In this document: positions 1 to 64,000 of the stretch, one piece after another | How positions within the stretch are numbered: the first letter of the stretch is position 1 | How the letters are laid out: the number at the start of each line of letters is the position of its first letter | Assembly: GCA_977862235.1 (NCBI GenBank) | Contig: OZ374563.1 | Location: forward strand, 806,001 to 870,000 | Reading direction: 5' to 3' | Source: Dudresnaya verticillata | Lineage: Eukaryota | DNA length: 64,000 nt | Notes under the pieces: generated by a model | What the model saw: only the letters and a program-made list of their open reading frames with translations | Database searches by the model: none | What the model was told of the DNA's origin: nothing | Position numbers and translations under genes: made by a program

Positions 1-289
1 GCCAGCATGGGCCTATCGGGTCAAACCCGTAAAACACCGCGTTTGTCATGGACGAAGCTGGCTCAAAGCGGGTTTCGGCTACGCTGAGCAACGAGAATTT
101 TAGTTTGCAGACTCGTTACGAACTTCAAAAACGCCGGTATCGCGATGAATGAAAGGCAAATAGGCCAACAGGAGTTCCTGAGTAGTATGCAAACGGTTTC
201 CCGTGTGGAACGCCAGAAGGAGCGCCTTAGAGGTATGGAAACCGAGCCGAGGGATGTCTCCAAATGCCCAGGCGTTTGTGGGAGAATCC

Positions 290-2530
290 ATGGAATGATT
301 CCATTTAGAGCCAAGCGGAGCACCCGCATGACGTGGTCACGTGTGTCGACTTATTGTGTCACTCTCGATCGGGCATGACCCGGATGCTCCGGGTGGTAAC
401 AAACAGGCGCATGCCGATTGAAACCCATGCACGCAATCCCGTTTTTTCCTGCTAAGGGAGTTTCCCAATTGTGTCGGGATGGTTACCGACCTGGCCTCCG
501 CCGTCTTGAGGCAGCAACTACGGGTATCCGTTTTTGGCATAACCCGATAATGGGTTAGTCGAAATCCGACATTGTGTCGAGGAAGCGAGTCGGCGAAGTA
601 GGATTCGTCCAAGGGTCGCTACTGCCAAGATGGTGGCACCTGATTGGATAAATTGAATTTTGGGCAAACGGCAGCCAATCGAACTCGCAATCTTGGCGTA
701 CAGTGCGTAACTTGCGAGGACTGTCCGCACTATGGCAGCGGCTTCTCGTTGAGGTTTGACCACGCCAATTGTGCCTCAGCAGGTAACTGCAATGGGAGCG
801 CTTGTGGAATGCCGCGCAATAGCAATTCCAATTGATGCCAATGGACTTGGGCGTGAACTTCCTGTCGTGTGGGGTACCACTTTTGCGAATGACGGGCGCG
901 GGGGCATTCCCTGACCGTTGGGGTGTGTGAATGCTCAAGGCCATTAATGGCTCAGATTAGCTGTTACGGAATTCCGTTTTGAACAGGGTTGTCTTTTTCG
1001 ATTTAGCCGCAGACGGCTTGGGGGAGGCAGCAGCGGTTTGCCGTAGGCTGTGTAGGGGTGTGCCCCACATGATTTCATTAATGGGTTCTGCGGGGCGCCG
1101 CACATTGGATTGGTAGGGAGCGTCGCGTCGGTTTTGACGCGAACGTTCCGCGATATGGGATTCCACTTCTCTTGTACGACCTGCGCAAAGGCGTTCCCCA
1201 CTTCATGGGGAACGGATGCTCAAGGCCGTTGTCGGCTCGGGGTAGTCATTACGGAACTCCGTTTTGGGCATACTTGCCTTTGTTGACTTAGCCGTATTCG
1301 ACTTCGAGAGAGACGAAGGTGATCAATTGCGGCCAACCGCTAGGGTGAGTGGGTGCGCGTAGGGTGTGTCTGATTGGCGCTGCGATAATTATTATCGTGC
1401 CTGACCAATGCGATTCTACACCGTGGCGTACAGTACTCCCATTGTGTGCGCGGTGTCTACTGTGGCATCGACTCCTGAACCCGACTCTTCAACGTGGTAT
1501 GTCCACTTCATTTGCAACTTAGCAGCTGCCTGCACGCGTCCCGTTTTGGCGCTAGCCCACCATCGCCTTTTCTATCGTAGCCGGAACGCCAAAGCGTTTC
1601 CGTTTGCAGTAGGAGATGATTTGACTCCTTGGTAGATGTTGTATGGGTTCCCATGTATCAGACGACGGATACCCGTACCATTTGACTTCAAACAGAGCTC
1701 TGTATTGGCGTACTCGTGGTCCACCACTTTCTCATTGACCTGTCCAACAAGAAGGAGTAGCCGATTCACAACTACTCCGTGTGCGGATTGGCCGCAAAGG
1801 ACAGCCGCACAGCAGCAGTCGACTCTGGATCCATCTCGAGCGGTATCCCGCAATTCTCCATCGCCGCTGAACAAGTCAGCTGGCACCTCTGGACCACGGT
1901 CAGCGTATTGTTGACCGAACCCGAGTGCGATATGCGTGGGGAACTCCCCTGCTGCAATCCATGCGTATCATGACATCTGCACATTTTGTTTGGCTTCGTA
2001 ATCGACTTGAATTCAAGCTTAAGCGCGGTTACTTGACTGCGGGTTTCCGCTGGAGCGATAAACTTCGTAGCCCTACGTAGACCAGCTGATTCGTGGCGTG
2101 TTCGCCAAATGAGCCCCTCCACTTCAAACGGTAGGAGAAGGGAAATTATGGAATGATTCCATTTGAGGATAAAGTTTCGCGGATGAAGCCGCATGGGGCA
2201 CGATGGATTGAGCTTATCGAGTAACCAGTCATGCGCAAGCCGTTGGAAAACCGACAACGGTATATCGCATCGGCCTCCTCAGGGTACTTCCCTATCATGT
2301 GGAGTTGCTTGCTGACCTGGCCGTTGCCCGTTAGTCGCAGCATCTACGGATCTCCGTTTTTCGCGTAGCCCGTCTGGGACTTAGCCGAAATGCGACGTCT
2401 CTTCGGTGGGGCGCACGATAGTGCGCACGCCGAGGTCAAGGGTGACTGTTGCCAAATTCTGGGATCTGATTGGCCCCAATGTTTGGGGCCAAAGCAACAG
2501 CCAATCCTTGCACATAGCATGGCGTACAGT
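290..2530. repeat. Dispersed degenerate repeat module (3 full copies and 1 partial)
   Basis: TACGG..TCCGTTTT at 519/965/1250/2345. CTGATTGG at 640/1370/2466. TGGCGTACAGT at 694/1424/2520. TGGAATGATTCCATTT at 290/2149. Confidence 0.75.
1551..1735 (-). pseudogene. Frameshifted chromodomain from a Gypsy integrase C-terminus
   Basis: The minus strand reads EKVVDHEYANTEL, then after a 1-nt shift LFEVKWYGYPSSDTWEPIQHLPRSQIISYCKRKRFGVPATIEKAMVG*. This closely resembles the chromodomain at ~19230-19420. Confidence 0.85.
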
Positions 2531-4108
2531 TCATGAAACGCCGACCTGTCCGGTACTTCGCGATGATGCGACCGAGTCCGAGAATAGCCGACTTTCGGCA
2601 ATCATTTGGCTTGACCTGGTAGTCGCGAGGAACGCGTTCGGGTACGGGACTAAGGATCACAGGGGATTCCCCCAGAGGCAATTGCCTAACACGAGGAGCC
2701 ACTTCTACCTCAAGGAGGAGCTCATCTGCAGATGCAAATTGCCCACTTGTGGCTGCAAACTTTGTCGGGTAATCCCGTGGGGAAGTGCCTTCGCGAACGC
2801 GTTTGTCTTCGGGAAATCCCGCTCGTATTATCGACGTTTGCGAAGTAGGAACTTTCCCCCGCTTGTCGGAGACTGCGGAACAATTTCCCCTTGATTGCTC
2901 TGATTCAGAGTCTGCGAAAGGGGCTTGTCCCCAGGTGCTTGCGGATTTCCGCGATGATCTTCCACTCGAGAATTCCTCGGCAGAAGTAACGTGGCCATCC
3001 AAAGTATATGTTTCTGCTGCTGCTTGAGAAGCGGGAGCAGGAATCAGTTGGGGTGGTCCCCAAGTATACAAAGTAGCGAAATCGCTCTGGTTTTGGTTGG
3101 GACTATCTGGCAGTCCCAATAATTGTGGATTGACACCACACTGCCGTTGCCTGGACACCTCTGCCCGGCGTGACGAATTCCCAGTATCAAGTGGCTTTCC
3201 CACAATGATGCTCCGGTAGTCAAAACCGTCGAGTGTAGAACCGTCAGAACGGCGAACTCTAACATTGGGAATTCCCATTTCATCAAACGGGTCCGCGAGG
3301 GAACGTGGTATGGATAAACGCATACTGGGATGTGGTGCAAGTTTGGCAATGACTTGGTGAGGAGAAACCCTCAGTGGGAGTTGACCATAATTGGTGATAA
3401 GCACCAGGAAGGGTTTGTCAGGTTCAACCTGAACAACGCCTGCGTGAACAGTGCACGAGTGCTCTTTTTGGAAACTTGACTGTGGGATCACCACATGAAC
3501 ACCATGGCGCTTTGTCGTCACTTCGACCCAGGTCGTCGCTTGCGGACGCAGCCAAACGGGACGGGTGACTCGCATCTTAGGCGATACACGACCGCGAAGT
3601 GGAGAGTACTCCTGAGATTTTGGAAGGGGCGGTCCCCGAAGCACGCGTTTGTGCATTCTCCGAACTATTGGAACGGAGAGTCCGGAAGCTAACTCGACAC
3701 TTCTCCGGGCCGGCCATATGGCCTCGACGAAATCGTCACAAAAGTCAGCGCCGAATACGGCAGGCACGGAGAGATCTCCAACAACGATGAAGTCAACCTC
3801 CGTATGGATGTCACCGATGGCCACATGAAGTCTGGTAACCCCGAAGGTATTCAGCGGCTTTCCGCGTTCGTCTCGGTAGTCTAGCAGCGGACCGTACCGC
3901 ACTGTTGCTTCTTCTTTCAGGATTACCCGTTGTAGCTCCGACTGCCGAATAAAGTTCGGGCCAGAACAAGTGTCTAGCACCGTGACAGAACGTGTCACCG
4001 ACACCTTTGATAAGCCGAAATCGGCATAGACCGCAGCATTCCGCCCACGCATGATGCGGATTCCCCGCTTAGCACGATGTGGAAGTCTTCTCCAGGGTCG
4101 TCGTAGGG
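2436..4108 (-). CDS. Gypsy aspartic protease plus dUTPase-like region, with no RT/RNase H/integrase core downstream (deleted, non-autonomous derivative)
   Basis: LDTCSGPNFI protease motif and VFGADFCD. Collinear with 61818-63314 (LDTGAGPNFI, ILGCDFCD). The first 17 codons of ORF 2436..4160 lie inside the inserted LTR. Confidence 0.8.
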
Positions 4109-4783
4109 TGTGGTGAAGTGAAAGGCACACCTGTAAGGAGAGCTGATCAGGCAATCCCAATAAGGAGTGATCTCACACGGCACCGGGGTGGTAGAGCTTA
4201 GTTCGTAGACCGAAGGGAGTACCTCGAGCGGCAACACCTGTAAGGAGTAAAGGGACGCAACAGACAAGGGGGACGGTACAGTGCCAGGACAGATACACCG
4301 GGACGGAGGTAAGAGGAATCCGTGCACGGGGCTGGCGAGGGGAAACCGTAAAGGAGTATGAGGGTAAGGCTTAGGGTAAGTCACTTTGCCCAGGGTTGCG
4401 TACCCGTTTACTGTAGGACTCGCGGTGGCCACCCATTAATATACTGGGCGATACGCCCCGCGGTCCGGTCCGTGTGGGCCAGACCCCAATGGGTCTGGTC
4501 CACCAGGTGGGTCCGGCCCTACTGGTCCCGGTCACCGTTGCGGACATGCTCGGCATTCTTATTGGCCGGCTGACACTACGTACTGTACAGCATGATTATA
4601 ATTACCTAATGACAAATAAATCAACTACTTGACTCCTATTGGTGGTGCGCGCAGACTCCAGCAAGGCGTACAGTGCTACTGTGTCGCTGCACTCCGCTTC
4701 GGCTTTTGGCGCCAGCTCACCACTGTGCCGGGCGCGGGTCGGCTCAACCGTCATCCGCACTCCGAAACGGCCGCTTCACCACA
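4109..4783 (-). repeat. 3' LTR of Gypsy element 1
   Basis: 10-bp terminal inverted repeat TGTGGTGAAG (4109) ... CTTCACCACA (4783), with a polypurine tract on the minus strand just outside at 4786-4802. Confidence 0.85.
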
Positions 4784-4785
4784 GA

Positions 4786-4802
4786 CCCCCCTCCTTAAAT
4801 GG
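4786..4802 (-). promoter_or_regulatory. Polypurine tract (PPT) of Gypsy element 1
   Basis: Minus strand CCATTTAAGGAGGGGGG, 2 nt before the LTR's TG. Confidence 0.8.
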
Positions 4803-4939
4803 CGACACGTCCTCGTGCGCCTCAGCACGTCTTCTACAACTCCACTCAGGTGTACCCAACAACGGAGAGATCCGCATCGGCAGACTCCACTTCAGGCAGA
4901 TCAACAAACGGAAGGGTCCAAACCGGTGTACCGCTAGCG

Positions 4940-7672
4940 ATGGCGGGCGGGAACACCGACCGCGAACGGAGCCCCTTCCAACCGACACGGCGTACATCGT
5001 CGGTGGGAGCGGGTCCGGCGCCGGAGGCAGAAGAGGGAGGAGGCGGAGGACCTGCGGACACCATAGCGGGAGTTGCGGCGGCGGCGGGCACTACGCCGAC
5101 GCCGCCAGCACGTGCGGGTAGCCCGAGGGTGCCGCGGCGGCGCGATGACGGCGGGGCTCGAAAGGCGCCTACGCCGCTTCCGGATCGGCAGGTTGGGCCG
5201 GGGGCACATCGACCCGGTCTTCCAAAAGGCAACGCCGAGATGGAGTTTGGGAGTTATCATCGCGGCACTCCGCATGGGCGCTATGAGGCTTACGCGCAAG
5301 GTCCCCAGGTTGGTCAGGTTGGGGGTGGAGTAACCTCACCCCCACTCCGATTGGGTGTCGGTGGCGGACCGTCGGGTTCGCTGCCATACGCGCCGGGGAC
5401 ATCGGGGAGCTACCACGGGCGTGTGGACTCGATGGGATACACCGACGAGGGAACTTGACCTGGCCGGGAGTATGATCACCGAATCGGGCGGCGTCAGCGT
5501 ACCGAGGAGGAGCGCGATATGGTGCGTCTCCCCATGCCCGTATCGGTGTTCGTGTCCAACTATGGTGGCACCCTCGAGGGGCGTCGCTACAGTTCTGTTA
5601 CCGACGCCGGTGGGTTAATCAACAACAAACCATTTCCGAATCGGCGTGAAGAGATGTGGAGAGCCAGGTGGATTCACTCAAACTGCAGAGTGCGAACTCC
5701 AGCCGGGTGTGACATCGTGTGGCTAAGGTGCCAGGAAGAAGAAGGCTATCCCGATAAGGTGTGCCGATTGTTGGCTATGGCACATCGACTGCGAGAGCAT
5801 CCTGTTGGTGTCGAGTTCCTGTGCTACGAGAAGCCGTATGACCAAGGGGTTCACTGGTTTGCGAATCCGCGAAGGTGGTCCGACGACGCAGCGAAAGAAC
5901 ATCGACTCCGGTTGCGGAGTAGAGATGGACGCCGACTCGGAAGGGCGATACTCCACACTTGGAATACCAACGAATTCTTCCAGGTGCCGCCGGGGGCACA
6001 CCGTCGCTTGTATTGCACCGCTCCGGATTGGTGGGCTGAATATGAAGTCACCCGTTGGTTGTCAGTGCCAACGCCGACGGTGGTGGCGTACTTCTCCAAC
6101 CGGTTCATTCAGCACCGCGACTGGCAAGCTGCACACCCAGGTGGAGGGAAGTCTGTCGACCATCCGCTGATGACGGTGTTGGGTCGCATACTCCGATCGG
6201 AATGGGCCATGTTAGTCCTCTTTTCCTGGTTACAGGTCACCTACCGGGGTGTAAGAGCCAATACCAAGATGACCGGCTGGAGGGCGTACCCGCGGAGCAG
6301 CACGGATCCGGAAGGTGGCGAGTGCGGGCGCATATTCAAGCTACCCGGGCCGGTTGTCACCCTTATACACCAAGTTGGAGTAGACCGGTTGGTTGAGGGG
6401 ACCGAATACCCCTTGGCGCGTGTGGAGCGTCTCTTCGCGGTTCACGCAGACACCAATTGGGAGCGGACGCCGGGGTTCATCGGTTATCATTGGGATGAAA
6501 ACCGCGTGTTGTCGGTGCCGCCGCTCAACCCCGGGTGTGGTATGGCGTATTTCCTGTCGGAAGAAGACCCCGAGCCGGCGTGGTTGCTCGACGAGAAGAT
6601 ATCCAAACTGGCACGTGATGCGCTCCCGCACGAGGTTCTACCCCATGACGGAGGGGCCATCAAGGGCTCCGCCATCACGCGAGTGGGGTACTCCATCCGG
6701 TGTGCCGTATCAACAGGGACGCCTCGACAGTCCGCCTGCCGACGAGATTACTCCGGTGGCGGTTGACGAGATTGAGAAAGGGCGCGGGGACTCGAGGGTC
6801 CTCGTGCCAAGAGAATCCCCTGGTGGAGAAGCCATAAAGGTGTGGGGCGACTGCACGACTTCGTCACCCAAGAAGACTGTAACGGAGTCTCTTCCTGTAG
6901 GAGTGGAGATCGAGGCGCAAGGGGGCTTGTCGGGGGTGGCTGTAGCATCCACACCAATCGGAACTTCGGAACCGGCTGTCTCGCCGGCGGTCGACAAGAA
7001 CACCAAGTTGGGCAAGGCGGCGAATACCGTAGCGGCAGTTCGTCAGAAGCCCACGGTGGTAGCTGCGGCCGCGGCTAAGTTGGGTCCCGTCGGGGAGCAC
7101 GACGACTCCGAGATGGAAGAGGACGTGACACCAGTGGGGACCGAACAAGTGGAGGCACTCGCGACAACACGACCTGGAGTAGCAGTGAAGGCCCCTACAC
7201 CGAAGCGGGTGAGGTTGCCAAACCGGTGTCGCCCGCGTCGAGTGACTCCGTGACGTTTGTGGCCGCTGCGGGTCCAGGTGGAGGGCCACCCCGTCATGTT
7301 GACCCCGTGACGGTGAAGCAAGAAGAGGGTGCCCCTAAGGAGACGACGAATTGGACCGAAGCGGAGTTGCGCGTCGATGGGGCTGCCCTGCAGCGACTCC
7401 GCGAAGGGTGTAGAGATGCGGGCATGCCCCTTCCGGCGTCGGCGAACGAGGCCATTAACACCGCCGTGCTGTGGGTAGGGCGCCTGGTGCGCCTACGGCG
7501 TACCATACGCGCCTTGCGTCGACGCATGGCAGACACCGGCAGGAGGCTCACCATGATTACCGCGAGGGTATATGGTGAAGATATTCCCGACTTGGAGGAG
7601 AGTGCGGCGAAAGAAGAAGATACGGAGGCTGACCTGGCGCCGCCAGCGAAGCGTCCACGAAATGCGGTGTAA
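4940..7672 (+). pseudogene. Antisense accessory gene X1 (unknown domain X plus C-terminal coiled coil), split by frameshifts
   Basis: ORFs 4799..5458, 5519..6766, 6393..7253 and 7226..7672 tile the interval between integrase and PPT on the opposite strand. The globular Trp-rich core resembles 15730-16260 and 44870-45420. Confidence 0.7.
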
Positions 7673-7859
7673 GCGTAGAAATGCCACTTGTCAATAAAAT
7701 CTTGTGATTTTTGTGAGCCCCCCTTCCGGTGGCGGAGGGGAAGTGGAATAACACCACTGTGGAGTGAGCTCCGAAGGGGCGGGGGTACCCTACCCCCTAC
7801 AAGGCTTTGCGTCAAGTGGGCGACCACCTCGTACCAGAAGTGGTTGCTGGCTTGCCGCC

Positions 7860-8022
7860 AATTCACCAATATGGAGTAGAGCCCCTTGGGCAAGGGTTCT
7901 GTGGTTCCAGAGTCCAGAGGTCATGCCCATTTTGTACCAACGCCAAGCCACCGATATGGAGTAGAGCCCCTTGAGCAAGGGTTCTGGCAACACGGAGTCC
8001 ACGGGTCATGCCCGATTTTTCC
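7860..8022. repeat. Two-copy ~85-bp tandem duplication between the convergent X1 and integrase stops
   Basis: ATGGAGTAGAGCCCCTTG..CAAGGGTTCTG...GGTCATGCCC starting at 7871 and 7956. Confidence 0.85.
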
Positions 8023-8055
8023 AAATCTCCTACTGCGTGGGTGAGTAGCGACTGG

Positions 8056-9756
8056 CTATCGACGTGCGGGAGTTCTGCGACGTCGAGCTGCAGCGGCTGC
8101 CGTGCGCTTTCTATTCCAATAGCGGTGTATGAAGTTTTGCGGCAACTCCTCAGCGGGTTCATACGTGTCCTGGTCTGGTGGGTAGCCGTACCAACGCACC
8201 TTGTAGGTCATGCCCGTGGGTTCTTCGCGGTGTCCCACGATCTGCTCGATAACATACTCCGTGTCGACATCAATTGTCTCCGGCACGGGGGCAGAGATAC
8301 CGCCTGGCGTTTGGGGCGTTACAGTAATACCACCTGGTGTTTGGGGTACTACTGTGGTGCCTCCCGCCTGCTGGGGCACTGTACTGTCCATGTCGGTGTG
8401 TGGCGTAACCGGCGGAGCCAATAGCGGCGCCGGTTGCACGGGAACTCCAATTGGTACCTTAGTGATGCGATCGATGCTGATGGGAATCAGAACGCCATCC
8501 TTCTTGATAGTGACTACAGTATCCGTTGCGGTGTGTACCTCGTAGGGGCCCGTCGATCTTGGGAGGAGCTTCTTCATTTGCTCCGCAAACTCACCGACGT
8601 GGTCAGGGCCTTGACCGAATCGGTCGCGTTCCTTCCGTTCGGTGGGTCGTAAATTACGCGGCGGGCGATCTACGTAAACTTGATCACCACCGCGAACCAT
8701 CGGTCGGAAACGCACCTTACGGTCGAAGAGGGCTTTCGACTTCAGCTGGGCTGTAGTTTGCTTGGTCTGCGCCTTCTGTAGGGCATAGCGCAAACGCCGC
8801 ATGGTGCCCCGCTTTTGGAGTGCGGGCGTCATACGCCCCTCCGTAGCGGTTTCTTCCAACTCCACAGGGGTGCCTCGCACAATAATATCCGATGGGTGCC
8901 GAGTTAACACCAAGTCAAAGGGGGTAGTATCCGTAATCCGGTGTACCTGCATATTGTAGGAGTAGGTTAACGGCTGTAGATATAGATCCCAATCGGTGTG
9001 GTGATCCTCGACGTAGTGGCGGAGGCGCTGCGCTATGGTTTTGTTAAACCGTTCGGCTTGCCCGTTGGTTTGCGGGTGGTAGGCGGCGGTCAGCAAATGC
9101 CGCACTCCGAGTAGGGCACAGACAGCGTCGAAGAACTTCGCCGTGAACTGTCTTCCATTTTCGGTGAGTACAAATTTAGGTGCGCCATACGCATACACCC
9201 AATGGTCTAAAAATGCGTTCGCCACCACGACGGCTGTAATCGTCCGTAACGGAATGCAGCGTGTTAGTTTAGAAAACCGATCGGTGATGACCAGTACAAA
9301 GACGTATCCCCGTTTGGTTTTCGGCAGCGGGCCCAGTATGTCCGTAGCGACAAACGCCAGTGGGCCACTCGCGGGAAATAGCTTCATGAACTTCTGATGC
9401 TTAAACCGCGTGCCGTTGGTTTTGACACATGAGCGGCAACTCCGAACGGTCTCGAATACGTCGTTAGCCATATGTGGCCAATAGTAGTCTCTCCGTAAGG
9501 TGTAGTACATCTTAATACCACCAGGGTGTCCCGACATGAGGGTGTAGTGGGCAAGATACAGGACCCTGCCGCGCATCTGTTGCGGCACCACCTTTTGGAG
9601 TGCGCCGTCGAGGGCAGACTTGCGCACAAGAAACCCATGTCGGTCGTAGTCAAATTGTGATCCAGGGGACCCCACCGATTCGGCTTTAAGCTTGCAGAAA
9701 GTATCTGTTGCTTGCGCGGCTATGAACTCCTCACGGGTGAGGGTCTCATTGCGCAT
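8056..9756 (-). CDS. Gypsy integrase with HHCC, DDE core, GPY/F and C-terminal chromodomain
   Basis: HYTLMSGHPG...CRSC; DILGP; TENGRQF; NGQAERFN; TGPYEV; YVIEQIVGHR...YKVRWYGYPPDQDTYEP. In frame with 9766..11619 across a single TAA. Confidence 0.95.
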   Translation of the reverse strand: MRNETLTREEFIAAQATDTFCKLKAESVGSPGSQFDYDRHGFLVRKSALDGALQKVVPQQMRGRVLYLAHYTLMSGHPGGIKMYYTLRRDYYWPHMANDVFETVRSCRSCVKTNGTRFKHQKFMKLFPASGPLAFVATDILGPLPKTKRGYVFVLVITDRFSKLTRCIPLRTITAVVVANAFLDHWVYAYGAPKFVLTENGRQFTAKFFDAVCALLGVRHLLTAAYHPQTNGQAERFNKTIAQRLRHYVEDHHTDWDLYLQPLTYSYNMQVHRITDTTPFDLVLTRHPSDIIVRGTPVELEETATEGRMTPALQKRGTMRRLRYALQKAQTKQTTAQLKSKALFDRKVRFRPMVRGGDQVYVDRPPRNLRPTERKERDRFGQGPDHVGEFAEQMKKLLPRSTGPYEVHTATDTVVTIKKDGVLIPISIDRITKVPIGVPVQPAPLLAPPVTPHTDMDSTVPQQAGGTTVVPQTPGGITVTPQTPGGISAPVPETIDVDTEYVIEQIVGHREEPTGMTYKVRWYGYPPDQDTYEPAEELPQNFIHRYWNRKRTAAAAARRRRTPARR

Positions 9757-9765
9757 ATCCTCTTG

Positions 9766-11619
9766 TTAGATGACCGTTTGCCGGAGTGGAGTGGATGGTA
9801 CTGTCTCCTTTTCAGGCATATTATCCGTTTCGGTGTCTCCACTTTCAACGCCTAGGACAAGGCTGCTTGCGGCATCAGGCTGCTGGGTCTGTTTCCAATT
9901 GGTTAATCGCACACCATGTTGCACTACACCATTAGGAGTCGATTCCATAACGAAGCAAGGCACTTCCTCATCCAACTCAGCTTTGTCAACACCACCTGTT
10001 CGGAGTCTCGACATACCGTCTGCGAGTTGGTGCTTGATACCAGGGCGGTATTGTACTTCGAACTCAAATTCCGATAGGCGTAGGCGCCATCTAGCTAAAC
10101 GTCCAGACGCATCGGCTAGACTCAATATCCAGCGTAATGCGTCATGATCCGTACGGAGTATAAACTTTTCACCGTAAAGGTAGCGGCGTAGCGTTAGCAT
10201 ACTCCAAACGACAGCAGAGCACTCCTTTTCCGTGGTTGTGTAATTCTTCTCCGCATCGGTTAGACTTCGGCTCCAGTAACCCACTGGTAGATTATCTCCA
10301 CTAGGTTGCTCCTGGAGAAGGACACACCCAACTTGGTAATCACAAGCGTCGGTATCCAACGTATAATTGAAACCATGACGGGGTAAAGCCAATATTGGAG
10401 GGGAGATTAGATGTCTTTTTAACTCCTCAAAGGCGTTAAACTCCGTTTCGGTGAGAGGTCCAAACTCGAATACCAGACCCTTGCCGGTTTTCTTATTGAG
10501 TGGCGAAGCAATGCGTGCGAAATTGGGAACGAAGCGTCGATAGACGTTACATAATCCTAGAAAAGAGCGCAACTCCGTTTGGTTTGTAGGTGGCTTAGCC
10601 TCCTTAACGGCGAGAATATTCTTCCGTTCCACTTCCAGTTGGCCCGGGCGCACTATGTGGCCCAGATACTGTACGGAAGTGTCGAAGAAGGCACACTTTG
10701 ATAATTTCAGAGTTACACCTGCGGAACGGAGTAGCGTGAGAACCTCCTTAAGGTGTTCGAAGTGCTCCGTGACGGTGTTAGAATATACAATAACATCATC
10801 CAGGTAGAATAAGGCAAATTGCCATTTCACCGTAGATAGGATGATGTCAACCGCCCGTTGGAAAGTAGCCGGTGCATTCTTGAGCCCAAAAGGCATTCTC
10901 CGGAAGCGGTATAATCCGTAATGACTGGTGAAGGTAGTTTTGTCACGCTCCTCCTCGGGGATCTCTACTTGCCAGTAACCACTATTACAATCCAGAGTGG
11001 TGAATACTGTAGCTTCTCCAAGGGAGTCGATACATTCATCCATCCGGGGTAAAGGGTATGAATACCGAACGGTGACAGCGTTAAGACGCCTGTAATCAAC
11101 ACAAAACCGCATGGAGCCGTCCTTTTTAGGAACGAAGACCACAGGGCTGGCCCACTCCGAAGCGGATGGTTCGATCACCTTAGCGGACAACATACGATCC
11201 ACTTCTGCCTTCTCCAGCTCGCGCTGTTTATGTCCTGCCCGGTATGGTGCTTGATACACCGGTTTGGCCCCAGGCATTAATTCAATACGGTGTTTCGCGG
11301 CAGTTATATTTCCTAACTCGCCGTTCCACATAGTGCTGAACTCCTCAAGGAGTGTAACCACCTTAGCGCGGAGTTTTTCATCCTTGGCACCAATATGGAT
11401 GTTATCTTTCCAATCGGTGTCAGGGGTTGTAGTTGATTCCGATGCGGTGTTTCCTTTGAATCCATCTTGGGGTGTAGCCTTGCTGCTTTCATTAGGAGGA
11501 GTAGGAAAGGAATTAATATGTCCTCCCCCCTCCTTAAATGGAGGTACACCGTTAACGGTGAGTATGGCAGAGGGGGCAGCAGTAGCGAGGCCCACGACGG
11601 TATACTTGGGTAGCCGCAC
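9766..11619 (-). CDS. Gypsy reverse transcriptase and RNase H
   Basis: KKDGSMRFCVDYRRLN, MPFGLKNAPATFQR, YLDD, LDTDAC, EKEC, TDHDAL, ADGMSR. Confidence 0.97.
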   Translation of the reverse strand: MRLPKYTVVGLATAAPSAILTVNGVPPFKEGGGHINSFPTPPNESSKATPQDGFKGNTASESTTTPDTDWKDNIHIGAKDEKLRAKVVTLLEEFSTMWNGELGNITAAKHRIELMPGAKPVYQAPYRAGHKQRELEKAEVDRMLSAKVIEPSASEWASPVVFVPKKDGSMRFCVDYRRLNAVTVRYSYPLPRMDECIDSLGEATVFTTLDCNSGYWQVEIPEEERDKTTFTSHYGLYRFRRMPFGLKNAPATFQRAVDIILSTVKWQFALFYLDDVIVYSNTVTEHFEHLKEVLTLLRSAGVTLKLSKCAFFDTSVQYLGHIVRPGQLEVERKNILAVKEAKPPTNQTELRSFLGLCNVYRRFVPNFARIASPLNKKTGKGLVFEFGPLTETEFNAFEELKRHLISPPILALPRHGFNYTLDTDACDYQVGCVLLQEQPSGDNLPVGYWSRSLTDAEKNYTTTEKECSAVVWSMLTLRRYLYGEKFILRTDHDALRWILSLADASGRLARWRLRLSEFEFEVQYRPGIKHQLADGMSRLRTGGVDKAELDEEVPCFVMESTPNGVVQHGVRLTNWKQTQQPDAASSLVLGVESGDTETDNMPEKETVPSTPLRQTVI

Positions 11620-12403
11620 CGGTTTGGGGGAAAATTAGTCAGCCATACCTTAAAGGGTTTGTTAGGGATTACATCCATAACCCCGTTAGCCATAAGGGTG
11701 AGGTGCTTATGGATGGGTTTGGGATGGTTTTGAAGAAAACACAAACCACCGGTAGGAGTGGTGACCAATGCAAGGGATTGGGTCTTAGGGGGGATAATAA
11801 GGGATTTTGCTAGTCGGAGCTTTTGCGATACCGAAGCGGATGAAACAGGGGGCCCTGAAGAGTAGAAGCAGCCACCGTTTTGGAGTGTCTGGTTTGTCCC
11901 ATTAGCGAAACCGGAGAGTGGTGATGAAAAACAACTTTCCGTGCCGGTGGAAGGATCGCCTTGACATGGCGATCAATGAAACTGGTTCCCAGAATACACG
12001 GAGCAGCGAGGTTCGCGACCACCAGGAAGTGGACTCGAGTACGCAATTCTCCGATACGGACAAAAAGTTGAATGACACCAAGCGGGCGTATCGACCTATT
12101 GGACGCATCCCGTAAAGGTGGACTGGCAGCGGGGCGAATCAATGACAACCAGTGGCGTGGAAGCCGTCTGGCGTTAATGAGATTTGGCCCAGCACCAGAA
12201 TCTAATACGGTGATGAGAGGTAACATGAGGTCATTACTCCTTCCCACGGTAATCTGGATTTTATAATTCTGCCGCTGTAGAACACAGACAGAATCACCGG
12301 GTGGTGGAAATTCAAGGGGGATTTCTGGAACAAAATCAAGGGGGTACTCCGTAATGGCGGCGGACTGACAGTCCGGCAAAGCCCGTATTGGTGGGCGTAC
12401 CAC
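11620..12403 (-). pseudogene. Gypsy aspartic protease and dUTPase-like spacer (frameshifted)
   Basis: LDSGAGPNLI...ILGTSFI in 11810..12403. MANGVMDVIPNKPFKVWLTNF in 11313..11768. Confidence 0.85.
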
Positions 12404-12429
12404 GTCGCATTGAGGAGACGGGGACGCCC

Positions 12430-13380
12430 TTACACGTCTCCTGCGACGTTTTCCGAGTCGGGGTGCGCCATAAGTGCCTCCTCCACCATATCAGCTGGGG
12501 GCTCGCCAACCGCACCACCATCGACAGTCAGCACCCGTGCTGGGCGTTGCTGGTAGTTGCCCGGCGGACGATTTCCCGTATTGGAGTTGGCGAAGGCCTG
12601 CCGCTTGAGGAGTAGCGCTTGATAGTTGCGCTCGCGCTCTTCCATCAGGGGACCCCTTTCGGTGTCGCTCAGATACGGACAAATGACATGGTCCGGGGAG
12701 AGGCACAAGCGACAGTAGCCGCTTCCATAGAGGCGTCGAACATCCGGTGAGGTGTGATCCGTATGCTCTGCAGCAGGGGATTGTTTTCCAATACGGTGTT
12801 CGCCCTGCCCTTGACGGGGAGGCGTGTTGCCGTGGGGGTGTCCAATATGGCTGGGATGCTGCCCGGTGGTTCCCTGACGGTGTGTGGCTGGGCCGTAGCG
12901 GCTATCAGCCGGTCCGTAGCGGGGTTGCCGGGGTGGTTGCATCCGTGGCGCTGGTGGGCGAGGGTTGGGAGTCCGAGGCGAAGTAGGGTAGACAGTACTC
13001 AGTGGGGAAGAGTACGCTGTAGTAAACGTAACCCCCGACGAGGTGCCGGCGCTTCGACCCGCGCCACCTTCCATAGCGAGCACGTGCTCCTCCGATTCAG
13101 CGGGGTACTCCGAGTAGGTGTAATCCGATGGAGAACCAATCGACAGAACGCCAGAGCGTCTTGACTGACTCCTAGGTTTTCCGTCGAAGACGTGCACCGC
13201 AGAGGTTTGGCGTCTGGTTGCCCGATGGGATTCTCCAAGTCCTTTAGCGTAGCGGGTGATGGCTTGGTAATCCATGTGGGGGGTGTTGCAAGATAATTGC
13301 GCATCTGCTGACACGTTCCCGGTAGGAGTCCTTCCACAAACAGCGACTTGAGGGACCTGTCGGAGAATACTGTACCGCAT
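12430..13380 (-). CDS. Gag C-terminal part with atypical zinc knuckle (frameshifted from 12999..17147)
   Basis: CRLCLSPDHVIC. Lies directly upstream of the protease and overlaps the end of the 1382-aa ORF. Confidence 0.7.
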   Translation of the reverse strand: MRYSILRQVPQVAVCGRTPTGNVSADAQLSCNTPHMDYQAITRYAKGLGESHRATRRQTSAVHVFDGKPRSQSRRSGVLSIGSPSDYTYSEYPAESEEHVLAMEGGAGRSAGTSSGVTFTTAYSSPLSTVYPTSPRTPNPRPPAPRMQPPRQPRYGPADSRYGPATHRQGTTGQHPSHIGHPHGNTPPRQGQGEHRIGKQSPAAEHTDHTSPDVRRLYGSGYCRLCLSPDHVICPYLSDTERGPLMEERERNYQALLLKRQAFANSNTGNRPPGNYQQRPARVLTVDGGAVGEPPADMVEEALMAHPDSENVAGDV

Positions 13381-16300
13381 CGGAGTGCCTTAGTCCAAAG
13401 TTGGTTGGAGAATTGCTCTTCCGTTAAGGCCGACGTCTGTCGAAACGACGTTACGTCCGAATACCCTTCGGCAATCACCTCATCGGTAGCATAAGTCCTT
13501 AGCAAAAAGTTCACCACTTCGGTATAGGTGCGAAGCATCTCTGCTTGCTCCTCGTCGACCGCCATGGTGCCACCAGCGAGACGGGCCTGAAGTATAGCTT
13601 CAGCCTGTCCACTCAAGAAAAACTGGAAACACCACAGTGCGGTTCCTTCCGAAATGGAGTTGATGTTACACGCATCCTTGAACTTCGCGAGAAATCCAAG
13701 GACCGTGATGGGGTCTGTACCGTTAAAGGAGTGGGACTTCATTTGCACCTCCAGCTTTTCGCGGATACGTCCCATATTCTGGGACAAGCTGGAGCTGTAG
13801 TAGGAACTCCTTTTCTCCAGTCGGTATGTTCGGAAATCCAGCGCCTTCACGAACCTGTCGTTCAGGGGTCGGATCACCTTTGGGAGTGGCCTGTCGACCT
13901 CTCGGTGTTTGGCGTCGTGTTTCCTGGCCCGACGCCGCTCGTCCCTATCCGTATCGGAGTAGCTCGTATCAGAGCCAGAGGAATGGGAGGATTCATGCCC
14001 TTTTCGGCGCCTATGGCGCGACTTGCGCTTATTCTTCTTCCTGTTGCGGTGTTGGCTATCATCTGATTCCGTACCGGAGTGTTCTTCGTCCCGTCGAGAA
14101 GCGCGTTTGCTCCGTTGCGAACGGTCACGTTCCTTATCGGAGTGGAAGTCCTTGGCCTTTCTGTCAGCACTGTCTCTACCACTCCGGTCTTGGTTTTTCT
14201 TGGAGTCACCATCGGAGTGCTCACTGCCTCTACGCGAAGCCACCGGCACGGTGATACGTTCCCCCGCAGGCACTTCTGCGGGTCCAGGGACCGTACTCCG
14301 ATTCGGTTGGGGTTGGTGTGTTGGATCCAATTCGGTGTATTGAGTTTGGGTAGGTAACCCAGGGGCTGCCGCTGTCCTTACCGGATCGGGCGGAAACACC
14401 TGAGTGGGGATTTCTGGCATATACGTCGTTTCTCCCTTGACCGGGAAGTTATTCCGTATCGGTGTAGGTCCAGAAAAGGGCTGCTCCTTGGGGCCCGGTA
14501 GGGGTTGTCTGGGGATGAGCATCTGCTCGATCTCCGACGCCTGACGCTCCTGACGGATGAGCGTCTGTACCAACTCCGGAAGGTGTTTCTCCAGGTAGGA
14601 GCTAACTATAACCGGAACGGTGTCGGCGAGCGTGGTCTCAACCTCCTTCACCATGTTGGGTTGCACCTCTATGCGGAGATGCTCCAACACCCGTGGGATG
14701 ACTTCCGAAAGTATCCAATGGACACAATTGGAGTCACCTGGCTTGGATACACCCTTGCGGGAAGTGTCGGAACCAGGTCGGGATTTAGCAAGCTTGCTGG
14801 TTACACCTTTAAGGAGTTCTTCGGGGTTCTCCATACCGGGGTTCAGGTCGGCAGCATCGCCACGGCGTGCTCTCGTGGCTGAAGCTACCTCCGGTTCGGT
14901 GGGCTCACTGCGGCGTGTTCTCGCAGTAGATGGCACCTCCGGGATGGTGTTATCGTCACCGCGGCGTGATCTCGCGGTTGACGGCACCTCACCTTGATCC
15001 GATACGGTGTCCGTGGCCTCCCCATCCTTCTCTAGGGCACGCTCCGCCTCACTCGGCGGGTTGTCCGGAGCTACTTCCATGGGGTCATGAGCTGCCGTCG
15101 CACTCGCGGCCCCTGGAGCCAACTCCGTGCCCGTTGCCGCGCTGTCCTCGAGGAGGTTAGACGCCCTGTTAAGCGGGGTCGACTCCTTCGCAGGTGACTC
15201 GTGTGAACGGGCCCCACCATCGCCAGTTTCGGGTGCAGCCGCCGCTAGAATAGCGCTAAGCCGCTCTAGGAGCTCTCGCTCCGAGAGATTCAAGTCGAGT
15301 TCAACCCCGGAACGCTGCAAAAAGTCAGCCATAGCGAGCCGGGTAGGTCCGGGTGTGCCACCAGTGGCACCCGTGTTAGTCGGGGTGACGGCCTCTGCGG
15401 TCGCATCGACCAACGGTGCATCAGGCAATCTCGGAGTCTTCGCCGGCGATGAAGCAGTAGCACCCCGAACAACCATGCCCCTGGCTGACGACTCCGCACC
15501 CTCGCGCAACTCGCGTTGTGCGCGGGACCGCGGGCCGTCCAAGTCGGCATATGACGTCGGGGGAGCAGAGACGTCGTGACCCGACAAGTGGACGTTGTAA
15601 CCGTCGGAGAAATCTCCGCTACCCTCCTCATCAACCCCCTGCTCCATCGCGTCGTACAGGTAACCGGTGGGATAATCCGCCGGCATCGGCACCGGGTGCT
15701 CGCGGTGAAACCGCGCTTCGTGTTCGCCAACGATCTGGCGTCGCCAGGGGTCATACCAGACAAAGTCCCCGCAGGTGGGGTGACGCCGACCCGGCAAAAA
15801 GTTACGCCGCAGATTACTGCGTTTGTTATTTGACAGCGGCACCACCGCGGGGTCATCCCAATTAATGGTGCTATGAAGCTGCAGCAATCTGCGAAGTTCG
15901 TCGTCGTTACTCTGTCCACCGAGCACGGTGCGGAGGTCCAACGCATCTAGAAGAGACGTCACCGTCGGAGGCAAGAACCACAAGCGCAGGGTATCATACG
16001 TTTCCCAAAGCCAATGCATGGCGATCTTCGCGATGAATTCGGTGTAGGCCACCGTCCACAACCCCGTGTTCGGGTCGCTTAAGAACTCGCTCATGCAATA
16101 CCCGAACACGTTGGGTAACTCTACGAGGAAGCCCTCGCAGGTCTGGACTGCTGCCCAGGCGAGCGGTATGCCGATGTAGTACCGACGGCGGTACACCATT
16201 CTGAAGAGGGAAGCCTCGACGTGGGGATAGGCAACAAAGATGCCGAGACGTGAGCGTTCACGGCGTTCGAAGCGGATCTTGTCCCAAAAGGCGCTACCGC

Positions 16301-17147
16301 GCTTGCGGAGGTAGCGAAACTCATTTCGCAACTGGACGTCAAAGAGTAACGCCGCCTGCGAAACCCGCGGCTCACGCCCGCGCCAAGCCTGAGGGAGGTC
16401 TAAACCGGCCAGATACCACACGTAATCCACTTCACCATTCGTGCGGTATACCGCGTAATCAACGCCGAGGTCCGGCGCGATGACCCCACGACCGATGGTG
16501 CGCGTATGACGCCGGTAGACAAGGCGAGCCCAATCGCGGAACACTACGTCTAGGGGACGGTGCCGGTCGTTGAGGTGGTGAATGGGGACCGCCCCGTGGA
16601 GACGCCAGTCCTCCGACTGCAGTACATCGACGGGGAGACCCCCTGGCAAGTAACCGCCGATAACGTAACGCCCGATGATGTCCATCGCTCGACAGTCGCG
16701 TGGGTGAAACCACGGTGCACGCGCAAATAAGTCGAGGTCCTGCGCCACCTCCATGCCGACGAACTCTGCAGGACGCGGGTACTCGATGGTCGGCGGGGCC
16801 GGTGCGACAGGAATGGGGACAAACCCCGATGATGAGGTCGCCGCGTACGTCGACGGCGACAGATGCGATGCTTGGGATCCGGGTACCGGGGCATTCCCCG
16901 TTTCCTGTAACAACGGCGCCGGTGTCGGCGGAGGCAGTGAAGTCAGGAATGGCGCCGACGACGGCAGGGCAGGAACCGGTGGTAGACGTGGGACAGCCGG
17001 TAGCTCGGCGGTCACGTGCGCAGCAGCCAACGCAGGTTGCGGCACCGGGGCGGATGTGGCGACAGGCGCCGATGGGTTGGGCTGGATCTCCGAGAAATCT
17101 TCCGCGTCCGTCGTACCCGGCGCCGCCGCCGACGGGGGTTGGCTCAT
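12999..17147 (-). CDS. 1382-aa ORF: domain-X protein (17147 to ~15240) fused in frame to Gypsy Gag (~15200-13290)
   Basis: The C-terminal part is capsid-like (FNGTDPITVLGFLAKFKDAC...EVVNFLLRTY...LFVEGL). The N-terminal part contains domain X. Confidence 0.75.
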   Translation of the reverse strand: MSQPPSAAAPGTTDAEDFSEIQPNPSAPVATSAPVPQPALAAAHVTAELPAVPRLPPVPALPSSAPFLTSLPPPTPAPLLQETGNAPVPGSQASHLSPSTYAATSSSGFVPIPVAPAPPTIEYPRPAEFVGMEVAQDLDLFARAPWFHPRDCRAMDIIGRYVIGGYLPGGLPVDVLQSEDWRLHGAVPIHHLNDRHRPLDVVFRDWARLVYRRHTRTIGRGVIAPDLGVDYAVYRTNGEVDYVWYLAGLDLPQAWRGREPRVSQAALLFDVQLRNEFRYLRKRGSAFWDKIRFERRERSRLGIFVAYPHVEASLFRMVYRRRYYIGIPLAWAAVQTCEGFLVELPNVFGYCMSEFLSDPNTGLWTVAYTEFIAKIAMHWLWETYDTLRLWFLPPTVTSLLDALDLRTVLGGQSNDDELRRLLQLHSTINWDDPAVVPLSNNKRSNLRRNFLPGRRHPTCGDFVWYDPWRRQIVGEHEARFHREHPVPMPADYPTGYLYDAMEQGVDEEGSGDFSDGYNVHLSGHDVSAPPTSYADLDGPRSRAQRELREGAESSARGMVVRGATASSPAKTPRLPDAPLVDATAEAVTPTNTGATGGTPGPTRLAMADFLQRSGVELDLNLSERELLERLSAILAAAAPETGDGGARSHESPAKESTPLNRASNLLEDSAATGTELAPGAASATAAHDPMEVAPDNPPSEAERALEKDGEATDTVSDQGEVPSTARSRRGDDNTIPEVPSTARTRRSEPTEPEVASATRARRGDAADLNPGMENPEELLKGVTSKLAKSRPGSDTSRKGVSKPGDSNCVHWILSEVIPRVLEHLRIEVQPNMVKEVETTLADTVPVIVSSYLEKHLPELVQTLIRQERQASEIEQMLIPRQPLPGPKEQPFSGPTPIRNNFPVKGETTYMPEIPTQVFPPDPVRTAAAPGLPTQTQYTELDPTHQPQPNRSTVPGPAEVPAGERITVPVASRRGSEHSDGDSKKNQDRSGRDSADRKAKDFHSDKERDRSQRSKRASRRDEEHSGTESDDSQHRNRKKNKRKSRHRRRKGHESSHSSGSDTSYSDTDRDERRRARKHDAKHREVDRPLPKVIRPLNDRFVKALDFRTYRLEKRSSYYSSSLSQNMGRIREKLEVQMKSHSFNGTDPITVLGFLAKFKDACNINSISEGTALWCFQFFLSGQAEAILQARLAGGTMAVDEEQAEMLRTYTEVVNFLLRTYATDEVIAEGYSDVTSFRQTSALTEEQFSNQLWTKALRCGTVFSDRSLKSLFVEGLLPGTCQQMRNYLATPPTWITKPSPATLKDLENPIGQPDAKPLRCTSSTENLGVSQDALAFCRLVLHRITPTRSTPLNRRSTCSLWKVARVEAPAPRRGLRLLQRTLPH

Positions 17148-17420
17148 AGTTGCGGGTAGCGGATGACCGCGAAGGGGCGTGGTGCGGGAACACGCGGGGA
17201 GCCGCGCCGCGACTGACGTTCAAGCAAAGCAAGCACGCGGAGCGCGCACATCGGTCGTCGAATTTGGAAAGCGGAGAGCCGCGGTCAGCAGCAGACGAGT
17301 CATCAAGACGGCGGCGGGGTTGTTGCTGCGCGATACAATCGGAGATGACTCCGCAGGCAGAGGGATGACACTGCACGATGAGGGGTGGCACAGCGGGTTT
17401 CGCTCTTAGGAGGGGGGCGA

Positions 17421-18261
17421 TGTGGTGCAAGACCCCGGGGAAGAACCCCGTTTTATATCGCTACACCCGCTCGCGCGGTGAGTGGACGACGTTACACGCG
17501 GATCACCCGCGACTATAACATACGCCGATTACCGGCAGCTTGGATGGGCCCGTGCGCGGATGCCGCGCGTGCGAGATCCGGCCAATGGTTGACGCGCCCT
17601 TGGCACGGTGCACGCGCGCCCGTACAGCACGCGCCAACAGCACACACGGGTGACACGTCTCCACGTGTACACGCGTAACATGCGCGCCGAATATATCCGA
17701 GGGAATCCTCGCTCGGGTGCGCCCCAGCAATGCGCACCCTTAGATTACACTGGTTTACAGTGCGGTAGTAGTATTTCTACGCTAGGTATTTTTGCGCGAT
17801 ATTTTAGTGAGCTCGTGGTGCGCGCGCATGCCAAGTGTCCAGCGCACGGCGCCACACACGCGCGCGCATCTCCCGCGGGGGATACTTAGTATACGGGGTG
17901 AACCCCCCCTCACAGTAAAGCGCCAAGCAGGCCTAGGGACTCGAGGATACCCCCACCTTCGCACCCGGTGACGACACCGTGCGCGACTTGGGCTTACGTA
18001 CCCCGTTCTACTGCCTGGCTTCAACAGCACTCAGCGGCGTAATCGCCTTCATCGTTCTACGTGTACTACGGCACTCCAACGTGGGCCGGGGATTTAAAGT
18101 CGGCCCCGCCCACGTTTCAACCACCCGGGGCACACCCCGTGTCCCTAGCTCTACCACCCAACCGGCGCCGACCTCACCGTCGCCGCCTGCTACCAACCCG
18201 TGGGAGGACCACTTCGAACTCTGGTTCTGGGGTTGCGCCCTTGCTCGGGCGTGGCACCACA
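17421..18261 (+). repeat. 3' LTR of plus-strand Gypsy element 3
   Basis: TGTGGTGC...GCACCACA termini, with PPT AGGAGGGGGG at 17408-17417. 17640-18230 is clearly similar to 24310-24915. Confidence 0.85.
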
Positions 18262-19443
18262 CAGGTCTCACGGACTTCTTTACCGAAGGCTGCTGCCGTT
18301 TCGGGGAGTACCCCCGCGAGCTGCGAGCCAGCAATGGAAGGAGGCGGAACGCAGAACTCTGCAGTAGCTGCGGGTTTGACAAGTGTCGCACTGGCTTCGG
18401 TACCATCGAATTCCGCGCGTGGATTGGCTGATTTGGCGCCACAGGGCGATCCCCGAATTGGCAACCGCCAATCTAAAGCACGAATTATGACGAGGGTACC
18501 CTCGGCGCTGAGCACAGTACCACCCCAGTCGATCGCGACGTCAAGTCATCCGGCGTCATCGCCAAAAGGTGCACAACGACGCAAAAATGTCGGTTCCGGG
18601 GATCGACCCCCGCTTACTGCTCGGCTTGGTCAGCCACTATCCCGAGGTCGTCCTCGAACATCCTTCGACGCGGAAAACCGCGATACAACTCCTGTTTCCC
18701 CAGCGTGTGGCGCTGAAGCCAACACGGGGACAACTCTGATGACTAACTCCGCTCGAGGGGACGACAACATCGGGGATATAACCCCGTTTGAACTCGGTAT
18801 CAACACCAGAAGGAAGGTCGCCACAACGCGTGGAACGGGCACCAACTTCCCAGCCAAGCCCATGCCCGAGGTTCCCACGGGCACAAGTGACGGCTTGTGT
18901 GGTGTCCGCGACTATCAAGCTGGAGGAGACTCCGATTGCGACCAGAGTACGCAGAGCGCCTCGACGCCAACGCCCATCGAGGTCAACCCTAGAGCAGAGT
19001 CTGTACCTGCGCTCCCACGCCGACTCGCACTCCTACGACAAACGACACCGGGGTCAACCTCGTATGAGATACCAAGTGGCACCGCCGCCCCACGGCGCGC
19101 AACGTTTGGCCACAGGTGGTCGGACCACCGCATCGTGGAGATACCCACGTTCATGACGCATTATAACGAGGCTCACCCTCGCCTGAGAGCAGGACTCCTA
19201 CTGCTGCCCCCTCCACCGCGGGGACCCCGCGCGCGTAAAGTGGTTGACCATGAGTATACCGACGAAGTTCTCTTCTTCGAGGTTGAATGGTTCGGGTATC
19301 TGAGTTTCGCTAACACACTCGAACCCATCGAGACCCTACCTCGCAGTCAGGTCCTGCACTATTGCCGAAATGCCAAGTTGGGAACACCCAGTATGATACA
19401 TACTGCCATGGTCGGCTCACGTCTAATGCACATCCAACACTAA
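18262..19443 (+). CDS. Low-complexity linker plus chromodomain (3' end of pol of plus-strand Gypsy element 4)
   Basis: RKVVDHEYTDEVLFFEVEWFGYLSFANTLEPIETLPRSQV. The nominal ORF start (18061) lies within the preceding LTR. Confidence 0.75.
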   Translation, partial: QVSRTSLPKAAAVSGSTPASCEPAMEGGGTQNSAVAAGLTSVALASVPSNSARGLADLAPQGDPRIGNRQSKARIMTRVPSALSTVPPQSIATSSHPASSPKGAQRRKNVGSGDRPPLTARLGQPLSRGRPRTSFDAENRDTTPVSPACGAEANTGTTLMTNSARGDDNIGDITPFELGINTRRKVATTRGTGTNFPAKPMPEVPTGTSDGLCGVRDYQAGGDSDCDQSTQSASTPTPIEVNPRAESVPALPRRLALLRQTTPGSTSYEIPSGTAAPRRATFGHRWSDHRIVEIPTFMTHYNEAHPRLRAGLLLLPPPPRGPRARKVVDHEYTDEVLFFEVEWFGYLSFANTLEPIETLPRSQVLHYCRNAKLGTPSMIHTAMVGSRLMHIQH

Positions 19444-20822
19444 CGCTGACTATGGTAAGGCGGAAGGGAAATTGAAGGGAGTGACTATACGACGTTGATC
19501 TATAACGGGCATGAATACGCGGGCAGACCGCTTCGACTACTACTAGCTCGCAATACCAAGTGCGCGACGCTTGCGGCTAGCCCGCGCGCTTTCCCGAATG
19601 ATTGGGTATCGATTGTCGAACATAGGGACATCGGTGATTTCACCGCTCGTCACGGTCGAGCACGGCGCTCGGCGTGTCAATACCTTCCGGGGGTGTCCCC
19701 TTCTCATTATCGACCGGTATTGTACCGCCGGGTTACCAGCGGCATGTATGCCGGGACATTATCCACTGGAGTCCCCTCCGCCGCCCCTGCCTGTCGGTGG
19801 GGCTGCGCAGTCCCGATGTGAGGTTCTGTTCGGGGTTGACTCCGTCGTGGCTCTTTTCGGCTGAAACGCCAGGCTTTCCACCGGTTGGAACGGTTTCGGT
19901 GCCTGCTCTGGCACTCTAGAGAGCGCTTTCAGGGTTGACATCACGCTACGGACGACTTTCATGTTCACTGTAAGTTATCTGTAAGTTGGTCCGATGGGGC
20001 CACAGCAAGGGCTGAGGGGTCCCTGATGTCCCTGTGTGGTGGGGTCTCGTCGTCTATCAAACATTGGCGGCCGTGCAAGTTCAACGCGGAAAACCGCAGT
20101 GGGCGCGCGTCGGGGAAGGTCGCGCGGTTCGCACGGGCGGTATCGCAACGTGGCCGGCCACGGATTAAGTGTTGGTCTAGTCGGCAGGTGCCGCGTGACT
20201 ACTTGGCCGGGGAACGCCCTGTTTTCGCAGCTGAAGGTGGTGTCCCACGCCGGTGTACGTGCCAGTTGCACAAATTTCCAGCGCGGATACCCGCGAGGCT
20301 ACTGGGAAGGTGCAAGATGCCGTCGCACTCGCGTCTCACGACGTGTCGGGCGATATAACGGGACAAACCCCGGCACCAGACGGGCGACACTAGCTCTAGT
20401 ACTACGGAGCTCAACCCCAGGATGCGCGGACGCGCAATGCCGGGCGGCCAAGTTGGCCTCCAGAACGTGGATTTCCACGGTAGCCTGCTACTTCGGTGCG
20501 AACACCGTCTGGTTCACCGCAGTCAGTCTGCGTACTGTCGCTCGTGGAAAAACCGCACAGTTGCCGTCTCCGGCCGTCGAGGAGTACCTCCCAAATTTCG
20601 GGTCAGCGCCCGTCTCGGTGACTGGGTGCATGCAGAAAATAATAAACCGCCACCCCACCGTATTCTGACCAATTAGGGGCCCCCATTGGGCTCAACGACT
20701 GGTGGAAGCTGAACCAGATTTGATGATCTGGAGAGACTCTCAGGGGGTCCTTGCAGTCCACTATATGACGTCGATCAGGGTATTCACGCTCGACATCACA
20801 AGGGTCGCTGTCAAGCTCCGAC

Positions 20823-22063
20823 ATGCCGAAGGCCACCGGAGCTGAGGCTGCGGCCCTGGCGGCGTCAATGGCATGTCTTGCCACTTTACTTGTGGTTTGG
20901 CGCCGCTCTCGCTTGCAAAAGCAAACAGCTACACGGAAACGCAGAGTGACACGCCGGTCGGCACCAACACCTCAATACCGGCGCGCTGCGCTTCTCCGGC
21001 CTGTGAGCACTACGAAGGCAACTCCATGGAACCAGATTCTGTCCTGTGGGACGGACAACGAATTTTTGGTATCAACCAACTTTACGAAAGATATCATTAC
21101 GCAACGTATCCTGCCCTACTTTCTTCAGGAACGCAATACATGTAATTTCGGAAGCCCGTACAGGACTGGGGTTAAGACAAGAGGACGAAACCCTCTTCTC
21201 AACAGTATAGACCTATTGGGTTTGGCGCTGTGGTACATAAAGAGCAGGGGGCTATATACACTTTATACCCAATATTCGGCATCGTACCCTCAAGCATAAG
21301 CGTGTGGCTAGACTACAGCCTCGAAGTACTCAAGAATGTCGTGACAAGGACAGAAAGGACTGACTTCGAAATTAAATGGCCGTCACTAAACGAAATGAAA
21401 GCATCGGCTGCACTATTGGAAAAGAACAGGGTAAACGGATTGCTTCTTTCTGGAGTGTTTGGTATTACAGACGGCGGAAGGATGCCTTGTGCCGACTACA
21501 CAAATGTTGACCTGCAGAACGCCTACTATGAAGGCTTTACGCAGTCCGTGGAGGTGACAAATCTATTCGTGTTCAACTTTTTCGGTGAGCTCATTCATAC
21601 CGCCGTCAACTATCCAGGTAGTTGGCATGATAATAAGCTGGCAATGGCGTCTGGCTTGTACTACCCCAAGTTAGGGGACGAAATAACACCTCCTGGAATG
21701 GCGATTCTGGGTGACACCGCGTTCGTCAACAATCTTCGAGCGACTAACGGGAAAGTTATCAGAAGCAGACGGGCAAATGAAACGAGTGACGTACCTAACT
21801 CCTCTTATCTTGCAGCCGTTGATATAATTCTACAGCGCGTTACGCCAAGCGAGAGGCAAAGCGCAGAGTGGGGCATAAGGGCTATTAAAGGTCCCTTCTC
21901 AAGGCTGAAGGTTCCGCTACCTGCTGATGCAAAGAAACGGCTCCGTCTGCTAATAGTGTGTTGCCACCTTTTCAATTTACGAACAAGATTTGTCGGGCTA
22001 AACCGAATCAGGACTACGTATAGCAGAGAACATGGCACTGACAGTTCCGTACTTTTTGGTTAA
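20823..22063 (+). pseudogene. Harbinger-type DDE transposase (DDE_Tnp_4-like) with one frameshift near 21245
   Basis: GITDGG, NYPGSWHD, ILGDTAF, RQSAEWGIRAIKGPFSRL. ORFs 20823..21299 and 21230..22063. Confidence 0.9.
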
Positions 22064-23145
22064 ACATCATCTCTCTCATTACGACTCGTCGGTGACTGCT
22101 GCGACTTTGACAGAATTTCTAATACAGCCTTCATTTGCAACATCATTTCTGTGGCAGGCCGCAGAGATTCCTTCAGCTCTTCTCGAACCCTCCTTACCTC
22201 CTCCCTAACAACTGATACCTCGTCTCTAAACAGCTTCTTAATGCCCTCTGCATCCCTATCTCCGTGCGGTCCCATTTTGTCTTGACTGAATGAGTGAGAA
22301 ATGGTTCCAATGTGTTCCGTTAATTTTCCAACGTGTTCAAGCATCGCTTCGTCCAGTCGTGATATCTTTGAAGGCGTTGCTATTCCACCCTTACCAGCTT
22401 TACGCTTTCCCTGTCTCGTACCCACTGTATTATGTTCCTCTTCTGTCTGCCAACGACCGCCAGCTACCAAACTGTTACCATCCGAACCATCTTCGTTGTC
22501 GTCACCACTGCCAAGAACTTTCGCGGCGCACTTATTCTGGATTGCACGTGCAATGTGCTTAGCACGGCGAACTGGAGCCGGGCAAGACGGATCGCCAGTC
22601 TTTTTTTTCGTGTTTGCCATCTTATCAAACTTGTTCTTTAGGGATTCAGCGTCACGGTTAGGCCTGCTATTATGCGTTGCCCACTCCTCAAATTCTTTCC
22701 CTACTGCCGCCCAGTGGTTGGACCCCAGCGGCTCCACTTTCTCGACGATATCGAGTAAAGCGTTCACATCTTCTAAAGAGTAGTTCGGTGCTCCTGCTCT
22801 CGTCTGCCTTCCTTTGCGTAGTCGCGGCTGTGCGATGGGAGCTGCCAAGCCGTTTGTGGTCGTTTGAGTGACTGCCTGAGACGGTTGTGGTGTTTCAATG
22901 GATGTTGGCGGTGTCGGTACGTTTTTGCCAAGGCTTGTGTGGGTGGAGGTGGGCATGGCATGGACAGGCTCCACGAGGTCCAGCACTTCGGCGCCATAGT
23001 CGCCTTGAGCCGGTATGGGAGGCATGGGCGGTATTTGTGCAGGGTCCGGGAGCCTAGTACCATCCGCCATGCCTGCTCGGCGTGAGGAAGACTCTCCGGG
23101 ACCGGAAGACTTCGCCGATCTGTTAAGAAATACGACACGCAGCAC
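22060..23145 (-). CDS. Myb/SANT-like DNA-binding accessory protein of the Harbinger-type element
   Basis: NYSLEDVNALLDIVEKVEPLGSNHWAAV...RDAESLKNKFDKM, with a C-terminal coiled coil. Convergent with the transposase inside the TIRs. Confidence 0.85.
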   Translation of the reverse strand: MLRVVFLNRSAKSSGPGESSSRRAGMADGTRLPDPAQIPPMPPIPAQGDYGAEVLDLVEPVHAMPTSTHTSLGKNVPTPPTSIETPQPSQAVTQTTTNGLAAPIAQPRLRKGRQTRAGAPNYSLEDVNALLDIVEKVEPLGSNHWAAVGKEFEEWATHNSRPNRDAESLKNKFDKMANTKKKTGDPSCPAPVRRAKHIARAIQNKCAAKVLGSGDDNEDGSDGNSLVAGGRWQTEEEHNTVGTRQGKRKAGKGGIATPSKISRLDEAMLEHVGKLTEHIGTISHSFSQDKMGPHGDRDAEGIKKLFRDEVSVVREEVRRVREELKESLRPATEMMLQMKAVLEILSKSQQSPTSRNERDDV

Positions 23146-23297
23146 GAGAAAAAAGTGGTGATTTGGCAGCAGGAGTCTTTTCTTGAAAAGCTATCACTCC
23201 CTACAAATCTGGCGATATGGTATTTTCTGCATGCACCCACTGCACACCCCTTTTGGTTTCCGGGGGAGCCCCCTGAGGCGCGCGCACTATATGCGCT

Positions 23298-23437
23298 GTA
23301 TTCTGGGAGAAGACTCCGATTAATCTATTTTCGGAGGTTACTCCGGCTCGTGGAGAGTGGGCTCCGGGCTGTATTATGGGAGTGCACTCCCGGTATTCTA
23401 TTTTCGGAGATGACTCCGGCTCGTGGGGAGAGCGCTC
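23298..23437. repeat. Two-copy ~74-bp tandem duplication
   Basis: TATT.TGGGAG...CTATTTTCGGAG.T.ACTCCGGCTCGTGG occurs twice. Confidence 0.7.
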
Positions 23438-24257
23438 TCTGCCTGGGAGAGGACTATGGAGTTGCCAGCAAGGTCACCACGGGCGTTTGTACGCTGTACG
23501 CGCTGGGGCCCAAGCGGGCCAGCACATGGACCACCCGGTCCAGTGTCCACTCAGGTCCGCCCCGGTCGGTCCAAAATGAGGACCCATGGGTCCGCCGAAA
23601 ATGCTTACAGTGACTTACAGCGGGAAAAGGGAAAACTGAGCGCGCATCCCAGAGAATGTTGTGGGCCGGTATTCGTGGCCGAAGGTGCTGCTGTTGATGG
23701 AATAAGTATGGCCGCGTGGAAACAACCACGTTAAAAAAAGCTGCTAGGACGCAACAGCACTGTGCATGGTAACATGCCGATTGTGGCGACCTGGAAGGCT
23801 TTTCGGGAAGTTCCTCCTCGTGTGGGTCGGTCGGATGCACCGAGTCCGGGCGGGCTGCTAATGACGATGACAGAGCGAGCGGGCCGGCCGCGAGAGGGTG
23901 ATGGTAGGTTGGAAAGTGGGGTTCCGCTACAACTCTCCGTCGATAACAATAACACGGCGGACACGCCGAACCGAGCACTCCGCTGTGCGAACGCAGGCGG
24001 AAATCCGCGAAAGCATGGACAAGTCGGCACACAAGCGGGGATACCCCCGAAAGAGGTTTGCGAACAGCGGCCGTGGTTTGGTCCGCGTCAATACATGGAA
24101 TGTGGGGAACCGCGCAGCGCAACGAGAGAGTCGCCGACAAAGGCGGTGGGCCAGATGACGCATCGAAGTACACCGGAGGAAACTCCGTCGTGGGTCAGGC
24201 CGCCGCGGAACGTCGTAGGAAGGTCAGCTCCGGGGTCCGCTCTTGAAGGGGGGGCTA

Positions 24258-24942
24258 TGCGGTGCAGCGACCAGACCCTCTTTTTGCGCGGACGCCCGCT
24301 GTTTTACACTCACACACGTGTGCCCATTCACCCACGTGTATACGCGCACACGCGCGCCACATATATCCGAGGGAGTCCTCGTACGGATGCGCGCCAACAA
24401 TGCGCACCCTTAGATTACACTGATTTACAGTGCGGTAGTAGTATTTCTACGCGAGATATTTTTGCGCGATATTTTAGTGAGCTCGCGGTGCGCGCGCATG
24501 CCAAGTGTTAGGCGCACGGCGCCAGACACGCACGCGCACCTCCCGCGGGGGATACTTAGTATACGGGGTGAACCCCTCTCTCAGTAAATCGCAAAGTCCG
24601 CAGCAGAGTCGAGGGTACCCCCGTACTTGCACACGGTGAAGTCACCGCCTGCGACTCGGGTTACGTAACCCAACTCTTGCTTGCGCGGCCCAACCGCTTC
24701 GTTCATCCTACAGCCGACGTCGGCGTTGCTGTTCGTGGATCTGAACCACGGTTAACCACCAACGTGGTCGGGGCTTTACAGTCGACCCGACCCCGTTGTT
24801 TCTACGTTCCGGGGCACACCCCGTGCTCCGTGCTCTACCACCACACCGGCGCCCGCCTCAAAGCGTGGCGCCTACTACCATCGTGGGAGACCACTTGAAC
24901 ACTGGTTCTGGGGCAATCCCCGTCTTTGGGTGTTGCACTACA
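24258..24942 (+). repeat. 3' LTR of plus-strand Gypsy element 4
   Basis: PPT GAAGGGGGGG at 24245-24254. Termini TGCGGTGCA...TGCACTACA. Homologous to the LTR at 17421-18261. Confidence 0.8.
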
Positions 24943-24987
24943 CTTATCGGTGTCACCAGTGATGGAAGCGATTTCACATTCGCGGAC

Positions 24988-27918
24988 ATGGCAATGAGCG
25001 AACGAGTCGCGTGGCTCAGCCTCTCCGTTTGTCTCATCAAGGATGGCAATCCTATTCTGATGCAACACTTCAAGGAGAACTTCGAAGGGTGTAGCGGCAA
25101 GGCTCTCGTACTCGATGTGCTAGGAAACGCAATGTTGCAAGCACTCGATGGCTTTGAGCGCAAGCTCTGCGTCTTGCGCGTTATGTCTACGAGAGCAGGG
25201 TATATGTCCACCTACGGTATATCCGAACATCAAGGATGGAGCGCTTCGAAGATTACCAGCATCATCAGCATTGTATCCAAGCTGATAGACGCCGCTGAGG
25301 GAAGGTTCAAAATGGCTTGGCCGGACGCCACGTCGTTTACGAAGTTATGGCTAGAGGCACCTGTTCGACTGCCCCGCTCCTTCATTTCCGATGAATGCAA
25401 CGGCACGACTTGCGAGCGATTCATCGGCATTTTGAATACCGTCGTATTTCCCCTTTCCCTGCAACATTTCGAAGTCGACAAGGGAAAAATACCGGACTCA
25501 GACTTGGAGAAGCAATGGCCGTTGTCCCACCCGTATCCTTACGACGAGTTCATGGTATTTGATTCGGGAATGAGAATCGTGACTCACGCAGTGCAAACAT
25601 TACGCAAGGATGGGTTTCATCCTAACAAAAATATTCCAAAGGCGTTGTATGAGACTCCCCTTGCTGGCAAGGATGCAAACACCAGGCCCTCGGTATCTGA
25701 TGTGAAGACCAGTCATCCTTTCTATGGTGCCGAAGATACATCGGAAGAGATCGACCAAATTCAGAAATCGATTCCAGGCCAATCAGGAAAGGACGATCCT
25801 ATCAAGACCAGCATCTACGGCGGCGACGTCGCGAACAGCAGCTCACGTTCAGCGAGCCAAAGCTCACGTTCCGCATCTTCATCTTCTTCAACGGATCGCA
25901 CCCCTGCTAACACTGCACCCAGACCTCTTGCTCCACTCGACTCGGAGATGAAGACGAGAGATTCAACCGCAATTGCGCAACGGGGTGATTTCTCGGTCCC
26001 CCGAAAAGTGCGCTTCCGGAAACGCGAAGAAGTGCACTTCATGACAGACCAAGAACCCGATGATGATGAAGTGCTTATCGATGAGGGGAAAGGTTATGAT
26101 GGCTCCAGTGGTGATGAAGAGGTTGTCGGTGAGAGGAAAGGTTCTGCTGGCTCAAGTGGTGATGAAGTGGTTGTCGATGAGGGGAACGGTTCTGATGGCT
26201 CCAGTGGTGTTGAAGAGGTTGCTGTGATGAAAGGACAAGGGCAGGATGAAGAAGGAAAGGAAAGAAGACCGCCTGCGAAGCCGCTTGTCCCCAAGACGAA
26301 GATGAAAGGACGGAGCTCCGTCCTTCCCAGGGAGGCTGCAAAAAAATTGCGCTCATACATGATCAGGCCTAGTCGTCGCCCTGCCCCTTTTTCTCGATTC
26401 AAGGAAGCTGCTGATGCGGAGAGAAGTGTAGCCACATCTGAGGGTTTGCACGTAGTAAGGAATGAGTACAATTCCGTCTACTCACGTGCAGAAACCATGA
26501 AGCAAGGCAGAAATCCGCCTACGAGAATTGAAGTAGAGCTGGGCGTACTACCAGAAGGGCACCTGCTGGAGCAACTTCTTCTGAGCGAAATCTCCGCGCT
26601 CCATCCAGAAGCACCCCACAGACGTGTGCTCGGGGAGGAGGACGTCAAGGAAGTTCGTGCATCCATCAAGACTACAGCTGCTTTCGCTTACCAGAGCGAT
26701 TTCCGCCTCGAAAGAAACCCGTCAGATACGCATCGTTGGGAGCACTGCACGAAATCGCACTTCGATATCCTGCGTGAGTGTTTAAGCAGAGACGGATACT
26801 ATGTTGACCGTCATTTCTTGGCTAGAACGGGAGCTCGACTCATGCCCGCCTGTGTTGATTACGTTACGCAACACATGGTAGCGAGGTTAGCGGAACAACT
26901 CCAGGACGGCAAGAGCTCAGATGACGCTGACAACTGGTGGCATATCATCACCTCTGAGTCGGAAGAGGGAGCAGCCGAGGTTTCGAAGGATTTCAAGGCC
27001 CTTCTACGAAAGGACAAGGATTTGGCGGCTAGGAACTTCCGGTTCCAAACCACTCCTCACATGTTCTGCGACAAGCTTATGCGGGAAGATTCGATGAAGG
27101 ATAGCTCGGGACAACTCGTGATTTGCGGGACGTTCAAGAGCAAATGCCTTCTGGAGCTATTCTTGTCCTTGTACGTGGAGTATGCCAAACTCCAAGACAG
27201 GGTGGAGCCGTTGCGCATCCCTTTGCGCGGAGCCCAGCTGATCTGTACTTCAGATCAGGTTTGTGCACAAACCTGCCACACCGACTTCATGGTACCGGAA
27301 CCGGGATGGTCTCCTTGTGCTGTTGGGCACAATAAGCCAAAGCGGATGTACGGCGTTGCTCCGGAGATGCTACATCTAACTATCATGTTTTGCGGCTCTC
27401 AACCTTTCGCAATTCGGGTGTGGCCACGGTCCCACAAGGTATTGAACACGAAGCGTCCGGAGGCTAGGACTCAGCTGATGCAGCACTTACCATCGAAGCT
27501 TGTAACTGTTCCGCCTTACAGTCTGCTAGTACTTCGCGGAGATGTCGCCCATGCGGGCGCGAGTGGAGAGGAGAAAAGAATTTCTTTTGGATGCGGGGGC
27601 CATGCACCCTATCCTCTCACACCTGCGCAGGATATGTATTCTCCTCATCGTGACAAACTCTTCTCCCTCCAAGTTGCTGGTCTACCTGTCAATGTCCGCG
27701 GTCACACCTACTTCGTCCGCTCCGGTAGTTCACTACATGACTCGCTCTGGACAACGAGAAGTCAAAACAATGTCGCATGGAATACGAATGACGAGAACCT
27801 TCCAGTCTCTCTTCAAACTCCGGGAAAGGTAGTGATGCCAGAAAGCAATGGAGATCAACAGTCTGATGGAAAGCCTGTAGATGGAGATGATGAGCAGTTA
27901 GATTCTGATTGCTGCTGA
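24988..27918 (+). CDS. ~976-aa protein with a C-terminal PhyH-like 2-oxoglutarate/Fe(II) dioxygenase domain
   Basis: QTCHTDF (HxD) ... IRVWPRSH ... VTVPPYSLLVLRGDVAHAGA (distal His) ... NVRGHTY (Arg). The frame is uninterrupted. The true 5' end may be truncated by the LTR ending at 24942. Confidence 0.75.
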   Translation: MAMSERVAWLSLSVCLIKDGNPILMQHFKENFEGCSGKALVLDVLGNAMLQALDGFERKLCVLRVMSTRAGYMSTYGISEHQGWSASKITSIISIVSKLIDAAEGRFKMAWPDATSFTKLWLEAPVRLPRSFISDECNGTTCERFIGILNTVVFPLSLQHFEVDKGKIPDSDLEKQWPLSHPYPYDEFMVFDSGMRIVTHAVQTLRKDGFHPNKNIPKALYETPLAGKDANTRPSVSDVKTSHPFYGAEDTSEEIDQIQKSIPGQSGKDDPIKTSIYGGDVANSSSRSASQSSRSASSSSSTDRTPANTAPRPLAPLDSEMKTRDSTAIAQRGDFSVPRKVRFRKREEVHFMTDQEPDDDEVLIDEGKGYDGSSGDEEVVGERKGSAGSSGDEVVVDEGNGSDGSSGVEEVAVMKGQGQDEEGKERRPPAKPLVPKTKMKGRSSVLPREAAKKLRSYMIRPSRRPAPFSRFKEAADAERSVATSEGLHVVRNEYNSVYSRAETMKQGRNPPTRIEVELGVLPEGHLLEQLLLSEISALHPEAPHRRVLGEEDVKEVRASIKTTAAFAYQSDFRLERNPSDTHRWEHCTKSHFDILRECLSRDGYYVDRHFLARTGARLMPACVDYVTQHMVARLAEQLQDGKSSDDADNWWHIITSESEEGAAEVSKDFKALLRKDKDLAARNFRFQTTPHMFCDKLMREDSMKDSSGQLVICGTFKSKCLLELFLSLYVEYAKLQDRVEPLRIPLRGAQLICTSDQVCAQTCHTDFMVPEPGWSPCAVGHNKPKRMYGVAPEMLHLTIMFCGSQPFAIRVWPRSHKVLNTKRPEARTQLMQHLPSKLVTVPPYSLLVLRGDVAHAGASGEEKRISFGCGGHAPYPLTPAQDMYSPHRDKLFSLQVAGLPVNVRGHTYFVRSGSSLHDSLWTTRSQNNVAWNTNDENLPVSLQTPGKVVMPESNGDQQSDGKPVDGDDEQLDSDCC

Positions 27919-28223
27919 TAACAATTGTAAGAATTCATCCTTACGCATTCTTTGTAAACTTGTATGACTTTACTGTTCCATTCACTATGCTCGCGACAGT
28001 CGGCAGACGGTGGTCATGATCTCGGCGATCGCCAGCCTGCAGGCAGTGACGAGAGATTGACGACTCACTTTCCTGCGGACGCATCCGTGGACGCGAGAAA
28101 TGCAATGAAGGTAAAGATACCTCCATAGCAATATATTGCTATGGAAGTATCCTTTCGAGTTATAAATCTTTTCTGCAACGTTAGAAGATGTACCCCAAAA
28201 CGCCTCTCCTCCGGAAGGACAGT

Positions 28224-28812
28224 ACATGTTGACAGCAATTCTCCCTGTCGACAAAGTAGGAAAGGACCATTGTCAATTGGTTGCTAGGATGACTCATCCT
28301 TTCATGCACTAGGAAAGGACAATTTATTTTGTATATTTGGCTTGGTTACAAGAACATCTTGACAGCAATTCTCCCTGTCGACAAAGTAGGAAAGGACCAT
28401 TGTCAATTGGATGCTAGGGCACCTCATCCTTTCATGCTGTAAGAAAAGGACAATTTATTTTGTATCTTTGGCTTGATTACAAAAGCATGTTGACAGCAAT
28501 TCTCCCTGTCGACAAAGTAGGAAAGGACCATTGTCAATTGGTTGCTAGGATGACTCATCCTTTCATGCACTAGGAAAGGACAATTTATTTTGTATATTTG
28601 GCTTGATTACAAGAACATGTTGACAGCAATTCTTCCTGTCGACAAAGTAGGAAAGGATCATGGAAAATTGTTTGCCAGGCTGCCTCATCCTTTCATGCAC
28701 TAGGAAAGGACAATTTATTTTGTATAGTTGGCTTGATTACAAGAACATCTTGATAGAAATTTTCCCTGTCGTCAAAGTAGAAAAGGACAATTGTCATTTG
28801 GTTGCTCGTGTG
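28224..28812. repeat. Tandem array of ~130-bp units, ~4.5 copies
   Basis: TTGACAGCAATTCTCCCTGTCGACAAAGTAGGAAAGG recurs at 28229, 28359, 28490, 28620 and (diverged) 28750. Confidence 0.97.
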
Positions 28813-28836
28813 CCTCATAAGGAGAGAGTGACGAGA

Positions 28837-31286
28837 TCAAAAGAATGGGTCCAGCTCCTCGTCGTCTTCCAGAATATGGATCCCTTCTTCCACATAGTTT
28901 TCGATAACACTGTCCCTTGCACAACTGTTATGAAAGGTCTCTTCTCGGTCTTGGCTCTCTTTTTCAATTCTATCCTTTGCCAGATGGTCATGGTATTCTG
29001 CCTTTGACCGTGAAAACCTATTCGCCAACCTGGATCCGATCTTGTCCTTATCCAAGATCATCAGACCAGGGAAAACATCTTCGTCCTCTTCGTGCAGTGC
29101 TTGCAAACGACCACTACGATTTACATCGACGGTGCCATCTTGAGATTTTCTTACTCCGCTCTCATCCTTACGTGCAACAGTGTGCAAGGTTATTGAGCCT
29201 AAGAGAAACGTTTCGATTCTGTTCACATTTTTTCCAAGTTCTGATGCAATGATAGCACGAAAGGTCAGCGCTAGAGCATGCACTGCTCTCAGAGATAGCT
29301 TTGTGGACCGCAAGACGTTCGCCATACCCTCTGCTCGCGAAGCCTCCATTAAGACACGAAGTGCAACTGTATGAAACGACACCTGTTCGTATTGAGTCCA
29401 TTTTTGCTCGGTCACTGGAGCGATTCGCAACAATCGCCCTGTCCGTCCTTTCTCTCGGTACACAGCTTGATACCACAGACTAATAGTTAATGAGGGGAAG
29501 GCATTTTGGAGGTTCACGAACTGGATTTCGTTAGTCTTGTCCACGCTTTCTATTTCCGTCTCCCCATCCCCAGCCTCTAGATAGAAGCTGTACCAATAAC
29601 AGTTTCCAAACTGATCTTGGAAGTATAGAACTCTTTTTCCTCCGAGGAAAGAGGGGGGAGTTGAATTCCGTACTCATCTGAAACGATTGCCTCGTTCTCT
29701 TCAAGGTATGCAAGGATGAAACCGAAAGACTTAAAAATGACTTTTCGAGCAGCCATTCTTCCAGTGTTGATGACCCTTGCGGTGTGTTTTCGTAGAACAT
29801 CAATACCACCCGTGAATGTCTTCTCCAAATTCCAATACTTCTTAGCCTCTGCACTCTTAGAAATTGTATTCTGTAACGGATCTCCTCGAGCGCGCTTATG
29901 CCCTTCCTCCCGACTTTCATGAGCTCTTCTTAACACTTGATCAACCTGTCCTTTCATTGCTCTCTTCTCAAATATGCGAGCATGCCGCAACTCCGTCTTT
30001 GATAGGCCGCTCGTCAGCCGACGCATCATGTCCAAGGGAACTGTGTCTGTGCTTTTACCGACAAGATCAATCGAATCACAGCCATGTCTAGAATTTTCAG
30101 TCGCCCTCCTTGCAGACCGAAGGAAGAAGACGTACAGCCATTCCGGCATAGCAACTGACGTATGCGGTGGGCTATCTCGACCGGGATATGGGACGAAGAA
30201 CAAAGATTTCCCGGCCCTCGAAGACCAAACCAAATGAAGAATCATGTCGGAGTAAAGTTCCCTTGCCCGGCTGGCAATTGACGACTTGTGCTTCTTCTTC
30301 GTGTCAATGCGCTGCCTCGAGAATAGGTATGCTGGAAAGGTCGGAATAGCGCTTGATGCACGTTCTCTTTCGGATTCATTAGCGGCGGAGATATCGGAAG
30401 CGTCAAACGGAAGCTCCACAGCGGAACTCAGATCTGAAGAAAGGTTGGCATTGAGTGTTTGCAAAATGGTCCACGTCAGTCGAACACGTTCTGCAATGAG
30501 AGGTAGACCAGGTACTTGTTCCATCTTCTCAATTTTAACTTCTTCTTCCTGCTCCTGCTTCTTGCGCTTACCCGTGCACCCATCCTTTCTTGAATGTCTG
30601 CGCTGCATATTCAAAACGTTTACATTGCTCATAGCATCCTTCAGACAATCAGAAATTGGCGATATCTTCTGCACTTCGTCTTGTACTTCTTTCTTCAGCG
30701 AACCAAGAGAGGTGTTGATGAAGTCCTTGATTTCACGTAACTCACGTCGGACAACAGAAGCGACCTGTAGGTTCACATTAACGTCTGGAACCAGTGTCCG
30801 CATACCTCCACCACGTCCAGATATGCCTGCTGCGCAATTCTCTCTGAAGCTAGACTCCCCGTTCTGGATTGGTACCTGCGTGCTCATCGTACCAGAACCT
30901 ACCCTGATTCGATTCTGCTCTTGAGCAGCTGATGTAACCACGGCGGACCTTGACGTTTCTGCAAGCATATCCGTTGTGAGATATAAACTTACAAGGTTGG
31001 CGCGACTGGCCAGTATGAGTGAAGATGATACTGAAAGTTTTCAGAACGTGAGCTTGGAAACGTCTATGCCGATAACCTTTCCTGGTTGTAGAGGCCAAGC
31101 TATCCTTTCATGTTTTGGGTCTGAAAGAAGGGCACCTTCATGCGTAGGATTTACATTCTTTCCTTTCTGAGATCGTGTTTCCCGCCATAATGGGAGCAGC
31201 AACCGTGTGCTGTCATGGCGGTCAGAACTTACCGGATGGACACAGGCATTCACCTGCAGGTGAGACGCAACGGAAATGATTGCCAA
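28837..31286 (-). pseudogene. Gene B' (unknown function), homologue of CACTA cargo gene B
   Basis: ORFs 31041..31286 and 29577..30968 share a frame, followed by 28837..29544. Motif matches to 40047-42551 are given under findings. Confidence 0.6.
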
Positions 31287-32079
31287 ATTCAGAAATAGTC
31301 CTAGGTTTGTAAATTACGCGGCATTCCCAATCTGTTGTCCTTTCATTGGCCCTTTCCATGGAGAAAGGATGCAGTTCACCGTTGCAGCAATCTTCCTGTG
31401 CGCGCGCCCTGCTCCAGTGAAAGTGGGAAACCTCGTCGTTTGACAGTCATCAAACAAATAAAACGCCACGTTCACGTTCTGAAAACGCGCATAGAGAGTG
31501 TTTGACTGATTGACTCACACCACATCCTGGCATTTCCTAGGGAATGAGTGTCCTTTCCTACCTGCTGCGAACATGCTGACGCAGAGAATTGTCGTTTGAA
31601 AGGGACCCGGATCGTCTTTGCGGGTCCTGGTTGGATAGTTAATGTGCCCAATGTGACCAGAACGTGTTTCCATTGGATTAAACCAGTGGTTTGGGGCACA
31701 AGCAAATCCATGCCGGTTTATGGCGATTTCACAACCTCGTCCTTCCCGCGCTCTTCAGCGCGCTGAAGAGCGGTTGTGGGAGTTCAAAGTCTGCAAGGAC
31801 GGAATTGGAAGGATATATAGCTAGGCGCCTAGGTCCGCTTTTCATGTTCCATGTGATATCACGCGCACGAAGATTCTCCTTCAACCCGTATTTACTCCGC
31901 AAGAACGCCGTCACCTTCGGTCTACGGCTAAGTTTCCGAGAATTCGTAAGAGAAAACAGGGTATGTACCATATGGTAGCGTCCAGATACTTCGTATTTCA
32001 AGAGCTTTCTACCAATAATTCTGACGTTTCGAAATCCATTGACCTGTCCTTACATTGTTTTTACATTGCCAACGTCCTT

Positions 32080-32206
32080 AACCTTTCTTTCTGCTCAACA
32101 TTTCTTCCAGATCAACCTTTCCTCATGCCGAACCTTTGCTCATGCTGAACCTTTGCTCATGCTCAACCTTTCCTCATGCTCAACCTTTCCTCATGCTCAA
32201 CCTTTC
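32080..32206. repeat. 17-bp minisatellite (AACCTTTCCTCATGCTC)n, ~7 copies
   Basis: Directly visible in the sequence. Confidence 0.9.
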
Positions 32207-32699
32207 TCCCCGTGCAGCTTTTTTCTCCGTATATGACCACTACGTCTCTATACATGGTCTCTGGCTCGTGATGGATGTGCAGAACGAATCACCAGAAGAA
32301 AGGTTCGGCCGGGGGAAAGGATGATTCTAAAGATGGCCGCTTTGTTATGGACATGTGCGGATGAGGCTGGCCGCCCACGGCCACTAGGTGAGTCATTGAA
32401 CTACACTTCATATGTGACTTAGGGGCGTTTCGTAGGTTGGCTAGAGAAGAACTATTACTTAGCTAGAAAACTGCGAAAGCTTCTCACTGTAGACAGTATA
32501 CGTACGTTCGGCATGTGCCGTGGTACAGGTGAATTAATGCTAAGTAAAGAGGTCGCGAAAGGGCGGCGCCTGCTTGCCCCAGGGCTCTTGAAACTTTCTA
32601 GTTTCAGAAGCACCGGAGAAAATAGTCTAGTGGTACTATCACACGGCTTGTAAACCGTACGTATTTCCAAAGCACACCTGGCCATAGAGTCCTGGGAAT

Positions 32700-35696
32700 A
32701 CGGAAAGTAGGGAATGCACACACATGCTCCATGCTCCGTTAGGACCTGCCGTGTCTTTCCTCCTTCAGATTCCTCATCTCAGTAATCATGGAGTAGGAAT
32801 GTGTGCGCATTAGAAAGAGTCGAAGTAAAATGATAAAGGTGGGAAAGGTCCATGGGTATGATGCATGCAACCAGGAAAAGGAGGGTCTGACCTGTCCGTT
32901 TGGCCGTGTTTGCAACAGCGTATCCATGCAGTTGCGACTTCTACTCGTACAAGGATAGTATTGCTTCTATAATATAGCGGCGCTAGTTCTTCGAAACGAC
33001 ATATGCGAAAAGAAGTGATGGAAGAGGAGCAGTTCAGTAAACGTAGCTGGGTTTACTCACATTGAAAGCACACGCACAACTACGAAACCGGAAAGCTAAG
33101 AACCTAGCGTAGCAAGGACGGTATTTGTAGGGGAGGGCAAATGGAAAAGCTCGGATTGTGGAAGTGCGATATGTGTAACAGCGTGGGGATGAGGATTATA
33201 ATAGGCGAGTCTGGCTCGGTCCAATCCTAGAGTACTGCAATGTCTTGGCGAAAGGACGGGAACTTCGACATTTGGAGATGCACAAACTGCAAACTTGCGG
33301 GGGGCGGCGCGGTATGCTACATGCAGTTGTTCTGACTCTACAATTAGAGCTGCGCACAAGCCGTGAACTGATTTGACAAATTATAAAATTATATCGCAAA
33401 TCACCTTTTCTGTGGCTGTTTCTAATTTTGAGACACGCGGAGCAGGAGATCTCTGATTTGGCCCCAGCCAAATGTAGTTTGGGACCCTGATTTGTCCCCC
33501 CAGTGTCGTCCTGCAAAGTACTGCCCTGTCTTCAAAGCCAATTCCAGGTCAGTTGCAGCCGAGTCCGTTTGCCGGGGGAACCTCTCTGACATTTTCGAGA
33601 GCAAGACATTTCTGTCTTGGGACTTCCACATTTCTGCATATAACACAGCGGAACTAGAACGCACGGGGTCATGGTAGTACGTGTAAAATCTGGTGACGCA
33701 TCTAGCACTGGAAATAAAGACGGAACCGAATGCTGTTCGCATAGTCTTTCCGGCCAAGGCATTTTTCAGAGCCTCAATCTCGCAGAAAGTGAGGAGGGCC
33801 GCTTGAATGAGTCTGGACGTTTGTAGAATACTTGTTTCCTCTTCTCCTGCTCGCAAGGTGCCAGGATTTCCAATTGCATCTCGCAGTGAGGAATGTTCAC
33901 CGCGGAGACATATATGTCCTAGAGCTTCCAAAGATATAACGTCTGTTCTTCGCACGAAATGACAGAGGGGTCCTTGAATAAACATGGAGTACATTTTCAA
34001 GAGATCGTGACAGACATCCTTGTTCCACTCTGAAGAATTATCTACCCATTCACCCCATGCTACACCTGTTTTTCTAACAGAGCGTTGTAGACGTTCCAGG
34101 TAGGCAAGCTCTCGCTGCAGGCATAGAGTTAGACATGGTATGTTTCCAGATAGATTAGCTCCATTTCTTCTCATATAATCCACGGAGGTTTGTGATACGA
34201 ATCCGTGAAGAGGTTTTAAAATCCTGTACATGATGACATCCTTGTCAAATATGGACAACGTTAATTTGCGTATAGAACGGATATAGCTACTCTCCCCGAT
34301 GTCGTTACTATAGTCGTTAGGGGTTGCACCGCATATCGATTCCATGAGGAAAGTGCCCAAAACATCCATCTCAGACAATAACCGAACGCACATCGTGACA
34401 TCCTTAACGGTTTTGGATGTACAGTCCACAGTGGACCCCTTGATTCCTGAGAGAAGTGTCTTAAATGTACCCTCACGTCTGAATATTCCGGTTAGTGGGC
34501 GATGAGTTGTTCCGTTCCTAGATGACTTCGATAGCGGTATTGGCTCGCAGGCTTGATGAATATTCTTCAGCGGTACTTGCTTGTTTTTTACATATCCCAA
34601 CTGAATACCGTCGATGCAAAGCGCGGGGATATCGTCTGTGTCTAATGTGCATGTCTCGCACTCAAAGAGACATGGATCAGGACGCAAAGTCATCAACCTG
34701 ATCATCAAAGAGCATAGGTCTTGTAGTTTTCGCGTTGAGCGGCAATGTACGGTGGAAGGCTGGAAACCGCAGCTGATGGCACCCGTGGCCTGAGAGTGAT
34801 AGTGCTTGAGGCGGCTACTGATCGTTCCATTTCCAACCACAACCCCAGTGAGTTCTCGGCGTAACAGAGCGTGTGTGGCAGCAGAGGTAACGGACTCTAG
34901 GAGAATACAGTTCCCGACCGTCAGCCACTATCACTGCATAGCAGTTCTCACGAGAGCATTGAAACTCTTCGACATGTAGTGCACAAGGACCGATTGTGCT
35001 CATGAGCACTCCGTCAGTCCATAATTTTCGAGACTTCTCTTTCCTTGATGATTGGCAGCGTCGACAGTTTCTGGGGGCAAGAGATAGGAATGGTTTCCCT
35101 TGTCTTGCAAGCAACCCAATCGAAAGGTCTACTGCTATGGATCTCTTGCAATTAACGGGGGAAACTGGAAGCTTGGAGATTGACGGTGGGAGGTCCGTGG
35201 TGTGGATAGTTGGTGATGGAGTAATGGGATTCTCTTCGTCATCTTCCGGGCACATTTATTCTCCCCTGAGTGTCTGAACAACACGTGTGTGCATGCAGCC
35301 GCCACTAAACGTAGTGTCACAGAATGCACAGACATGTAACGTCTTCTCGACAACTCGCACCGGGATAAAGTGAAGAAATTCATCGGAGGGGAATTGAAAT
35401 TTCATTGAGACGAGACGCGCCCTCTGGTCAAACATATCTTGTATATCTGGACACCCAGACATATATGTCTCGATGTCGTTCTGAAAAGTTCGTGAATACA
35501 GCTGAGCGAGAATTTGAGCAGACTTGTCAAGGGAAATACCACAGCATTTTGCGAGTTTTGCTAAGGCCAGGCGGAAACCCTGCACGTGAATGCAAGCGTT
35601 GTCTTAACTTTGGGGTTTTGCGCCATTGATGCGAAACTCAGTGATACCGACACAGCTACAGTAAAAGACATGGTCTACCCCAAGCCACGTGCTGAC
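32700..35696 (-). pseudogene. Decayed SWIM + CxC-cluster transposase, KDZ (Kyakuja-Dileera-Zisupton)-like
   Basis: Two SWIM-like motifs (FYCSC...CIH at ~35660-35586; CAFC...CMH), CRRC...FQCSRENC...ADGRE, FECETC...LCIDGIQLG and KTGQYFAG. Several stops and frameshifts. The 3' limit is uncertain. Confidence 0.6.
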
Positions 35697-36446
35697 CACT
35701 ACGAAGGCGATTTTAAAATGATTCGATAATTTCTATGGTAATATCCATTATTTTTTTGCGTCAGATTTTGCGCCGGCCCCGACGGATGCACATCATTAAA
35801 ATCCCAGATTTGCAGCATGAATATCCTTGCGCCACAGCCTCGCGCCGTTGGTTTATGTTTCATTTCCCCGGCGCGTTTTGATATTTTGTTTCTGGCGGTT
35901 TGGAGCATTATCGTTCATGTTTTGATGTGTTTTCGCAATACTTCAAATTGCCCAGGCCTGGGTCATGAAAATTACGAGTTGTTTTGCGAATCCTAATGAA
36001 TCTGGTTCAAGGGACTAATGCTTTATTTCCTTTGTTCTGCCGCTTACAACATACGTGTTGCGATGCGGCGGTATCTCGCCAAATCACGGTCTAGAAACAT
36101 CTCATTAATGCTGCGCTATACTCTGCAGTAATGGAACGACACGTTCCAGGAATGATGATGCGGCCGCATCTTCCCGTTCGACATTTCCTTACAAAGCATG
36201 CTTTTGGAGGTTCCATTTCTGTTGTGCGTTTCGTAGGCGAAGCATGCTTCTGGCGCGACCGCGCTCAGTGCACATTGCGCACATTCGCAGCACATTCGAA
36301 TGCTGTATGTGTGGCGCCATACCATACCCGCTGCCGTTTATTTTCCTTTACTTTCGGTTCTTTACTTGACTAATTCTTATGTGCCAGGCCTGATGCGAAT
36401 GCGGACGTCCGGACGGTTAAGCGTTTGCGGGTGCTCCGTCCGACCA

Positions 36447-38117
36447 CTAGCCAATCCACTCCTTAAGCCTATCCTCGTCGATAAGAGCATCGAGCTCGTC
36501 ACAAAGCGCGTCCCCCTCACACTGAAAGCAGGGGACTGCTATCTCAATGACTCCAATCGTTTGCGAGGCCCGTGAAAGGTCGGCCGACCATGCACGTGCC
36601 CTAACGGCTTGTGTGCGCCTCCACGATATGTGGAACCCCCGCGGGATACGACGTGTCTCCGGACAGCGCCCGCTATCTTTATCTTCCCGATTGGGATCTT
36701 CGACATCTGATGGGACGCGTTTCGAGACTCGCAAGGAATGGACGAATCTTCTATCCTCTGAAGACCACTCCCTGGAATCTCTCATTAGCACAGTGCAGGC
36801 ATCACCTTCTTCACTCTCTTTGTCCCTAGGGCGTCTCATGCCGCGGCCGCAGCTCCTCCCAGCGAACAGTGCGCAGGGGTATGCTTCGTTATCTACGGTA
36901 TACTCGTATGTTCCAAGAACCCTGAGGACTCTTCCATGGGACGTGGCCACTTCCCTTCTCAACATTTGAAGGCGATCGGCATCCGAAGATATACCCAACA
37001 CATCACACAGCATACCAAAACTGCTGAAGGACACAGAAATATCATCCGTGGACAGTGAAGGGCATTGAGACAACTGAAAGGAGGGGAAAAGGCAATACAG
37101 ACAGATCCATTATCACGTGCGTACTTGGCACGCCAGGTCCTGGCCAGAACCGCGAACAGCCCCACATCACAGTCGGCTGAAGCCTTGATGTAGTACTGCG
37201 CGGTATCGTTTTGAAGTTCGACATCATCCATTGTCTCACACCCCTCCCTAATTACCCTTCCCGGCGTCAGCAAACCAAGTGTAGTTCGTTCTGAGACTGG
37301 CGTTCCCTGCGAATCTGGGCCCGGCCGGCCCGTCTGATTGTTACGAGGCGTTTGAGGTGCACATGATTCTTGCGAGGGACCCGGCGCGGCCGCGCCAGGA
37401 CCTCTTGAAGAACTCCTCCTTCTCAATGCCGAAGATCTTGTTCTAGATGTTTTTCGCATCGGCCTTTTTCTCTTCCTGCGACTCGGCGTTTTCTGCAGCG
37501 CAAGGGCAAGACGAAACCGAAGATAGCACAGGACTCGCTGACAACTCTCATCCAGGCCTGGATTAGTACTGAGTTCGATCCGTGCCGAGTTGCTTTGTAC
37601 GCGATTCTTGAGCGCTTCAACCTCTGTTATCAAACTGGAATACCTGTCGCGAAGATTTTCCAGCTCTCCAATTGTCTTAGTATGTTGAACAGATTCGCGA
37701 CCAGTCACAGGTATTGCCTGTTCCGTGTACACGTCTGTCTGATATTCTCTGTCACATATACGACCTCTTCGCGTAAACCCATCAGACGGGCCCGTCTTCA
37801 TCCTCCACGACAGCAACAGGTTGTAGTTTGTTTCCCGATCTTCCTCCCAGACCCGAAGAAGCCTACCAGCCAGGAACTCGACTTTTTCCACGGATGCCAT
37901 ATAGCCGTATTGGGCGTTTGCGGCATACTCTATGGTCGCGGCCGCGATCACATCTCCTTCATCAATTTCATCAACGGCGAGTACCTCAGCATCCCACCAC
38001 AGCTCATCCCCATTGTCCATCTCCCAGGCGACTTGCACCCATTCGTTCGCCAGCGGTAGTGCATTCCGCTCTCTGCAGGCGCGCCTCATAATACCAATCG
38101 CAATTGTAATAAAACTT
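36447..38117 (-). pseudogene. CACTA cargo gene A: N-terminal Tudor/SH3-like barrel, coiled coil and unknown C-terminal domain (one frameshift)
   Basis: WVQVAWEMDNGDELWWDAEVLAVD...ATIEY. ORFs 36959..38179 and 36447..37073 overlap at ~37060. Confidence 0.55.
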
Positions 38118-38953
38118 TGTGGCATAGCTGTAAGACCAGCTGTGCCACGCACGCGCAGCTGTAAGACCAGCTGCGCCACGTGTGCACTGCTGTGCGCACG
38201 CTGTCAGCCGGTGGGGCCGAAGCCCCGCTGAACTGTAAGGGAGTGCGCAGTGGCGCCCACGTGTGCACGCGTTCGCGTGTGACACTGAAACTCCCATGTA
38301 ATTTCTACGTTTATTGTTTTGTAGTGTACAGCACCGTCTAGTGTAAGCGGCGGTCGAACGCCCTGCTGTCCTGCGCGCTGTGCGCACGCACTCCGTCGCA
38401 GAGCCGTTGAGTGCGTGACACGCGCGCGCGCACTCCGGCGTCGAGCCGTTGAGTACGTGTGGACCGTTCCGCCTGCGCGCGCCCCCGGGTTACCGTTACC
38501 CGTACGCGTCGACGCGTGTTGGGGCGCGCCAGCGCACCTCCCGGGTTGGTGCCGCCGCAGGCCCTGTAGTATATCTAGTATTCGCCCCTATGGGCTTCAG
38601 TAAACCAGGCAAGCCAGCCTACGCCAGGCTTGCCCTTTCTGCTTTGGGTTTCTTTCCCAGTCCTTCGCCCTACGGCTTCCCTCTTCCCCTAGCCGTCTAG
38701 GCTTTCCTTTTCCTTTCCCTACCGTCGGCTTCGTGCCGCCCCACGACGGGGACGCAGGGATCCGGCCGCTGCCGCCCGCGTACGGTACGCCCCGTGCGCG
38801 CTCAGGATTCGACGCCGTTGATCCGCGACCGTCGACGGCGCGCGCGGCCGACACCACCGCTCTACCACCACAGCCACCACCCTTCGACGGGTCTGGGTGC
38901 GACTCATCGACCAGCGCAGCTAGACGTCAGTTCGACCTGACGTCTATGCCACA
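38118..38953 (+). mobile_element. Solo LTR (Gypsy clade)
   Basis: Perfect 10-bp TIR TGTGGCATAG...CTATGCCACA. Flanks AACTT/CACTT (5-bp TSD, 1 mismatch). Internal TAGTATAT...CAGTAAA as in the other LTRs. Confidence 0.88.
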
Positions 38954-39284
38954 CACTTGATTCATTCGGGAGAGAGAAAAGTTGGCTTCAGAGCTCTGAA
39001 GGGAATTCCGAGAAAGCAATCATTGCCATCATGCTCGGCCGAGCTCCGAATAGGCGTATACGCCCGAACTTGCACGCTGTTTCAGGCACGATCAAAGACA
39101 TGCTTCACATTACTCAAATTTCATGGATTGCAGCAATATTTTCCCTCGCTGCATAAAGTGCACCTGGACTGTCTTGCTGAGTGTGCTCAACGTCCATGGA
39201 CGTACATCAGGTCCTCTAGGTTAACCTACTGGGAAAGGCCGTTCCTTTCTTCTACTGAAAACATCTCGAGTTATTGAAGACAAT

Positions 39285-42200
39285 ATGCGCGTCACCGGGA
39301 GGAAGACTTCCGAGAGACGGCGTGGATTACAAGCCAGTTCCTCCAAAACTCCCAGACAACGGAAGGTGTCTTCGAAGGGAAACGGCTTGGTTGGACCTCC
39401 TCGCGAACGTTCTGACACTGTGGGAAAGAGAGAGAAGTCCGGCCGGGCCTCGAAAGCACAAGAAGTGGAAACGCCATCAACGGAACAGAACACACCGGGA
39501 TCTGACATCATCACTCCACGAAGTGATAGACATGGAAGAGAGCATGGTGCTGATCAAAGCCCTAAGGGAAGTAAGCGGCCGCTTATTCATGCTCTTCCAG
39601 AGACGCAGCCACGACTGGGTGATGATATGTATGACCCCACACCATCTCCGGAGTCACCTGCAATGAGGCGGACAGCCACTCAAGCTGCAGGAGTTCTCGA
39701 GAACGAAGATAACCGAGGTAGTGATGCAGAGTACCGTTCACCCGGGGCCCGGATATTTCCCGCGGTAAAAGGAGAAAAATAGCTCTAAAGGTCCCACGGT
39801 CTGTGCCCCGAACACGCATAAGTGACGGTGTGGGTGATGATGAAGAGATTGGCCGAAGAGAAGATGTGGATCCGAGGTACCCGACCCCGGTGTCGAAAGG
39901 ATTACCTCTTGATAGTGTGGAAGACACTCCTTTGTACATCAGAGGTCGAGCCATGTTTGGTACTGCACCGAATATGATTAAGCCTGGCCAGGCGCGGTTG
40001 TCCACTCAGTCTCTTGTTATGAGAGACACAGCCGTGAATAACCTCATTGAGCAGATTGAGTATCAAGCGTCATGTAGATGCGATTCAGGATGTCGTCTTA
40101 AAAACGTTTGCCGAGCTGGACAATAACATGGCCGAGGTTCGAAGAGATGTGCAAGACATCCGGTCTGCGGCACAACTGAGGGGGTCCGGGCCCGGATCTT
40201 GGCCGGCAGGTGGCTCTAAGAAGACAGCTCGGGACATTTTTCACGCCAAACTCGATAACGTCACACCTCATGCGAACTTGGTATTCAACCAAACAGTGAT
40301 GTGCAGTGTGCTCAGTAGTTGCGTTTCCTACTGTGTCTCCAGTGCTGTTTCAAACAATGATGATACCTTAAAGGCGTCGGCCGACGCTGTTTGTTCCATC
40401 CTATTTGCGAAACAAGTTGATCAAGCCAAGAAGACGTTCACGGAAGGCACCGGGAGCCTTGTGGCGCAAATCGCCTTGGCGCCCTGCTGAAGAATTCTTC
40501 ATAATGCGGCCACCCGCGGCTCACGCGACTGCGGACGACGGACGCACAGCGGCGGGTTCCTGCGGATCAACCGCTCTGCGGGTGATTGAGCTCAGAGCCA
40601 ATTTCTATAATGAGCTCTGGCACCACACGCACGCGCCAGCAATGATACTGGGGAAATGCCTCTGTAAGGCGACCGGCCTGACAGTGCCCGGCGCCCTCTG
40701 CCAGCAAGGATGGCCCCTTAAGACGACAACGCGTACACGTACACACGTGCGCGCCCTTGGCGCACACCGTTCAGCCACACTACCACTAGGCTGACATTTG
40801 ATAGTTTAGTAGATAATTATAGAATTGCGCGCGCCACGTAATGCCAAGTGGCGCGCCCCCTTCCCTTACCTTAATCCGCCACCAAGGCGCACCCGCCTCC
40901 TACATAGTATATTAGGGCCCTGAGGTGCGCCCTCATACAGTAAACAGCCAAGCTTGGGCCCAGCGAGACGTACCCTCCTACCCTATCGACTCCCTCTTTA
41001 GGCTGGACTCCAGTACATCCGCTACCCTTCTTCATCGTACAGAATCCTTTTTTTCCTTTATTTTCTCTTGCTTTTTCCTTCTTTCAAAGGAACCTCCCTT
41101 TTTCTGTCTTTTGGTGTTTTACAGTCACACCAAGGGGCATTCCCCAGCTCTACCAACCAGCCCTCGCTACCCACGGGCCCCCGAACAGCCCGAGGTGTAT
41201 CCTCTGTCGCTTCTTCCTCAGTGGATTGCACCACAAAGCTTTAGTGCGTTTCAGTACTTGGTAGTAACGAATGCAGTATACAACGTTCAGCAGAACCGCT
41301 TCGGTCAGTTCAAGCCTCTACCTGAGATCGATGTGTCTGGAGGGCCTGGTGCCGGCCGGTCGGCCGGTCAAAGTCAGCTCTCCATAGCCAAATCAGGGGA
41401 GGCACCCGCTCCGCAGACGTCAGGTATACAGGGCATACCCCCTGGAAACGGAGTAGGTGATAACGCTATAGACCACCCCGACTGGCTCAAACCGAAGATC
41501 ATTGCTGAGGAGCATATTAAGAATGCCCGAATGTTATGCGAGATATCAAGTACGAAGACGAGCGATGTGGACGGCCGTCCAACGGTACACTTAGGCGCAG
41601 AACGCGAGGTGCAGGAACGCGCTAAGACAATTGTCGTGAAGGATATGCCGACAAGTCATGTTGCATACTTCGGTGCCTCGAAGATATACAAGATTGTTAC
41701 AGACTGGCTCCCCGAAAGCAGGCAGAAGGCGAAGAACGCTTTGGCAGAAGACCTGACGTACCTTATGGTCAACTGGGCCCAGTTGAACTGTTCAGGTGTG
41801 GAACAGACCACTGTGCGGGTGCGGTGGTCGACAACAGAAGCAAGTGCTGGCACATCTCTGTCCGAAGACGACTTGAACCTTGAAGAAATCCTGGAAACAA
41901 CGCGAAACCCAAAGCGCACTATTGATATTGATGTCGCCAACACAAAGTTGTACAATGGGATACTGAAAGATAGGGTTGATATGATGGTAAGCGTATGCCA
42001 TGACGTCTTCGAGCTTCCATGCGCTGCCGGCGGCCGCCGGAGCTCCGATAGGAAACCACGGAAGAGGCAGGGTGGCGAGAAGAAGCCGCTTAAGAGAGTT
42101 GTCAACTTAGTTGAGGTGGCAATGAAGTTCTGTGCGGCGGTTACACAAAGCACATCAAAAGAATACTCTCCTGAGCTTTTTCCTTGGGGCACATGCAAAA

Positions 42201-42551
42201 GCGCTGCATACAGTGATGTCCATCGCTCATGTTCTGCGCCTTTTGGTGAAGAAGTTTGTCGCAGTGCATTTCGACGGGAGGGGGCGTTTCCGCGGCCGCG
42301 TAATAACGACAAAAGGAATTAAGGTCGGAGCATTGGCACTGGACACATTAGTGGCAGGAAACTCTAATATGAAAAGAGTTTTGACAAGTCGAGCGTTGCG
42401 AATGACCGAGAAGGAATACGATATTCTCAACATTGCAGATCCTGTAGACGGCGGAGATGCCGCAACCTGCTGTGACACAGGTGATGTATCTGGGAGAGGC
42501 CTCTCCGGAGAAATTGTTGCAAGCGACACGAATGGCATCATGGAGGTATAG
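39285..42551 (+). pseudogene. CACTA cargo gene B (unknown function), frameshifted and interrupted by a solo LTR
   Basis: ORFs 39285..39782, 39803..40126, 40047..40490, the post-41236 part of 40925..42322, and 42132..42551. Removing the LTR rejoins ...TEGTGSL/SFSAFQYLVV in frame. Confidence 0.65.
40460..41235 (+). mobile_element. Solo LTR (Gypsy clade)
   Basis: TGTGGCGCAA...TTGCACCACA termini. Imperfect TSD AGCCT/(A)AGCTT. Internal TAGTATATTAG...CAGTAAA. Confidence 0.8.
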
Positions 42552-42719
42552 ATGAACAAGTGTTCAACGTTAAAGAAGTGAACTCATACAGCGTAGGCCT
42601 ATGTATTCTTGGCCTACTGTTGTACAACGTGCACAACAGTTAGTTTATCTGTTAATGAAACATGAGGACATGTGTTAAACAGCTCCTCACAGCCAGGTAG
42701 TAGTCACTACTGAGCTATC

Positions 42720-43830
42720 AAGAGTGGGCCCACTCCTTTCACAATGCATGCCGCCGTGCACAAAATGAAAGCTGGAAGGAGCTGCTTCAGCCTAGGCTAT
42801 AGCCTGCAACACCTGGTTGTAACCAAGCAATGTGTTAGACAGCAACTAGCTGCTGTTAGTTAGCAATTGCTCCAGTTGATAACGCTACAAGTACTTCAGG
42901 TATAATTTCGAAGCCTAGGCTGGATCGGACCTGAAGGACCATGCCCACTCCTTCAACACCGCATGCCGTCGTGCACAAAGTGAAAGCAGCAAGCAGCTGC
43001 TTTAGAATAGGCTATAGCCTGGTTTCAATCCTCAGCCGCAGCTATGAGAGCACAGCGCGGAGCACAATTGTACTGTTATGTTGCGAAGGCCTAGCTCCTC
43101 GCAGCTTTCAAGCTTAAGATTTTGTACCACAATTGTACCAGGTAGAAAGAGTGGGCCCACTCCTTCGTTACGCCGTCTTGCGCAAAATGAAAGCAGCTGC
43201 TAGGAAGCAACTGCTTTACCCTAGGCCACAGCCTGGTTTCAATCTTCAGCGGCAGCTATGTAGCTGCATAGCTCTCATATGCGAGCACAACCCGGAGCAC
43301 AATTGAACTCTTATGTTGCGAAGGCCTAGCTCCTCGCAGCTGCAAGCTTAAGCTTTTGTACCACAATTGTACCAGGGAAAAAAGTGGGCCCACTCCTTCT
43401 TTACGCCGTCGTGCGCAAAAAGAAAGCAGCTGCTAGCAAGCAACTTCCTTAGCCTAGGCTACAACCTGGTTTCAATCTTCAGCCGCAGCTATGTAGCTGC
43501 ATAGCTCTCATATGCGAGCACAGCGCGGAGCACAATTGTGCTGTTATGTTGCGAAGGCCTAGCTACTCGCAGCTTTCAAGCTTAAGCTTTTGTACCACAG
43601 TTGTACGAGGTAGAAAGAGTGGGCCCACTCCTTCATTATGCCGTCGTGCACATTATGTCGTCGTGCACAAAATGAAAGCAGCTGCTAGCAAGAAACTGCT
43701 TTAGCCTAGGCCATAGCCTGGTTGTAACCAAGCAATGTGAGCAACAAGCAGCAAGCAACTGCTTGACAATAGGCAACAGCCTGGTTGCAACCAAGAAACG
43801 GGTTAAAAAGGAGCTAGCAGCTAGCTAGCA
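42720..43830. repeat. Tandem array of ~210-235-bp units, ~5 copies, rich in palindromes
   Basis: GAGTGGGCCCACTCC at ~42722, 42942 (partial), 43149, 43383 and 43617. Units also contain AAGCTTAAGCTT and CCTAGG. Confidence 0.95.
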
Positions 43831-43839
43831 GGTCATTAT

Positions 43840-46800
43840 TTACATGTAAAGCTTTGCAAAGATAGATGACAACTGAAGGACAATCAGTAGCGGCCCGGTG
43901 CGACTCGGACCAGCTCCTCTATCGTAGCCTCGCGGTAGGAACGGCATGTAAGGGTGAGCCTCGCCTCTCGGGTGAGCATCGCCTCTCGGGTGAGCATCGC
44001 CTCTGGGGTGTCGCTCGCAGTCGACACCCGGCTCATGCGCACGTTCAACTTCCGTGTAACGGTCATCACGATGATAGGCGTATCCTGAGCGGTCCGCGTT
44101 ATGGCCGTTACGGTACGGCGTTTCGCACTCGCGGCGGCCGCCGCCACCCCTTATGGTACCATAGCTATGCATAGGAGGCGCGGGCCTCGGATTGGCATCG
44201 GTCATATGATCATAAGGGCCGCCACGAAACCTGCCAGCGTTATTAACTTGGTATTTCCCGCGGTCGTACCCGTCATAGTTGTCGCGGTCTTACCCACGAT
44301 AGTTGCCACGGTCGTGCACGAGGGCATGCCCTTGGTAGTTGCCGCGGTCGGGCCCTTGATAGTTGCCACGGTCGTACCCTTCATAGGTGCGACGGGCACG
44401 ACCCTCATCATGGACATGTCGAGGGTGCATGAACTCATTACGCCCACCTTGAGCAGGCCCACGTGGGGCACACGGGTCGCGATACCCCGGGCCCTGAGCA
44501 GGAGGCCTTGCGGCAGGCCGGCAGGAGGGCCCTCCATCACCCACTCTCCCAACGAACTGTGCTAAGTCATCTCTCTCGGCACGTAGCGCTTCCATGGAGA
44601 ACATAACCTCATTAAGGTTACGCGTCGTGTGCGTTACCGTCTCGAAAAGCTTTCTCGCCAGCCTCTCAACAGTAATGAAGTCATGCTGTATCCAACCCTG
44701 TAGCCTGATGTATGTTTCCAGACCTGGAATCTCGGCCAAGTCTCTGAGGCCGATGCGCAGTGGGAGCGGGGTGGAGGCGCGCATTTCCTGCCGACGGACT
44801 TGACGCACGCTGAGCTTGATATGACGGCACTTCGAGTCAAGCATGACCTTCCTCCCGGCCGGGGGGTTCCCAACAATGTTGCCAGTTCCGATAACACTTT
44901 TAACGAAGAAGCTCCGTGTCAGACCTTCGAACGGTAACATCAACTCGTTCCGCTTCGACACGTCCATCGCATTCGCAGCTAGCATCCGCGAAATGACAAC
45001 ATCACAGTCAATTCTGGTGCATGGAAAACCCTTCCCATTCATGCTAACAATCTCAACATCTCCCACAACCTGCTTGATCGTGTGGATGGTTTCCCCTTCC
45101 AAGATGAACGCGCGGCCGCCGCGAATCGCCTCATTATGCCAGGTAGCGGCCAGGAGACCAAGAAATTCAACCTTGAGGATCTCCTTCAAGCGCTCACGTC
45201 TATCCATGTTTCTGCTGTCAACCATTTCCTGGTGATAGTACCACACACAAGGGGGGAGGGGGACTGGAAGAGTTGCTGGTACCTTGAGGTTGGCCAACCA
45301 CACAGGCGTCGCCGGGAAGACCTTCCTCATCTACTGAAGTGTGTAGCGCTTTGTCTCATACGCGTCAAAAGGCACGAGCAGACCACAGGATTCCCGGGCC
45401 CAAGCTTCATAGACAAACTCGGGTCTGTACCTGAATCCATTCCACCAACGGCCTAGAATGGGGTCATTGAACAGAGGGTGGTCTTTAGCGCAGCGCGGCA
45501 GCAGCTCTTGCAAGTAAACGTCCATCTCATCATTGTAGTAACACTCCACCTCACCCCGAGCGAATGTTCTGTCGACCTTCATCGTGTTCGGAAGTCCATA
45601 CCATGGTCTCTCGGCAGTCATGAGAGACCATGCATCATTCGCTGATTGCTGATCCTGCTCGTAGAGGTTCAGATACCGCTTTGCATCTGCTTTCATGCCG
45701 GTGAGCTCCCGCTTGACATAATGTGTGAACGACATGACGCGGAGCACTCCAGCACTCCGCGAATGTCTTGCGCTCAACCGGCGCTTATCAAGTGCAATCG
45801 CATCAAGATTGTCCCTCCATTCGGGAGGAGCCCCTTCCCGTCCTCCACGCGGCTGCATGCGTGGCAGCTTCGCCCACGCGGAATTGAAGGTTGGTACAAC
45901 AGCAACCTGAGCATCATGCGCGGCTGCGCCATGCCCATGGGGAACATCCATTGCGCGTGACGATTCCATTCGCATTTCTCCTGGAGTGCGTTGAATAACG
46001 CGCATCGACTCCGCGAAAGTCAGGTACGGAACAGGCGTTGCCTGCATCTGCAATGGCGTTCCTGGCCTATCATCTCGAACCGCAGCAGAACCTTGAGCAG
46101 CGCGACCAGCGGCCACTGGCCCAGACCTTGGCGCCTCACCAGGCGCGCCTCGTCGCGACGACGTGGCTTGACTTGTGCCCTTCGCGGCAGACCTTTTCCT
46201 CTTTCCCTGACAATCTATGTCCTGGGCGGCCGCCCTTTTCCGCTTTCCCAGCGATGGAAGTTCTTCCAGGTCTGATAGTTCCTCGGCGGTATTGTAGGGA
46301 CCATAGCTCTTCCGCAGCTTGGTCAACTGGGCTTCATTATCGACATCAATGACATCACTGAGCTCTCTATCTTCATTGGCCCGCGATTCCCCACCCTGGG
46401 TACTCTTCTGTGCTGGCACCCCGACCGGGGTCTTGCTCGCAGGCTGGACGTCTGCAGCCTTGTTAGCAACCTCCGACGCAGAGCGCGGCCCCGCGGGGGT
46501 GTGAAATCCAATTGTACCCCCATCTGTCAAACGCATGACAAAGTCCACATTTTCAGGACTTGTGCCATTATCCAGCAACTTCTCCTTGAAAGCTTCTTTG
46601 CCCGCGCTGGAGGTGGCCACTTCCAGCTCCACCTCATGTGGTGCACCGCGGTCCCCGCCGGGGCCGGCCGGGGCTGGAGCCTCTCTCGCCACTGGGAGCT
46701 GCCTATCATGGAGGTCGTTCTGTGTGGCCATGGGGATGTCCGTTGTTTCTGCGAGGATAACGACCTTCTTCGTCCTGAGTGATTCTCTACGCGTTGTCTG

Positions 46801-47763
46801 ATTGCCTTCAGCAGAGGCTGCGGCCACATCCTGGCCAGTAGAAAAAGCGCGTTTGGGGGTTGGGGTCTTGTTCTTGACCATCGTACTCTTCGAGGCCGCC
46901 TGCTTCTCTGCGTCTGCTTCGGTCGGCGCGGCTTGACTACGAATACCAGTAGCAGGGCCGGTAGCAGGGCCCTGCTTGGGAGGTGCCGTAACAGCGGGGG
47001 CAGAACTTGAAGATCTAGTCTTCGGCTTCGAACGGGTAGGCTTCGATATCGAGGACCTCTTGGGAACCTTATTCTTGCCCAGCGCTCTAGTGGAAGACTT
47101 GGTAGCGGCGGCCGCCGCCCTCGTCTTCGAACCCACCGGCGTCTTCACTGTCTTGTCTGTAACTCCGGATTTTCCCGGGCGTTTCCGCGTCGCCGAGCGC
47201 ATCGCTCCAGGTGTTGGCGCCGCGGGAGTCGAGCTTGGCGCAGAGGTCGAGCGTTTGGGAGCTGGCCGGTTCTTCCCAACATCTTCGGATGGAGCGGTGC
47301 GCGCGGGCGCAGGCGCGGGCGCAGGCATGGGAGCGGGCGCGGGAGCGGGCGCAGGCGCGGGTGCAGGCGTGGGAGTGGGCGCGGGCGCGGGTGCAGGCGC
47401 AGGCCCGGGAGCGGGTGCAGGCGCAGGCGCGCCCGGAGCAAGCGGGGGTGCGGGCTCGGGTGCAGGCGCTGGCGCGGGAAAAGGCGCAGGAGCTGGAGCC
47501 GGCGCGGGCGCGGGTGCAGGTGAGGCCGCGGGCGCGGCCGCGCTGCCGTCCGTAGACGACGTGCCCATGGGCAATTTGGAGTTGTCGGTACCCATCGGGA
47601 AAACCTGGAGGTGGGAGGGTGTAGTCCGGGTTGTGGTTGCGGAAGAGAGGGAGCGGTGGGACTCATTTTGCTCTGATATAACGTATTTTGACGGGCCTGA
47701 TGGCGACCGCAAATCACCGCTCGCGTCGTCCGCGGCCGCGGGCGATTGAGTCAGCCGGCTCAA
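43840..47763 (-). pseudogene. CACTA cargo gene C: Pro-Ala repeat and basic region, domain X, coiled coil, RGNYxG repeats
   Basis: 45331..47763 and 44290..45330 are one frame split by a single TAG, with a probable frameshifted tail at 43840..44205. Confidence 0.7.
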
Positions 47764-48582
47764 TGCCGTGCCAAATCATCGATCTGGGCTGCATACCATG
47801 GCATGACAGATCTTGGGCCCTGCATGCAGGCTCCAGGCCCGGCCGGGCCCAGTTTCCCTTTTTCCGGTAATTTTTTTGGAACAAACGGACGGCAATGCGG
47901 CTCACAACAGAGCCGTGATCGCGGCATGCGCCGCTGTGCATCAGGCAGGCCTGTCTGCAGGCGTACCGGTACGACCAATCACATCTACTCTCTTGTCCCA
48001 TGGCACACGTAAGGCGTGGCTGTACGCAGGTGAAAAACGTCATTGGCTCCAAATTTCCGAATGAGGCCCGCAATACGGGCAAACTATGCGCAGGTTCCAG
48101 TACCGGACCGCCCAAATGCAAGTCTTTGGATTTCAAACAGGCGGTTGTGCTTGTTTGACTGCGGCCGCAGTTTTGGCACCCGACAATCTGCTACGCTGCT
48201 ACCGCTTTCCGCGTCGCGATGCTCTCCTCTCACACGGAACTCACTCCATGGTGAACAGTCTTCACCTCATCATCGGGTATCGCCATTAACGCTTCGTCCT
48301 GAGAGTGCAGCGCGCTAGTGCTGGCAGGCTTGCAACCCAGAACGCGCTCCGTGATTCACCGTCTTCACATCATCACCAGGGCCCGAGATTTGTTTTCCGC
48401 CGTGCTGCTCGAAACCTGGAACGCGTTTCAGGGTACGTCCTGGCGGATAAGTATCCTATTCGGTCGCCATCCCTACGCGCGGCCGCGTCGCGGTATACGA
48501 TTGAGTTTCGTTAATTGATCAGCCGCATTGGAAAGCACAACATGGGCGTCGCAGAAGTCGTCAACATTCTTGGGTCGACTCT

Positions 48583-51500
48583 GTGGGAATGCGTGCCAAT
48601 CTAACCCACCTATTTCAGTTCGAGAGCTCCAACGACGCATCGGCAATTGCAATTGATGAAGGACCAGCCGGTCTCAGCCCGAGCCGTTTACCCAGCTTCG
48701 AACCAGGGTCTCCTACCGTTCAGATAGCGAATGAAGACTCCGCATGCGCGCAAGACACCGCGTTCGTGAGTCCTTACCAGGATCGCCTGGGCCCAGACGA
48801 AGGGCCATTCTTCTGTCCAGAATTCGATGAAGATGATGTGCCCCCCGAGTTGTTTGATTCTTTCGATGAGATCATCGACCTGGCAAATGGTGAATCTGTG
48901 AGGAGGTGGGAGCAAGATAGGTTATGTGACCCTGTTTCACGAATCGAAGTGCCACAGCCCTTCGCTTGCTTCGAATCGCGCAACAGGATGGACTCGTCCG
49001 GCCGGACTTCCGTTGGTTCTGCGGTGCCGGTGCCATTTTCTCGGCAGGATCTCGTGAAGTTTCTGCATAAAAGAAGAACTCTGCTGAACTGGGAGGAGCT
49101 GTTCGCTCTGTTTTGTGTTTGTGGAAGCGTCCGAATGACTGTGCGTCAGTATGAAACTTTGCAGAGAATGGGTAACTGGCTGGAGCGGCTTCAAAGTCGC
49201 GAGGCCTCGCTACCTGTGTATTCTACCATCCAACGAACGACATTCCCGTTCGCAATCAAACATTACTTCGTTGAGAGTTACAATGTTTCCCTTGCTGTTA
49301 CGAAGCAAGATCTGAAGAAGAGGGGAAGGGGGATCTCTTTCACTGACGTTGAAGAAGAGTGTGGACACATGAGAGGGCGGAAGAAGAGAGTGAGAGCGGC
49401 CGCTCCCCGACCTCCTCAACACGCTGCAAGCCTTGAAGCAGACGAGACGGCCCGACGATTTCCTCCTGTCAAGGTCATATTCCCTTCGGAGTGGGCCAAG
49501 ATGGATGTAGCAACTTACCCTGTATTCAACGATTTGTTTCCTAACTTCGACACCGGCAACCCCGGGGCCCCGGCGTCTGACTGCAGCTACGCCCAGAGTC
49601 CTGCTGACCCCGAATCCATCGAGATAACAAGAGTTGTGAGGCACCGCCGAAATTCTTTAAACGCTGCTGAGATGTTGTTCGTTTCAAAAGGGGAGAACAT
49701 CGTTAGAGCGACCACAGGAATAACGGTGGATGTTCATGTTCAGCGAGTTCCGAGGCGTGTTGTAACACATCCGCGTTCAGCACGGTCCTGTGCCTCGAGG
49801 GCAAACTCCACCGGGGCCCCGGGTGTCATCGTGACTGGACAAATTGCTGCCTGCTGGTGTGTCGCTTCCAGAAGCTGCCAAACTGAAAGCTCAAAGCGAG
49901 CAGTTGAGGAGGCAAGAGGTGTTGAGAAGGACATCATCAACCTGTTAAGCGCTGGTGCCAAAGTTGATTGTATCCACGGAGGCTGTAACGAAATCGCGGA
50001 CGCTAACCAGACAACGACTACAGACTTGCAAAAAAGCACGGCCGTGCTTCCAGGGGACTTTTGCTTGCTTTTCAGTATTCCTGAGCGACGCCCAGAAGGC
50101 TTCGTGGCCTGTGTGCTGGTCAGCAGGTTCTGGCGATATCGGGATGGGGAGCCTTCGCAGCTCTTAATATGGATAGATGTGGACAACAGTTGGAGTTCAG
50201 GCGTTGATGTCTGCGGGGAGGGGTCGCCATTTCAAGTCCTGAAGGAAAGGACGCCAGTTAAGAAAGTTCACCTTGGCGTGTGTCGAGATGGAAGAGAGCG
50301 AGCACTCCGAAAAGCCATTGATGAAGAAGACATGCCTATGGACTTCCTTTCTCGGCCGAGAAATATGGGGGTCCTTCATTCTGGAGAGAGATATGTCATA
50401 TATCGCCTTTTATTGTACTGTGACGACTTTCAACCCTGTACTTCTTTGCTCCAGCAAGGCTCTGCGGGTGGGTGCTACCCTCTACCACTCGGTCTTTCAC
50501 CGCGAAACCGTGCGAAGAGATCAGCTGTACGGCTTTTGGGACTGACACCGCCCGGCGTGAGCACAAATGAGGTTCTGCGGGACATCGTACCAGACCTCGT
50601 GAAGGGATGTACTGAAGGTTTCAAAGGGAAGAGCCCAAGCGGGGAGCATGTCAGGATCTTCCTTGACCCAGTCGGGTTCATTGCAGACTTCCCGGCGGCC
50701 GCCAAGTCTACAGATGTTGTAGGATACACTGACAAGGCCTCTTGTACCCACTGCAACTTTCTACGCGCATTCAATGATGTTTGAAGTAAGTTCGGCTATA
50801 CTGTGCGACTACACTCCCAACATTCTTCAAGCGTTCGCTGCAAAGCAAGGCATAATGCTTTGCGGGAGAGTGGAATTTGCGAGCACCAAGCACCACGTAT
50901 GGGAATGTCGATGGAGTATGACGACAGTGGCATAAAACCGCTGTTGTACTTGTCTGAGGAGTTGGAGAGATTCCGGCCGGACGTGTCCCTTAACGTCAAT
51001 GGAGAACGTGTCGTGCCGTGCACCTTCGACCCATACCTATCACAGGTCGTTGCCCCAGATCACTTACTCACCGGCTTGATCAAGAATACTCCTACAACCT
51101 GCTTCCTGGCTTTGTCTCCAAAGGGGAAAACCATTGCTGATATCATAATTTGCCAGGGACTTCGCGACAACGGGATGCTCACCCAGAATTCCGTCTTCGA
51201 GAGTAAGTTACACTCCATGCAGCTTTCCGAACTGTACTGCGTTCTCACTGTGTCTATTTCTGCCTTTCGTATAACCCTGGGAAAGGCGAGCGATGCTTAC
51301 CGCTTGGCCAAGTGCCTGCAGGAACTCATTTCAGGAACATTCTGGTGGCCTCTTGCACATGTGGACGGAGAAAAAGCTGTGGAGACGTTTCGAAAGTCGG
51401 GTGGCCACCCATATCTGCGCCGCCTGCAGAGTCTTGCGACGAAATATGTCAAGTTGAGCAACGAGTACATTGAGGCAAACGATCTTGACGGCGATTTGGA

Positions 51501-52598
51501 CAAGCCCAATCTACATCGCCTCATGGAACTGTACTATCACACTATCCCAATGTTTGGGCATGCAAGACATGTCATGGAACTGGTATTCGAGTGTGCGCAC
51601 TCCCCTCTGAAACGATGTGTGACAAGAAGTAATCATCACAATGCGCATATATCCGCCGTGGAGCATGTCCTCGGAAATGACTGGCAGGGAAGGCTTGCCC
51701 TCCTTAGACACACTTCGGAGCATGGAAAAATCAAGAACGCATTATGGCGCGCAGAGGTCTCAGAAGGCTACTTCTCGGGCCCGAGATCTGCTCCGTTAAG
51801 GAAGAGGACCCCAAAGTCACTACCGTTATTCAGGACTTGGACGACAAGATCGAAGGAAGGGGTGTTCGTGGAGCCGCTAATGGAAGAACTAAGGGCAGAT
51901 GGTAAGGTGAATCCTTCCTGGTCGAGTACGGAAGCGGAGTGGACAGGGACGACAGTTTCAAAAGAGCTAAAAGGCGTAGGGCGAGCTAAAACAGCTGTAC
52001 ATACGTGGGACGAGTTCCTTGACGAGGCTGTGTCGGCAATTGAGGAGTACTACCCAGACTTCGATAGGCGAAATGGAGCTGCCGCCCCAGCCTTCATCAT
52101 GCGCGGAGCGAAACGAGTTCGAACGACAACGGTTGCGGGCCCGCATCGGACCTACAGGCACGACATAGTTGCCCATGGGTCGGTATTAAGATGCCTTGTT
52201 TCGCCCGGGGATGAAAACAGAAAAGTCATTTACCAGCAAGTGATTGAAGTGGAAATGTGAAGCTGTTCGCAGTGGTATGCTGCCTTCAGTTTGGAGGCAA
52301 TGGAAGAAATGTGTCAGAGCGCGGGACTTGGGCAATTGTTGTTCAGTGCTTGAAGACAGATGCGAGGCTGCAGGTGAGCGCGGCCGCGCTATGTGAGAAT
52401 GTTCAGGTGGTGAAATTGACAAGGGGCGTGAGGAGAGTCGCTGTGTACCACGACTGTGGTTTTCAAGAGGACGGGTTGCATCTGGAATGCGAAGTCGATG
52501 AGGAACAAAGAACTGTTAGGCATACGGAGTCAGTGTTGGATGGAGGGCTGTACTTTTTTCAGACGAGGGAGCAAGGTTACCCTCCGCGCATGGCGTAG
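48583..52598 (+). pseudogene. CACTA/EnSpm-type (TnpD-like) transposase
   Basis: LLLYCDDFQP...SAGGCY...LTPPG...FIADFPAAAK...CTHC; APDHLLTG; KPNLHRLMELYYHTIPMFG...FECAHSPLK. One in-frame TGA (50782-84) and a frameshift near 52257. Confidence 0.88.
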
Positions 52599-53237
52599 GC
52601 AAAATCGCAAGCGTGCCAGCGCATGCTCCGGCCGGAAGCGTGGGCGCCTGATAGCGCTATTGTCAAGGGCGCAGAAGGAGATTGATATCGCGCGCGGCCG
52701 CGCGCGACGCGCGGCCGAACGCTGGCCGGCGTGCCCAGCGTTCGGCAGCACGCGCGGGCGAGTGCCGTTACAAGACCGACGAAACGGTCACTTGTTACAG
52801 TTGTGTAGGTTCATAGTCATGAAGTAAAGCATGTTTTCTGATGGGTACGAAATGGCTGTGTCATTAAGTAATGCAGGCCAATGCATACGTATAGATTCGA
52901 TGGGCGCAAAATATAAACTGGAAATTGCGACGATATATGAAACATAATACTTCATGAAGTATAACATGTTATTACTGCGATGCGATGCATCGCAGTAAGG
53001 CCGCAGGTGTTGCAAGGTGCATGCGTAAATCTGCGGCGGTAATGAATCTGACTCAAAATTGTGACGCGCCAGAAATGAATTCTAATTATGGGGTATCAAA
53101 TTTTCTAATGCATTCCAGAATCACTTTGCAATTTCTGGCGCATGTTTTCAGACCCTGGCGCATCAAAATCCCATGGGCCAAACCCATTATTTTGCGATTT
53201 ATTCTAATATGATCAAGCCGAAATCGCCTTCGTAGTG

Positions 53238-53330
53238 TGGTCCGCACCCACGACTGGATCCTCGGACGCAGCGATCCAGGCGCAGGCGAGGACCTCCTTC
53301 TCATCCTGATGTCCCAGCTCTTCCCGCTTT
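53238..53330 (-). pseudogene. Fragment of a PIF/Harbinger ORF1-type Myb-like protein, cut by the CACTA right TIR
   Basis: The minus strand reads DEKEVLACAWIAASEDPVVGAD, matching the family pattern ED..L..AW...S.DP..G.dQ. Confidence 0.65.
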
Positions 53331-53463
53331 TTGAAAACGTGGTGTTGCTTTTACTTGTTCTGTCTTGGATCTTATGGACTTGCTAGTCTCTGATCCTTTT
53401 ATATGCATCTGAATAGTTTTCCAAGTTACAATAAACATGAAGTGCAGTGTAAAAGTCAGTAGC

Positions 53464-53620
53464 TGTCGATAGTACAAGGATACAACAATATTTGTTGTTT
53501 GTAGTGTTACATATCAAACACTTTGTATTCGATATATAGATATGAAGTCAACTTCATAATGCATTTGCATCTGAGTCATCGTGCTGATAAGGATACTGCT
53601 GCATCCGACTCATTCTGACA
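53464..53620 (-). repeat. Probable Copia 3' LTR
   Basis: On the minus strand, PPT GAGGGGGAC is followed by TGTCAG at 53620. The left edge (TGTC at 53464) is tentative. Confidence 0.55.
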
Positions 53621-55840
53621 GTCCCCCTCGCGAAGACGAAGACTCGAATTGTAGGCTATCTCGGTGAATTTGAAAACTTGATCCTACGAACGACTTGGTC
53701 ATAGAATCTGCCTTGTTTGATTCTGACGGAGTGTATATCACTTGAACTTCATTGTTGTCCACTGCTTCTTTGACGAATGAGTAGCGAATTCCAATGTGCT
53801 TAATATTTCTAAGTCCTTGGACATCGTTGATCCATCGAATAGTGCCTAGGTTATCTTGATGAATCGTAATGGGCAATTGTACAGTAATATCTAGCTCAGT
53901 GAGGACCTGTCGGCACCATTTCACCAGTTTCAGACAATCTGCGAGAGCATAAAACTCTGCCTCAGGGGTTGAGACTGCAACTGACTGTTGCAACTTAGAG
54001 CTCCAAATTACTGGGTTTTCCCCAATCGTTAAAACAATGCCTGACCTTGATCGTCTACTATCTTGTTCCCGAGCCCAATCTGCATCACTCCATGCTTCCA
54101 AGCGTACATCGCTGTTACGGTAGGATAGTCCGTAATCTACAGTTCCTTTCAGGTATCTGAGTACATGTTTGAGGGCTTTCCAATGTACTGGCTTCGGTGA
54201 AGCGCTGAATTTGCCCAACATAGATACTACTGTTGCGATGTCAGGCCTTGTCCTGGTACTTAAGTGGAGTAGAGTTCCCAGCACGCTGGAAAAGGGTACT
54301 GCTTCCATCTGCAATTCCTCTTCTGCTGTTTGCATTGTCCTTGGATCGTAGAGTACATGACTTGACGGTAGTGGGGTTGGTGATGAATTACAATTAGTCA
54401 TGTTCGTGTCATTGAAAAGTTTTTCAATCAATGGACGCTGCGTCATAATTATATCACCACATTCTTTTTCAGTGATCGAAACACCAAGAAAGTGACTTAG
54501 CGGACCCAGATCTGTGATTGTAAAGTACCCTTGAAGTTTCTTCTTAACGTTAACGTAAACGTAAACCGTACGGTTTGGATGAGGCCTTCGTCACCAAATA
54601 GGGCAAGGTCATCCACATATGCCAACAATATTACTTGTGAAGTCTTTGAATGCAATCGGAAGAGACATTCACTACATGATAGATTTTCAAATCCTATCTT
54701 CTGCAAGGTTGACCGCAATGTTTTATACCAAAGCTTAGGTGCCTCTCTAAGTCCATAAAGTGACTTTCGGAGCTTCACTATTCTTCCATCTGCATCTTTA
54801 ACGCCATATATGTTAGGAAGCTTGAGCCAGATATCCGTATCCTTCGGTAGTAGCGAGTACAAAAAGGTACCCTTCACGTCCATTTGATGACGTACCCATT
54901 GAAACATTACTGATAGAGCCAGCAGAATTCGCACCAGGTCAAAAGATGCTACCGGTGCATATCTACTTTCATATGCAGATTCATCAACTGCTTGCATATT
55001 TGCGCGTGCCACTAGCCTTGCTTTAAAGCGTGCAGGTCGGCCGTTGTTATCTCTTTTCAGTCTGAGTACAATACCAGATGCGATAGCCCTTCGTGGAGGC
55101 CTATCCTCTTCTTGGTACGTTCCAGCCTTTATGACTGTGTTGAATTCTTCATTTATGGCTTCCTTCCAGAAGTCTGCTTCAGCTGATCCTAGAGCAGTTT
55201 TAAGCGGGGGTTCGTCTTCGGTAGTTATAGATTTAGGCATAGCCTTGTTGCTACGAGGCCGCAAGTTGTACCCGTGGCTTGTACTATTTTCTTCTTCCAC
55301 CCGGTACGTTGATGGATGCTCTGGAATATATGATAAGTCGTCAAGCGAGATAACAGTTGGTTTGTAGTTATCTGTGACCTGCGGCGATATTTCTAAGTCA
55401 GATTCTGTGTTGCGTTCCTTGAAAGCTTCTGAATCGGAGTCTTCTTCAGTCGACGTTTCTTCTTCCGTGCGACCATCTAATTCAGAGCTCTCGGAAGATG
55501 TAGCGTGGTCTGTGTTACTGTCTGCCTGATTTGCCACTGTATTTGAAGTCTTAAATAGGTCCAGCCCAGGGAATTCTAATTCCTTGAAACGTACATGCTT
55601 ACTTATTATTACTTTCTTACCGGTTAGCACCTTATAACTTCCACCATTAATGTGTCCGAGATTAATTCCCTCTGTTAATCGTGCCGCAAATTTCTTCTGC
55701 TTCTTCACTGCAGGTTGAACAATAGCTCGGCAGCCAAAAGGCCTCATATGTTTTGCATAAGGTGCAGGAGTTTTGAATAAGCTAACATAAGGTGATGATT
55801 TTGTTACTGAATGTGTCACAATGTTTCTGGCCTGTGATAC
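53610..55840 (-). pseudogene. Ty1/Copia pol 3' part (integrase C-terminus, RT, RNase H)
   Basis: RPFGCRA, RFKARLVA, HQMDVKGTFL, LRKSLYGLREAPKLW, LAYVDDL, TRPDIA, SDADWA, STPEAEF, HQDNLG, KHIGIRY, ADSMTK. Frameshift near 54540. Confidence 0.95.
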
Positions 55841-56686
55841 TGTGGTGCAAAACGTCTGAGACGATAGACCGCCGAGCAGTTAGGGGCTCGGTTGGTAGCT
55901 GCGCCCTTGGCGGTGAGTAGCCCCGCCTTGGGCGACTTGTTGGTAGAGCAAAGGACACGCCTTGGGCGGACTGTAGACTCCCGAGGCGGAAAGAAAGGGA
56001 AAAGGGAACAGAAAGGAAACAAAACGGGAGCACGTCAAGGACGGGTAGAGACGTGGAAGCACGGGAGGTAGACGCTTAGCCGTAGGCAGCGGTAGGGTAC
56101 GCGCGTGCGGAACAGGGAAGTCTGGACCAAGGCCGGCTTGTCCGGGGTTTACTCAGCGTCTCGGACGGATTACCTAATATACTACGTGAGCGACGGCGGC
56201 AGGCGCGGTGCGCGGGAACTCAGGACGCGTGTCGCGTCGTCGAGTGTCTGACACGTCGTCGTCGCCATGCAGCCGCGTGCGCGGGAGCTCAGGAGTAGCT
56301 TACAGGTGCATGCGTGCAGCATTGCGGGTGATCCGGATTCGGATCCAGATCCCTGCCACCATTGCTGGCGCGCGGCCCTTACAGGCGCGCCCCTTACATC
56401 ACTGTGGATCCCGATGCCGGATCCCGATGTCCCATCCAGATCCGATCCGGATCCGGGCCAAGCTTACAGGCGTGCGCCTTGCGCCTGGCCGATCCGGATC
56501 GTGCATCTGGATCTGGCCGTACAGTGGGCGCGTGCGCCGCGCCGCGCGGGGTAACGGCGGCCATATGCCCGTGGGCCAATCGTCCACGACGTGTTCGCGC
56601 GCCAGCGGCGGTCGAAGTGCCGTCGGTAGACGTTTGCATATAATACGCTCACAGCGAAAAAGGGGCAGCCCTCCCCTTGCACCACA
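55841..56686 (-). repeat. 3' LTR of Gypsy element 2, inserted into the Copia integrase
   Basis: 10-bp TIR TGTGGTGCAA...TTGCACCACA. Minus-strand PPT GAGGGGG just outside at ~56690-56696. The Copia frame (VSQARNIVTHS) resumes at 55840. Confidence 0.88.
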
Positions 56687-58582
56687 CGACCCCCTCGCAA
56701 AACGCGAACACGTCCGCCGCAAACTTGCGTTTCTCTGCGGGTCCCACTTTGTCGTGCGTGCGTTCCTGCGTTCCGGCTGTGCCGTGCTAACTTTGTGTGC
56801 TGCGCGTTGCGTCCGGCGAGCTCTCGTTCTCTCGCGCTCTCTTCACCGTTCTTCATCGCCTCTGGCGCATCGTGAATCCCTTCAACGACGCCAGATCCAA
56901 TTCGTCGCCTGGGGCGTGTCAGTTGCATCGTCGTCGACGAGTTGTGTGAAGTTCATCGCCCAAGGCGCAGGTGTTTCCCGTCTGTGACGCAGTTTCATCG
57001 TAGTCGCCCGGGGCGCAGAACAAAAGGCGTCTTTGACGTAAGCAAAAAGTAGAACCGCCTGTGGCGTGGGGCAAGAGTCGTCGTTGACGTTGGTTTGACC
57101 TTAAGCGCCAGTGGCGTAAACGAAGTTGCGTCATTGACGATATGTGTTGAATGTTTTTGCGGCGTTTAGCCGCCGTGGCTTGTAGCTTGGGCGCAGAGCT
57201 TCCCCGTTGCTTAGCCCGAATAAATTGTATCGTTGGTAACGTAGTTTGGTTTCGTCCCGCTGCAATCGTCGTGTTGCAGCCGTCGCGTTGTAGTGTGTTG
57301 CCACCGCGTCTTGCGGGTGTGTTAGCGAACTCGTGCTACACGTATAGTGAGAAGTGGTGTCGCTTCGGCGAGCGTTCACCTACTTTTTGTCTCATCGTGA
57401 CGACGTTATTGTATTAATCGTCGAGAGACGCTACTTGGGCGTTGTACCTACCTTCTTTGTTCGCTGCATTAGCGTTGTGTAGCGCGCCTGGGGCGTTGTT
57501 TTCGGAACTGCGTTTCGTTGACGACAAATATTGTCGACGTTGTCGGGGCCGAGCCTCTTGATTATTTCGCTTAGCAAAGCGTTTCTTTGCGTTGCATTTC
57601 ATCCTGCCACGCTCGACAGAGTCGTCATGGATGACTCGCTCAGAGCGTTGTTGGGTGTTGTCGCGTTCGGTCCGCGGCTTGCGCGTGAGCGTGGGCCATT
57701 TGCACGCCAGGGGCGTATTCTTTTCTCGCTTGCTGTGTAGCTTAGCTTCTGTAGCTTAGTTGTGCGCATCGTCGTTGACGAAGGTCGATGTGTGGGGGGT
57801 GAGGTGGCTTCTGGTGGTGGGCGAGTTGCCTTGTTCCTCGTCTCTGGCGTTCTCCTTCGAGGGTGGGGAATGGTCGTCGCGCGACTGTGGCTGCCATTCC
57901 CAGCGGCGGAGCCATTGCGCGATTTGGTTAGCGATTCGGTTGTGCGTCGTGCACGTAACCGTGATAAGCGCGTCCTCGACGACTCACTCCCCCCCCATTG
58001 TCGGCGGGTTCGGCGGCGTGCCCCTTCTTCGGGAGGTGCGTCGTCGGCGTGGTGCGTGTGTTCGTGCCCGGCCGAGCCGTTCGCTGGCTGGGTAGGGGAA
58101 GGCTGCAGCGACTTGGCCGTGGTGCGCAAGCGTGCGGCAACGTCGGGGACGGTCCTTGCGCGTTACGAAGTGCGTCTGGCGTCGTACGTGCCGGTAGCAC
58201 CAGTGCTGCCACCTGGCATACCTTGTTTGGCGTAATGGTTGATTGTCGGGTAGTGCGCCTCCCCTTTGTTTGTGCATTAAAATTTCCAGCTCGCGTCTGC
58301 GTCTGGCAACGGGATTGGTGAGGCGCGTACCTCGGCGGGTGATCTGGAGCCACTGTCAGCCACCCTCGCATCCGGGGCGTTGTATGAGGGCCGTTTGGTG
58401 TGGTTGTCTTTGACGCCAGATTTGCGTCCTGCTCCGTCTGTGACGTGCGTGCTTGATTGTCGCCGCGGCGGGTTTGTCCGCGTCCACTTACGTGAGAGGG
58501 GGCTTCCACGCCGTTGGCGACGTTTGCGTGCCCGTGCAGTCTCTGAACGTCAGTGTATTCGCTATTAGCGTTGTTTTCCCGA

Positions 58583-60602
58583 TTAGGGTTTTCCGCGCTT
58601 GGCGTCGTCAATATTTGGAGGCAGGCGCGTGTGCTTCCGACGGTGGTACCGCACGGCGTGCGATCGCGGCAAACTGGACACGGGCTCCCAGGTGTTCGCT
58701 GAAGCGGGGTATCCAGACCACTTGACGCGGTAGAGGATCTCACCATCATCCGCGTAGGCGTGCGACTCGATGCATTCGATAACGTATTCTTTCCCGCTCA
58801 CAGCGTTCGGCTTGGACCGGTGTCCTTGCAGCGCCTTTGGCGGTTCGTCTCGTTGCGTTATGGGCGTCTGTTCCGGTTCGGCGAAGCGTACTCGACGAGT
58901 TGATCGCCGAAGGCGTTGGCCTTGGGCCTCGGACGCTAGATCAGCGGTAAGTGGGTTGTTGCGTCTTGAGACGGGTCCATCGCTTGCAGCGCCTTGCTTC
59001 GTGCTTGCACGGTTAACGTCGTCGTTATCGGGCGCGCTTTCAGCGGATTCATTGTTCTCATTCGGCAGTGCCGTAGCGATGTGTTCCAAACGGGTGCGAA
59101 CCCCTGGGGTATTGTCGTCGCTGGAGACGGATTGCGAAGCGCGGTCGTTGGGATCGGCGGCGAAGGGCGAAAGCTCTGCCAACCCAGGACTACGTGACGC
59201 TGGGGTCTACGCTCTTGCGGATCTCTCGCAGTATGCGAAGTCTCTGCGTCCCCCTCCGGGTCCGCTGGTGGCGTGCTTGGGGTAGTCGTCCCTTCGTCTT
59301 GTGACGTGGGGGCGACTGCGTCCTGCTCCCCAGGCGGGCCTGGTGGTACGACGATTGGAGGGGCCGCCTGACCCGGTGGGGTCGGCGCCCAGACCACGCG
59401 GTCTCGAGACAAACGTTCCCGCTCATCACGTCCCTTGTCGACGGTTACTGTCTCGTTATCAACGTGAGTTACCCGGTATGGTCCGTCCGCCACTGGCGCC
59501 AGCTTATGCTTACGCTCTGCGCGATCCGTGCTCCCGCCTCGGGCGAAGTATTCCTTACGTACGAATACGAAGTCGCCTACGGCGATTGTTTCCTTCGATT
59601 TCCTAATCGTTTATCGAAGTTTCGTTTGTAACGTGCTTGAGTTTTCTCTAACGACGCTTTAGCGGTTCCCATCAGTGCGGCCAACCAGGTTCGCCACTTG
59701 GTATAGTATTGACCAGCGGTGGGTACGCTTTCGAGCGACGGTTCCGCTTCGAGCGACAGTGGCCGTGGTGGCTTAGACAGCACCAATTCAAACGGAGCGA
59801 GATGCGTAGAAGAATGCAACTGTGTGTTGTATGCGAACTTCAAGGCATCCGTGAACAGGTCCCAGTCTCTCGGATGATCCGCAACGTAGTGACGCAGCGA
59901 GGCCAGGATAGTGCGATTGAATCGTTCTACCTGGCCATTGCATTGCGGATGATACGTCGTGGTGAAGAGATTCTCCACTCCCAAACGACGGCAGATATCC
60001 TGAAACAGCTTAGCCACAAACTGTGGTCCGTTGTCGGACAACAGTTTCTTGGGAGGACCGTACACGAAGACCCAATGTCGTACAAACGCCTTAGCGATTT
60101 CCAATGCTGTAATAGTACGCAGTGGGACCGTCCGGACCAGCTTCGAGAAGCGGTCCACAATGACGAGTAGGAACTTGTTTCCTCGCTTCGTGCGTATGAG
60201 TTCGCCCAGGATGTCGATCGACACGAATTCGAGAGGCTCGGTTGCCGGGAACAACTTCAATTGCTTGGTGTTCTTTCGCAGCAATACGCGATTCTTAGCG
60301 CAGGTTACGCAGTTGCTGATGGTCGCATAGCAGTCCACTGGCATCGATAGCCAATAGTATTCGCGTCGAAGCGTATGATACAACTTACGCCCCCTGGGTG
60401 CCCTGCCAACTTGGCGTGGTGCCGGAGGTGGAGTAAGCGAGCGCGTAACGCGGAGGGTACGACCACTTGCGGACGGACTTCCACGGTTCGGACCAACAGG
60501 CCCTGTTATCCGTTGCGAACGGTAAGATGATCCCGTCATCCAGACGTTTCCTGACATCGTTACAGTATTTGTCATCGCCTTGGGCGTGTACCAACTCCTC
60601 AT
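58583..60602 (-). pseudogene. Gypsy integrase plus chromodomain (frameshifted)
   Basis: HHAKLAGHPG, CVTC, DILGE, SDNGPQF, NGQVERFN, DGPYRV, YRVKWSGYPASANTWEP. Confidence 0.92.
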
Positions 60603-61817
60603 GCGTCACTTGACGAAGGAGTACCTCATCCGCCGGTGGCGTGTTGTTGATCAACACTTGGTCGAACGCCTCGAACTCTCGTTCGGCGAAGTCGACCTCG
60701 CCTTCAGCGTCTGACAGATCGTCTTGTGACGTTTGATGGCCGTCTTGGGCGTAGCTTCCGTGATAGCATGGTATATCATCGTCAATGGGCTCGACGGTTT
60801 CTCCCTTCGTCTGTAGACGCGAAAGGGCATCTGCCTGAGTATCCAGGTACCCCTTTTTGTACTTCACGACAAAGTCGAACTCGGAAAGGCGAAGGCGCCA
60901 CCGCATTAACCGTCCGGAGGGGTCGCTGATTTCCATCAGCCACCTCAATGACGAATGGTCCGTATGGACTGTGAACGGCTCCATCTGGAGGTAAGGTCTC
61001 AGCGTCATGACGGACCATACTACTGCGAGGCACTCCTTTTCGGAGACCGAGTAGTTACGATCTGGAGCGGTGAGCGAGCGGGATCAGAAGCCGAGTGGCT
61101 TACGTTCCCCGTCGGGCTGCGTTTGAAAGAGAGCGCAGCCGACCTGATACTCGCTTGCGTCACAGTCGACGGAATAGGAGAGACCCTGTTGTGGTAGCGC
61201 CAGTATAGGCGGATGAGTCACGGCCTCGACGAGCGTACTGAACGCTTTGGCTTGTGTCTCATCAAACGTTGGTAACCGGAAATCCTGTTCCTTCCTCAGC
61301 AACGTGTTGAGGGGGGCAGCGACATGCGCGTATCGCGAGACGAACCGTCGGTAGACGTTACAAAGACCTAAGAAACTCCGTAGCTCCTTCTGATCCCGTG
61401 GATGCTTGGATTCGCGTAGCGCGGCAGTGACAGTTCGGTCAACTTCTAACCGTCCTGGACGTATGAAGTGTCCTAAGTAGTTGACGGTCAGGGTGAAGAA
61501 GTCGCACTTGGTCAACTTCAGAGTCACCCCGGCGCGGTGCAATGTCGAAAGGATCTCGTCAACATGACGGAAGTGACTGTCAATGTCGCTGGAGAAGATT
61601 ATTACGTCATCGGCACCTGCCAGTACCCACTGTTACAGTCTAGGGTGGTGAAGACGTTTGCTTCCCCTAGGCTGTCAATGCATTCGTCGATACGCGGCAG
61701 CGGGTACCTTTCCCGTATGTTTACTGCGTTTAAACGACGGTAGTCTACGCAAAAGCGGAGGGTCCCGTCCTTCTTGGGGGCGAAGACCACTGGTGACGCC
61801 CACGGCGATTGTGCGGG
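60603..61817 (-). pseudogene. Gypsy RT/RNase H with an internal deletion of the RT core
   Basis: KKDGTLRFCVDYRRLN...YWQVP is joined directly to DDVIIFSS at ~61610. DCDASEY, TDHSSL and ADALSR follow. Confidence 0.9.
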
Positions 61818-63314
61818 CTAGATAACCCCTTGACGCAGCATGCGGTCCACTTCCGCTTGAGCGAGTTGTCTTTGCTTCGGCCCCGCTCGGTAGGGCGGGG
61901 ACGATATCGGTCTAGAGCCGGGAAGCAAGTCGATGTAGTGCTCCGTGGTTGAGATTTCCCCCAACGAACCGTCCCACATAGACGAATACTTGCGCAACAT
62001 CTCCTTAAGCCGGCCTTGATGCTCGGCGGGGAGATGTCCCAAGTCCATATCGTCTACTGACGGAGGTTTGGCCGTGGTTGCCTCGATAGACTTCGTGAAA
62101 GTATCCGGCTGTGCCGCAGTATTATCGTTCGTTTGAAAACGGAAATCTTGGTTTGCCTTCTCTTCCTCGGCCTGTTCCTCTGTGAGGCCCAAAACATCGG
62201 TTAGAATTACGTGACTGGGGAACACTGCTGTCGGATGTGGTAACGCCGTGGCGACGACTTGGCCCTTGGCCAGCGCCTGCGGGCGGGGAGAGAAGTTGGC
62301 AACCAGAATACGAAACGCTTTTAGCGGCTCCACTTGACCAATCCCGTTTGTAACGGCCAACCCTTGTTTGTCGTACAGCGTTCCGAACGGTTGAATTCTG
62401 ATGATGCTGGCGCGTTCGGTGGTCACCGATACCCATTGCTGCGCCTTAGGCGGGATGATCGCGCGCTCGGCGACTCGGATCTTGGGCGACGTCCTCCCTT
62501 CGGCCTTGCCGTATTCCTGTTCCGTTGGTAACGGAGGATACGACGGAGGTCGGCGCAGCGGGCGGCGCATTATAGGGACACGAGTCCCGCCATCCAATTC
62601 GACCTCGCGACTTCGCGGATATATTGCTTCGACGATGCGGTCGCAAAAGTCGCAGCCGAGTATAACCGGCGCAGCGAGTCGTTCGCAAACGATCAGTTCC
62701 AACTTGACGACTCTCCGTCCCAGACGAACGACCAGGTCGATGGTGCCTCTTGTCTGGATCGCCTTATTGTTGGCGTCGGCTATGACGGGGAGGCTCTTTG
62801 CCACGATGCGCGATCGCGCTTCCAGCGGAATGTCGTCAATGCGAATGAAATTCGGACCAGCCCCCGTGTCGAGGACAGTGCGTTTACGTGCCAAGGTACT
62901 AACGGTTGCGCCCGAATCGGCGTACACCTTGTAGTTCCTCTTGGCCATTACGAACAACTGCCCTCGCGCCTGGGGGGGCTGGTACCTTCGCCATGGGCGT
63001 TTTAATGACGTCTGTGACGACTCTATCCGCCCGTTGGTGTCATCAGTAACTAACTTCGGGCCCTCCTTCCGTGTCAGCACCCGAGGCCTAGGCCTCTCTT
63101 CGTGGTGCGACACCCCAGTGTCAGGAGTTGGTGCCCGAGTTAGTTTTTCGCCCGCGGCGGTGCTTGTGGCGCTACATAGCGACTGATCATCGTCGGATGA
63201 CGTTCTGGCGCGTGCGGCATGGGTCCACCTCGTGGCGATTGTGGTCGTGCAGCACGGCGAGCAGCGTCGCGGTCGCGCGTTCCTTGCAACGTATATACGC
63301 ATCAGCGGGGACAC
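61818..63314 (-). CDS. Gypsy protease, dUTPase-like region and start of RT
   Basis: LDTGAGPNFI; ILGCDF; PPYRAGP. Terminated by a premature stop. Confidence 0.88.
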   Translation of the reverse strand: MSPLMRIYVARNARPRRCSPCCTTTIATRWTHAARARTSSDDDQSLCSATSTAAGEKLTRAPTPDTGVSHHEERPRPRVLTRKEGPKLVTDDTNGRIESSQTSLKRPWRRYQPPQARGQLFVMAKRNYKVYADSGATVSTLARKRTVLDTGAGPNFIRIDDIPLEARSRIVAKSLPVIADANNKAIQTRGTIDLVVRLGRRVVKLELIVCERLAAPVILGCDFCDRIVEAIYPRSREVELDGGTRVPIMRRPLRRPPSYPPLPTEQEYGKAEGRTSPKIRVAERAIIPPKAQQWVSVTTERASIIRIQPFGTLYDKQGLAVTNGIGQVEPLKAFRILVANFSPRPQALAKGQVVATALPHPTAVFPSHVILTDVLGLTEEQAEEEKANQDFRFQTNDNTAAQPDTFTKSIEATTAKPPSVDDMDLGHLPAEHQGRLKEMLRKYSSMWDGSLGEISTTEHYIDLLPGSRPISSPPYRAGPKQRQLAQAEVDRMLRQGVI

Positions 63315-64000
63315 CAGCCTTCTCGGCTTCGGTTAGTCCTTCATAGTTGGTAATAACCTTCATGAAGTCGCTCATGCGGAGGAAGCAGTCCGGCGCGATG
63401 TGTCCGCGGGCGTAGCATTGGTGGCATACCAGCTGCCGACGCGCGTCTTGACGGGGCGGGCCTCTGTCCTGCCATCCGGGCCTTGCTCGGTGGACGTGAG
63501 GAGCATACTCGGAATAGGGGACGCGGGGAGCGGGTACGACTGCGCGCCCAAAGGCGAGAGCGGGGTCCATATCCCTTTCGTCTTCGTCATCGACGTAGCT
63601 TTCCGTCGGTAGAGCCGAGGTTGGCACCGACGCCTGCTCGTCTGCCAAATACAGATCGCCTTCGGCGTGTGTTTCCATGTCATCGACAGGACGACTAACG
63701 TCTCGGAACTCGACGGAGGACTCCGCGATCATAGCGCGCGCTCCAGGCTTGGCGCCTCTCGTCTGTAGACGCAGTACCCCTCGGGTATCGCCGATGGCGG
63801 ATCGCGGTGTGCGTACGGCTTGAGCCGGTGTCAGTAGGTCACGTCGTGCTGACGCGGAACCGGCCCTGCCGTGTCGTGCGCGGTTGGAATCCCCTTCGTC
63901 TTGTGCGAAGTGGACCAGCCGCTCAAATGACAAATCCGCCCTTGGCGTTTCTTCTCGGAAGCGAGCGACTAGGGACCTGATCGACGGGTCTAACCCGTCG
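63187..64000 (-). CDS. Gag C-terminus with CCHC zinc knuckle
   Basis: CHQCYARGHIAPDC. Confidence 0.85.
   Translation of the reverse strand, partial: DGLDPSIRSLVARFREETPRADLSFERLVHFAQDEGDSNRARHGRAGSASARRDLLTPAQAVRTPRSAIGDTRGVLRLQTRGAKPGARAMIAESSVEFRDVSRPVDDMETHAEGDLYLADEQASVPTSALPTESYVDDEDERDMDPALAFGRAVVPAPRVPYSEYAPHVHRARPGWQDRGPPRQDARRQLVCHQCYARGHIAPDCFLRMSDFMKVITNYEGLTEAEKAGVPADAYIRCKERATATLLAVLHDHNRHEVDPCRTRQNVIRR

Follow-up and report, generated by a model that had tools for sequence, protein, structure and literature searches.

The question raised by this locus is whether three reading frames lying in different transposon surroundings carry the same protein domain and, if they do, what that domain could be doing there. 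The frames, called X1, X2 and X3 below, all fall within the 64,000 nucleotides of Dudresnaya verticillata DNA that were analysed (the window), and a preliminary description had aligned a segment of each by eye as an unannotated domain shared by two Gypsy antisense ORFs and a gene of a CACTA element. The parts of the window that bear on the domain itself are as follows.

4799..7672, plus strand: X1 gene remnant, one frame of 958 codons with its final stop at 7670-7672 and no frameshift
5657..6472, plus strand: stretch of X1 that fits the X family profile (HMM 5657-6121; hhalign on to ~6472)
12999..17219, minus strand: frame holding X2, a linker and Gag, 1406 codons uninterrupted, first ATG 17147-17145
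15630..16802, minus strand: X2 domain, 391 aa, the segment used for structure prediction
44290..47775, minus strand: X3 gene, a frame of 1161 codons broken only by a TAG inside the domain (45331-45333)
45067..45597, minus strand: stretch of X3 that fits the X family profile (hhalign; HMM match 45208-45438)

The alignment made by eye holds up when it is replaced by a profile. An HMM built from relatives in other organisms, with the X2 row excluded, was run over the six-frame translation of the window and scored X2 at 455.2, X1 at 35.1 and X3 at 25.2 bits, far above the reversed decoys (best -4.0) and the best of five block-shuffled sets (-2.5). Using hhalign, a 50-sequence alignment of the X family matched X1 with a probability of 97.8% (E 6.9e-13) and X3 with a probability of 94.6% (E 7.3e-8). 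All three copies align to the same profile positions, with HMMER covering positions 19-512 in X2 but only 115-266 in X1 and 181-266 in X3, and with the hhalign match reaching position 354 for X1 and 323 for X3. In pairwise BLASTP the copies share 20-22% identity, with E-values of 1e-3 (X1-X2), 6e-5 (X1-X3) and 0.033 (X2-X3). On these sequence comparisons X1, X2 and X3 are one protein family, in which the relationship is weak pairwise and firm by profile. A FastTree analysis placed X1 with X3 (support 0.82) on very long branches, and we do not rely on this grouping. The profile search found no fourth copy in the 64-kb window. The peptide strings quoted for the three segments in the preliminary description are present where it had placed them, and the shared pattern that it drew from them, starting with R-[RK]-h-[YF], coincides with the best conserved blocks of the family. 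An HMM match, the kind of check that it had proposed, is significant for all three segments. The size of the domain needed revision, since the earlier core of ~175 aa is roughly half of a domain that spans ~390 aa in X2.

The AlphaFold model of the 391-residue X2 domain has a pLDDT of 93.1 and a pTM of 0.91, and as modelled X is an autonomously folding domain of ~390 residues. Calling it unannotated was correct. No Pfam family matches X1, X2 or X3 at E<=0.1, and a scan of 153 members gave no credible match (38 at E<=0.01 and 115 at E<=0.001); a 16-bit match to Gametogenetin (GGN) in one member was below the cut-off and was treated as spurious. The structural searches, likewise suggested beforehand, started from a confident model yet yielded no credible solved relative. 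The best hit of a sequence profile search of the PDB had an E-value of only 0.58, Foldseek reached 3.7 against the PDB and 3.1 against BFVD, the highest Z from VIA-align, run with the model on 48,161 chains, was 2.6, none of the re-scored Foldseek rows had Z>=2, and the ESM Atlas gave no usable match. Missing matches to folds and to Pfam prove neither a new fold nor the exclusion of any family. A literature search did not find a description of the domain.

The X family is large. Searching for relatives returned 1438 cluster representatives at E<=1e-3 among 1.84 billion, a number that falls to 646 at E<=1e-10 and to 145 at E<=1e-30. By sequence similarity the family has at least 646 representatives at the intermediate threshold; no relative was found in viral contigs or in prokaryotic genome contigs. 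In an alignment of 50 members with 25-39% identity to X2, a single column never varies and ~25 hardly do. Many of the conserved columns are acidic or arginine, among them the invariant glutamate, which is residue 179 of the 391-aa X2 segment and is flanked by arginines. Elsewhere the members are mostly stand-alone proteins of about 550-750 aa, which begin with a disordered N-terminus and have, behind the X domain, an acidic linker that is also disordered and then a short conserved motif at the C-terminus, followed by the stop. The motif, ...RRFL..VG....ELRGY.RGR..., was read from motif-search output for the 50 members and lies near the stop in ~11 of 26 tails, while a degenerate version of it follows the X2 domain at ~15240-15347. 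The longest of the best 150 family matches is no more than 893 aa.

The setting of X1 is that of an antisense gene facing the pol region of a Gypsy element, which is described by these features.

7856..8025, no strand: 85-nt tandem repeat in 2 copies, in the gap that separates X1 (3' end at 7672) from the pol stop (8056)
8056..9765, minus strand: Gypsy integrase (Integrase_H2C2, rve) that ends in a chromodomain (Pfam), convergent with X1
9766..11634, minus strand: Gypsy reverse transcriptase and RNase H, in the frame of the integrase ORF with one stop between

From the end of X1 to the stop of the convergent integrase-chromodomain ORF there are 384 nt, in agreement with the earlier placement of X1 antisense to Gypsy. 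Pfam gives the order RVT_1, RT_RNaseH, Integrase_H2C2, rve and Chromo along the minus strand at 8056-11634, and this domain order matches that of a Ty3/Gypsy chromovirus, to which we assign the element beside X1 and X2. The copy is degenerate, with a frameshift in gag and the stop between RNase H and integrase, and X1 itself has four internal in-frame stops (TGA 5456-5458, TGA 6764-6766, TGA 6773-6775 and TAA 7076-7078). CpG and RIP-type indices were without a mutation signature. No direct repeat pair brackets 4799-17219, either as ungapped repeats or in blastn with word sizes of 11 and of 7. With no LTR pair the PPT is not placeable and X1 and X2 are not demonstrable inside element borders, so that the earlier placement of the two just inside the PPT finds no confirmation. 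The layout of X1, antisense behind pol, is seen again in L001, an unrelated contig and the sole outside locus from a metagenome scan. There an X ORF of 748 aa and an integrase-chromodomain ORF converge, with 177 nt between the end of the former and the stop of the latter. Both antisense-type carriers end in a chromodomain.

X2 was also thought to be antisense, and here the preliminary description has to be corrected. Its frame lies on the sense strand, in frame upstream of Gag, so that of the two supposed antisense ORFs only X1 is one and X2 is an N-terminal extension of Gag. Neither do the two belong to recognisably different LTR elements, as X2 shares its strand with the gag-pol of the Gypsy copy that faces X1 and no LTRs were found. 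Two further features describe the Gag part.

13275..13952, minus strand: capsid core of Gag (residues 1090-1315 of the X2 ORF, at its C-terminal end)
12430..13389, minus strand: continuation of the Gag frame as in close relatives, with a frameshift at ~13275-13284 in the window copy

The Gag portion of the X2 ORF has 31 relatives, 30 of them at 47-77% identity over the aligned stretch, and its close relatives contain a zinc knuckle (CX2CX4HX4C). No Pfam gag family matches the window Gag. In a fold search with the core, ranks 1-10 were all Arc or HIV capsids and the lower ranks mostly HIV, MLV and PNMA2, a weak match given that the best E-value was 0.02 and the pLDDT of the model was 59.7. X and Gag are joined by a linker of ~345 codons without a stop, for which we estimate a chance of ~1e-5 at that base composition; base composition by codon position along the ORF gave no decisive signal. 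X was also considered as a diverged capsid and rejected, because hhalign of the X profile against the Gag profile, which also served as a negative control for the X matches, gave a probability of 0.1%. Two word-index searches, both of limited sensitivity, covered proteins of 215-685 and of 773-2461 aa; they brought no X2-like partner of the close Gag relatives, nothing above 36% identity to X2, and in the longer range no long fused form of X. Since the close Gag relatives brought no such partner, the X2-Gag fusion may be a one-off.

The third copy was described as the gene of a DNA transposon, for which the relevant features are these.

35697..35713, plus strand: left CACTA-type terminus, CACTACGAAGGCGATTT
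53221..53237, minus strand: right CACTA-type terminus, inverted relative to the left one and identical to it
48505..52260, plus strand: long ORF (1250 codons, interrupted by one stop) that diverges from X3

The termini around X3 form a perfect 17-nt inverted pair, where 0.12 matches are expected at <=3 mismatches. The 3-bp target-site duplication of a CACTA element is absent (the flanks are GAC and TGG). In the divergent ORF, Pfam matches nothing even at E<=10; by eye the ORF looks like a candidate En/Spm-type transposase. The CACTA-type inverted termini that bracket X3 support its assignment to a DNA transposon, the missing target-site duplication does not. Likewise, mapping X relative to the landmarks of its carriers succeeded for pol, behind which both X1 and the L001 copy lie, and for the termini, inside which X3 lies, but not for the PPT. 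The presence of the family in class I (Gypsy chromovirus) and class II (CACTA-type termini) elements is supported by these sequence features, and the co-occurrence suggests that X may have been exchanged between the two classes.

What X does on these elements can be approached from proteins that other transposons carry. VANC proteins, with which the preliminary description drew an analogy for a candidate anti-silencing role of X, are anti-silencing accessory proteins of the Arabidopsis VANDAL (Mutator-like) elements, and like X in the explanation we favour below they are transposon-carried and accessory rather than transposases. The Pfam and fold searches with X found no sequence or fold link between the two, and VANC is carried by Mutator-like elements whereas X is carried by Gypsy and CACTA-type elements. 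In layout, there is a likeness to plant Gypsy elements of the Retand lineage, whose antisense additional ORFs encode Transposase_28 (TRP28, PF04195) according to PMC11963269. As portrayed there, these ORFs are, like X1, antisense to gag-pol in the stretch after pol, the elements have tandem repeats behind pol as the window does with its two 85-nt copies, and a regulatory role is suspected, as it is for X. X is not TRP28, because PF04195 is matched neither by X1, X2 and X3 nor by any of the 153 scanned members. Retand carriers are non-chromoviruses, whereas the X carriers in the window and in L001 have a chromodomain, and beyond the Retand-like antisense form X also occurs as a sense fusion to Gag and on a CACTA-type element. 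The additional ORFs of plant Gypsy elements may stand upstream or downstream and on either strand (PMC11963269), and X2 resembles the sense ORFs upstream of gag, but differs in being fused in frame to Gag and in having its domain also antisense behind pol. Retroviral antisense proteins such as HBZ of HTLV-1, cited in PMC11963269, are encoded like X1 on the strand opposite gag-pol near the 3' end, a position from which expression would be uncoupled from genomic RNA. HBZ is a small bZIP protein, in contrast to the 390-residue domain of X without a detectable PDB match.

The explanation that we favour, to which we give about an even chance, is that X is a domain of ~390 residues from a large unnamed eukaryotic family and that it serves as a transposon-carried, trans-acting accessory factor that is not part of the transposition machinery. 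One module would be carried by elements with unrelated transposition chemistry, and behind pol it would be expressed from its own strand; for both of these reasons its role probably belongs to the struggle of transposons with their host in general. X would then be a putative nuclear regulator that binds nucleic acid or chromatin and would favour the expression of its carrier or its escape from silencing. An accessory role is supported by the finding that none of the 153 scanned members is fused to a credible Pfam domain. Against it, only X2 is unbroken among the window copies, as X1 has four internal stops and X3 has one. A bolder version, which we think rather unlikely, would make X an ancient module of new structure that moves among retrotransposons and DNA transposons alike and lends every carrier one and the same edge over the host, by acting as a portable factor for counter-silencing or expression. 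Or else X would be the enzyme of an unrecognised mobile unit that parasitises transposons.

Among the alternatives, the one that survives best is that X is the sole protein of an independent selfish unit of ~2-3 kb that enters transposons or is targeted by them, and that X could be an enzyme of new fold that mobilises this unit. Stand-alone X ORFs of 554-893 aa do occur on contigs of 2.1-5.5 kb, often with a few hundred bases beyond the ORF, though contigs this short may be transcripts or assembly breaks. A TATAAAA run ~300 nt upstream of the X2 ATG on the minus strand, the conserved acidic and arginine columns with their invariant glutamate, the lack of a match among known folds and the 0 of 153 members fused to a known domain would all suit such a unit. 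However, terminal repeats were not seen around any X copy. It also speaks against such a unit that L001 and the window, which are unrelated, share the convergent spacing to the stop of a chromovirus pol, at 177 and 384 nt respectively. On balance we consider it unlikely. Somewhat less likely still is that the X genes are a host family, copies of which several transposons took up as passive cargo or which merely reside in transposon-rich DNA, with no role for the carrier. CACTA-type elements do capture host genes, X1 and X3 are pseudogenes, and the Gag relatives have no X2-like partner. Yet the family is very large and divergent, as is typical of mobile genes, its position relative to pol is repeated in L001, and X2 has stayed open over 1406 codons despite damage to gag and pol in the same copy. 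The in-frame position of X2 ahead of a capsid-fold Gag, across a linker whose openness is so improbable by chance, could instead mean that X is a matrix-like structural N-terminal part of Gag that directs particles or pre-integration complexes, from which the stand-alone and antisense forms derive. We find this improbable, given that the common form is a stand-alone protein with its own conserved C-terminal motif, that the best 150 matches all stay within 893 aa and that X3 sits in a DNA transposon without Gag. Finally, low identity and the marginal X2-X3 E-value might suggest similarity by chance or composition with no common domain, but we give this practically no credence in view of the profile scores, the hhalign probabilities and the shared profile positions.

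Extra transposon genes, including antisense ones behind pol, are already known in plants, and their functions are largely unsolved. X stands out from these by its confident predicted fold, its strong conservation and its hundreds of divergent relatives, by having neither a Pfam entry nor a detectable solved relative, and by its occurrence in three distinct genetic contexts in a window of 64 kb. The family merits a database entry, which would end the anonymous annotation of such ORFs. If X is an accessory factor, it would offer a tractable handle on the dealings of different transposon classes with their host, resting on one domain with clear conserved residues and on forms that occur naturally both fused and unfused.

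The preliminary description had aligned three segments by eye (X1, X2 and X3) as copies of one unannotated domain, X, and all of the peptides quoted for them are found in open reading frames of the window.

Window ORFs and segments that carry domain X
5459-6766, +, X1 ORF (P0001), contains the quoted peptide
4799-7672, +, X1 frame as read through four internal stops, no frameshift
12999-17219, -, X2 ORF (P0002), 1406 codons, contains the quoted peptide
15630-16802, -, X2 segment, 391 aa, the query for the first relatives
44290-45330, -, X3 ORF, contains the quoted peptide
45331-47775, -, upstream continuation of X3, ORF past a single TAG

Pairwise BLASTP similarity among the three is marginal (20-22% identity across the three pairs; E 1e-3 for X1-X2, 6e-5 for X1-X3 and 0.033 for X2-X3), and none matches a Pfam family at E<=0.1, which agrees with the domain having been called unannotated. 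That the shared domain is real, as had been proposed, follows from the profile comparisons. The 50-sequence family alignment (A3) matched X1 with an hhalign probability of 97.8% (E 6.9e-13) and X3 with 94.6% (E 7.3e-8), while a Gag profile, compared with the X profile as a negative control, gave 0.1%. An HMM from which the window's own row was left out, applied to the six-frame window, scored 455.2 bits for X2, 35.1 for X1 and 25.2 for X3, against decoy ceilings of -4.0 (reversed) and -2.5 (five block-shuffled sets). The motif first read by eye falls on the best-conserved blocks of the family, but the domain has about twice the length of the core proposed with it. The profile search in six frames found no fourth copy in the window.

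The X2 segment had two first relatives at 34-36% identity, and the three-sequence profile built from them, when run on 1.84 billion cluster representatives, gave 1438 matches at E<=1e-3, a number that falls to 646 when the cut-off is E<=1e-10 and to 145 when it is E<=1e-30. We use 646 as the family count, since the weakest tier may contain matches to low-complexity flanks. Members of A3 are 25-39% identical to X2; a single glutamate is invariant among them, and about 25 columns are nearly so. The proteins are usually 550-750 aa long and run from a disordered N-terminus through the X domain and an acidic disordered linker to a C-terminal motif; a motif search retrieved 26 C-terminal tails from the 50 members, and in about 11 of these ...RRFL..VG....ELRGY.RGR... 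lies close to the stop (printout read by eye). A Pfam scan of 153 members gave no credible domain in any of them, cluster look-up returned no names, and the contigs carrying the looked-up members are 2.1-7.8 kb long. No relatives were found in the prokaryotic genomes or viral contigs searched, nor a description of the domain in the literature searched. The AlphaFold2 model made with A3 is mostly helical (pLDDT 93.1, pTM 0.91), and no structural relative of it was found by Foldseek in the PDB (best E 3.7) or BFVD (best E 3.1), or by VIA-align among 48,161 chains (best Z 2.6); a sequence profile search of the PDB also gave none (best E 0.58). X is a real, constrained and well-folded domain of a large, unnamed family.

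The X1 copy is a decayed gene, given the four internal stops in its frame. It had been placed antisense to a Gypsy element, and it does converge on a minus-strand integrase-chromodomain ORF.

Gypsy pol beside X1
8056-9765, -, Gypsy integrase with chromodomain, convergent with X1 (Pfam)
9766-11634, -, Gypsy RT and RNase H (Pfam)

The 3' ends of X1 and the integrase ORF are 384 nt apart, with two 85-nt repeat copies between them. The one outside locus compared, a 5.4-kb metagenome contig (L001), holds a 748-aa X ORF and, convergent with it, an integrase and chromodomain ORF whose stop lies 177 nt from the end of the X ORF; the L001 integrase is 38% identical to that of the window. Because this layout is seen twice, the antisense place behind pol is unlikely to have arisen by chance. 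Purine runs, noted by eye, follow both pol stops; a 3' LTR beyond X1, which would support its proposed place just inside the PPT, was not located in the window. Just upstream of X1, on the opposite strand, a 578-aa ORF (2439-4172, -) without a Pfam match has a D-T-C-S-G motif like that of retroelement aspartic proteases (by eye).

X2 had also been described as antisense, in a different LTR element from X1. It lies instead upstream of the Gypsy gag-pol, on the same strand and in one open frame with Gag, and both copies stand beside one Gypsy. The C-terminal part of the P0002 frame is Gag: residues 1005-1315 have 31 protein matches, of which 30 share 47-77% identity across the part aligned and the last, a distant one, shares 28%. 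Residue 1115 corresponds to the start of many of the 31, and those whose sequences were read have a CX2CX4HX4C knuckle. In a fold search with the Gag core model, itself of low confidence (pLDDT 59.7), the first ten ranks were all Arc or HIV capsids (best E 0.02), followed by rows that were mostly capsids of HIV, MLV or PNMA2. About 345 stop-free codons separate the degenerate C-terminal motif of X2 from the Gag homology, and we take the fusion to be a real reading frame because such a stretch is so improbable by chance (about 1e-5 by our own estimate, at about 60% G+C). Two things weaken the view that this Gypsy family regularly includes X2. In word-index searches of limited sensitivity its close Gag relatives brought up no X2-like partner, and the window copy is damaged, with a frameshift in gag near 13275-13284 and a stop codon that parts RNase H from integrase. 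Around the X1-Gypsy-X2 unit, no pair of LTRs was found in the window.

The placement of X3 in a DNA transposon holds, as perfect 17-nt CACTA-type inverted termini enclose it.

Features around X3
35697-35713 and 53221-53237, inverted, perfect 17-nt terminus pair, CACTACGAAGGCGATTT (motif search)
48505-52260, within the termini and divergent from X3, ORF of 1250 codons, transposase-like by eye

With up to three mismatches the terminus motif occurs four times, two of them exact, against 0.12 expected by chance. The termini lack a target-site duplication, as the flanking triplets differ, and the divergent ORF has no Pfam match. The 1161-codon X3 frame is almost intact; its one TAG falls inside the domain. 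The two other terminus matches (21008-21024, +; 63653-63669, -) have three mismatches each and are mutually inverted. A 233-nt tandem repeat (2.6 copies, 43043-43650) lies about 600 nt past the 3' end of X3; X1, too, has a tandem repeat just past its 3' end.

Other elements share the window. A Harbinger-type transposase ORF (DDE_Tnp_4; 21176-22063, +) abuts a DUF6818 ORF (22060-23190, -), which may be the second protein of that element; an association of DUF6818 with oomycete-like protists gives a tentative impression that the source is such an organism. Two directly repeated stretches of about 570-580 nt (17661-18232 and 24332-24913, 79% identity), each reaching into the N-terminus of a plus-strand ORF, may represent LTRs or shared 5' regions. 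The mostly low-complexity ORF at 18043-19443 (+) matches a chromodomain weakly at its end (E 0.008) and may be a remnant of another chromovirus pol. The 1057-aa ORF at 24745-27918 (+) has no Pfam match, and its C-terminal part resembles, by eye, 2-oxoglutarate/iron dioxygenases in having an H-x-D ... H pattern. There are also a tandem array at 28221-28837 (unit about 130 nt, 4-5 copies, 65-93% identity), a Copia-type RT (RVT_2; 53610-55879, -) and a second Gypsy integrase (59577-60605, -), near which the profile search of the window found no X domain.

X is thus carried beside or within chromoviruses, twice antisense behind pol and once fused to Gag, and also within CACTA-type termini. Plant Retand-lineage Gypsy elements offer a comparison: according to PMC11963269, their antisense additional ORFs encode Transposase_28 (TRP28, PF04195), often in a region with tandem repeats. 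Relative to that account X is another, unannotated domain, its Gypsy carriers have chromodomains, and it is found in sense too, fused to Gag, as well as in a DNA transposon. The analogy first proposed, with the VANC proteins of Arabidopsis VANDAL elements, is conjectural. That X is an independent selfish unit seems unlikely to us, and that it is passive host cargo we consider distinctly improbable. A matrix-like part of Gag is very improbable. The X domains are rich in arginine and tryptophan with a charge that is about neutral, which does not decide the role. Since the chemistry of the carriers is unrelated, and since the antisense form would be expressed separately from genomic RNA, X is most likely a trans-acting accessory factor outside the transposition machinery. 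We give this accessory reading as a whole about an even chance; such a factor would probably be a nuclear regulator, which would bind nucleic acid or chromatin.

What the first reader, a model, noticed from the sequence alone, without database searches (positions are those of the whole stretch)
24988..27918. PhyH-like 2OG-Fe(II) dioxygenase with an unbroken frame inside a TE cargo module
Seen: HxD (HTD at 27277), WPxSH, distal H (27550) and a downstream Arg (~27697) are all intact in an unbroken ~976-codon frame, whereas most neighbouring genes are disrupted. The gene converges on a homologue of CACTA gene B across a tandem array and lies ~5 kb from a KDZ-like transposase. Established: fungal KDZ transposons associate with TET/JBP dioxygenases. 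The motifs here look PhyH-like rather than TET/JBP. Inference: a transposon-borne oxygenase that may modify nucleic acid or chromatin marks. The substrate is unknown.
Basis: partly seen in the sequence, partly recalled or inferred. Interest (0 to 1): 0.75.

Follow-up and report, generated by a model that had tools for sequence, protein, structure and literature searches.

The report
Unnamed PhyH-like oxygenase gene amid transposons
An unbroken 976-codon gene in a transposon-crowded stretch of an unidentified eukaryote encodes a protein whose tail is predicted to fold as an iron- and 2-oxoglutarate-dependent oxygenase of an unnamed family related to giant-virus PhyH proteins; it is likely an active enzyme, but nothing found here shows that it rides on a transposon or what it oxidises.

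Summary
The frame 24988-27918 (+) is open for 976 codons, and the motifs HTD, WPRSH, RGD..H and NVRGH sit at the stated coordinates. The other five frames carry 27-48 stops each.

An AlphaFold2 model of residues 560-950 (pLDDT 86.6) matches PhyH-class Fe(II)/2OG oxygenases best (KanJ, Z 16).

The protein belongs to an unnamed family. 39 cluster representatives were found, all from unannotated assemblies. None of 40 sequences hits any Pfam oxygenase model. The family links to Pfam PhyH only through small giant-virus proteins (hhalign probability 98%). The putative metal and 2OG ligands are conserved in 33/36 to 37/39 members.

The transposon-cargo claim is not supported:
- The "KDZ-like" and "CACTA gene B" neighbours have no Pfam match, no homologue and no paralogue in the window.
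- No terminal repeats or second copy were found.
- The recognisable transposons nearby (two Gypsy, Copia, Harbinger) are separate elements.
- An LTR-like repeat ends 43 nt upstream of the start codon.

No whole genome or relatives' contigs were available, so mobility remains open. The substrate is unknown.

The parts
24988..27918 (+). Unbroken 976-codon ORF (P0001) plus stop. Architecture: N-terminal helical domain, long low-complexity linker, C-terminal oxygenase domain.
   Evidence: It is the only copy in the window (tblastn and family HMM).
24988..25287 (+). N-terminal domain (residues 1-100), weakly homologous to the N-domain of the long relatives P0002, P0017, P0019, P0012 and P0015.
   Evidence: hmmsearch 11.4 bits. 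hhalign probability 82%, E 1.1e-5 over 65 columns. The alignment extends to W84. The AF2 model is unusable (pLDDT 52.7).
25675..26397 (+). Ser-rich, acidic and basic low-complexity linker (residues ~230-470), including three 48-nt tandem units at 26061-26221.
   Evidence: Composition table; tandem repeat.
26665..27837 (+). Modelled oxygenase domain (residues 560-950): N-terminal helices plus the double-stranded beta-helix. Beta strands I to VIII span about 27235-27720.
   Evidence: AF2 pLDDT 86.6, pTM 0.87. KanJ Z 16.2, rmsd 3.1 A, 216 residues aligned. The same ranking appears without the Foldseek prefilter.
27277..27285 (+). H764-T-D766, putative first two iron ligands (HxD), on the second beta-helix strand of the model.
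   Evidence: H in 33/36 and D in 33/36 family members that cover the column. Strand position.
27421..27435 (+). W812-P-R-S-H816, a family-specific motif.
   Evidence: W in 35/39, H in 37/39. It aligns with WPxSH of the giant-virus PhyH proteins.
27535..27552 (+). R850-G-D852-V-A-H855. H855 is the putative distal iron ligand. R850 and D852 are invariant.
   Evidence: R in 39/39, D in 39/39, H in 37/39. H855 opens the strand at model residues 296-298.
27691..27705 (+). N902-V-R904-G-H906 on the last long strand. R904 is the putative binder of the 2OG C5 carboxylate.
   Evidence: R in 35/37, H in 34/37. The strand is at model residues 340-352. The role is inferred from the general layout of 2OG oxygenases (recalled).
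24332..24945 (+). LTR-like repeat unit, copy B. It ends 43 nt upstream of the ATG. Copy A lies at 17661-18275 in the same orientation.
   Evidence: Self-BLAST gives 79% identity over 599 nt. A 229-nt core is 92% identical. Boundaries come from the alignment. GC falls from 0.60 to 0.51 at about 25000.
28224..28818 (.). 130-nt tandem array (4.6 copies) between the gene and the convergent minus-strand ORFs.
28837..31040 (-). Nothing links them to the oxygenase gene.
   Evidence: No Pfam match, no homologue, no paralogue in the window.
33422..34927 (-).
   Evidence: No Pfam match, no homologue, atlas best 0.81 without a KDZ family.

Best explanation
The unbroken 976-codon frame at 24988-27918 encodes a protein whose C-terminal ~390 residues are predicted to fold as a PhyH-class Fe(II)/2-oxoglutarate oxygenase and that is likely catalytically competent. 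By inference from the general mechanism of such enzymes, H764, D766 and H855 would hold Fe(II) and R904 would bind the C5 carboxylate of 2-oxoglutarate. Oxidative decarboxylation of 2OG would then drive hydroxylation, or a related oxidation, of a substrate that is not known. The protein belongs to an unnamed family. Small giant-virus proteins that carry the same four motifs, two of three of which pass Pfam's PhyH threshold, provide its only sequence link to Pfam PhyH. Its closest long relatives share the layout of a helical N-domain, a long charged low-complexity linker and a C-terminal oxygenase. That layout suggests, weakly, a macromolecular rather than a metabolic target. The gene lies in a stretch where every recognisable gene is a transposon gene, and an LTR-like repeat abuts its 5' end. 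Nothing found here places it inside a definable mobile element.
For: The open frame is far beyond chance. The AF2 model has pLDDT 86.6 and pTM 0.87. The 33 Foldseek PDB rows shown (ranks 1-50) are all 2OG/Fe(II) oxygenases, nearly all PhyH-class, led by FtmOx1 at E 4e-6, then KanJ, SnoN, GriE, AndA, EctD and AsqJ. VIA-align gives KanJ Z 16.2, rmsd 3.1 A, 216 residues aligned, and all 50 listed entries are PhyH-class. An independent scan of 48,161 chains puts KanJ, TlxJ, AviO1, AsqJ, EvdMO1, AndA and SnoK at Z 15-16, PHYHD1 at 12.9 and PHYH at 12.0. The full-library search found 39 representatives with E<=1e-3, all matching residues ~700-940. Ligand conservation: H764 33/36, D766 33/36, H855 37/39, R904 35/37. 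In the model's strand order, HxD lies on strand II, His on strand VII and Arg on strand VIII. The family HMM hits three giant-virus proteins at 27-35 bits with the first three motifs aligned, and hhalign gives probability 98.2%, E 3e-14 with all four aligned. Those proteins score 24.5, 17.4 and 25.6 bits on Pfam PhyH (cut-off 22), and their contigs carry NCLDV capsid, topoisomerase II and eRF1 genes. The alignment with P0005 is colinear (35% identity over 365 residues), so no intron is needed. N-domain homology with the P0002 group is weak but present. One relative, P0017, starts at the position equivalent to residue 7 of this protein.
Against: No member of the family matches Pfam PhyH or any other oxygenase model: 0 of 40 at E<=10. 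A profile search of PDB sequences found no oxygenase. I could not inspect model coordinates, so the geometry of the iron site is unchecked. Three members lack HxD and two have Tyr in place of the distal His, so some copies are probably inactive. Four of five N-domain relatives have about 60 more N-terminal residues, and an LTR-like repeat ends 43 nt upstream of the ATG, so this copy may be 5'-truncated. No data on expression could be obtained. The substrate guess rests only on the architecture.
Confidence: 0.7

Rival explanations
1. The gene is the accessory (cargo) gene of a mobile element. The element might also include the orphan minus-strand ORFs at 28837-35603, and its left end might have been cut off by the LTR-like insertion at 24332-24945. 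The enzyme would serve the element, for example by countering silencing.
For: Every recognisable gene in the 64 kb is a transposon gene. The 10 clusters looked up (the family's top matches) come only from unannotated assemblies (Logan, ENA, JGI) with no names, as expected for repeat-masked genes. One relative's cluster has four contigs at 98.6-99.6% identity, two of them with split copies. GC is lower from about 25000 to 36500 than in the flanks. Earlier notes of this scan (unchecked leads) report unnamed PhyH-like oxygenases inside a MULE, Helitrons and fungal Gypsy elements, with similar top structural matches.
Against: No ORF of 75 aa or more in 28000-42500, and no other scanned ORF, has a transposase, reverse transcriptase, Helitron, KDZ or CACTA domain linked to the gene. 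No inverted repeat of 60 nt or more exists in the window, and no short terminal inverted repeat pairs the left boundary with 27900-44000. There is one copy in the window. The neighbour ORFs have no homologues. Codon-position GC does not group the gene with its neighbours (0.518 against 0.465-0.478). Word look-ups found no sequence link to the earlier findings.
Confidence: 0.3
2. The gene is a decaying relic. A once-longer gene lost its 5' end and promoter to the LTR-element insertion and is no longer expressed. The frame is still open only because the event is recent.
For: The LTR-like repeat ends 43 nt before the ATG, and the frame upstream of the ATG runs into the repeat. Four of five N-domain relatives start about 60 residues earlier. 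No displaced N-terminal exon was found among 1,523 ORF pieces of the window.
Against: There are 976 codons without a stop and all catalytic motifs are intact. P0017, and the shortened member P0043, start at the equivalent position. The two copies of the repeat are only 79% identical, so the insertions are not recent.
Confidence: 0.2
3. The gene came from a giant virus. It would be part of an endogenised viral fragment (roughly 25000-36500) or a transfer from such a virus, and the orphan neighbours would be viral ORFans.
For: The only sequence bridge to Pfam PhyH runs through proteins on NCLDV contigs. The block has lower GC than its flanks. The neighbours are orphans.
Against: The viral proteins are 229-244 aa stand-alone enzymes at 25-31% identity to another subfamily. 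None was confirmed with this protein's own domain as query. No NCLDV hallmark gene was found among the scanned ORFs. The long linker-rich architecture is shared with non-viral-looking relatives of 870-1244 aa.
Confidence: 0.08
4. It is a nucleic-acid base oxidase that works like TET/JBP and is carried by a KDZ/CACTA transposon.
For: TET/JBP genes do ride on fungal DNA transposons (PMC12730594: search listing, start of the abstract and two passages read). The protein has basic patches and acidic repeats that would suit a nuclear protein.
Against: No KDZ or CACTA gene could be confirmed. No Pfam TET/JBP match exists. The best structural matches are PhyH-class small-molecule enzymes.
Confidence: 0.05

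Closest known systems
PhyH-class Fe(II)/2OG oxygenases (Pfam PF05721; solved examples KanJ, TlxJ, AviO1, AsqJ, AndA, SnoN/SnoK, FtmOx1, EctD, PHYHD1, PHYH)
   Same: Predicted fold: Z 16.0-16.2, rmsd 3.1 A, 214-216 residues aligned with KanJ. The order is HxD, then His, then Arg on successive beta-helix strands.
   Different: There is no detectable sequence match to the Pfam model (0 of 40). A 41-residue insert lies between the His strand and the Arg strand. Extra invariant residues (S845, R850, D852, H816, H906) are present. The domain sits at the end of a ~1000-aa protein instead of being a 250-300 aa stand-alone enzyme.
Small PhyH-domain proteins of giant-virus contigs (L002 7067-7756, L003 9701-10435, L004 8776-9480)
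   Same: They share all four family motifs: Q..HxD, WPxSH, RGDLVHAG and NxRxH. Two of three pass Pfam PhyH.
   Different: They are 229-244 aa with no N-terminal extension. Identity to the P0030 subfamily is 25-31%. They were not retrieved with this window's own domain as query.
TET/JBP dioxygenase genes on fungal DNA transposons (Kyakuja-Dileera-Zisupton and others; PMC12730594)
   Same: An Fe/2OG oxygenase gene in transposon-rich DNA.
   Different: It belongs to a different oxygenase class. No transposase partner was found here, and no copy-number or boundary evidence is available.
AlkB-type demethylase domain in orchid Ty3/Gypsy elements (PMC9289625; search listing and start of the abstract only)
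   Same: It is a 2OG oxygenase associated with a retrotransposon. Gypsy elements and an LTR-like repeat lie next to this gene.
   Different: There the domain is part of the element's own coding region. Here the gene lies outside the two Gypsy elements of the window and on the opposite strand.

Membership tests
PhyH-class Fe(II)/2OG oxygenases | Double-stranded beta-helix fold closest to solved PhyH-class enzymes | tested here: met
   The AF2 model has pLDDT 86.6. Foldseek top hits are FtmOx1, KanJ and SnoN at E 4e-6 to 1e-5. VIA-align gives Z 16.2, rmsd 3.1 A, 216 aligned. An independent scan of 48,161 chains gives the same top group.
PhyH-class Fe(II)/2OG oxygenases | HxD...H iron-binding triad | tested here: met
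   H764, D766 and H855 are present. They are conserved in 33/36, 33/36 and 37/39 members. In the model they lie on strands II and VII. Three-dimensional geometry was not inspected.
PhyH-class Fe(II)/2OG oxygenases | Basic residue on the last beta-helix strand that binds the 2OG C5 carboxylate | tested here: inconclusive
   R904 is present on the strand at model residues 340-352 and conserved in 35/37. Its contact with 2OG is inferred, not modelled.
PhyH-class Fe(II)/2OG oxygenases | Match to Pfam PF05721 at the gathering score | tested here: not met
   0 of 40 sequences match at E<=10. Only indirect support exists: two of three giant-virus relatives pass at 24.5 and 25.6 bits against a cut-off of 22, and they align to the family at hhalign probability 98.2%.
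PhyH-class Fe(II)/2OG oxygenases | Fe(II)- and 2OG-dependent turnover | not testable with these tools
   This needs an enzyme assay.
TET/JBP nucleic-acid dioxygenases | Sequence match to the TET/JBP oxygenase domain | tested here: not met
   P0001 has no Pfam family at E<=10. No TET/JBP model appears among the weak hits of the 40 members.
TET/JBP nucleic-acid dioxygenases | Structural closeness to TET/JBP rather than to other 2OG oxygenases | tested here: inconclusive
   The listed rows (Z 10.5 and above) are PhyH-class, prolyl hydroxylases, plant-type 2OG oxygenases, T7H, Tpa1 and FIH. Unlisted families are not excluded.
Transposon cargo gene | Lies between the termini of an element that also encodes a transposase, reverse transcriptase or Rep | tested here: not met
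   No such domain was found in ORFs of 75 aa or more at 28000-42500. The recognised elements elsewhere are separate. No inverted repeat of 60 nt or more was found, and there are no boundary-pairing short repeats. The two LTR-like copies have no matching flanking duplication (read by eye).
Transposon cargo gene | Multiple genomic copies with shared boundaries | not testable with these tools
   No whole genome is held. No sequencing run was listed. There is a single copy in the window.

The most novel reading that the evidence does not exclude
This is one intact member of an undescribed class of mobile-element accessory enzymes. In this reading, a giant-virus-related, PhyH-like oxygenase family is carried by several unrelated kinds of protist and fungal transposons, and it oxidises a chromatin or nucleic-acid mark to keep the element from being silenced.
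Probability: 0.15. Interest if true: 0.8.

Novelty: new variant of a known kind. Interest (0 to 1): 0.4.

Why it matters
The fold and chemistry are familiar. The family itself has no Pfam model and no name among the clusters looked up, and I know of no studied member. It also joins the oxygenase to a long charged N-terminal region, unlike the stand-alone metabolic PhyH enzymes. If further copies show that it travels with transposons, it would add a second oxygenase class, beside TET/JBP and AlkB, to the enzymes that mobile elements carry. It would also give a testable candidate for a new anti-silencing activity. If it is a single-copy host gene, it is simply a divergent oxygenase of unknown substrate.

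Tried and rejected
- **Pfam and PDB sequence searches of the whole protein:** nothing relevant. A PDB profile search with A1 gave only chance-level hits.
- **ESM atlas on residues 560-976:** a PhyH cluster came first at 0.94 but shared only 143 features. I treated it as a lead only.
- **Own genome:** not held.
- **Sequencing runs:** none was listed and no RNA holder is listed.
- **Phage collection, tblastn:** no match.
- **Metagenome contig scan:** the single locus L001 is a false positive, a bacterial DUF4838 protein matching over 66 residues.
- **Viral contig scans:** those with this protein alone, with A2, A9 and A10 found no confirmed relative. Only A8 (the P0030 subfamily) did.
- **N-terminal domain:** the AF2 model has pLDDT 52.7, too poor to search with.
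- **Window ORFs against relatives' full lengths:** only chance-level hits.
- **Displaced N-terminal exon:** none found.
- **Codon-position GC:** does not separate the gene from transposon genes or tie it to its neighbours.
- **TET/JBP and AlkB structures:** none appear among the 50 rows listed. AlkB-like viral proteins appear only at Foldseek E 7e-4 or weaker in the viral library.
- **Literature:** three searches found no paper that describes a PhyH-class oxygenase as transposon cargo. That is no proof that none exists. I opened no paper's supplements.
Full report
**1. The observation**

Translating 24988-27918 (+) gives 976 residues ending in one stop. The stop-to-stop frame starts at 24745. 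The other five frames over the same bases hold 27-48 stops each, so an open frame of this length is not chance.

- HTD at 27277 (H764, D766)
- WPRSH at 27421
- RGD at 27535, followed by H855 at 27550
- NVRGH at 27691 (R904 at 27697)

The recognisable neighbouring genes are indeed broken. Two chromodomain Gypsy elements (8056-17219 and 58586-63332, both minus) and a Copia element (53610-55879, minus) have pol genes split over several frames. A 130-nt tandem array (28224-28818) separates the gene from convergent minus-strand ORFs.

**2. What the protein is**

Sequence libraries are silent. P0001 has no Pfam family at E<=10 and no meaningful PDB sequence match.

A full HMMER pass over 1.84 billion representatives found 39 proteins at E<=1e-3 (8 at 1e-10, 1 at 1e-30). 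Every one matches only the C-terminal residues ~700-940. The best is P0005 (455 aa, E 2.7e-54). It aligns colinearly at 35% identity over 365 residues, so no intron is needed.

At E<=0.01 none of the 39 has an oxygenase Pfam domain. The only hit is a sub-threshold GmrSD_N match in P0021. At E<=10, 0 of 40 sequences touch PhyH or any other oxygenase model. The ten clusters I looked up come from Logan, ENA and JGI assemblies only, and none carries a name.

An AlphaFold2 model of residues 560-950, built on the 40-row alignment A1, has mean pLDDT 86.6 and pTM 0.87.
- Foldseek against the PDB: the 33 rows shown (ranks 1-50) are all 2OG/Fe(II) oxygenases, nearly all PhyH-class, including FtmOx1, KanJ, SnoN, GriE, AndA, EctD and AsqJ, at E 4e-6 to 3e-5.
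- VIA-align on Foldseek's list: KanJ at Z 16.2, rmsd 3.1 A, 216 residues aligned.
- An independent scan of 48,161 representative chains gives the same order. KanJ, TlxJ, AviO1, AsqJ, EvdMO1, AndA and SnoK score Z 15-16. Prolyl hydroxylases score about 12-13.5, PHYHD1 12.9, PHYH 12.0, thymine-7-hydroxylase 11.2 and FIH 10.5.
- In the viral library the first hit is a giant-virus protein named phytanoyl-CoA dioxygenase.

The model's strand order puts HTD on the second beta-helix strand, H855 at the start of the seventh and R904 on the eighth. That is the canonical layout of 2OG oxygenases; I recall this layout and did not compute it. I could not inspect coordinates.

In my domain alignment of the 40 sequences, conservation among members that cover each column is as follows:

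| Residue | Conserved in |
|---|---|
| H764 | 33/36 |
| D766 | 33/36 |
| H855 | 37/39 |
| R904 | 35/37 |
| S845 | 39/39 |
| R850 | 39/39 |
| D852 | 39/39 |
| H816 | 37/39 |
| H906 | 34/37 |

Three members have lost HxD and two have Tyr for the distal His, so not all copies are likely to be active.

**3. A sequence bridge to PhyH**

A scan of viral contigs with the P0030 subfamily alignment (A8) returned three loci. Each encodes a 229-244 aa protein. The contigs carry NCLDV capsid, topoisomerase II and eRF1 genes. Those proteins score 24.5, 17.4 and 25.6 bits on Pfam PhyH (gathering score 22), so two of three pass.

My family HMM hits them at 27-35 bits, and hhalign gives probability 98.2%, E 3e-14 over 107 columns. 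In the hhalign alignment Q..HxD, WPxSH, RGDLVHAG and NxRxH are all aligned; the HMM alignments cover the first three.

The family is therefore a far-diverged branch of the PhyH superfamily. It fails the Pfam model itself but connects through these viral proteins. Scans that used this window's own domain as the confirming query found nothing viral.

**4. Architecture**

Residues ~230-470 are Ser-rich, acidic and basic low-complexity sequence with three 48-nt tandem units.

Residues 8-73 align to positions 66-130 of an N-terminal domain shared by the long relatives P0002, P0017, P0019, P0012 and P0015. hmmsearch gives 11.4 bits, and this ORF is the only one of 1,523 window ORF pieces below E 0.01. 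hhalign gives probability 82%. MAFFT extends the match to an invariant Trp (W84).

The closest long relatives therefore share the three-part layout, while other subgroups carry unrelated N-terminal regions.

Four of the five relatives begin about 60 residues earlier. P0017, and the shortened cluster member P0043, begin at the position equivalent to residue 7 here. A model of the N-domain was too poor to use (pLDDT 52.7).

**5. Is it transposon cargo?**

I scanned window ORFs against Pfam in three calls:
- all 20 ORFs of 220 aa or more that I selected
- all 77 ORFs of 75 aa or more in 28000-42500
- 70 of the 138 remaining ORFs of 105 aa or more. The other 68 had already been scanned or lie within or antisense to long ORFs.

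The only transposon domains belong to the two Gypsy elements, the Copia element and a Harbinger (DDE_Tnp_4 at 21176-22063 with DUF6818 at 22060-23190). There is no KDZ, CACTA, MULE or Helitron domain.

The "CACTA gene B homologue" (29577-31040, minus) has no homologue and no paralogue in the window.

No inverted repeat of 60 nt or more exists in the window. Short-word BLAST finds nothing that pairs the gene's left boundary with 27900-44000. The gene is single-copy in the window.

A 615-nt LTR-like unit occurs twice in the same orientation, at 17661-18275 and 24332-24945. Identity is 79% overall with a 92% core. The second copy ends 43 nt before the ATG. I saw no matching flanking duplication.

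GC drops from 0.60 to 0.51 at about 25000 and stays at 0.44-0.50 to about 36500. Codon-position GC does not tie the gene to its neighbours.

Three things hint at mobility. The window contains no recognisable host gene. The ten clusters I looked up come only from unannotated assemblies. One relative's cluster spans four contigs at 98.6-99.6% identity, two with split copies. That last point fits repeated copies, but it also fits strain variants.

Earlier notes of this scan report unnamed PhyH-like oxygenases inside a MULE, Helitrons and fungal Gypsy elements, one family called giant-virus-related. These are unchecked leads. Word look-ups found no sequence link to them. I could not read any eukaryotic relative's contig: the metagenome scan returned only a false positive.

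**6. Verdict**

The fold and motif claim is right, and the gene is real and intact. The transposon-cargo module as described is not supported, and mobility is open (I put it near 0.3). The substrate is unknown. The nearest structures act on small molecules, while the long charged N-terminal region hints at a macromolecular target.

In print I found transposon-borne oxygenases only of the TET/JBP class (PMC12730594: search listing, start of the abstract and two passages) and the AlkB class (PMC9289625: listing and start of the abstract only). Three searches turned up none of the PhyH class.

Noticed in passing
window 12999-17219 (-): The Gypsy element at 8056-17219 has a 1406-codon open frame upstream of pol with no Pfam domain. 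It is far longer than a usual gag and carries a long Pro/Ala/Ser-rich and Arg/Ser-rich region.
   Followed up: no
window 48505-52260 (+) and 44290-47775 (-): Two pairs of long ORFs are each separated by a single in-frame stop: 759+491 aa and 814+346 aa. None has a Pfam match. The second pair includes a GC-rich 12-nt repeat at 47259-47554.
   Followed up: no
window 21176-23190: Harbinger-type pair: a DDE_Tnp_4 ORF (+) abutting a DUF6818 ORF (-). It lies between the two copies of the LTR-like repeat.
   Followed up: partly
window 18043-19443 (+): This 466-aa low-complexity ORF starts inside LTR-like copy A. It ends in a chromodomain-like segment similar to the C-termini of both Gypsy integrases (BLASTP 1e-8 to ORF 58586-59206).
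   Followed up: partly
window 42728-43786: A cluster of ~196-233-nt direct repeats at 85-92% identity. Its nature is unknown.
   Followed up: no
window 32060-32222: A 17-nt tandem repeat (7.5 copies) inside the low-GC block.
   Followed up: no
L004 11988-13301 (-): The giant-virus contig carries a TnpB-like ORF (Cas12f1-like_TNB 1.4e-17, OrfB_IS605 1.3e-6) about 2.5 kb from its PhyH-like gene.
   Followed up: no
L002 8265-9131 and L004 10053-10874: In both related giant-virus contigs a leucine-rich-repeat protein gene lies about 0.5 kb downstream of the small PhyH-like gene, with a short ORF between them.
   Followed up: no

What the first reader, a model, noticed from the sequence alone, without database searches (positions are those of the whole stretch)
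35697..53237. Giant multi-gene CACTA element with three unrelated cargo genes
Seen: 17-bp CACTA TIRs lie 17.5 kb apart (about 15.9 kb without the two solo LTRs). They enclose gene A (Tudor-like,-), gene B (unknown,+), a palindromic tandem array, gene C (domain X,-) and an EnSpm transposase (+). Established: canonical CACTA elements encode TnpD plus TnpA, and none of the cargo resembles plant TnpA by eye. Inference: a distinct CACTA lineage with a fixed accessory gene set.
Basis: partly seen in the sequence, partly recalled or inferred. Interest (0 to 1): 0.75.

Follow-up and report, generated by a model that had tools for sequence, protein, structure and literature searches.

The report
Decayed multi-gene CACTA-type DNA transposon
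This 17.5-kb stretch is a worn copy of a cut-and-paste jumping gene of the CACTA/EnSpm kind whose cutting enzyme is predicted to fold like the RAG1 recombinase, and it also holds three or four extra genes without known relatives that likely, but not demonstrably, belong to the element.

Summary
A perfect 17-bp inverted repeat starting CACTA bounds 35697-53237 (17,541 bp). Long ORFs lie on both strands, and a 233-bp tandem array rich in palindromes sits in the middle. The ORF at 48.6-52.6 kb is a real transposase. It has 1,200 relatives at E<=1e-3, its predicted fold matches RAG1 (Z 16.6) and Transib (Z 14.2), and it keeps the near-invariant D/D/E and CxxC residues. No Pfam model reaches its cut-off, so it is a distinct lineage of the EnSpm/Plavaka/Transib (CMCT) clade.

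This copy is decayed. The transposase has one in-frame TGA and one frameshift. Gene C has two in-frame stops, and genes A and B are frame-broken. There is no clean target-site duplication.

The "fixed accessory gene set" could not be tested, because no genome and no sequencing run was available. Genes A and C have no detectable homologues. None of 22 distantly related loci carries any cargo gene. "Tudor-like" and "two solo LTRs" were not verified.

Verdict: an ordinary, multi-gene member of a known transposon kind. The orphan cargo genes are the only open point.

The parts
35697..35713 (+). Left terminal inverted repeat, CACTACGAAGGCGATTT
   Evidence: Exact 17-nt inverted repeat with 53221-53237
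35714..36449 (.). Left subterminal non-coding region with short TTTTGCG / TTGCG-type motifs
   Evidence: GC 0.47, CpG o/e 1.38, GpC o/e 1.5, like the right end. There are 6 TTGCG/CGCAA in the first 400 bp against 1.1 per 400 bp window-wide;
36450..38125 (-). Gene A: two overlapping ORFs in different frames (36447-37109 and 36959-38203), first ATG at 38125. The N-terminal part is 'Tudor-like' only by eye, followed by a coiled-coil-like stretch
   Evidence: ORFs. Pfam gave only a weak coiled-coil hit (TPR_MLP1_2, E 0.0066). No homologue found
38126..39284 (.). Divergent A/B intergenic region, G+C-rich (0.60).
39285..40490 (+). Gene B1: ATG at 39285, read through three ORF segments in frames 0/2/0 (39285-39782, 39725-40126, 40038-40490), implying two frameshifts or assembly indels
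   Evidence: No Pfam hit
40491..41290 (.). An inner-TIR 10-mer AAATCGCCTT lies at 40468-40477, just upstream
41291..42551 (+). Gene B2: the protein-like part of ORF 40916-42322, plus the overlapping ORF 42126-42551 in another frame
   Evidence: No Pfam hit and no PDB hit
42712..43802 (.). Tandem array rich in palindromes, lying between the convergent genes B and C. Its core is 43043-43649: period 233, 2.6 copies, 90% matches
43840..47595 (-). Gene C: first ATG at 47595. It has a Pro/Ala- and Lys/Ser-rich N-terminal third, a central region of about 560 residues with no known family, and a repetitive RG/DRGNY tail. In-frame TAG at 45331-45333 and TAA at 44290-44292; final TAA at 43840-43842
   Evidence: The 24-bp coding repeats straddle the TAA. 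No Pfam, PDB or protein-database relatives
47596..48588 (.). Divergent intergenic region between gene C and the transposase gene
48589..52598 (+). Transposase gene, about 1,336 codons, colinear with full-length homologues of about 1,300 aa. It is broken by an in-frame TGA (50782-50784) and a frameshift near 52248-52260
   Evidence: Fold evidence
52599..53220 (.). Right subterminal non-coding region
   Evidence: GC 0.49, CpG o/e 1.45, GpC o/e 1.76. Motifs
53221..53237 (-). Right terminal inverted repeat

Best explanation
A 17,541-bp DNA transposon bounded by perfect 17-bp CACTA inverted repeats encodes a transposase of about 1,330 codons from a large, unannotated family. The transposase is predicted to have a RAG1/Transib-like fold, and such an element would move by DDE cut-and-paste.

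Shown:
- the inverted repeats;
- full-length colinearity of the transposase ORF with its homologues;
- retention of the family's near-invariant acidic, Cys and His residues;
- the RAG1/Transib match of the predicted structure;
- the lesions in every gene of this copy.

Inferred:
- The transposase binds the CACTA ends and the subterminal short repeats, cuts both ends and reinserts the element, as established for the EnSpm/Transib/RAG1 group.
- This copy, with a nonsense codon and a frameshift in the transposase, likely cannot move itself. With intact ends it could be moved in trans.
- The other ORFs form two divergent gene pairs, A<- ->B and C<- ->transposase, with an array between the convergent B and C. 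They are likely element-borne accessory genes. One or more may play the part that TnpA plays in maize En/Spm, or act on chromatin or RNA. This rests only on their position inside the repeats, the compact layout, and the absence of signs of nested insertions.
For: - TIRs: exact, CACTA-initial, and the only such pair in 64 kb. Only 2 of 200 shuffled windows gave a CA-initial 17-mer inverted repeat.
- Transposase relatives: 1,200 at E<=1e-3, 660 at <=1e-10 and 233 at <=1e-30. The best is 42% identical over 702 residues.
- Colinearity: the N-terminal part matches P0004 at E 1e-26. The out-of-frame tail matches the C-terminus of P0007 at E 2e-19. All 230 tblastn pieces from 152 homologues fall in 48658-52595.
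- Conserved residues: in 126 aligned sequences D111, D199, C218, C221, H324, H475, E479, E496, E500 and H503 are invariant or present in at least 90%, and all are present in the window copy.
- Structure: AlphaFold2 with 69 sequences gave pLDDT 85 and pTM 0.87. Foldseek found 44 PDB matches at E<=1e-3; the listed ones are all RAG1 or RAG-like, best 2.1e-7. VIA-align gave RAG1 Z 16.6 (372 aligned, rmsd 4.4, model 94-544 against RAG1 583-1008), BbRAGL Z 15.3, HzTransib Z 14.2, P element Z 13.4 and Hermes Z 6.1.
- Pfam on homologues: weak Transposase_21 or Plavaka hits in 11 of 67. ESM Atlas neighbours include Plavaka and Transposase_21 clusters at 0.89-0.90.
- The two ends: both subterminal regions share an unusual composition and short-motif enrichment.
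- Inside the element: no internal long direct or inverted repeat pairs apart from tandem arrays, and no retroelement, integrase or helicase domains in the cargo.
- Coding signal: cargo ORFs show the GC1>GC3>GC2 codon-position pattern, as the transposase does.
Against: - There is no clean target-site duplication: GAC against TGG. At best it is GAC/GTC if the right end carries two extra bases.
- The flanks could not be joined into an empty site.
- No second copy was available, so unity of the 17.5 kb is not shown by comparison.
- Genes A and C have no homologue anywhere searched, whereas the transposase has over a thousand.
- No cargo ORF occurs in 22 related loci.
- The TTTTGCG motif also occurs twice in the 150 bp just outside the left TIR, so motif enrichment does not stop sharply at the boundary.
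- The window transposase itself has no Pfam hit.
Confidence: 0.72

Rival explanations
1. The element is real, but the cargo is not a fixed gene set. Genes A, B and C would be captured host genes, or remains of other poorly known mobile elements that this one copy or a small subfamily picked up (a Pack-type or chimeric CACTA). They would play no part in transposition.
For: - Cargo ORFs have no relatives, while the transposase has 1,200.
- No cargo was found in 22 related loci.
- All cargo genes are broken.
- Gene capture by CACTA elements is established knowledge, and earlier notes of this scan report it (untested leads).
Against: - There are no fragments of recognisable host genes and no Pfam domains.
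- The ORFs are long (about 560, 400, 420 and 1,250 codons) and arranged as tidy divergent pairs, not as a mosaic of pieces.
- The related loci are only about 30% identical and come from other organisms, so absence there says little.
Confidence: 0.2
2. The 17.5 kb is a composite. Two ends of related elements, or two half elements joined by ectopic recombination or a macrotransposon-type event, would enclose DNA that was never one transposon.
For: - The flanking trinucleotides do not match.
- The left and right flanks belong to different sequences: an unknown minus-strand ORF block on the left and the 3' end of a Copia pol on the right.
- The region is a nest of transposons.
Against: - There is no further TIR-like sequence inside or nearby at up to 3 mismatches.
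- The ends are identical over 17 of 17 bases and compositionally alike.
- The transposase sits 640 bp from the right end, as in autonomous elements.
- No internal repeat pairs mark nested insertions.
Confidence: 0.06
3. The inverted repeat is a chance match and the transposase gene is an isolated relic.
For: A perfect 17-nt inverted repeat within 25 kb arises in 17 of 200 shuffled windows.
Against: - Only 2 of 200 shuffles start with CA, and a CACTA start is rarer still.
- The repeat brackets a transposase of exactly the clade that uses CA/CAC termini.
- Both ends carry similar subterminal composition.
Confidence: 0.02

Closest known systems
En/Spm (CACTA) elements of plants, such as maize En/Spm with TnpD and TnpA (established knowledge, recalled)
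   Same: CACTA-initial terminal inverted repeats, short-motif subterminal regions, a large DDE transposase near one end, more than one gene, and a size of several to tens of kb.
   Different: - No Pfam Transposase_21 or TnpA (Transposase_24) match.
- The transposase is one intronless ORF of about 1,330 codons.
- There are three or four separate extra genes rather than alternative splice products.
- No 3-bp duplication is visible.
Fungal EnSpm, Plavaka and ESTA elements of the 'CMCT' clade that carry TET/JBP and 'third' proteins (Kojima 2025, PMC12730594; passages read)
   Same: Multi-gene cut-and-paste elements with CA/CAC termini, whose transposases are only weakly similar to classical EnSpm. 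Homologues of this transposase give weak Plavaka and Transposase_21 hits.
   Different: - No TET/JBP or any recognisable domain in the cargo.
- The termini are CACTA, not the TGT..ACA or CATCA..TGATG given for Plavaka A and B.
- Relation to the named lineages was not tested by a tree.
RAG1, RAG-like and Transib transposases (solved structures)
   Same: The predicted fold of residues 94-544 superposes on RAG1 583-1008 (Z 16.6) and on HzTransib (Z 14.2). A CxxC lies 19-22 residues after the second Asp, and a conserved His about 25 residues before the conserved Glu. By recalled RAG1 numbering this is the same spacing.
   Different: Only about 10% sequence identity. There is no sequence-level PDB hit, even with a 69-sequence profile. 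Termini and gene content differ, and there is no RAG2-like partner.
Multi-gene CMCT-type elements noted earlier in this scan (e1-7629117, e1-7559671, e1-9904454)
   Same: Large TIR elements with RAG1-fold or Plavaka/EnSpm-type transposases plus extra genes.
   Different: They come from other genomes. No sequence look-alike of this transposase or of gene C was found in the scan's index. These notes are leads and were not checked here.

Membership tests
EnSpm/CACTA within the CMCT clade (features as given in PMC12730594) | Termini 5'-CAC..GTG-3' (CMCT generally 5'-CA..TG-3') | tested here: met
   CACTACG... and ...CGTAGTG at 35697 and 53237
EnSpm/CACTA within the CMCT clade | 3-bp target-site duplication (2-5 bp in the clade) | tested here: not met
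   The flanks read GAC and TGG. No identical 2-5-mer is present. GAC/GTC applies only if the right end is taken 2 bp longer. One old copy cannot settle the family's rule.
EnSpm/CACTA within the CMCT clade | DDE triad with a C(2)C motif after the second D | tested here: met
   D111, D199, C218-x2-C221 and E496/E500 are invariant or at least 90% conserved in 126 sequences, and are present in the window copy. Which Glu is catalytic is inferred.
EnSpm/CACTA within the CMCT clade | [quoted passage not shown] | tested here: inconclusive
   A conserved H475 is followed by E479 (x3) and, in most close homologues, by a His at x6. No clean H(3-4)H was seen.
EnSpm/CACTA within the CMCT clade | RAG1/Transib-like catalytic fold | tested here: met
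   Predicted model with pLDDT 85. RAG1 Z 16.6, Transib Z 14.2. Foldseek E 2.1e-7.
EnSpm sensu Pfam Transposase_21 (PF02992) | Match at the curated cut-off | tested here: not met
   The window ORFs have no hit at E<=0.1. Of 67 homologues, 5 have sub-threshold hits at 15.9-25.3 bits against a cut-off of 28.6.
Plavaka (PF18759) | Match at the curated cut-off, and termini TGT..ACA or CATCA..TGATG | tested here: not met
   The window ORFs have no hit. Of 67 homologues, 7 have sub-threshold hits of at most 22.6 bits against a cut-off of 26.3. The termini are CACTA.
Plant-type two-gene En/Spm | TnpA-type second protein (Pfam Transposase_24) | tested here: not met
   No Pfam family hit for any cargo ORF.
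EnSpm/CACTA | Subterminal short repeats at both ends | tested here: inconclusive
   TTTTGCG occurs 5 times in the two 600-bp ends against 2 in the 16.3-kb body. The ends share composition. However, 2 more copies lie just outside the left TIR.
Tudor/Agenet/Chromo readers (gene A) | Domain match by profile or fold | tested here: inconclusive
   No Pfam hit at E<=0.1 and no PDB sequence hit.
Solo LTRs inside the element | TG..CA ends with a 4-6-bp duplication and other copies of the LTR | tested here: inconclusive
   No second copy in the window. Only weak TG..CA plus TSD candidates were found. A genome is needed.
Multicopy transposon family | Further copies with the same ends | not testable with these tools
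   No genome is held, no runs were listed, and there were no earlier notes.

The most novel reading that the evidence does not exclude
A separate lineage of the RAG1/Transib/EnSpm clade. It is widespread in little-sampled eukaryotes and invisible to Pfam. Its autonomous elements would carry a fixed module of three or four lineage-specific genes in two divergent pairs: a Tudor-like reader, a protein with an RG-rich tail, and others. These would help the transposase find its ends or evade host silencing.
Probability: 0.2. Interest if true: 0.55.

Novelty: new member of a known kind. Interest (0 to 1): 0.3.

Why it matters
This is a clear, nearly complete example of a large transposase family (1,200 detectable relatives) that has no Pfam model and whose predicted fold matches RAG1. 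That helps annotate repeats in poorly sampled eukaryotes and helps trace the RAG1/Transib/EnSpm group. The extra genes would matter only if they prove conserved across copies. In that case they would be candidates for new transposon helper or anti-silencing proteins. As it stands, the element is an ordinary, decayed member of a known kind in a transposon-rich region.

Tried and rejected
- Whole-genome search: no genome is held.
- Sequencing runs: none was listed, and no RNA holder was listed.
- Earlier notes by place and by sequence: nothing.
- Empty-site reconstruction: joining the flanks with 0-9 bp removed gave no continuous ORF. The flanks have no second copy in the window.
- Solo-LTR tests: the two candidate stretches are unlike each other and unlike anything else in the window. 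TG..CA plus TSD scans gave only weak candidates, and removing the best one (40460-41312) does not restore gene B's frame.
- Gene C single-sequence AlphaFold2: pLDDT 31, unusable, so not searched.
- ESM Atlas for the C-terminal part of gene C: best score 0.77, no lead.
- PDB sequence searches: gene A gave only E 0.42 to an unrelated chain. Gene C and gene B gave nothing. The transposase profile gave nothing relevant.
- The large protein searches score only about 8,000 word-sharing candidates. The low-complexity parts of genes A and C may have crowded that list, so 'no homologue' is not proof.
- Relatives in prokaryote genomes and viral contigs: none found.
- TIR search in the related metagenome loci: only 11-12-nt matches that may be chance. 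One group (L005, L006, L008, L021, L022) shares a copy boundary starting CACAG..., but no partner end was found in L005.
- Rfam and tRNA scans of the element: nothing.
- The two other TIR-like hits (21008 and 63653) were rejected as unrelated.
- A named-reference phylogeny (EnSpm, Mirage, Chapaev, Plavaka, Transib) could not be built, because no reference sequences could be brought in through the tools.
Full report
**The observation.** The window holds an exact 17-nt inverted repeat, CACTACGAAGGCGATTT, at 35697-35713 (+) and 53221-53237 (-). It delimits 17,541 bp.
- With up to 3 mismatches the motif occurs 4 times against 0.12 expected. The two inexact hits (21008 and 63653) lie in unrelated sequence.
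- Length alone is not strong evidence. In 200 first-order Markov shuffles of the window, 17 contained some perfect 17-nt inverted repeat 1-25 kb apart, but only 2 contained one starting with CA.
- The real window has two such repeats. One is this pair. The other is a 19-nt pair at 20623/23239 that brackets a PIF/Harbinger transposase gene.
- Beyond the 17 nt the two ends do not align. Both subterminal regions nonetheless have the same unusual composition: GC 0.47 and 0.49, CpG o/e 1.38 and 1.45, GpC o/e 1.5 and 1.76, against about 1.0 elsewhere.
- Both ends are also enriched in TTTTGCG/TTGCG-type motifs. Two further TTTTGCG copies lie just outside the left repeat.
- There is no matching target-site duplication. 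The flanking triplets are GAC and TGG.
- Outside the repeat, GTGCTGAC on the left resembles the reverse complement GTGCGGAC on the right if 2 bp are skipped. This may reflect a palindromic target, or a slightly longer and imperfect repeat. I could not decide which.

**Content.** Stop-to-stop ORFs give this layout.
- Gene A runs on the minus strand, 38125 down to 36450, as two overlapping ORFs in different frames.
- A G+C-rich intergenic stretch of 1.16 kb follows.
- Gene B1 runs on the plus strand, 39285-40490, in three segments in frames 0/2/0.
- An 0.8-kb stretch without convincing coding sequence follows.
- Gene B2 runs on the plus strand, about 41290-42322, perhaps to 42551.
- The tandem array follows. 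Its core is 43043-43649 (period 233, 2.6 copies, 90% matches), with palindromes such as GAGTGGGCCCACTC.
- Gene C runs on the minus strand, 47595 down to 43840. It has an in-frame TAG at 45331 and a TAA at 44290. The TAA lies inside a 24-bp coding repeat that continues beyond it.
- After a 1-kb divergent spacer comes the transposase gene, plus strand, 48589-52598.
- The genes therefore form two divergent pairs, with the array between the convergent B and C.
- None of these ORFs matches a Pfam family. The only hit is a weak coiled-coil match in gene A.
- The cargo ORFs show the same GC1>GC3>GC2 pattern as the transposase.
- No long internal direct or inverted repeat pairs suggest nested elements.
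- Cargo ORFs have no paralogues elsewhere in the window.

**The transposase.** I searched the core (722 residues, X at the TGA) against 1.84 billion representative proteins.
- It found 1,200 relatives at E<=1e-3, 660 at <=1e-10 and 233 at <=1e-30. The best is 42% identical over 702 residues in a 1,297-aa protein.
- The ten best come from ENA, Logan or JGI assemblies and carry no names.
- Alignment with the closest six shows colinearity from an N-terminal CGSVR.TV.QY block to a C-terminal ...GYPPRM(A/G) end.
- In the window that end is present in another frame, 52248-52598. It matches the C-terminus of P0007 at E 2e-19, so there is a frameshift near 52250.
- The N-terminal 500 residues match P0004 at E 1e-26.
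- The TGA at 50782 sits at an aligned residue position, not in an intron. One homologue has Arg there.
- All 230 tblastn pieces of 152 homologues fall within 48658-52595. The homologues therefore share nothing with the cargo genes.
- In 126 aligned sequences D111, D199, C218, C221, H324, H475, E479, E496, E500 and H503 are invariant or at least 90% conserved, and all are kept in this copy.

**Transposase fold and classification.**
- AlphaFold2 with 69 sequences gave pLDDT 85 and pTM 0.87.
- Foldseek found 44 PDB chains at E<=1e-3. The listed ones are all RAG1 or RAG-like, best 2.1e-7, with HzTransib at 1.2e-2.
- VIA-align gave Z 16.6 to RAG1 (372 aligned, rmsd 4.4, model 94-544 against RAG1 583-1008). 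It gave 15.3 to BbRAGL, 14.2 to HzTransib, 13.4 to P element transposase, 8.2 to ISCth4 and 6.1 to Hermes.
- By recalled mouse RAG1 numbering (D600, D708, E962; zinc ligands C727, C730, H937, H942), the spacings D199 to C218/C221 and H475 to E500 are the same as in RAG1. This mapping is inference.
- Pfam sees the family only faintly. The window protein has no hit. Of 67 homologues scanned, 11 have sub-threshold hits, 5 to Transposase_21 and 7 to Plavaka, with one protein hitting both. None reaches a cut-off.
- The ESM Atlas puts the C-terminal half nearest to unnamed clusters (0.93), then to Plavaka (0.90) and Transposase_21-bearing (0.89) clusters.
[quoted passage not shown] - This element meets the termini, the DDE plus C(2)C, and the fold. 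The H(3-4)H is unclear, and the duplication is not seen in this copy.
- No relative was found in 185,579 prokaryote genomes or in IMG/VR by the pattern scans.

**Is the cargo a fixed set?** This could not be tested directly. No genome is held, no sequencing run was listed, and the scan has no notes on this genome. The indirect tests gave the following.
- Gene C (two searches, covering 338-2,032 residues) and gene A (227-725 residues) have no homologue at E<=1e-3 or <=1e-2 in the 5.8-billion-protein collection. Only about 8,000 word-sharing candidates are scored, and low-complexity parts may have crowded that list. Gene B was not searched there.
- A scan of JGI/ENA metagenome contigs gave 22 loci with relatives of the transposase, about 30% identical and falling into several multicopy groups at 84-98% identity.
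- I ran tblastn with all 138 element ORFs of at least 60 aa against these loci. It hit only with the transposase ORFs and an antisense ORF over them, plus one marginal 24-residue match at E 9e-4.
- These relatives are distant and come from other organisms. Their lack of the cargo shows that the genes are not family-wide. It does not show that they are absent from sister copies.
- The closest homologues (37-47% identity) sit on 12-18-kb contigs that I could not fetch.

**State of the copy and mechanism.** Every gene is damaged.
- The transposase has one nonsense codon and one frameshift in 4 kb.
- Gene C has two in-frame stops.
- Gene A has one frame change, B1 has two, and B2 possibly one.
- Some frame changes could be assembly indels. 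CpG o/e is about 1 throughout, so there is no sign of methylation-driven decay.
- The best reading is a cut-and-paste element of the EnSpm/CMCT kind that can no longer move itself. Its intact ends would still be substrates for a transposase supplied by an intact copy.
- The catalytic steps, end binding, and any role for the accessory proteins are inferred from the known families, not shown.
- The 'two solo LTRs' remain possible but unsupported.

**Comparison and novelty.**
- Multi-gene CACTA-type elements are well known. Maize En/Spm has TnpA and TnpD (recalled). Fungal EnSpm, Plavaka and other lineages carry TET/JBP and further proteins, and Phytophthora Harbinger and MuDR families carry SET genes (PMC12730594, passages).
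- Earlier unchecked notes of this scan list several large multi-gene elements with Plavaka-, EnSpm- or RAG1-fold transposases in other genomes.
- I therefore rate this as a new member of a known kind. Its transposase belongs to a populous lineage not modelled by Pfam, and its orphan cargo genes deserve a copy census before any claim of a fixed module.
- I found no paper describing this particular family. Searches: CACTA + oomycete + transposase; EnSpm + Phytophthora; Lanisha + transposon; CACTA / Phytophthora / terminal inverted repeat; DUF6818. Only PMC12730594 was read, and only in passages. Repbase could not be consulted and may well hold it.

**Context.** The element lies in a nest of transposons.
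- A chromovirus-type Gypsy pol lies at 8056-11634 (-).
- An LTR pair lies at about 17678-18176 and 24348-24860.
- The Harbinger-type element with a DUF6818 partner ORF lies at 20623-23239, inside that LTR pair.
- The end of a Copia pol (53610-55879, minus strand) lies 370 bp from the right repeat.
- A further integrase lies at 59577-60605 (-).
- The source organism is a eukaryote that I could not identify. My recollection that DUF6818 is an oomycete family is only a hint.

Noticed in passing
window 20623-23239: A 2.6-kb PIF/Harbinger-type element. It has a perfect 19-nt inverted repeat TGGGTGCATGCAGAAAATA enclosing a DDE_Tnp_4 ORF (21176-22063, +) and a DUF6818 ORF (22060-23190, -). Its flanking triplets also differ (GAC and CTG), so it too lacks a clean duplication.
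   Followed up: partly
window 17678-18176 and 24348-24860: A direct repeat pair (229 nt at 92% plus 63 nt at 81%) about 6.67 kb apart. It looks like the LTRs of a retroelement that now contains the Harbinger element. The ORF at 18043-19443 has a weak chromodomain hit.
   Followed up: no
window 53610-55879 (-) and 8056-11634 (-): The end of a Copia pol (RVT_2) abuts the right end of the CACTA element at 370 bp. A chromovirus-type Gypsy pol (RVT_1, RNase H, integrase, chromodomain) lies upstream. No LTR pair for the Copia was found in the window.
   Followed up: partly
window 12999-17219 (-), 24745-27918 (+), 2436-4172 (-), 33422-34927 (-): Long ORFs of 1,406, 1,057, 578 and 501 codons with no Pfam family at E<=0.01. 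They may be further unannotated mobile-element genes.
   Followed up: no
window 40468-40477: An exact copy of the inner 10 nt of the terminal repeat (AAATCGCCTT) lies at the end of gene B1. About 0.03 such matches are expected by chance in the element. It could be chance or an internal transposase or helper binding site.
   Followed up: no
window 35680-35696 and 53238-53255: The sequences just outside the two ends are inverted look-alikes (GTGCTGAC and GTGCGGAC) if 2 bp are skipped on the right. This could be a palindromic target site or a longer imperfect terminal repeat.
   Followed up: partly
L005:4865, L006:1984, L008:1937, L021:3306, L022:1937: In one group of metagenome relatives of the transposase, the copies begin to be alike exactly at CACAGCAACGCAAAAC. 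That is a CAC-initial boundary containing a CGCAAAA motif like the subterminal motif here. No partner end was found in L005.
   Followed up: partly
window 28225-28837 and 32060-32222: Two tandem arrays, of about 130-bp units (4 copies) and 17-bp units (7 copies), lie upstream of the element.
   Followed up: no
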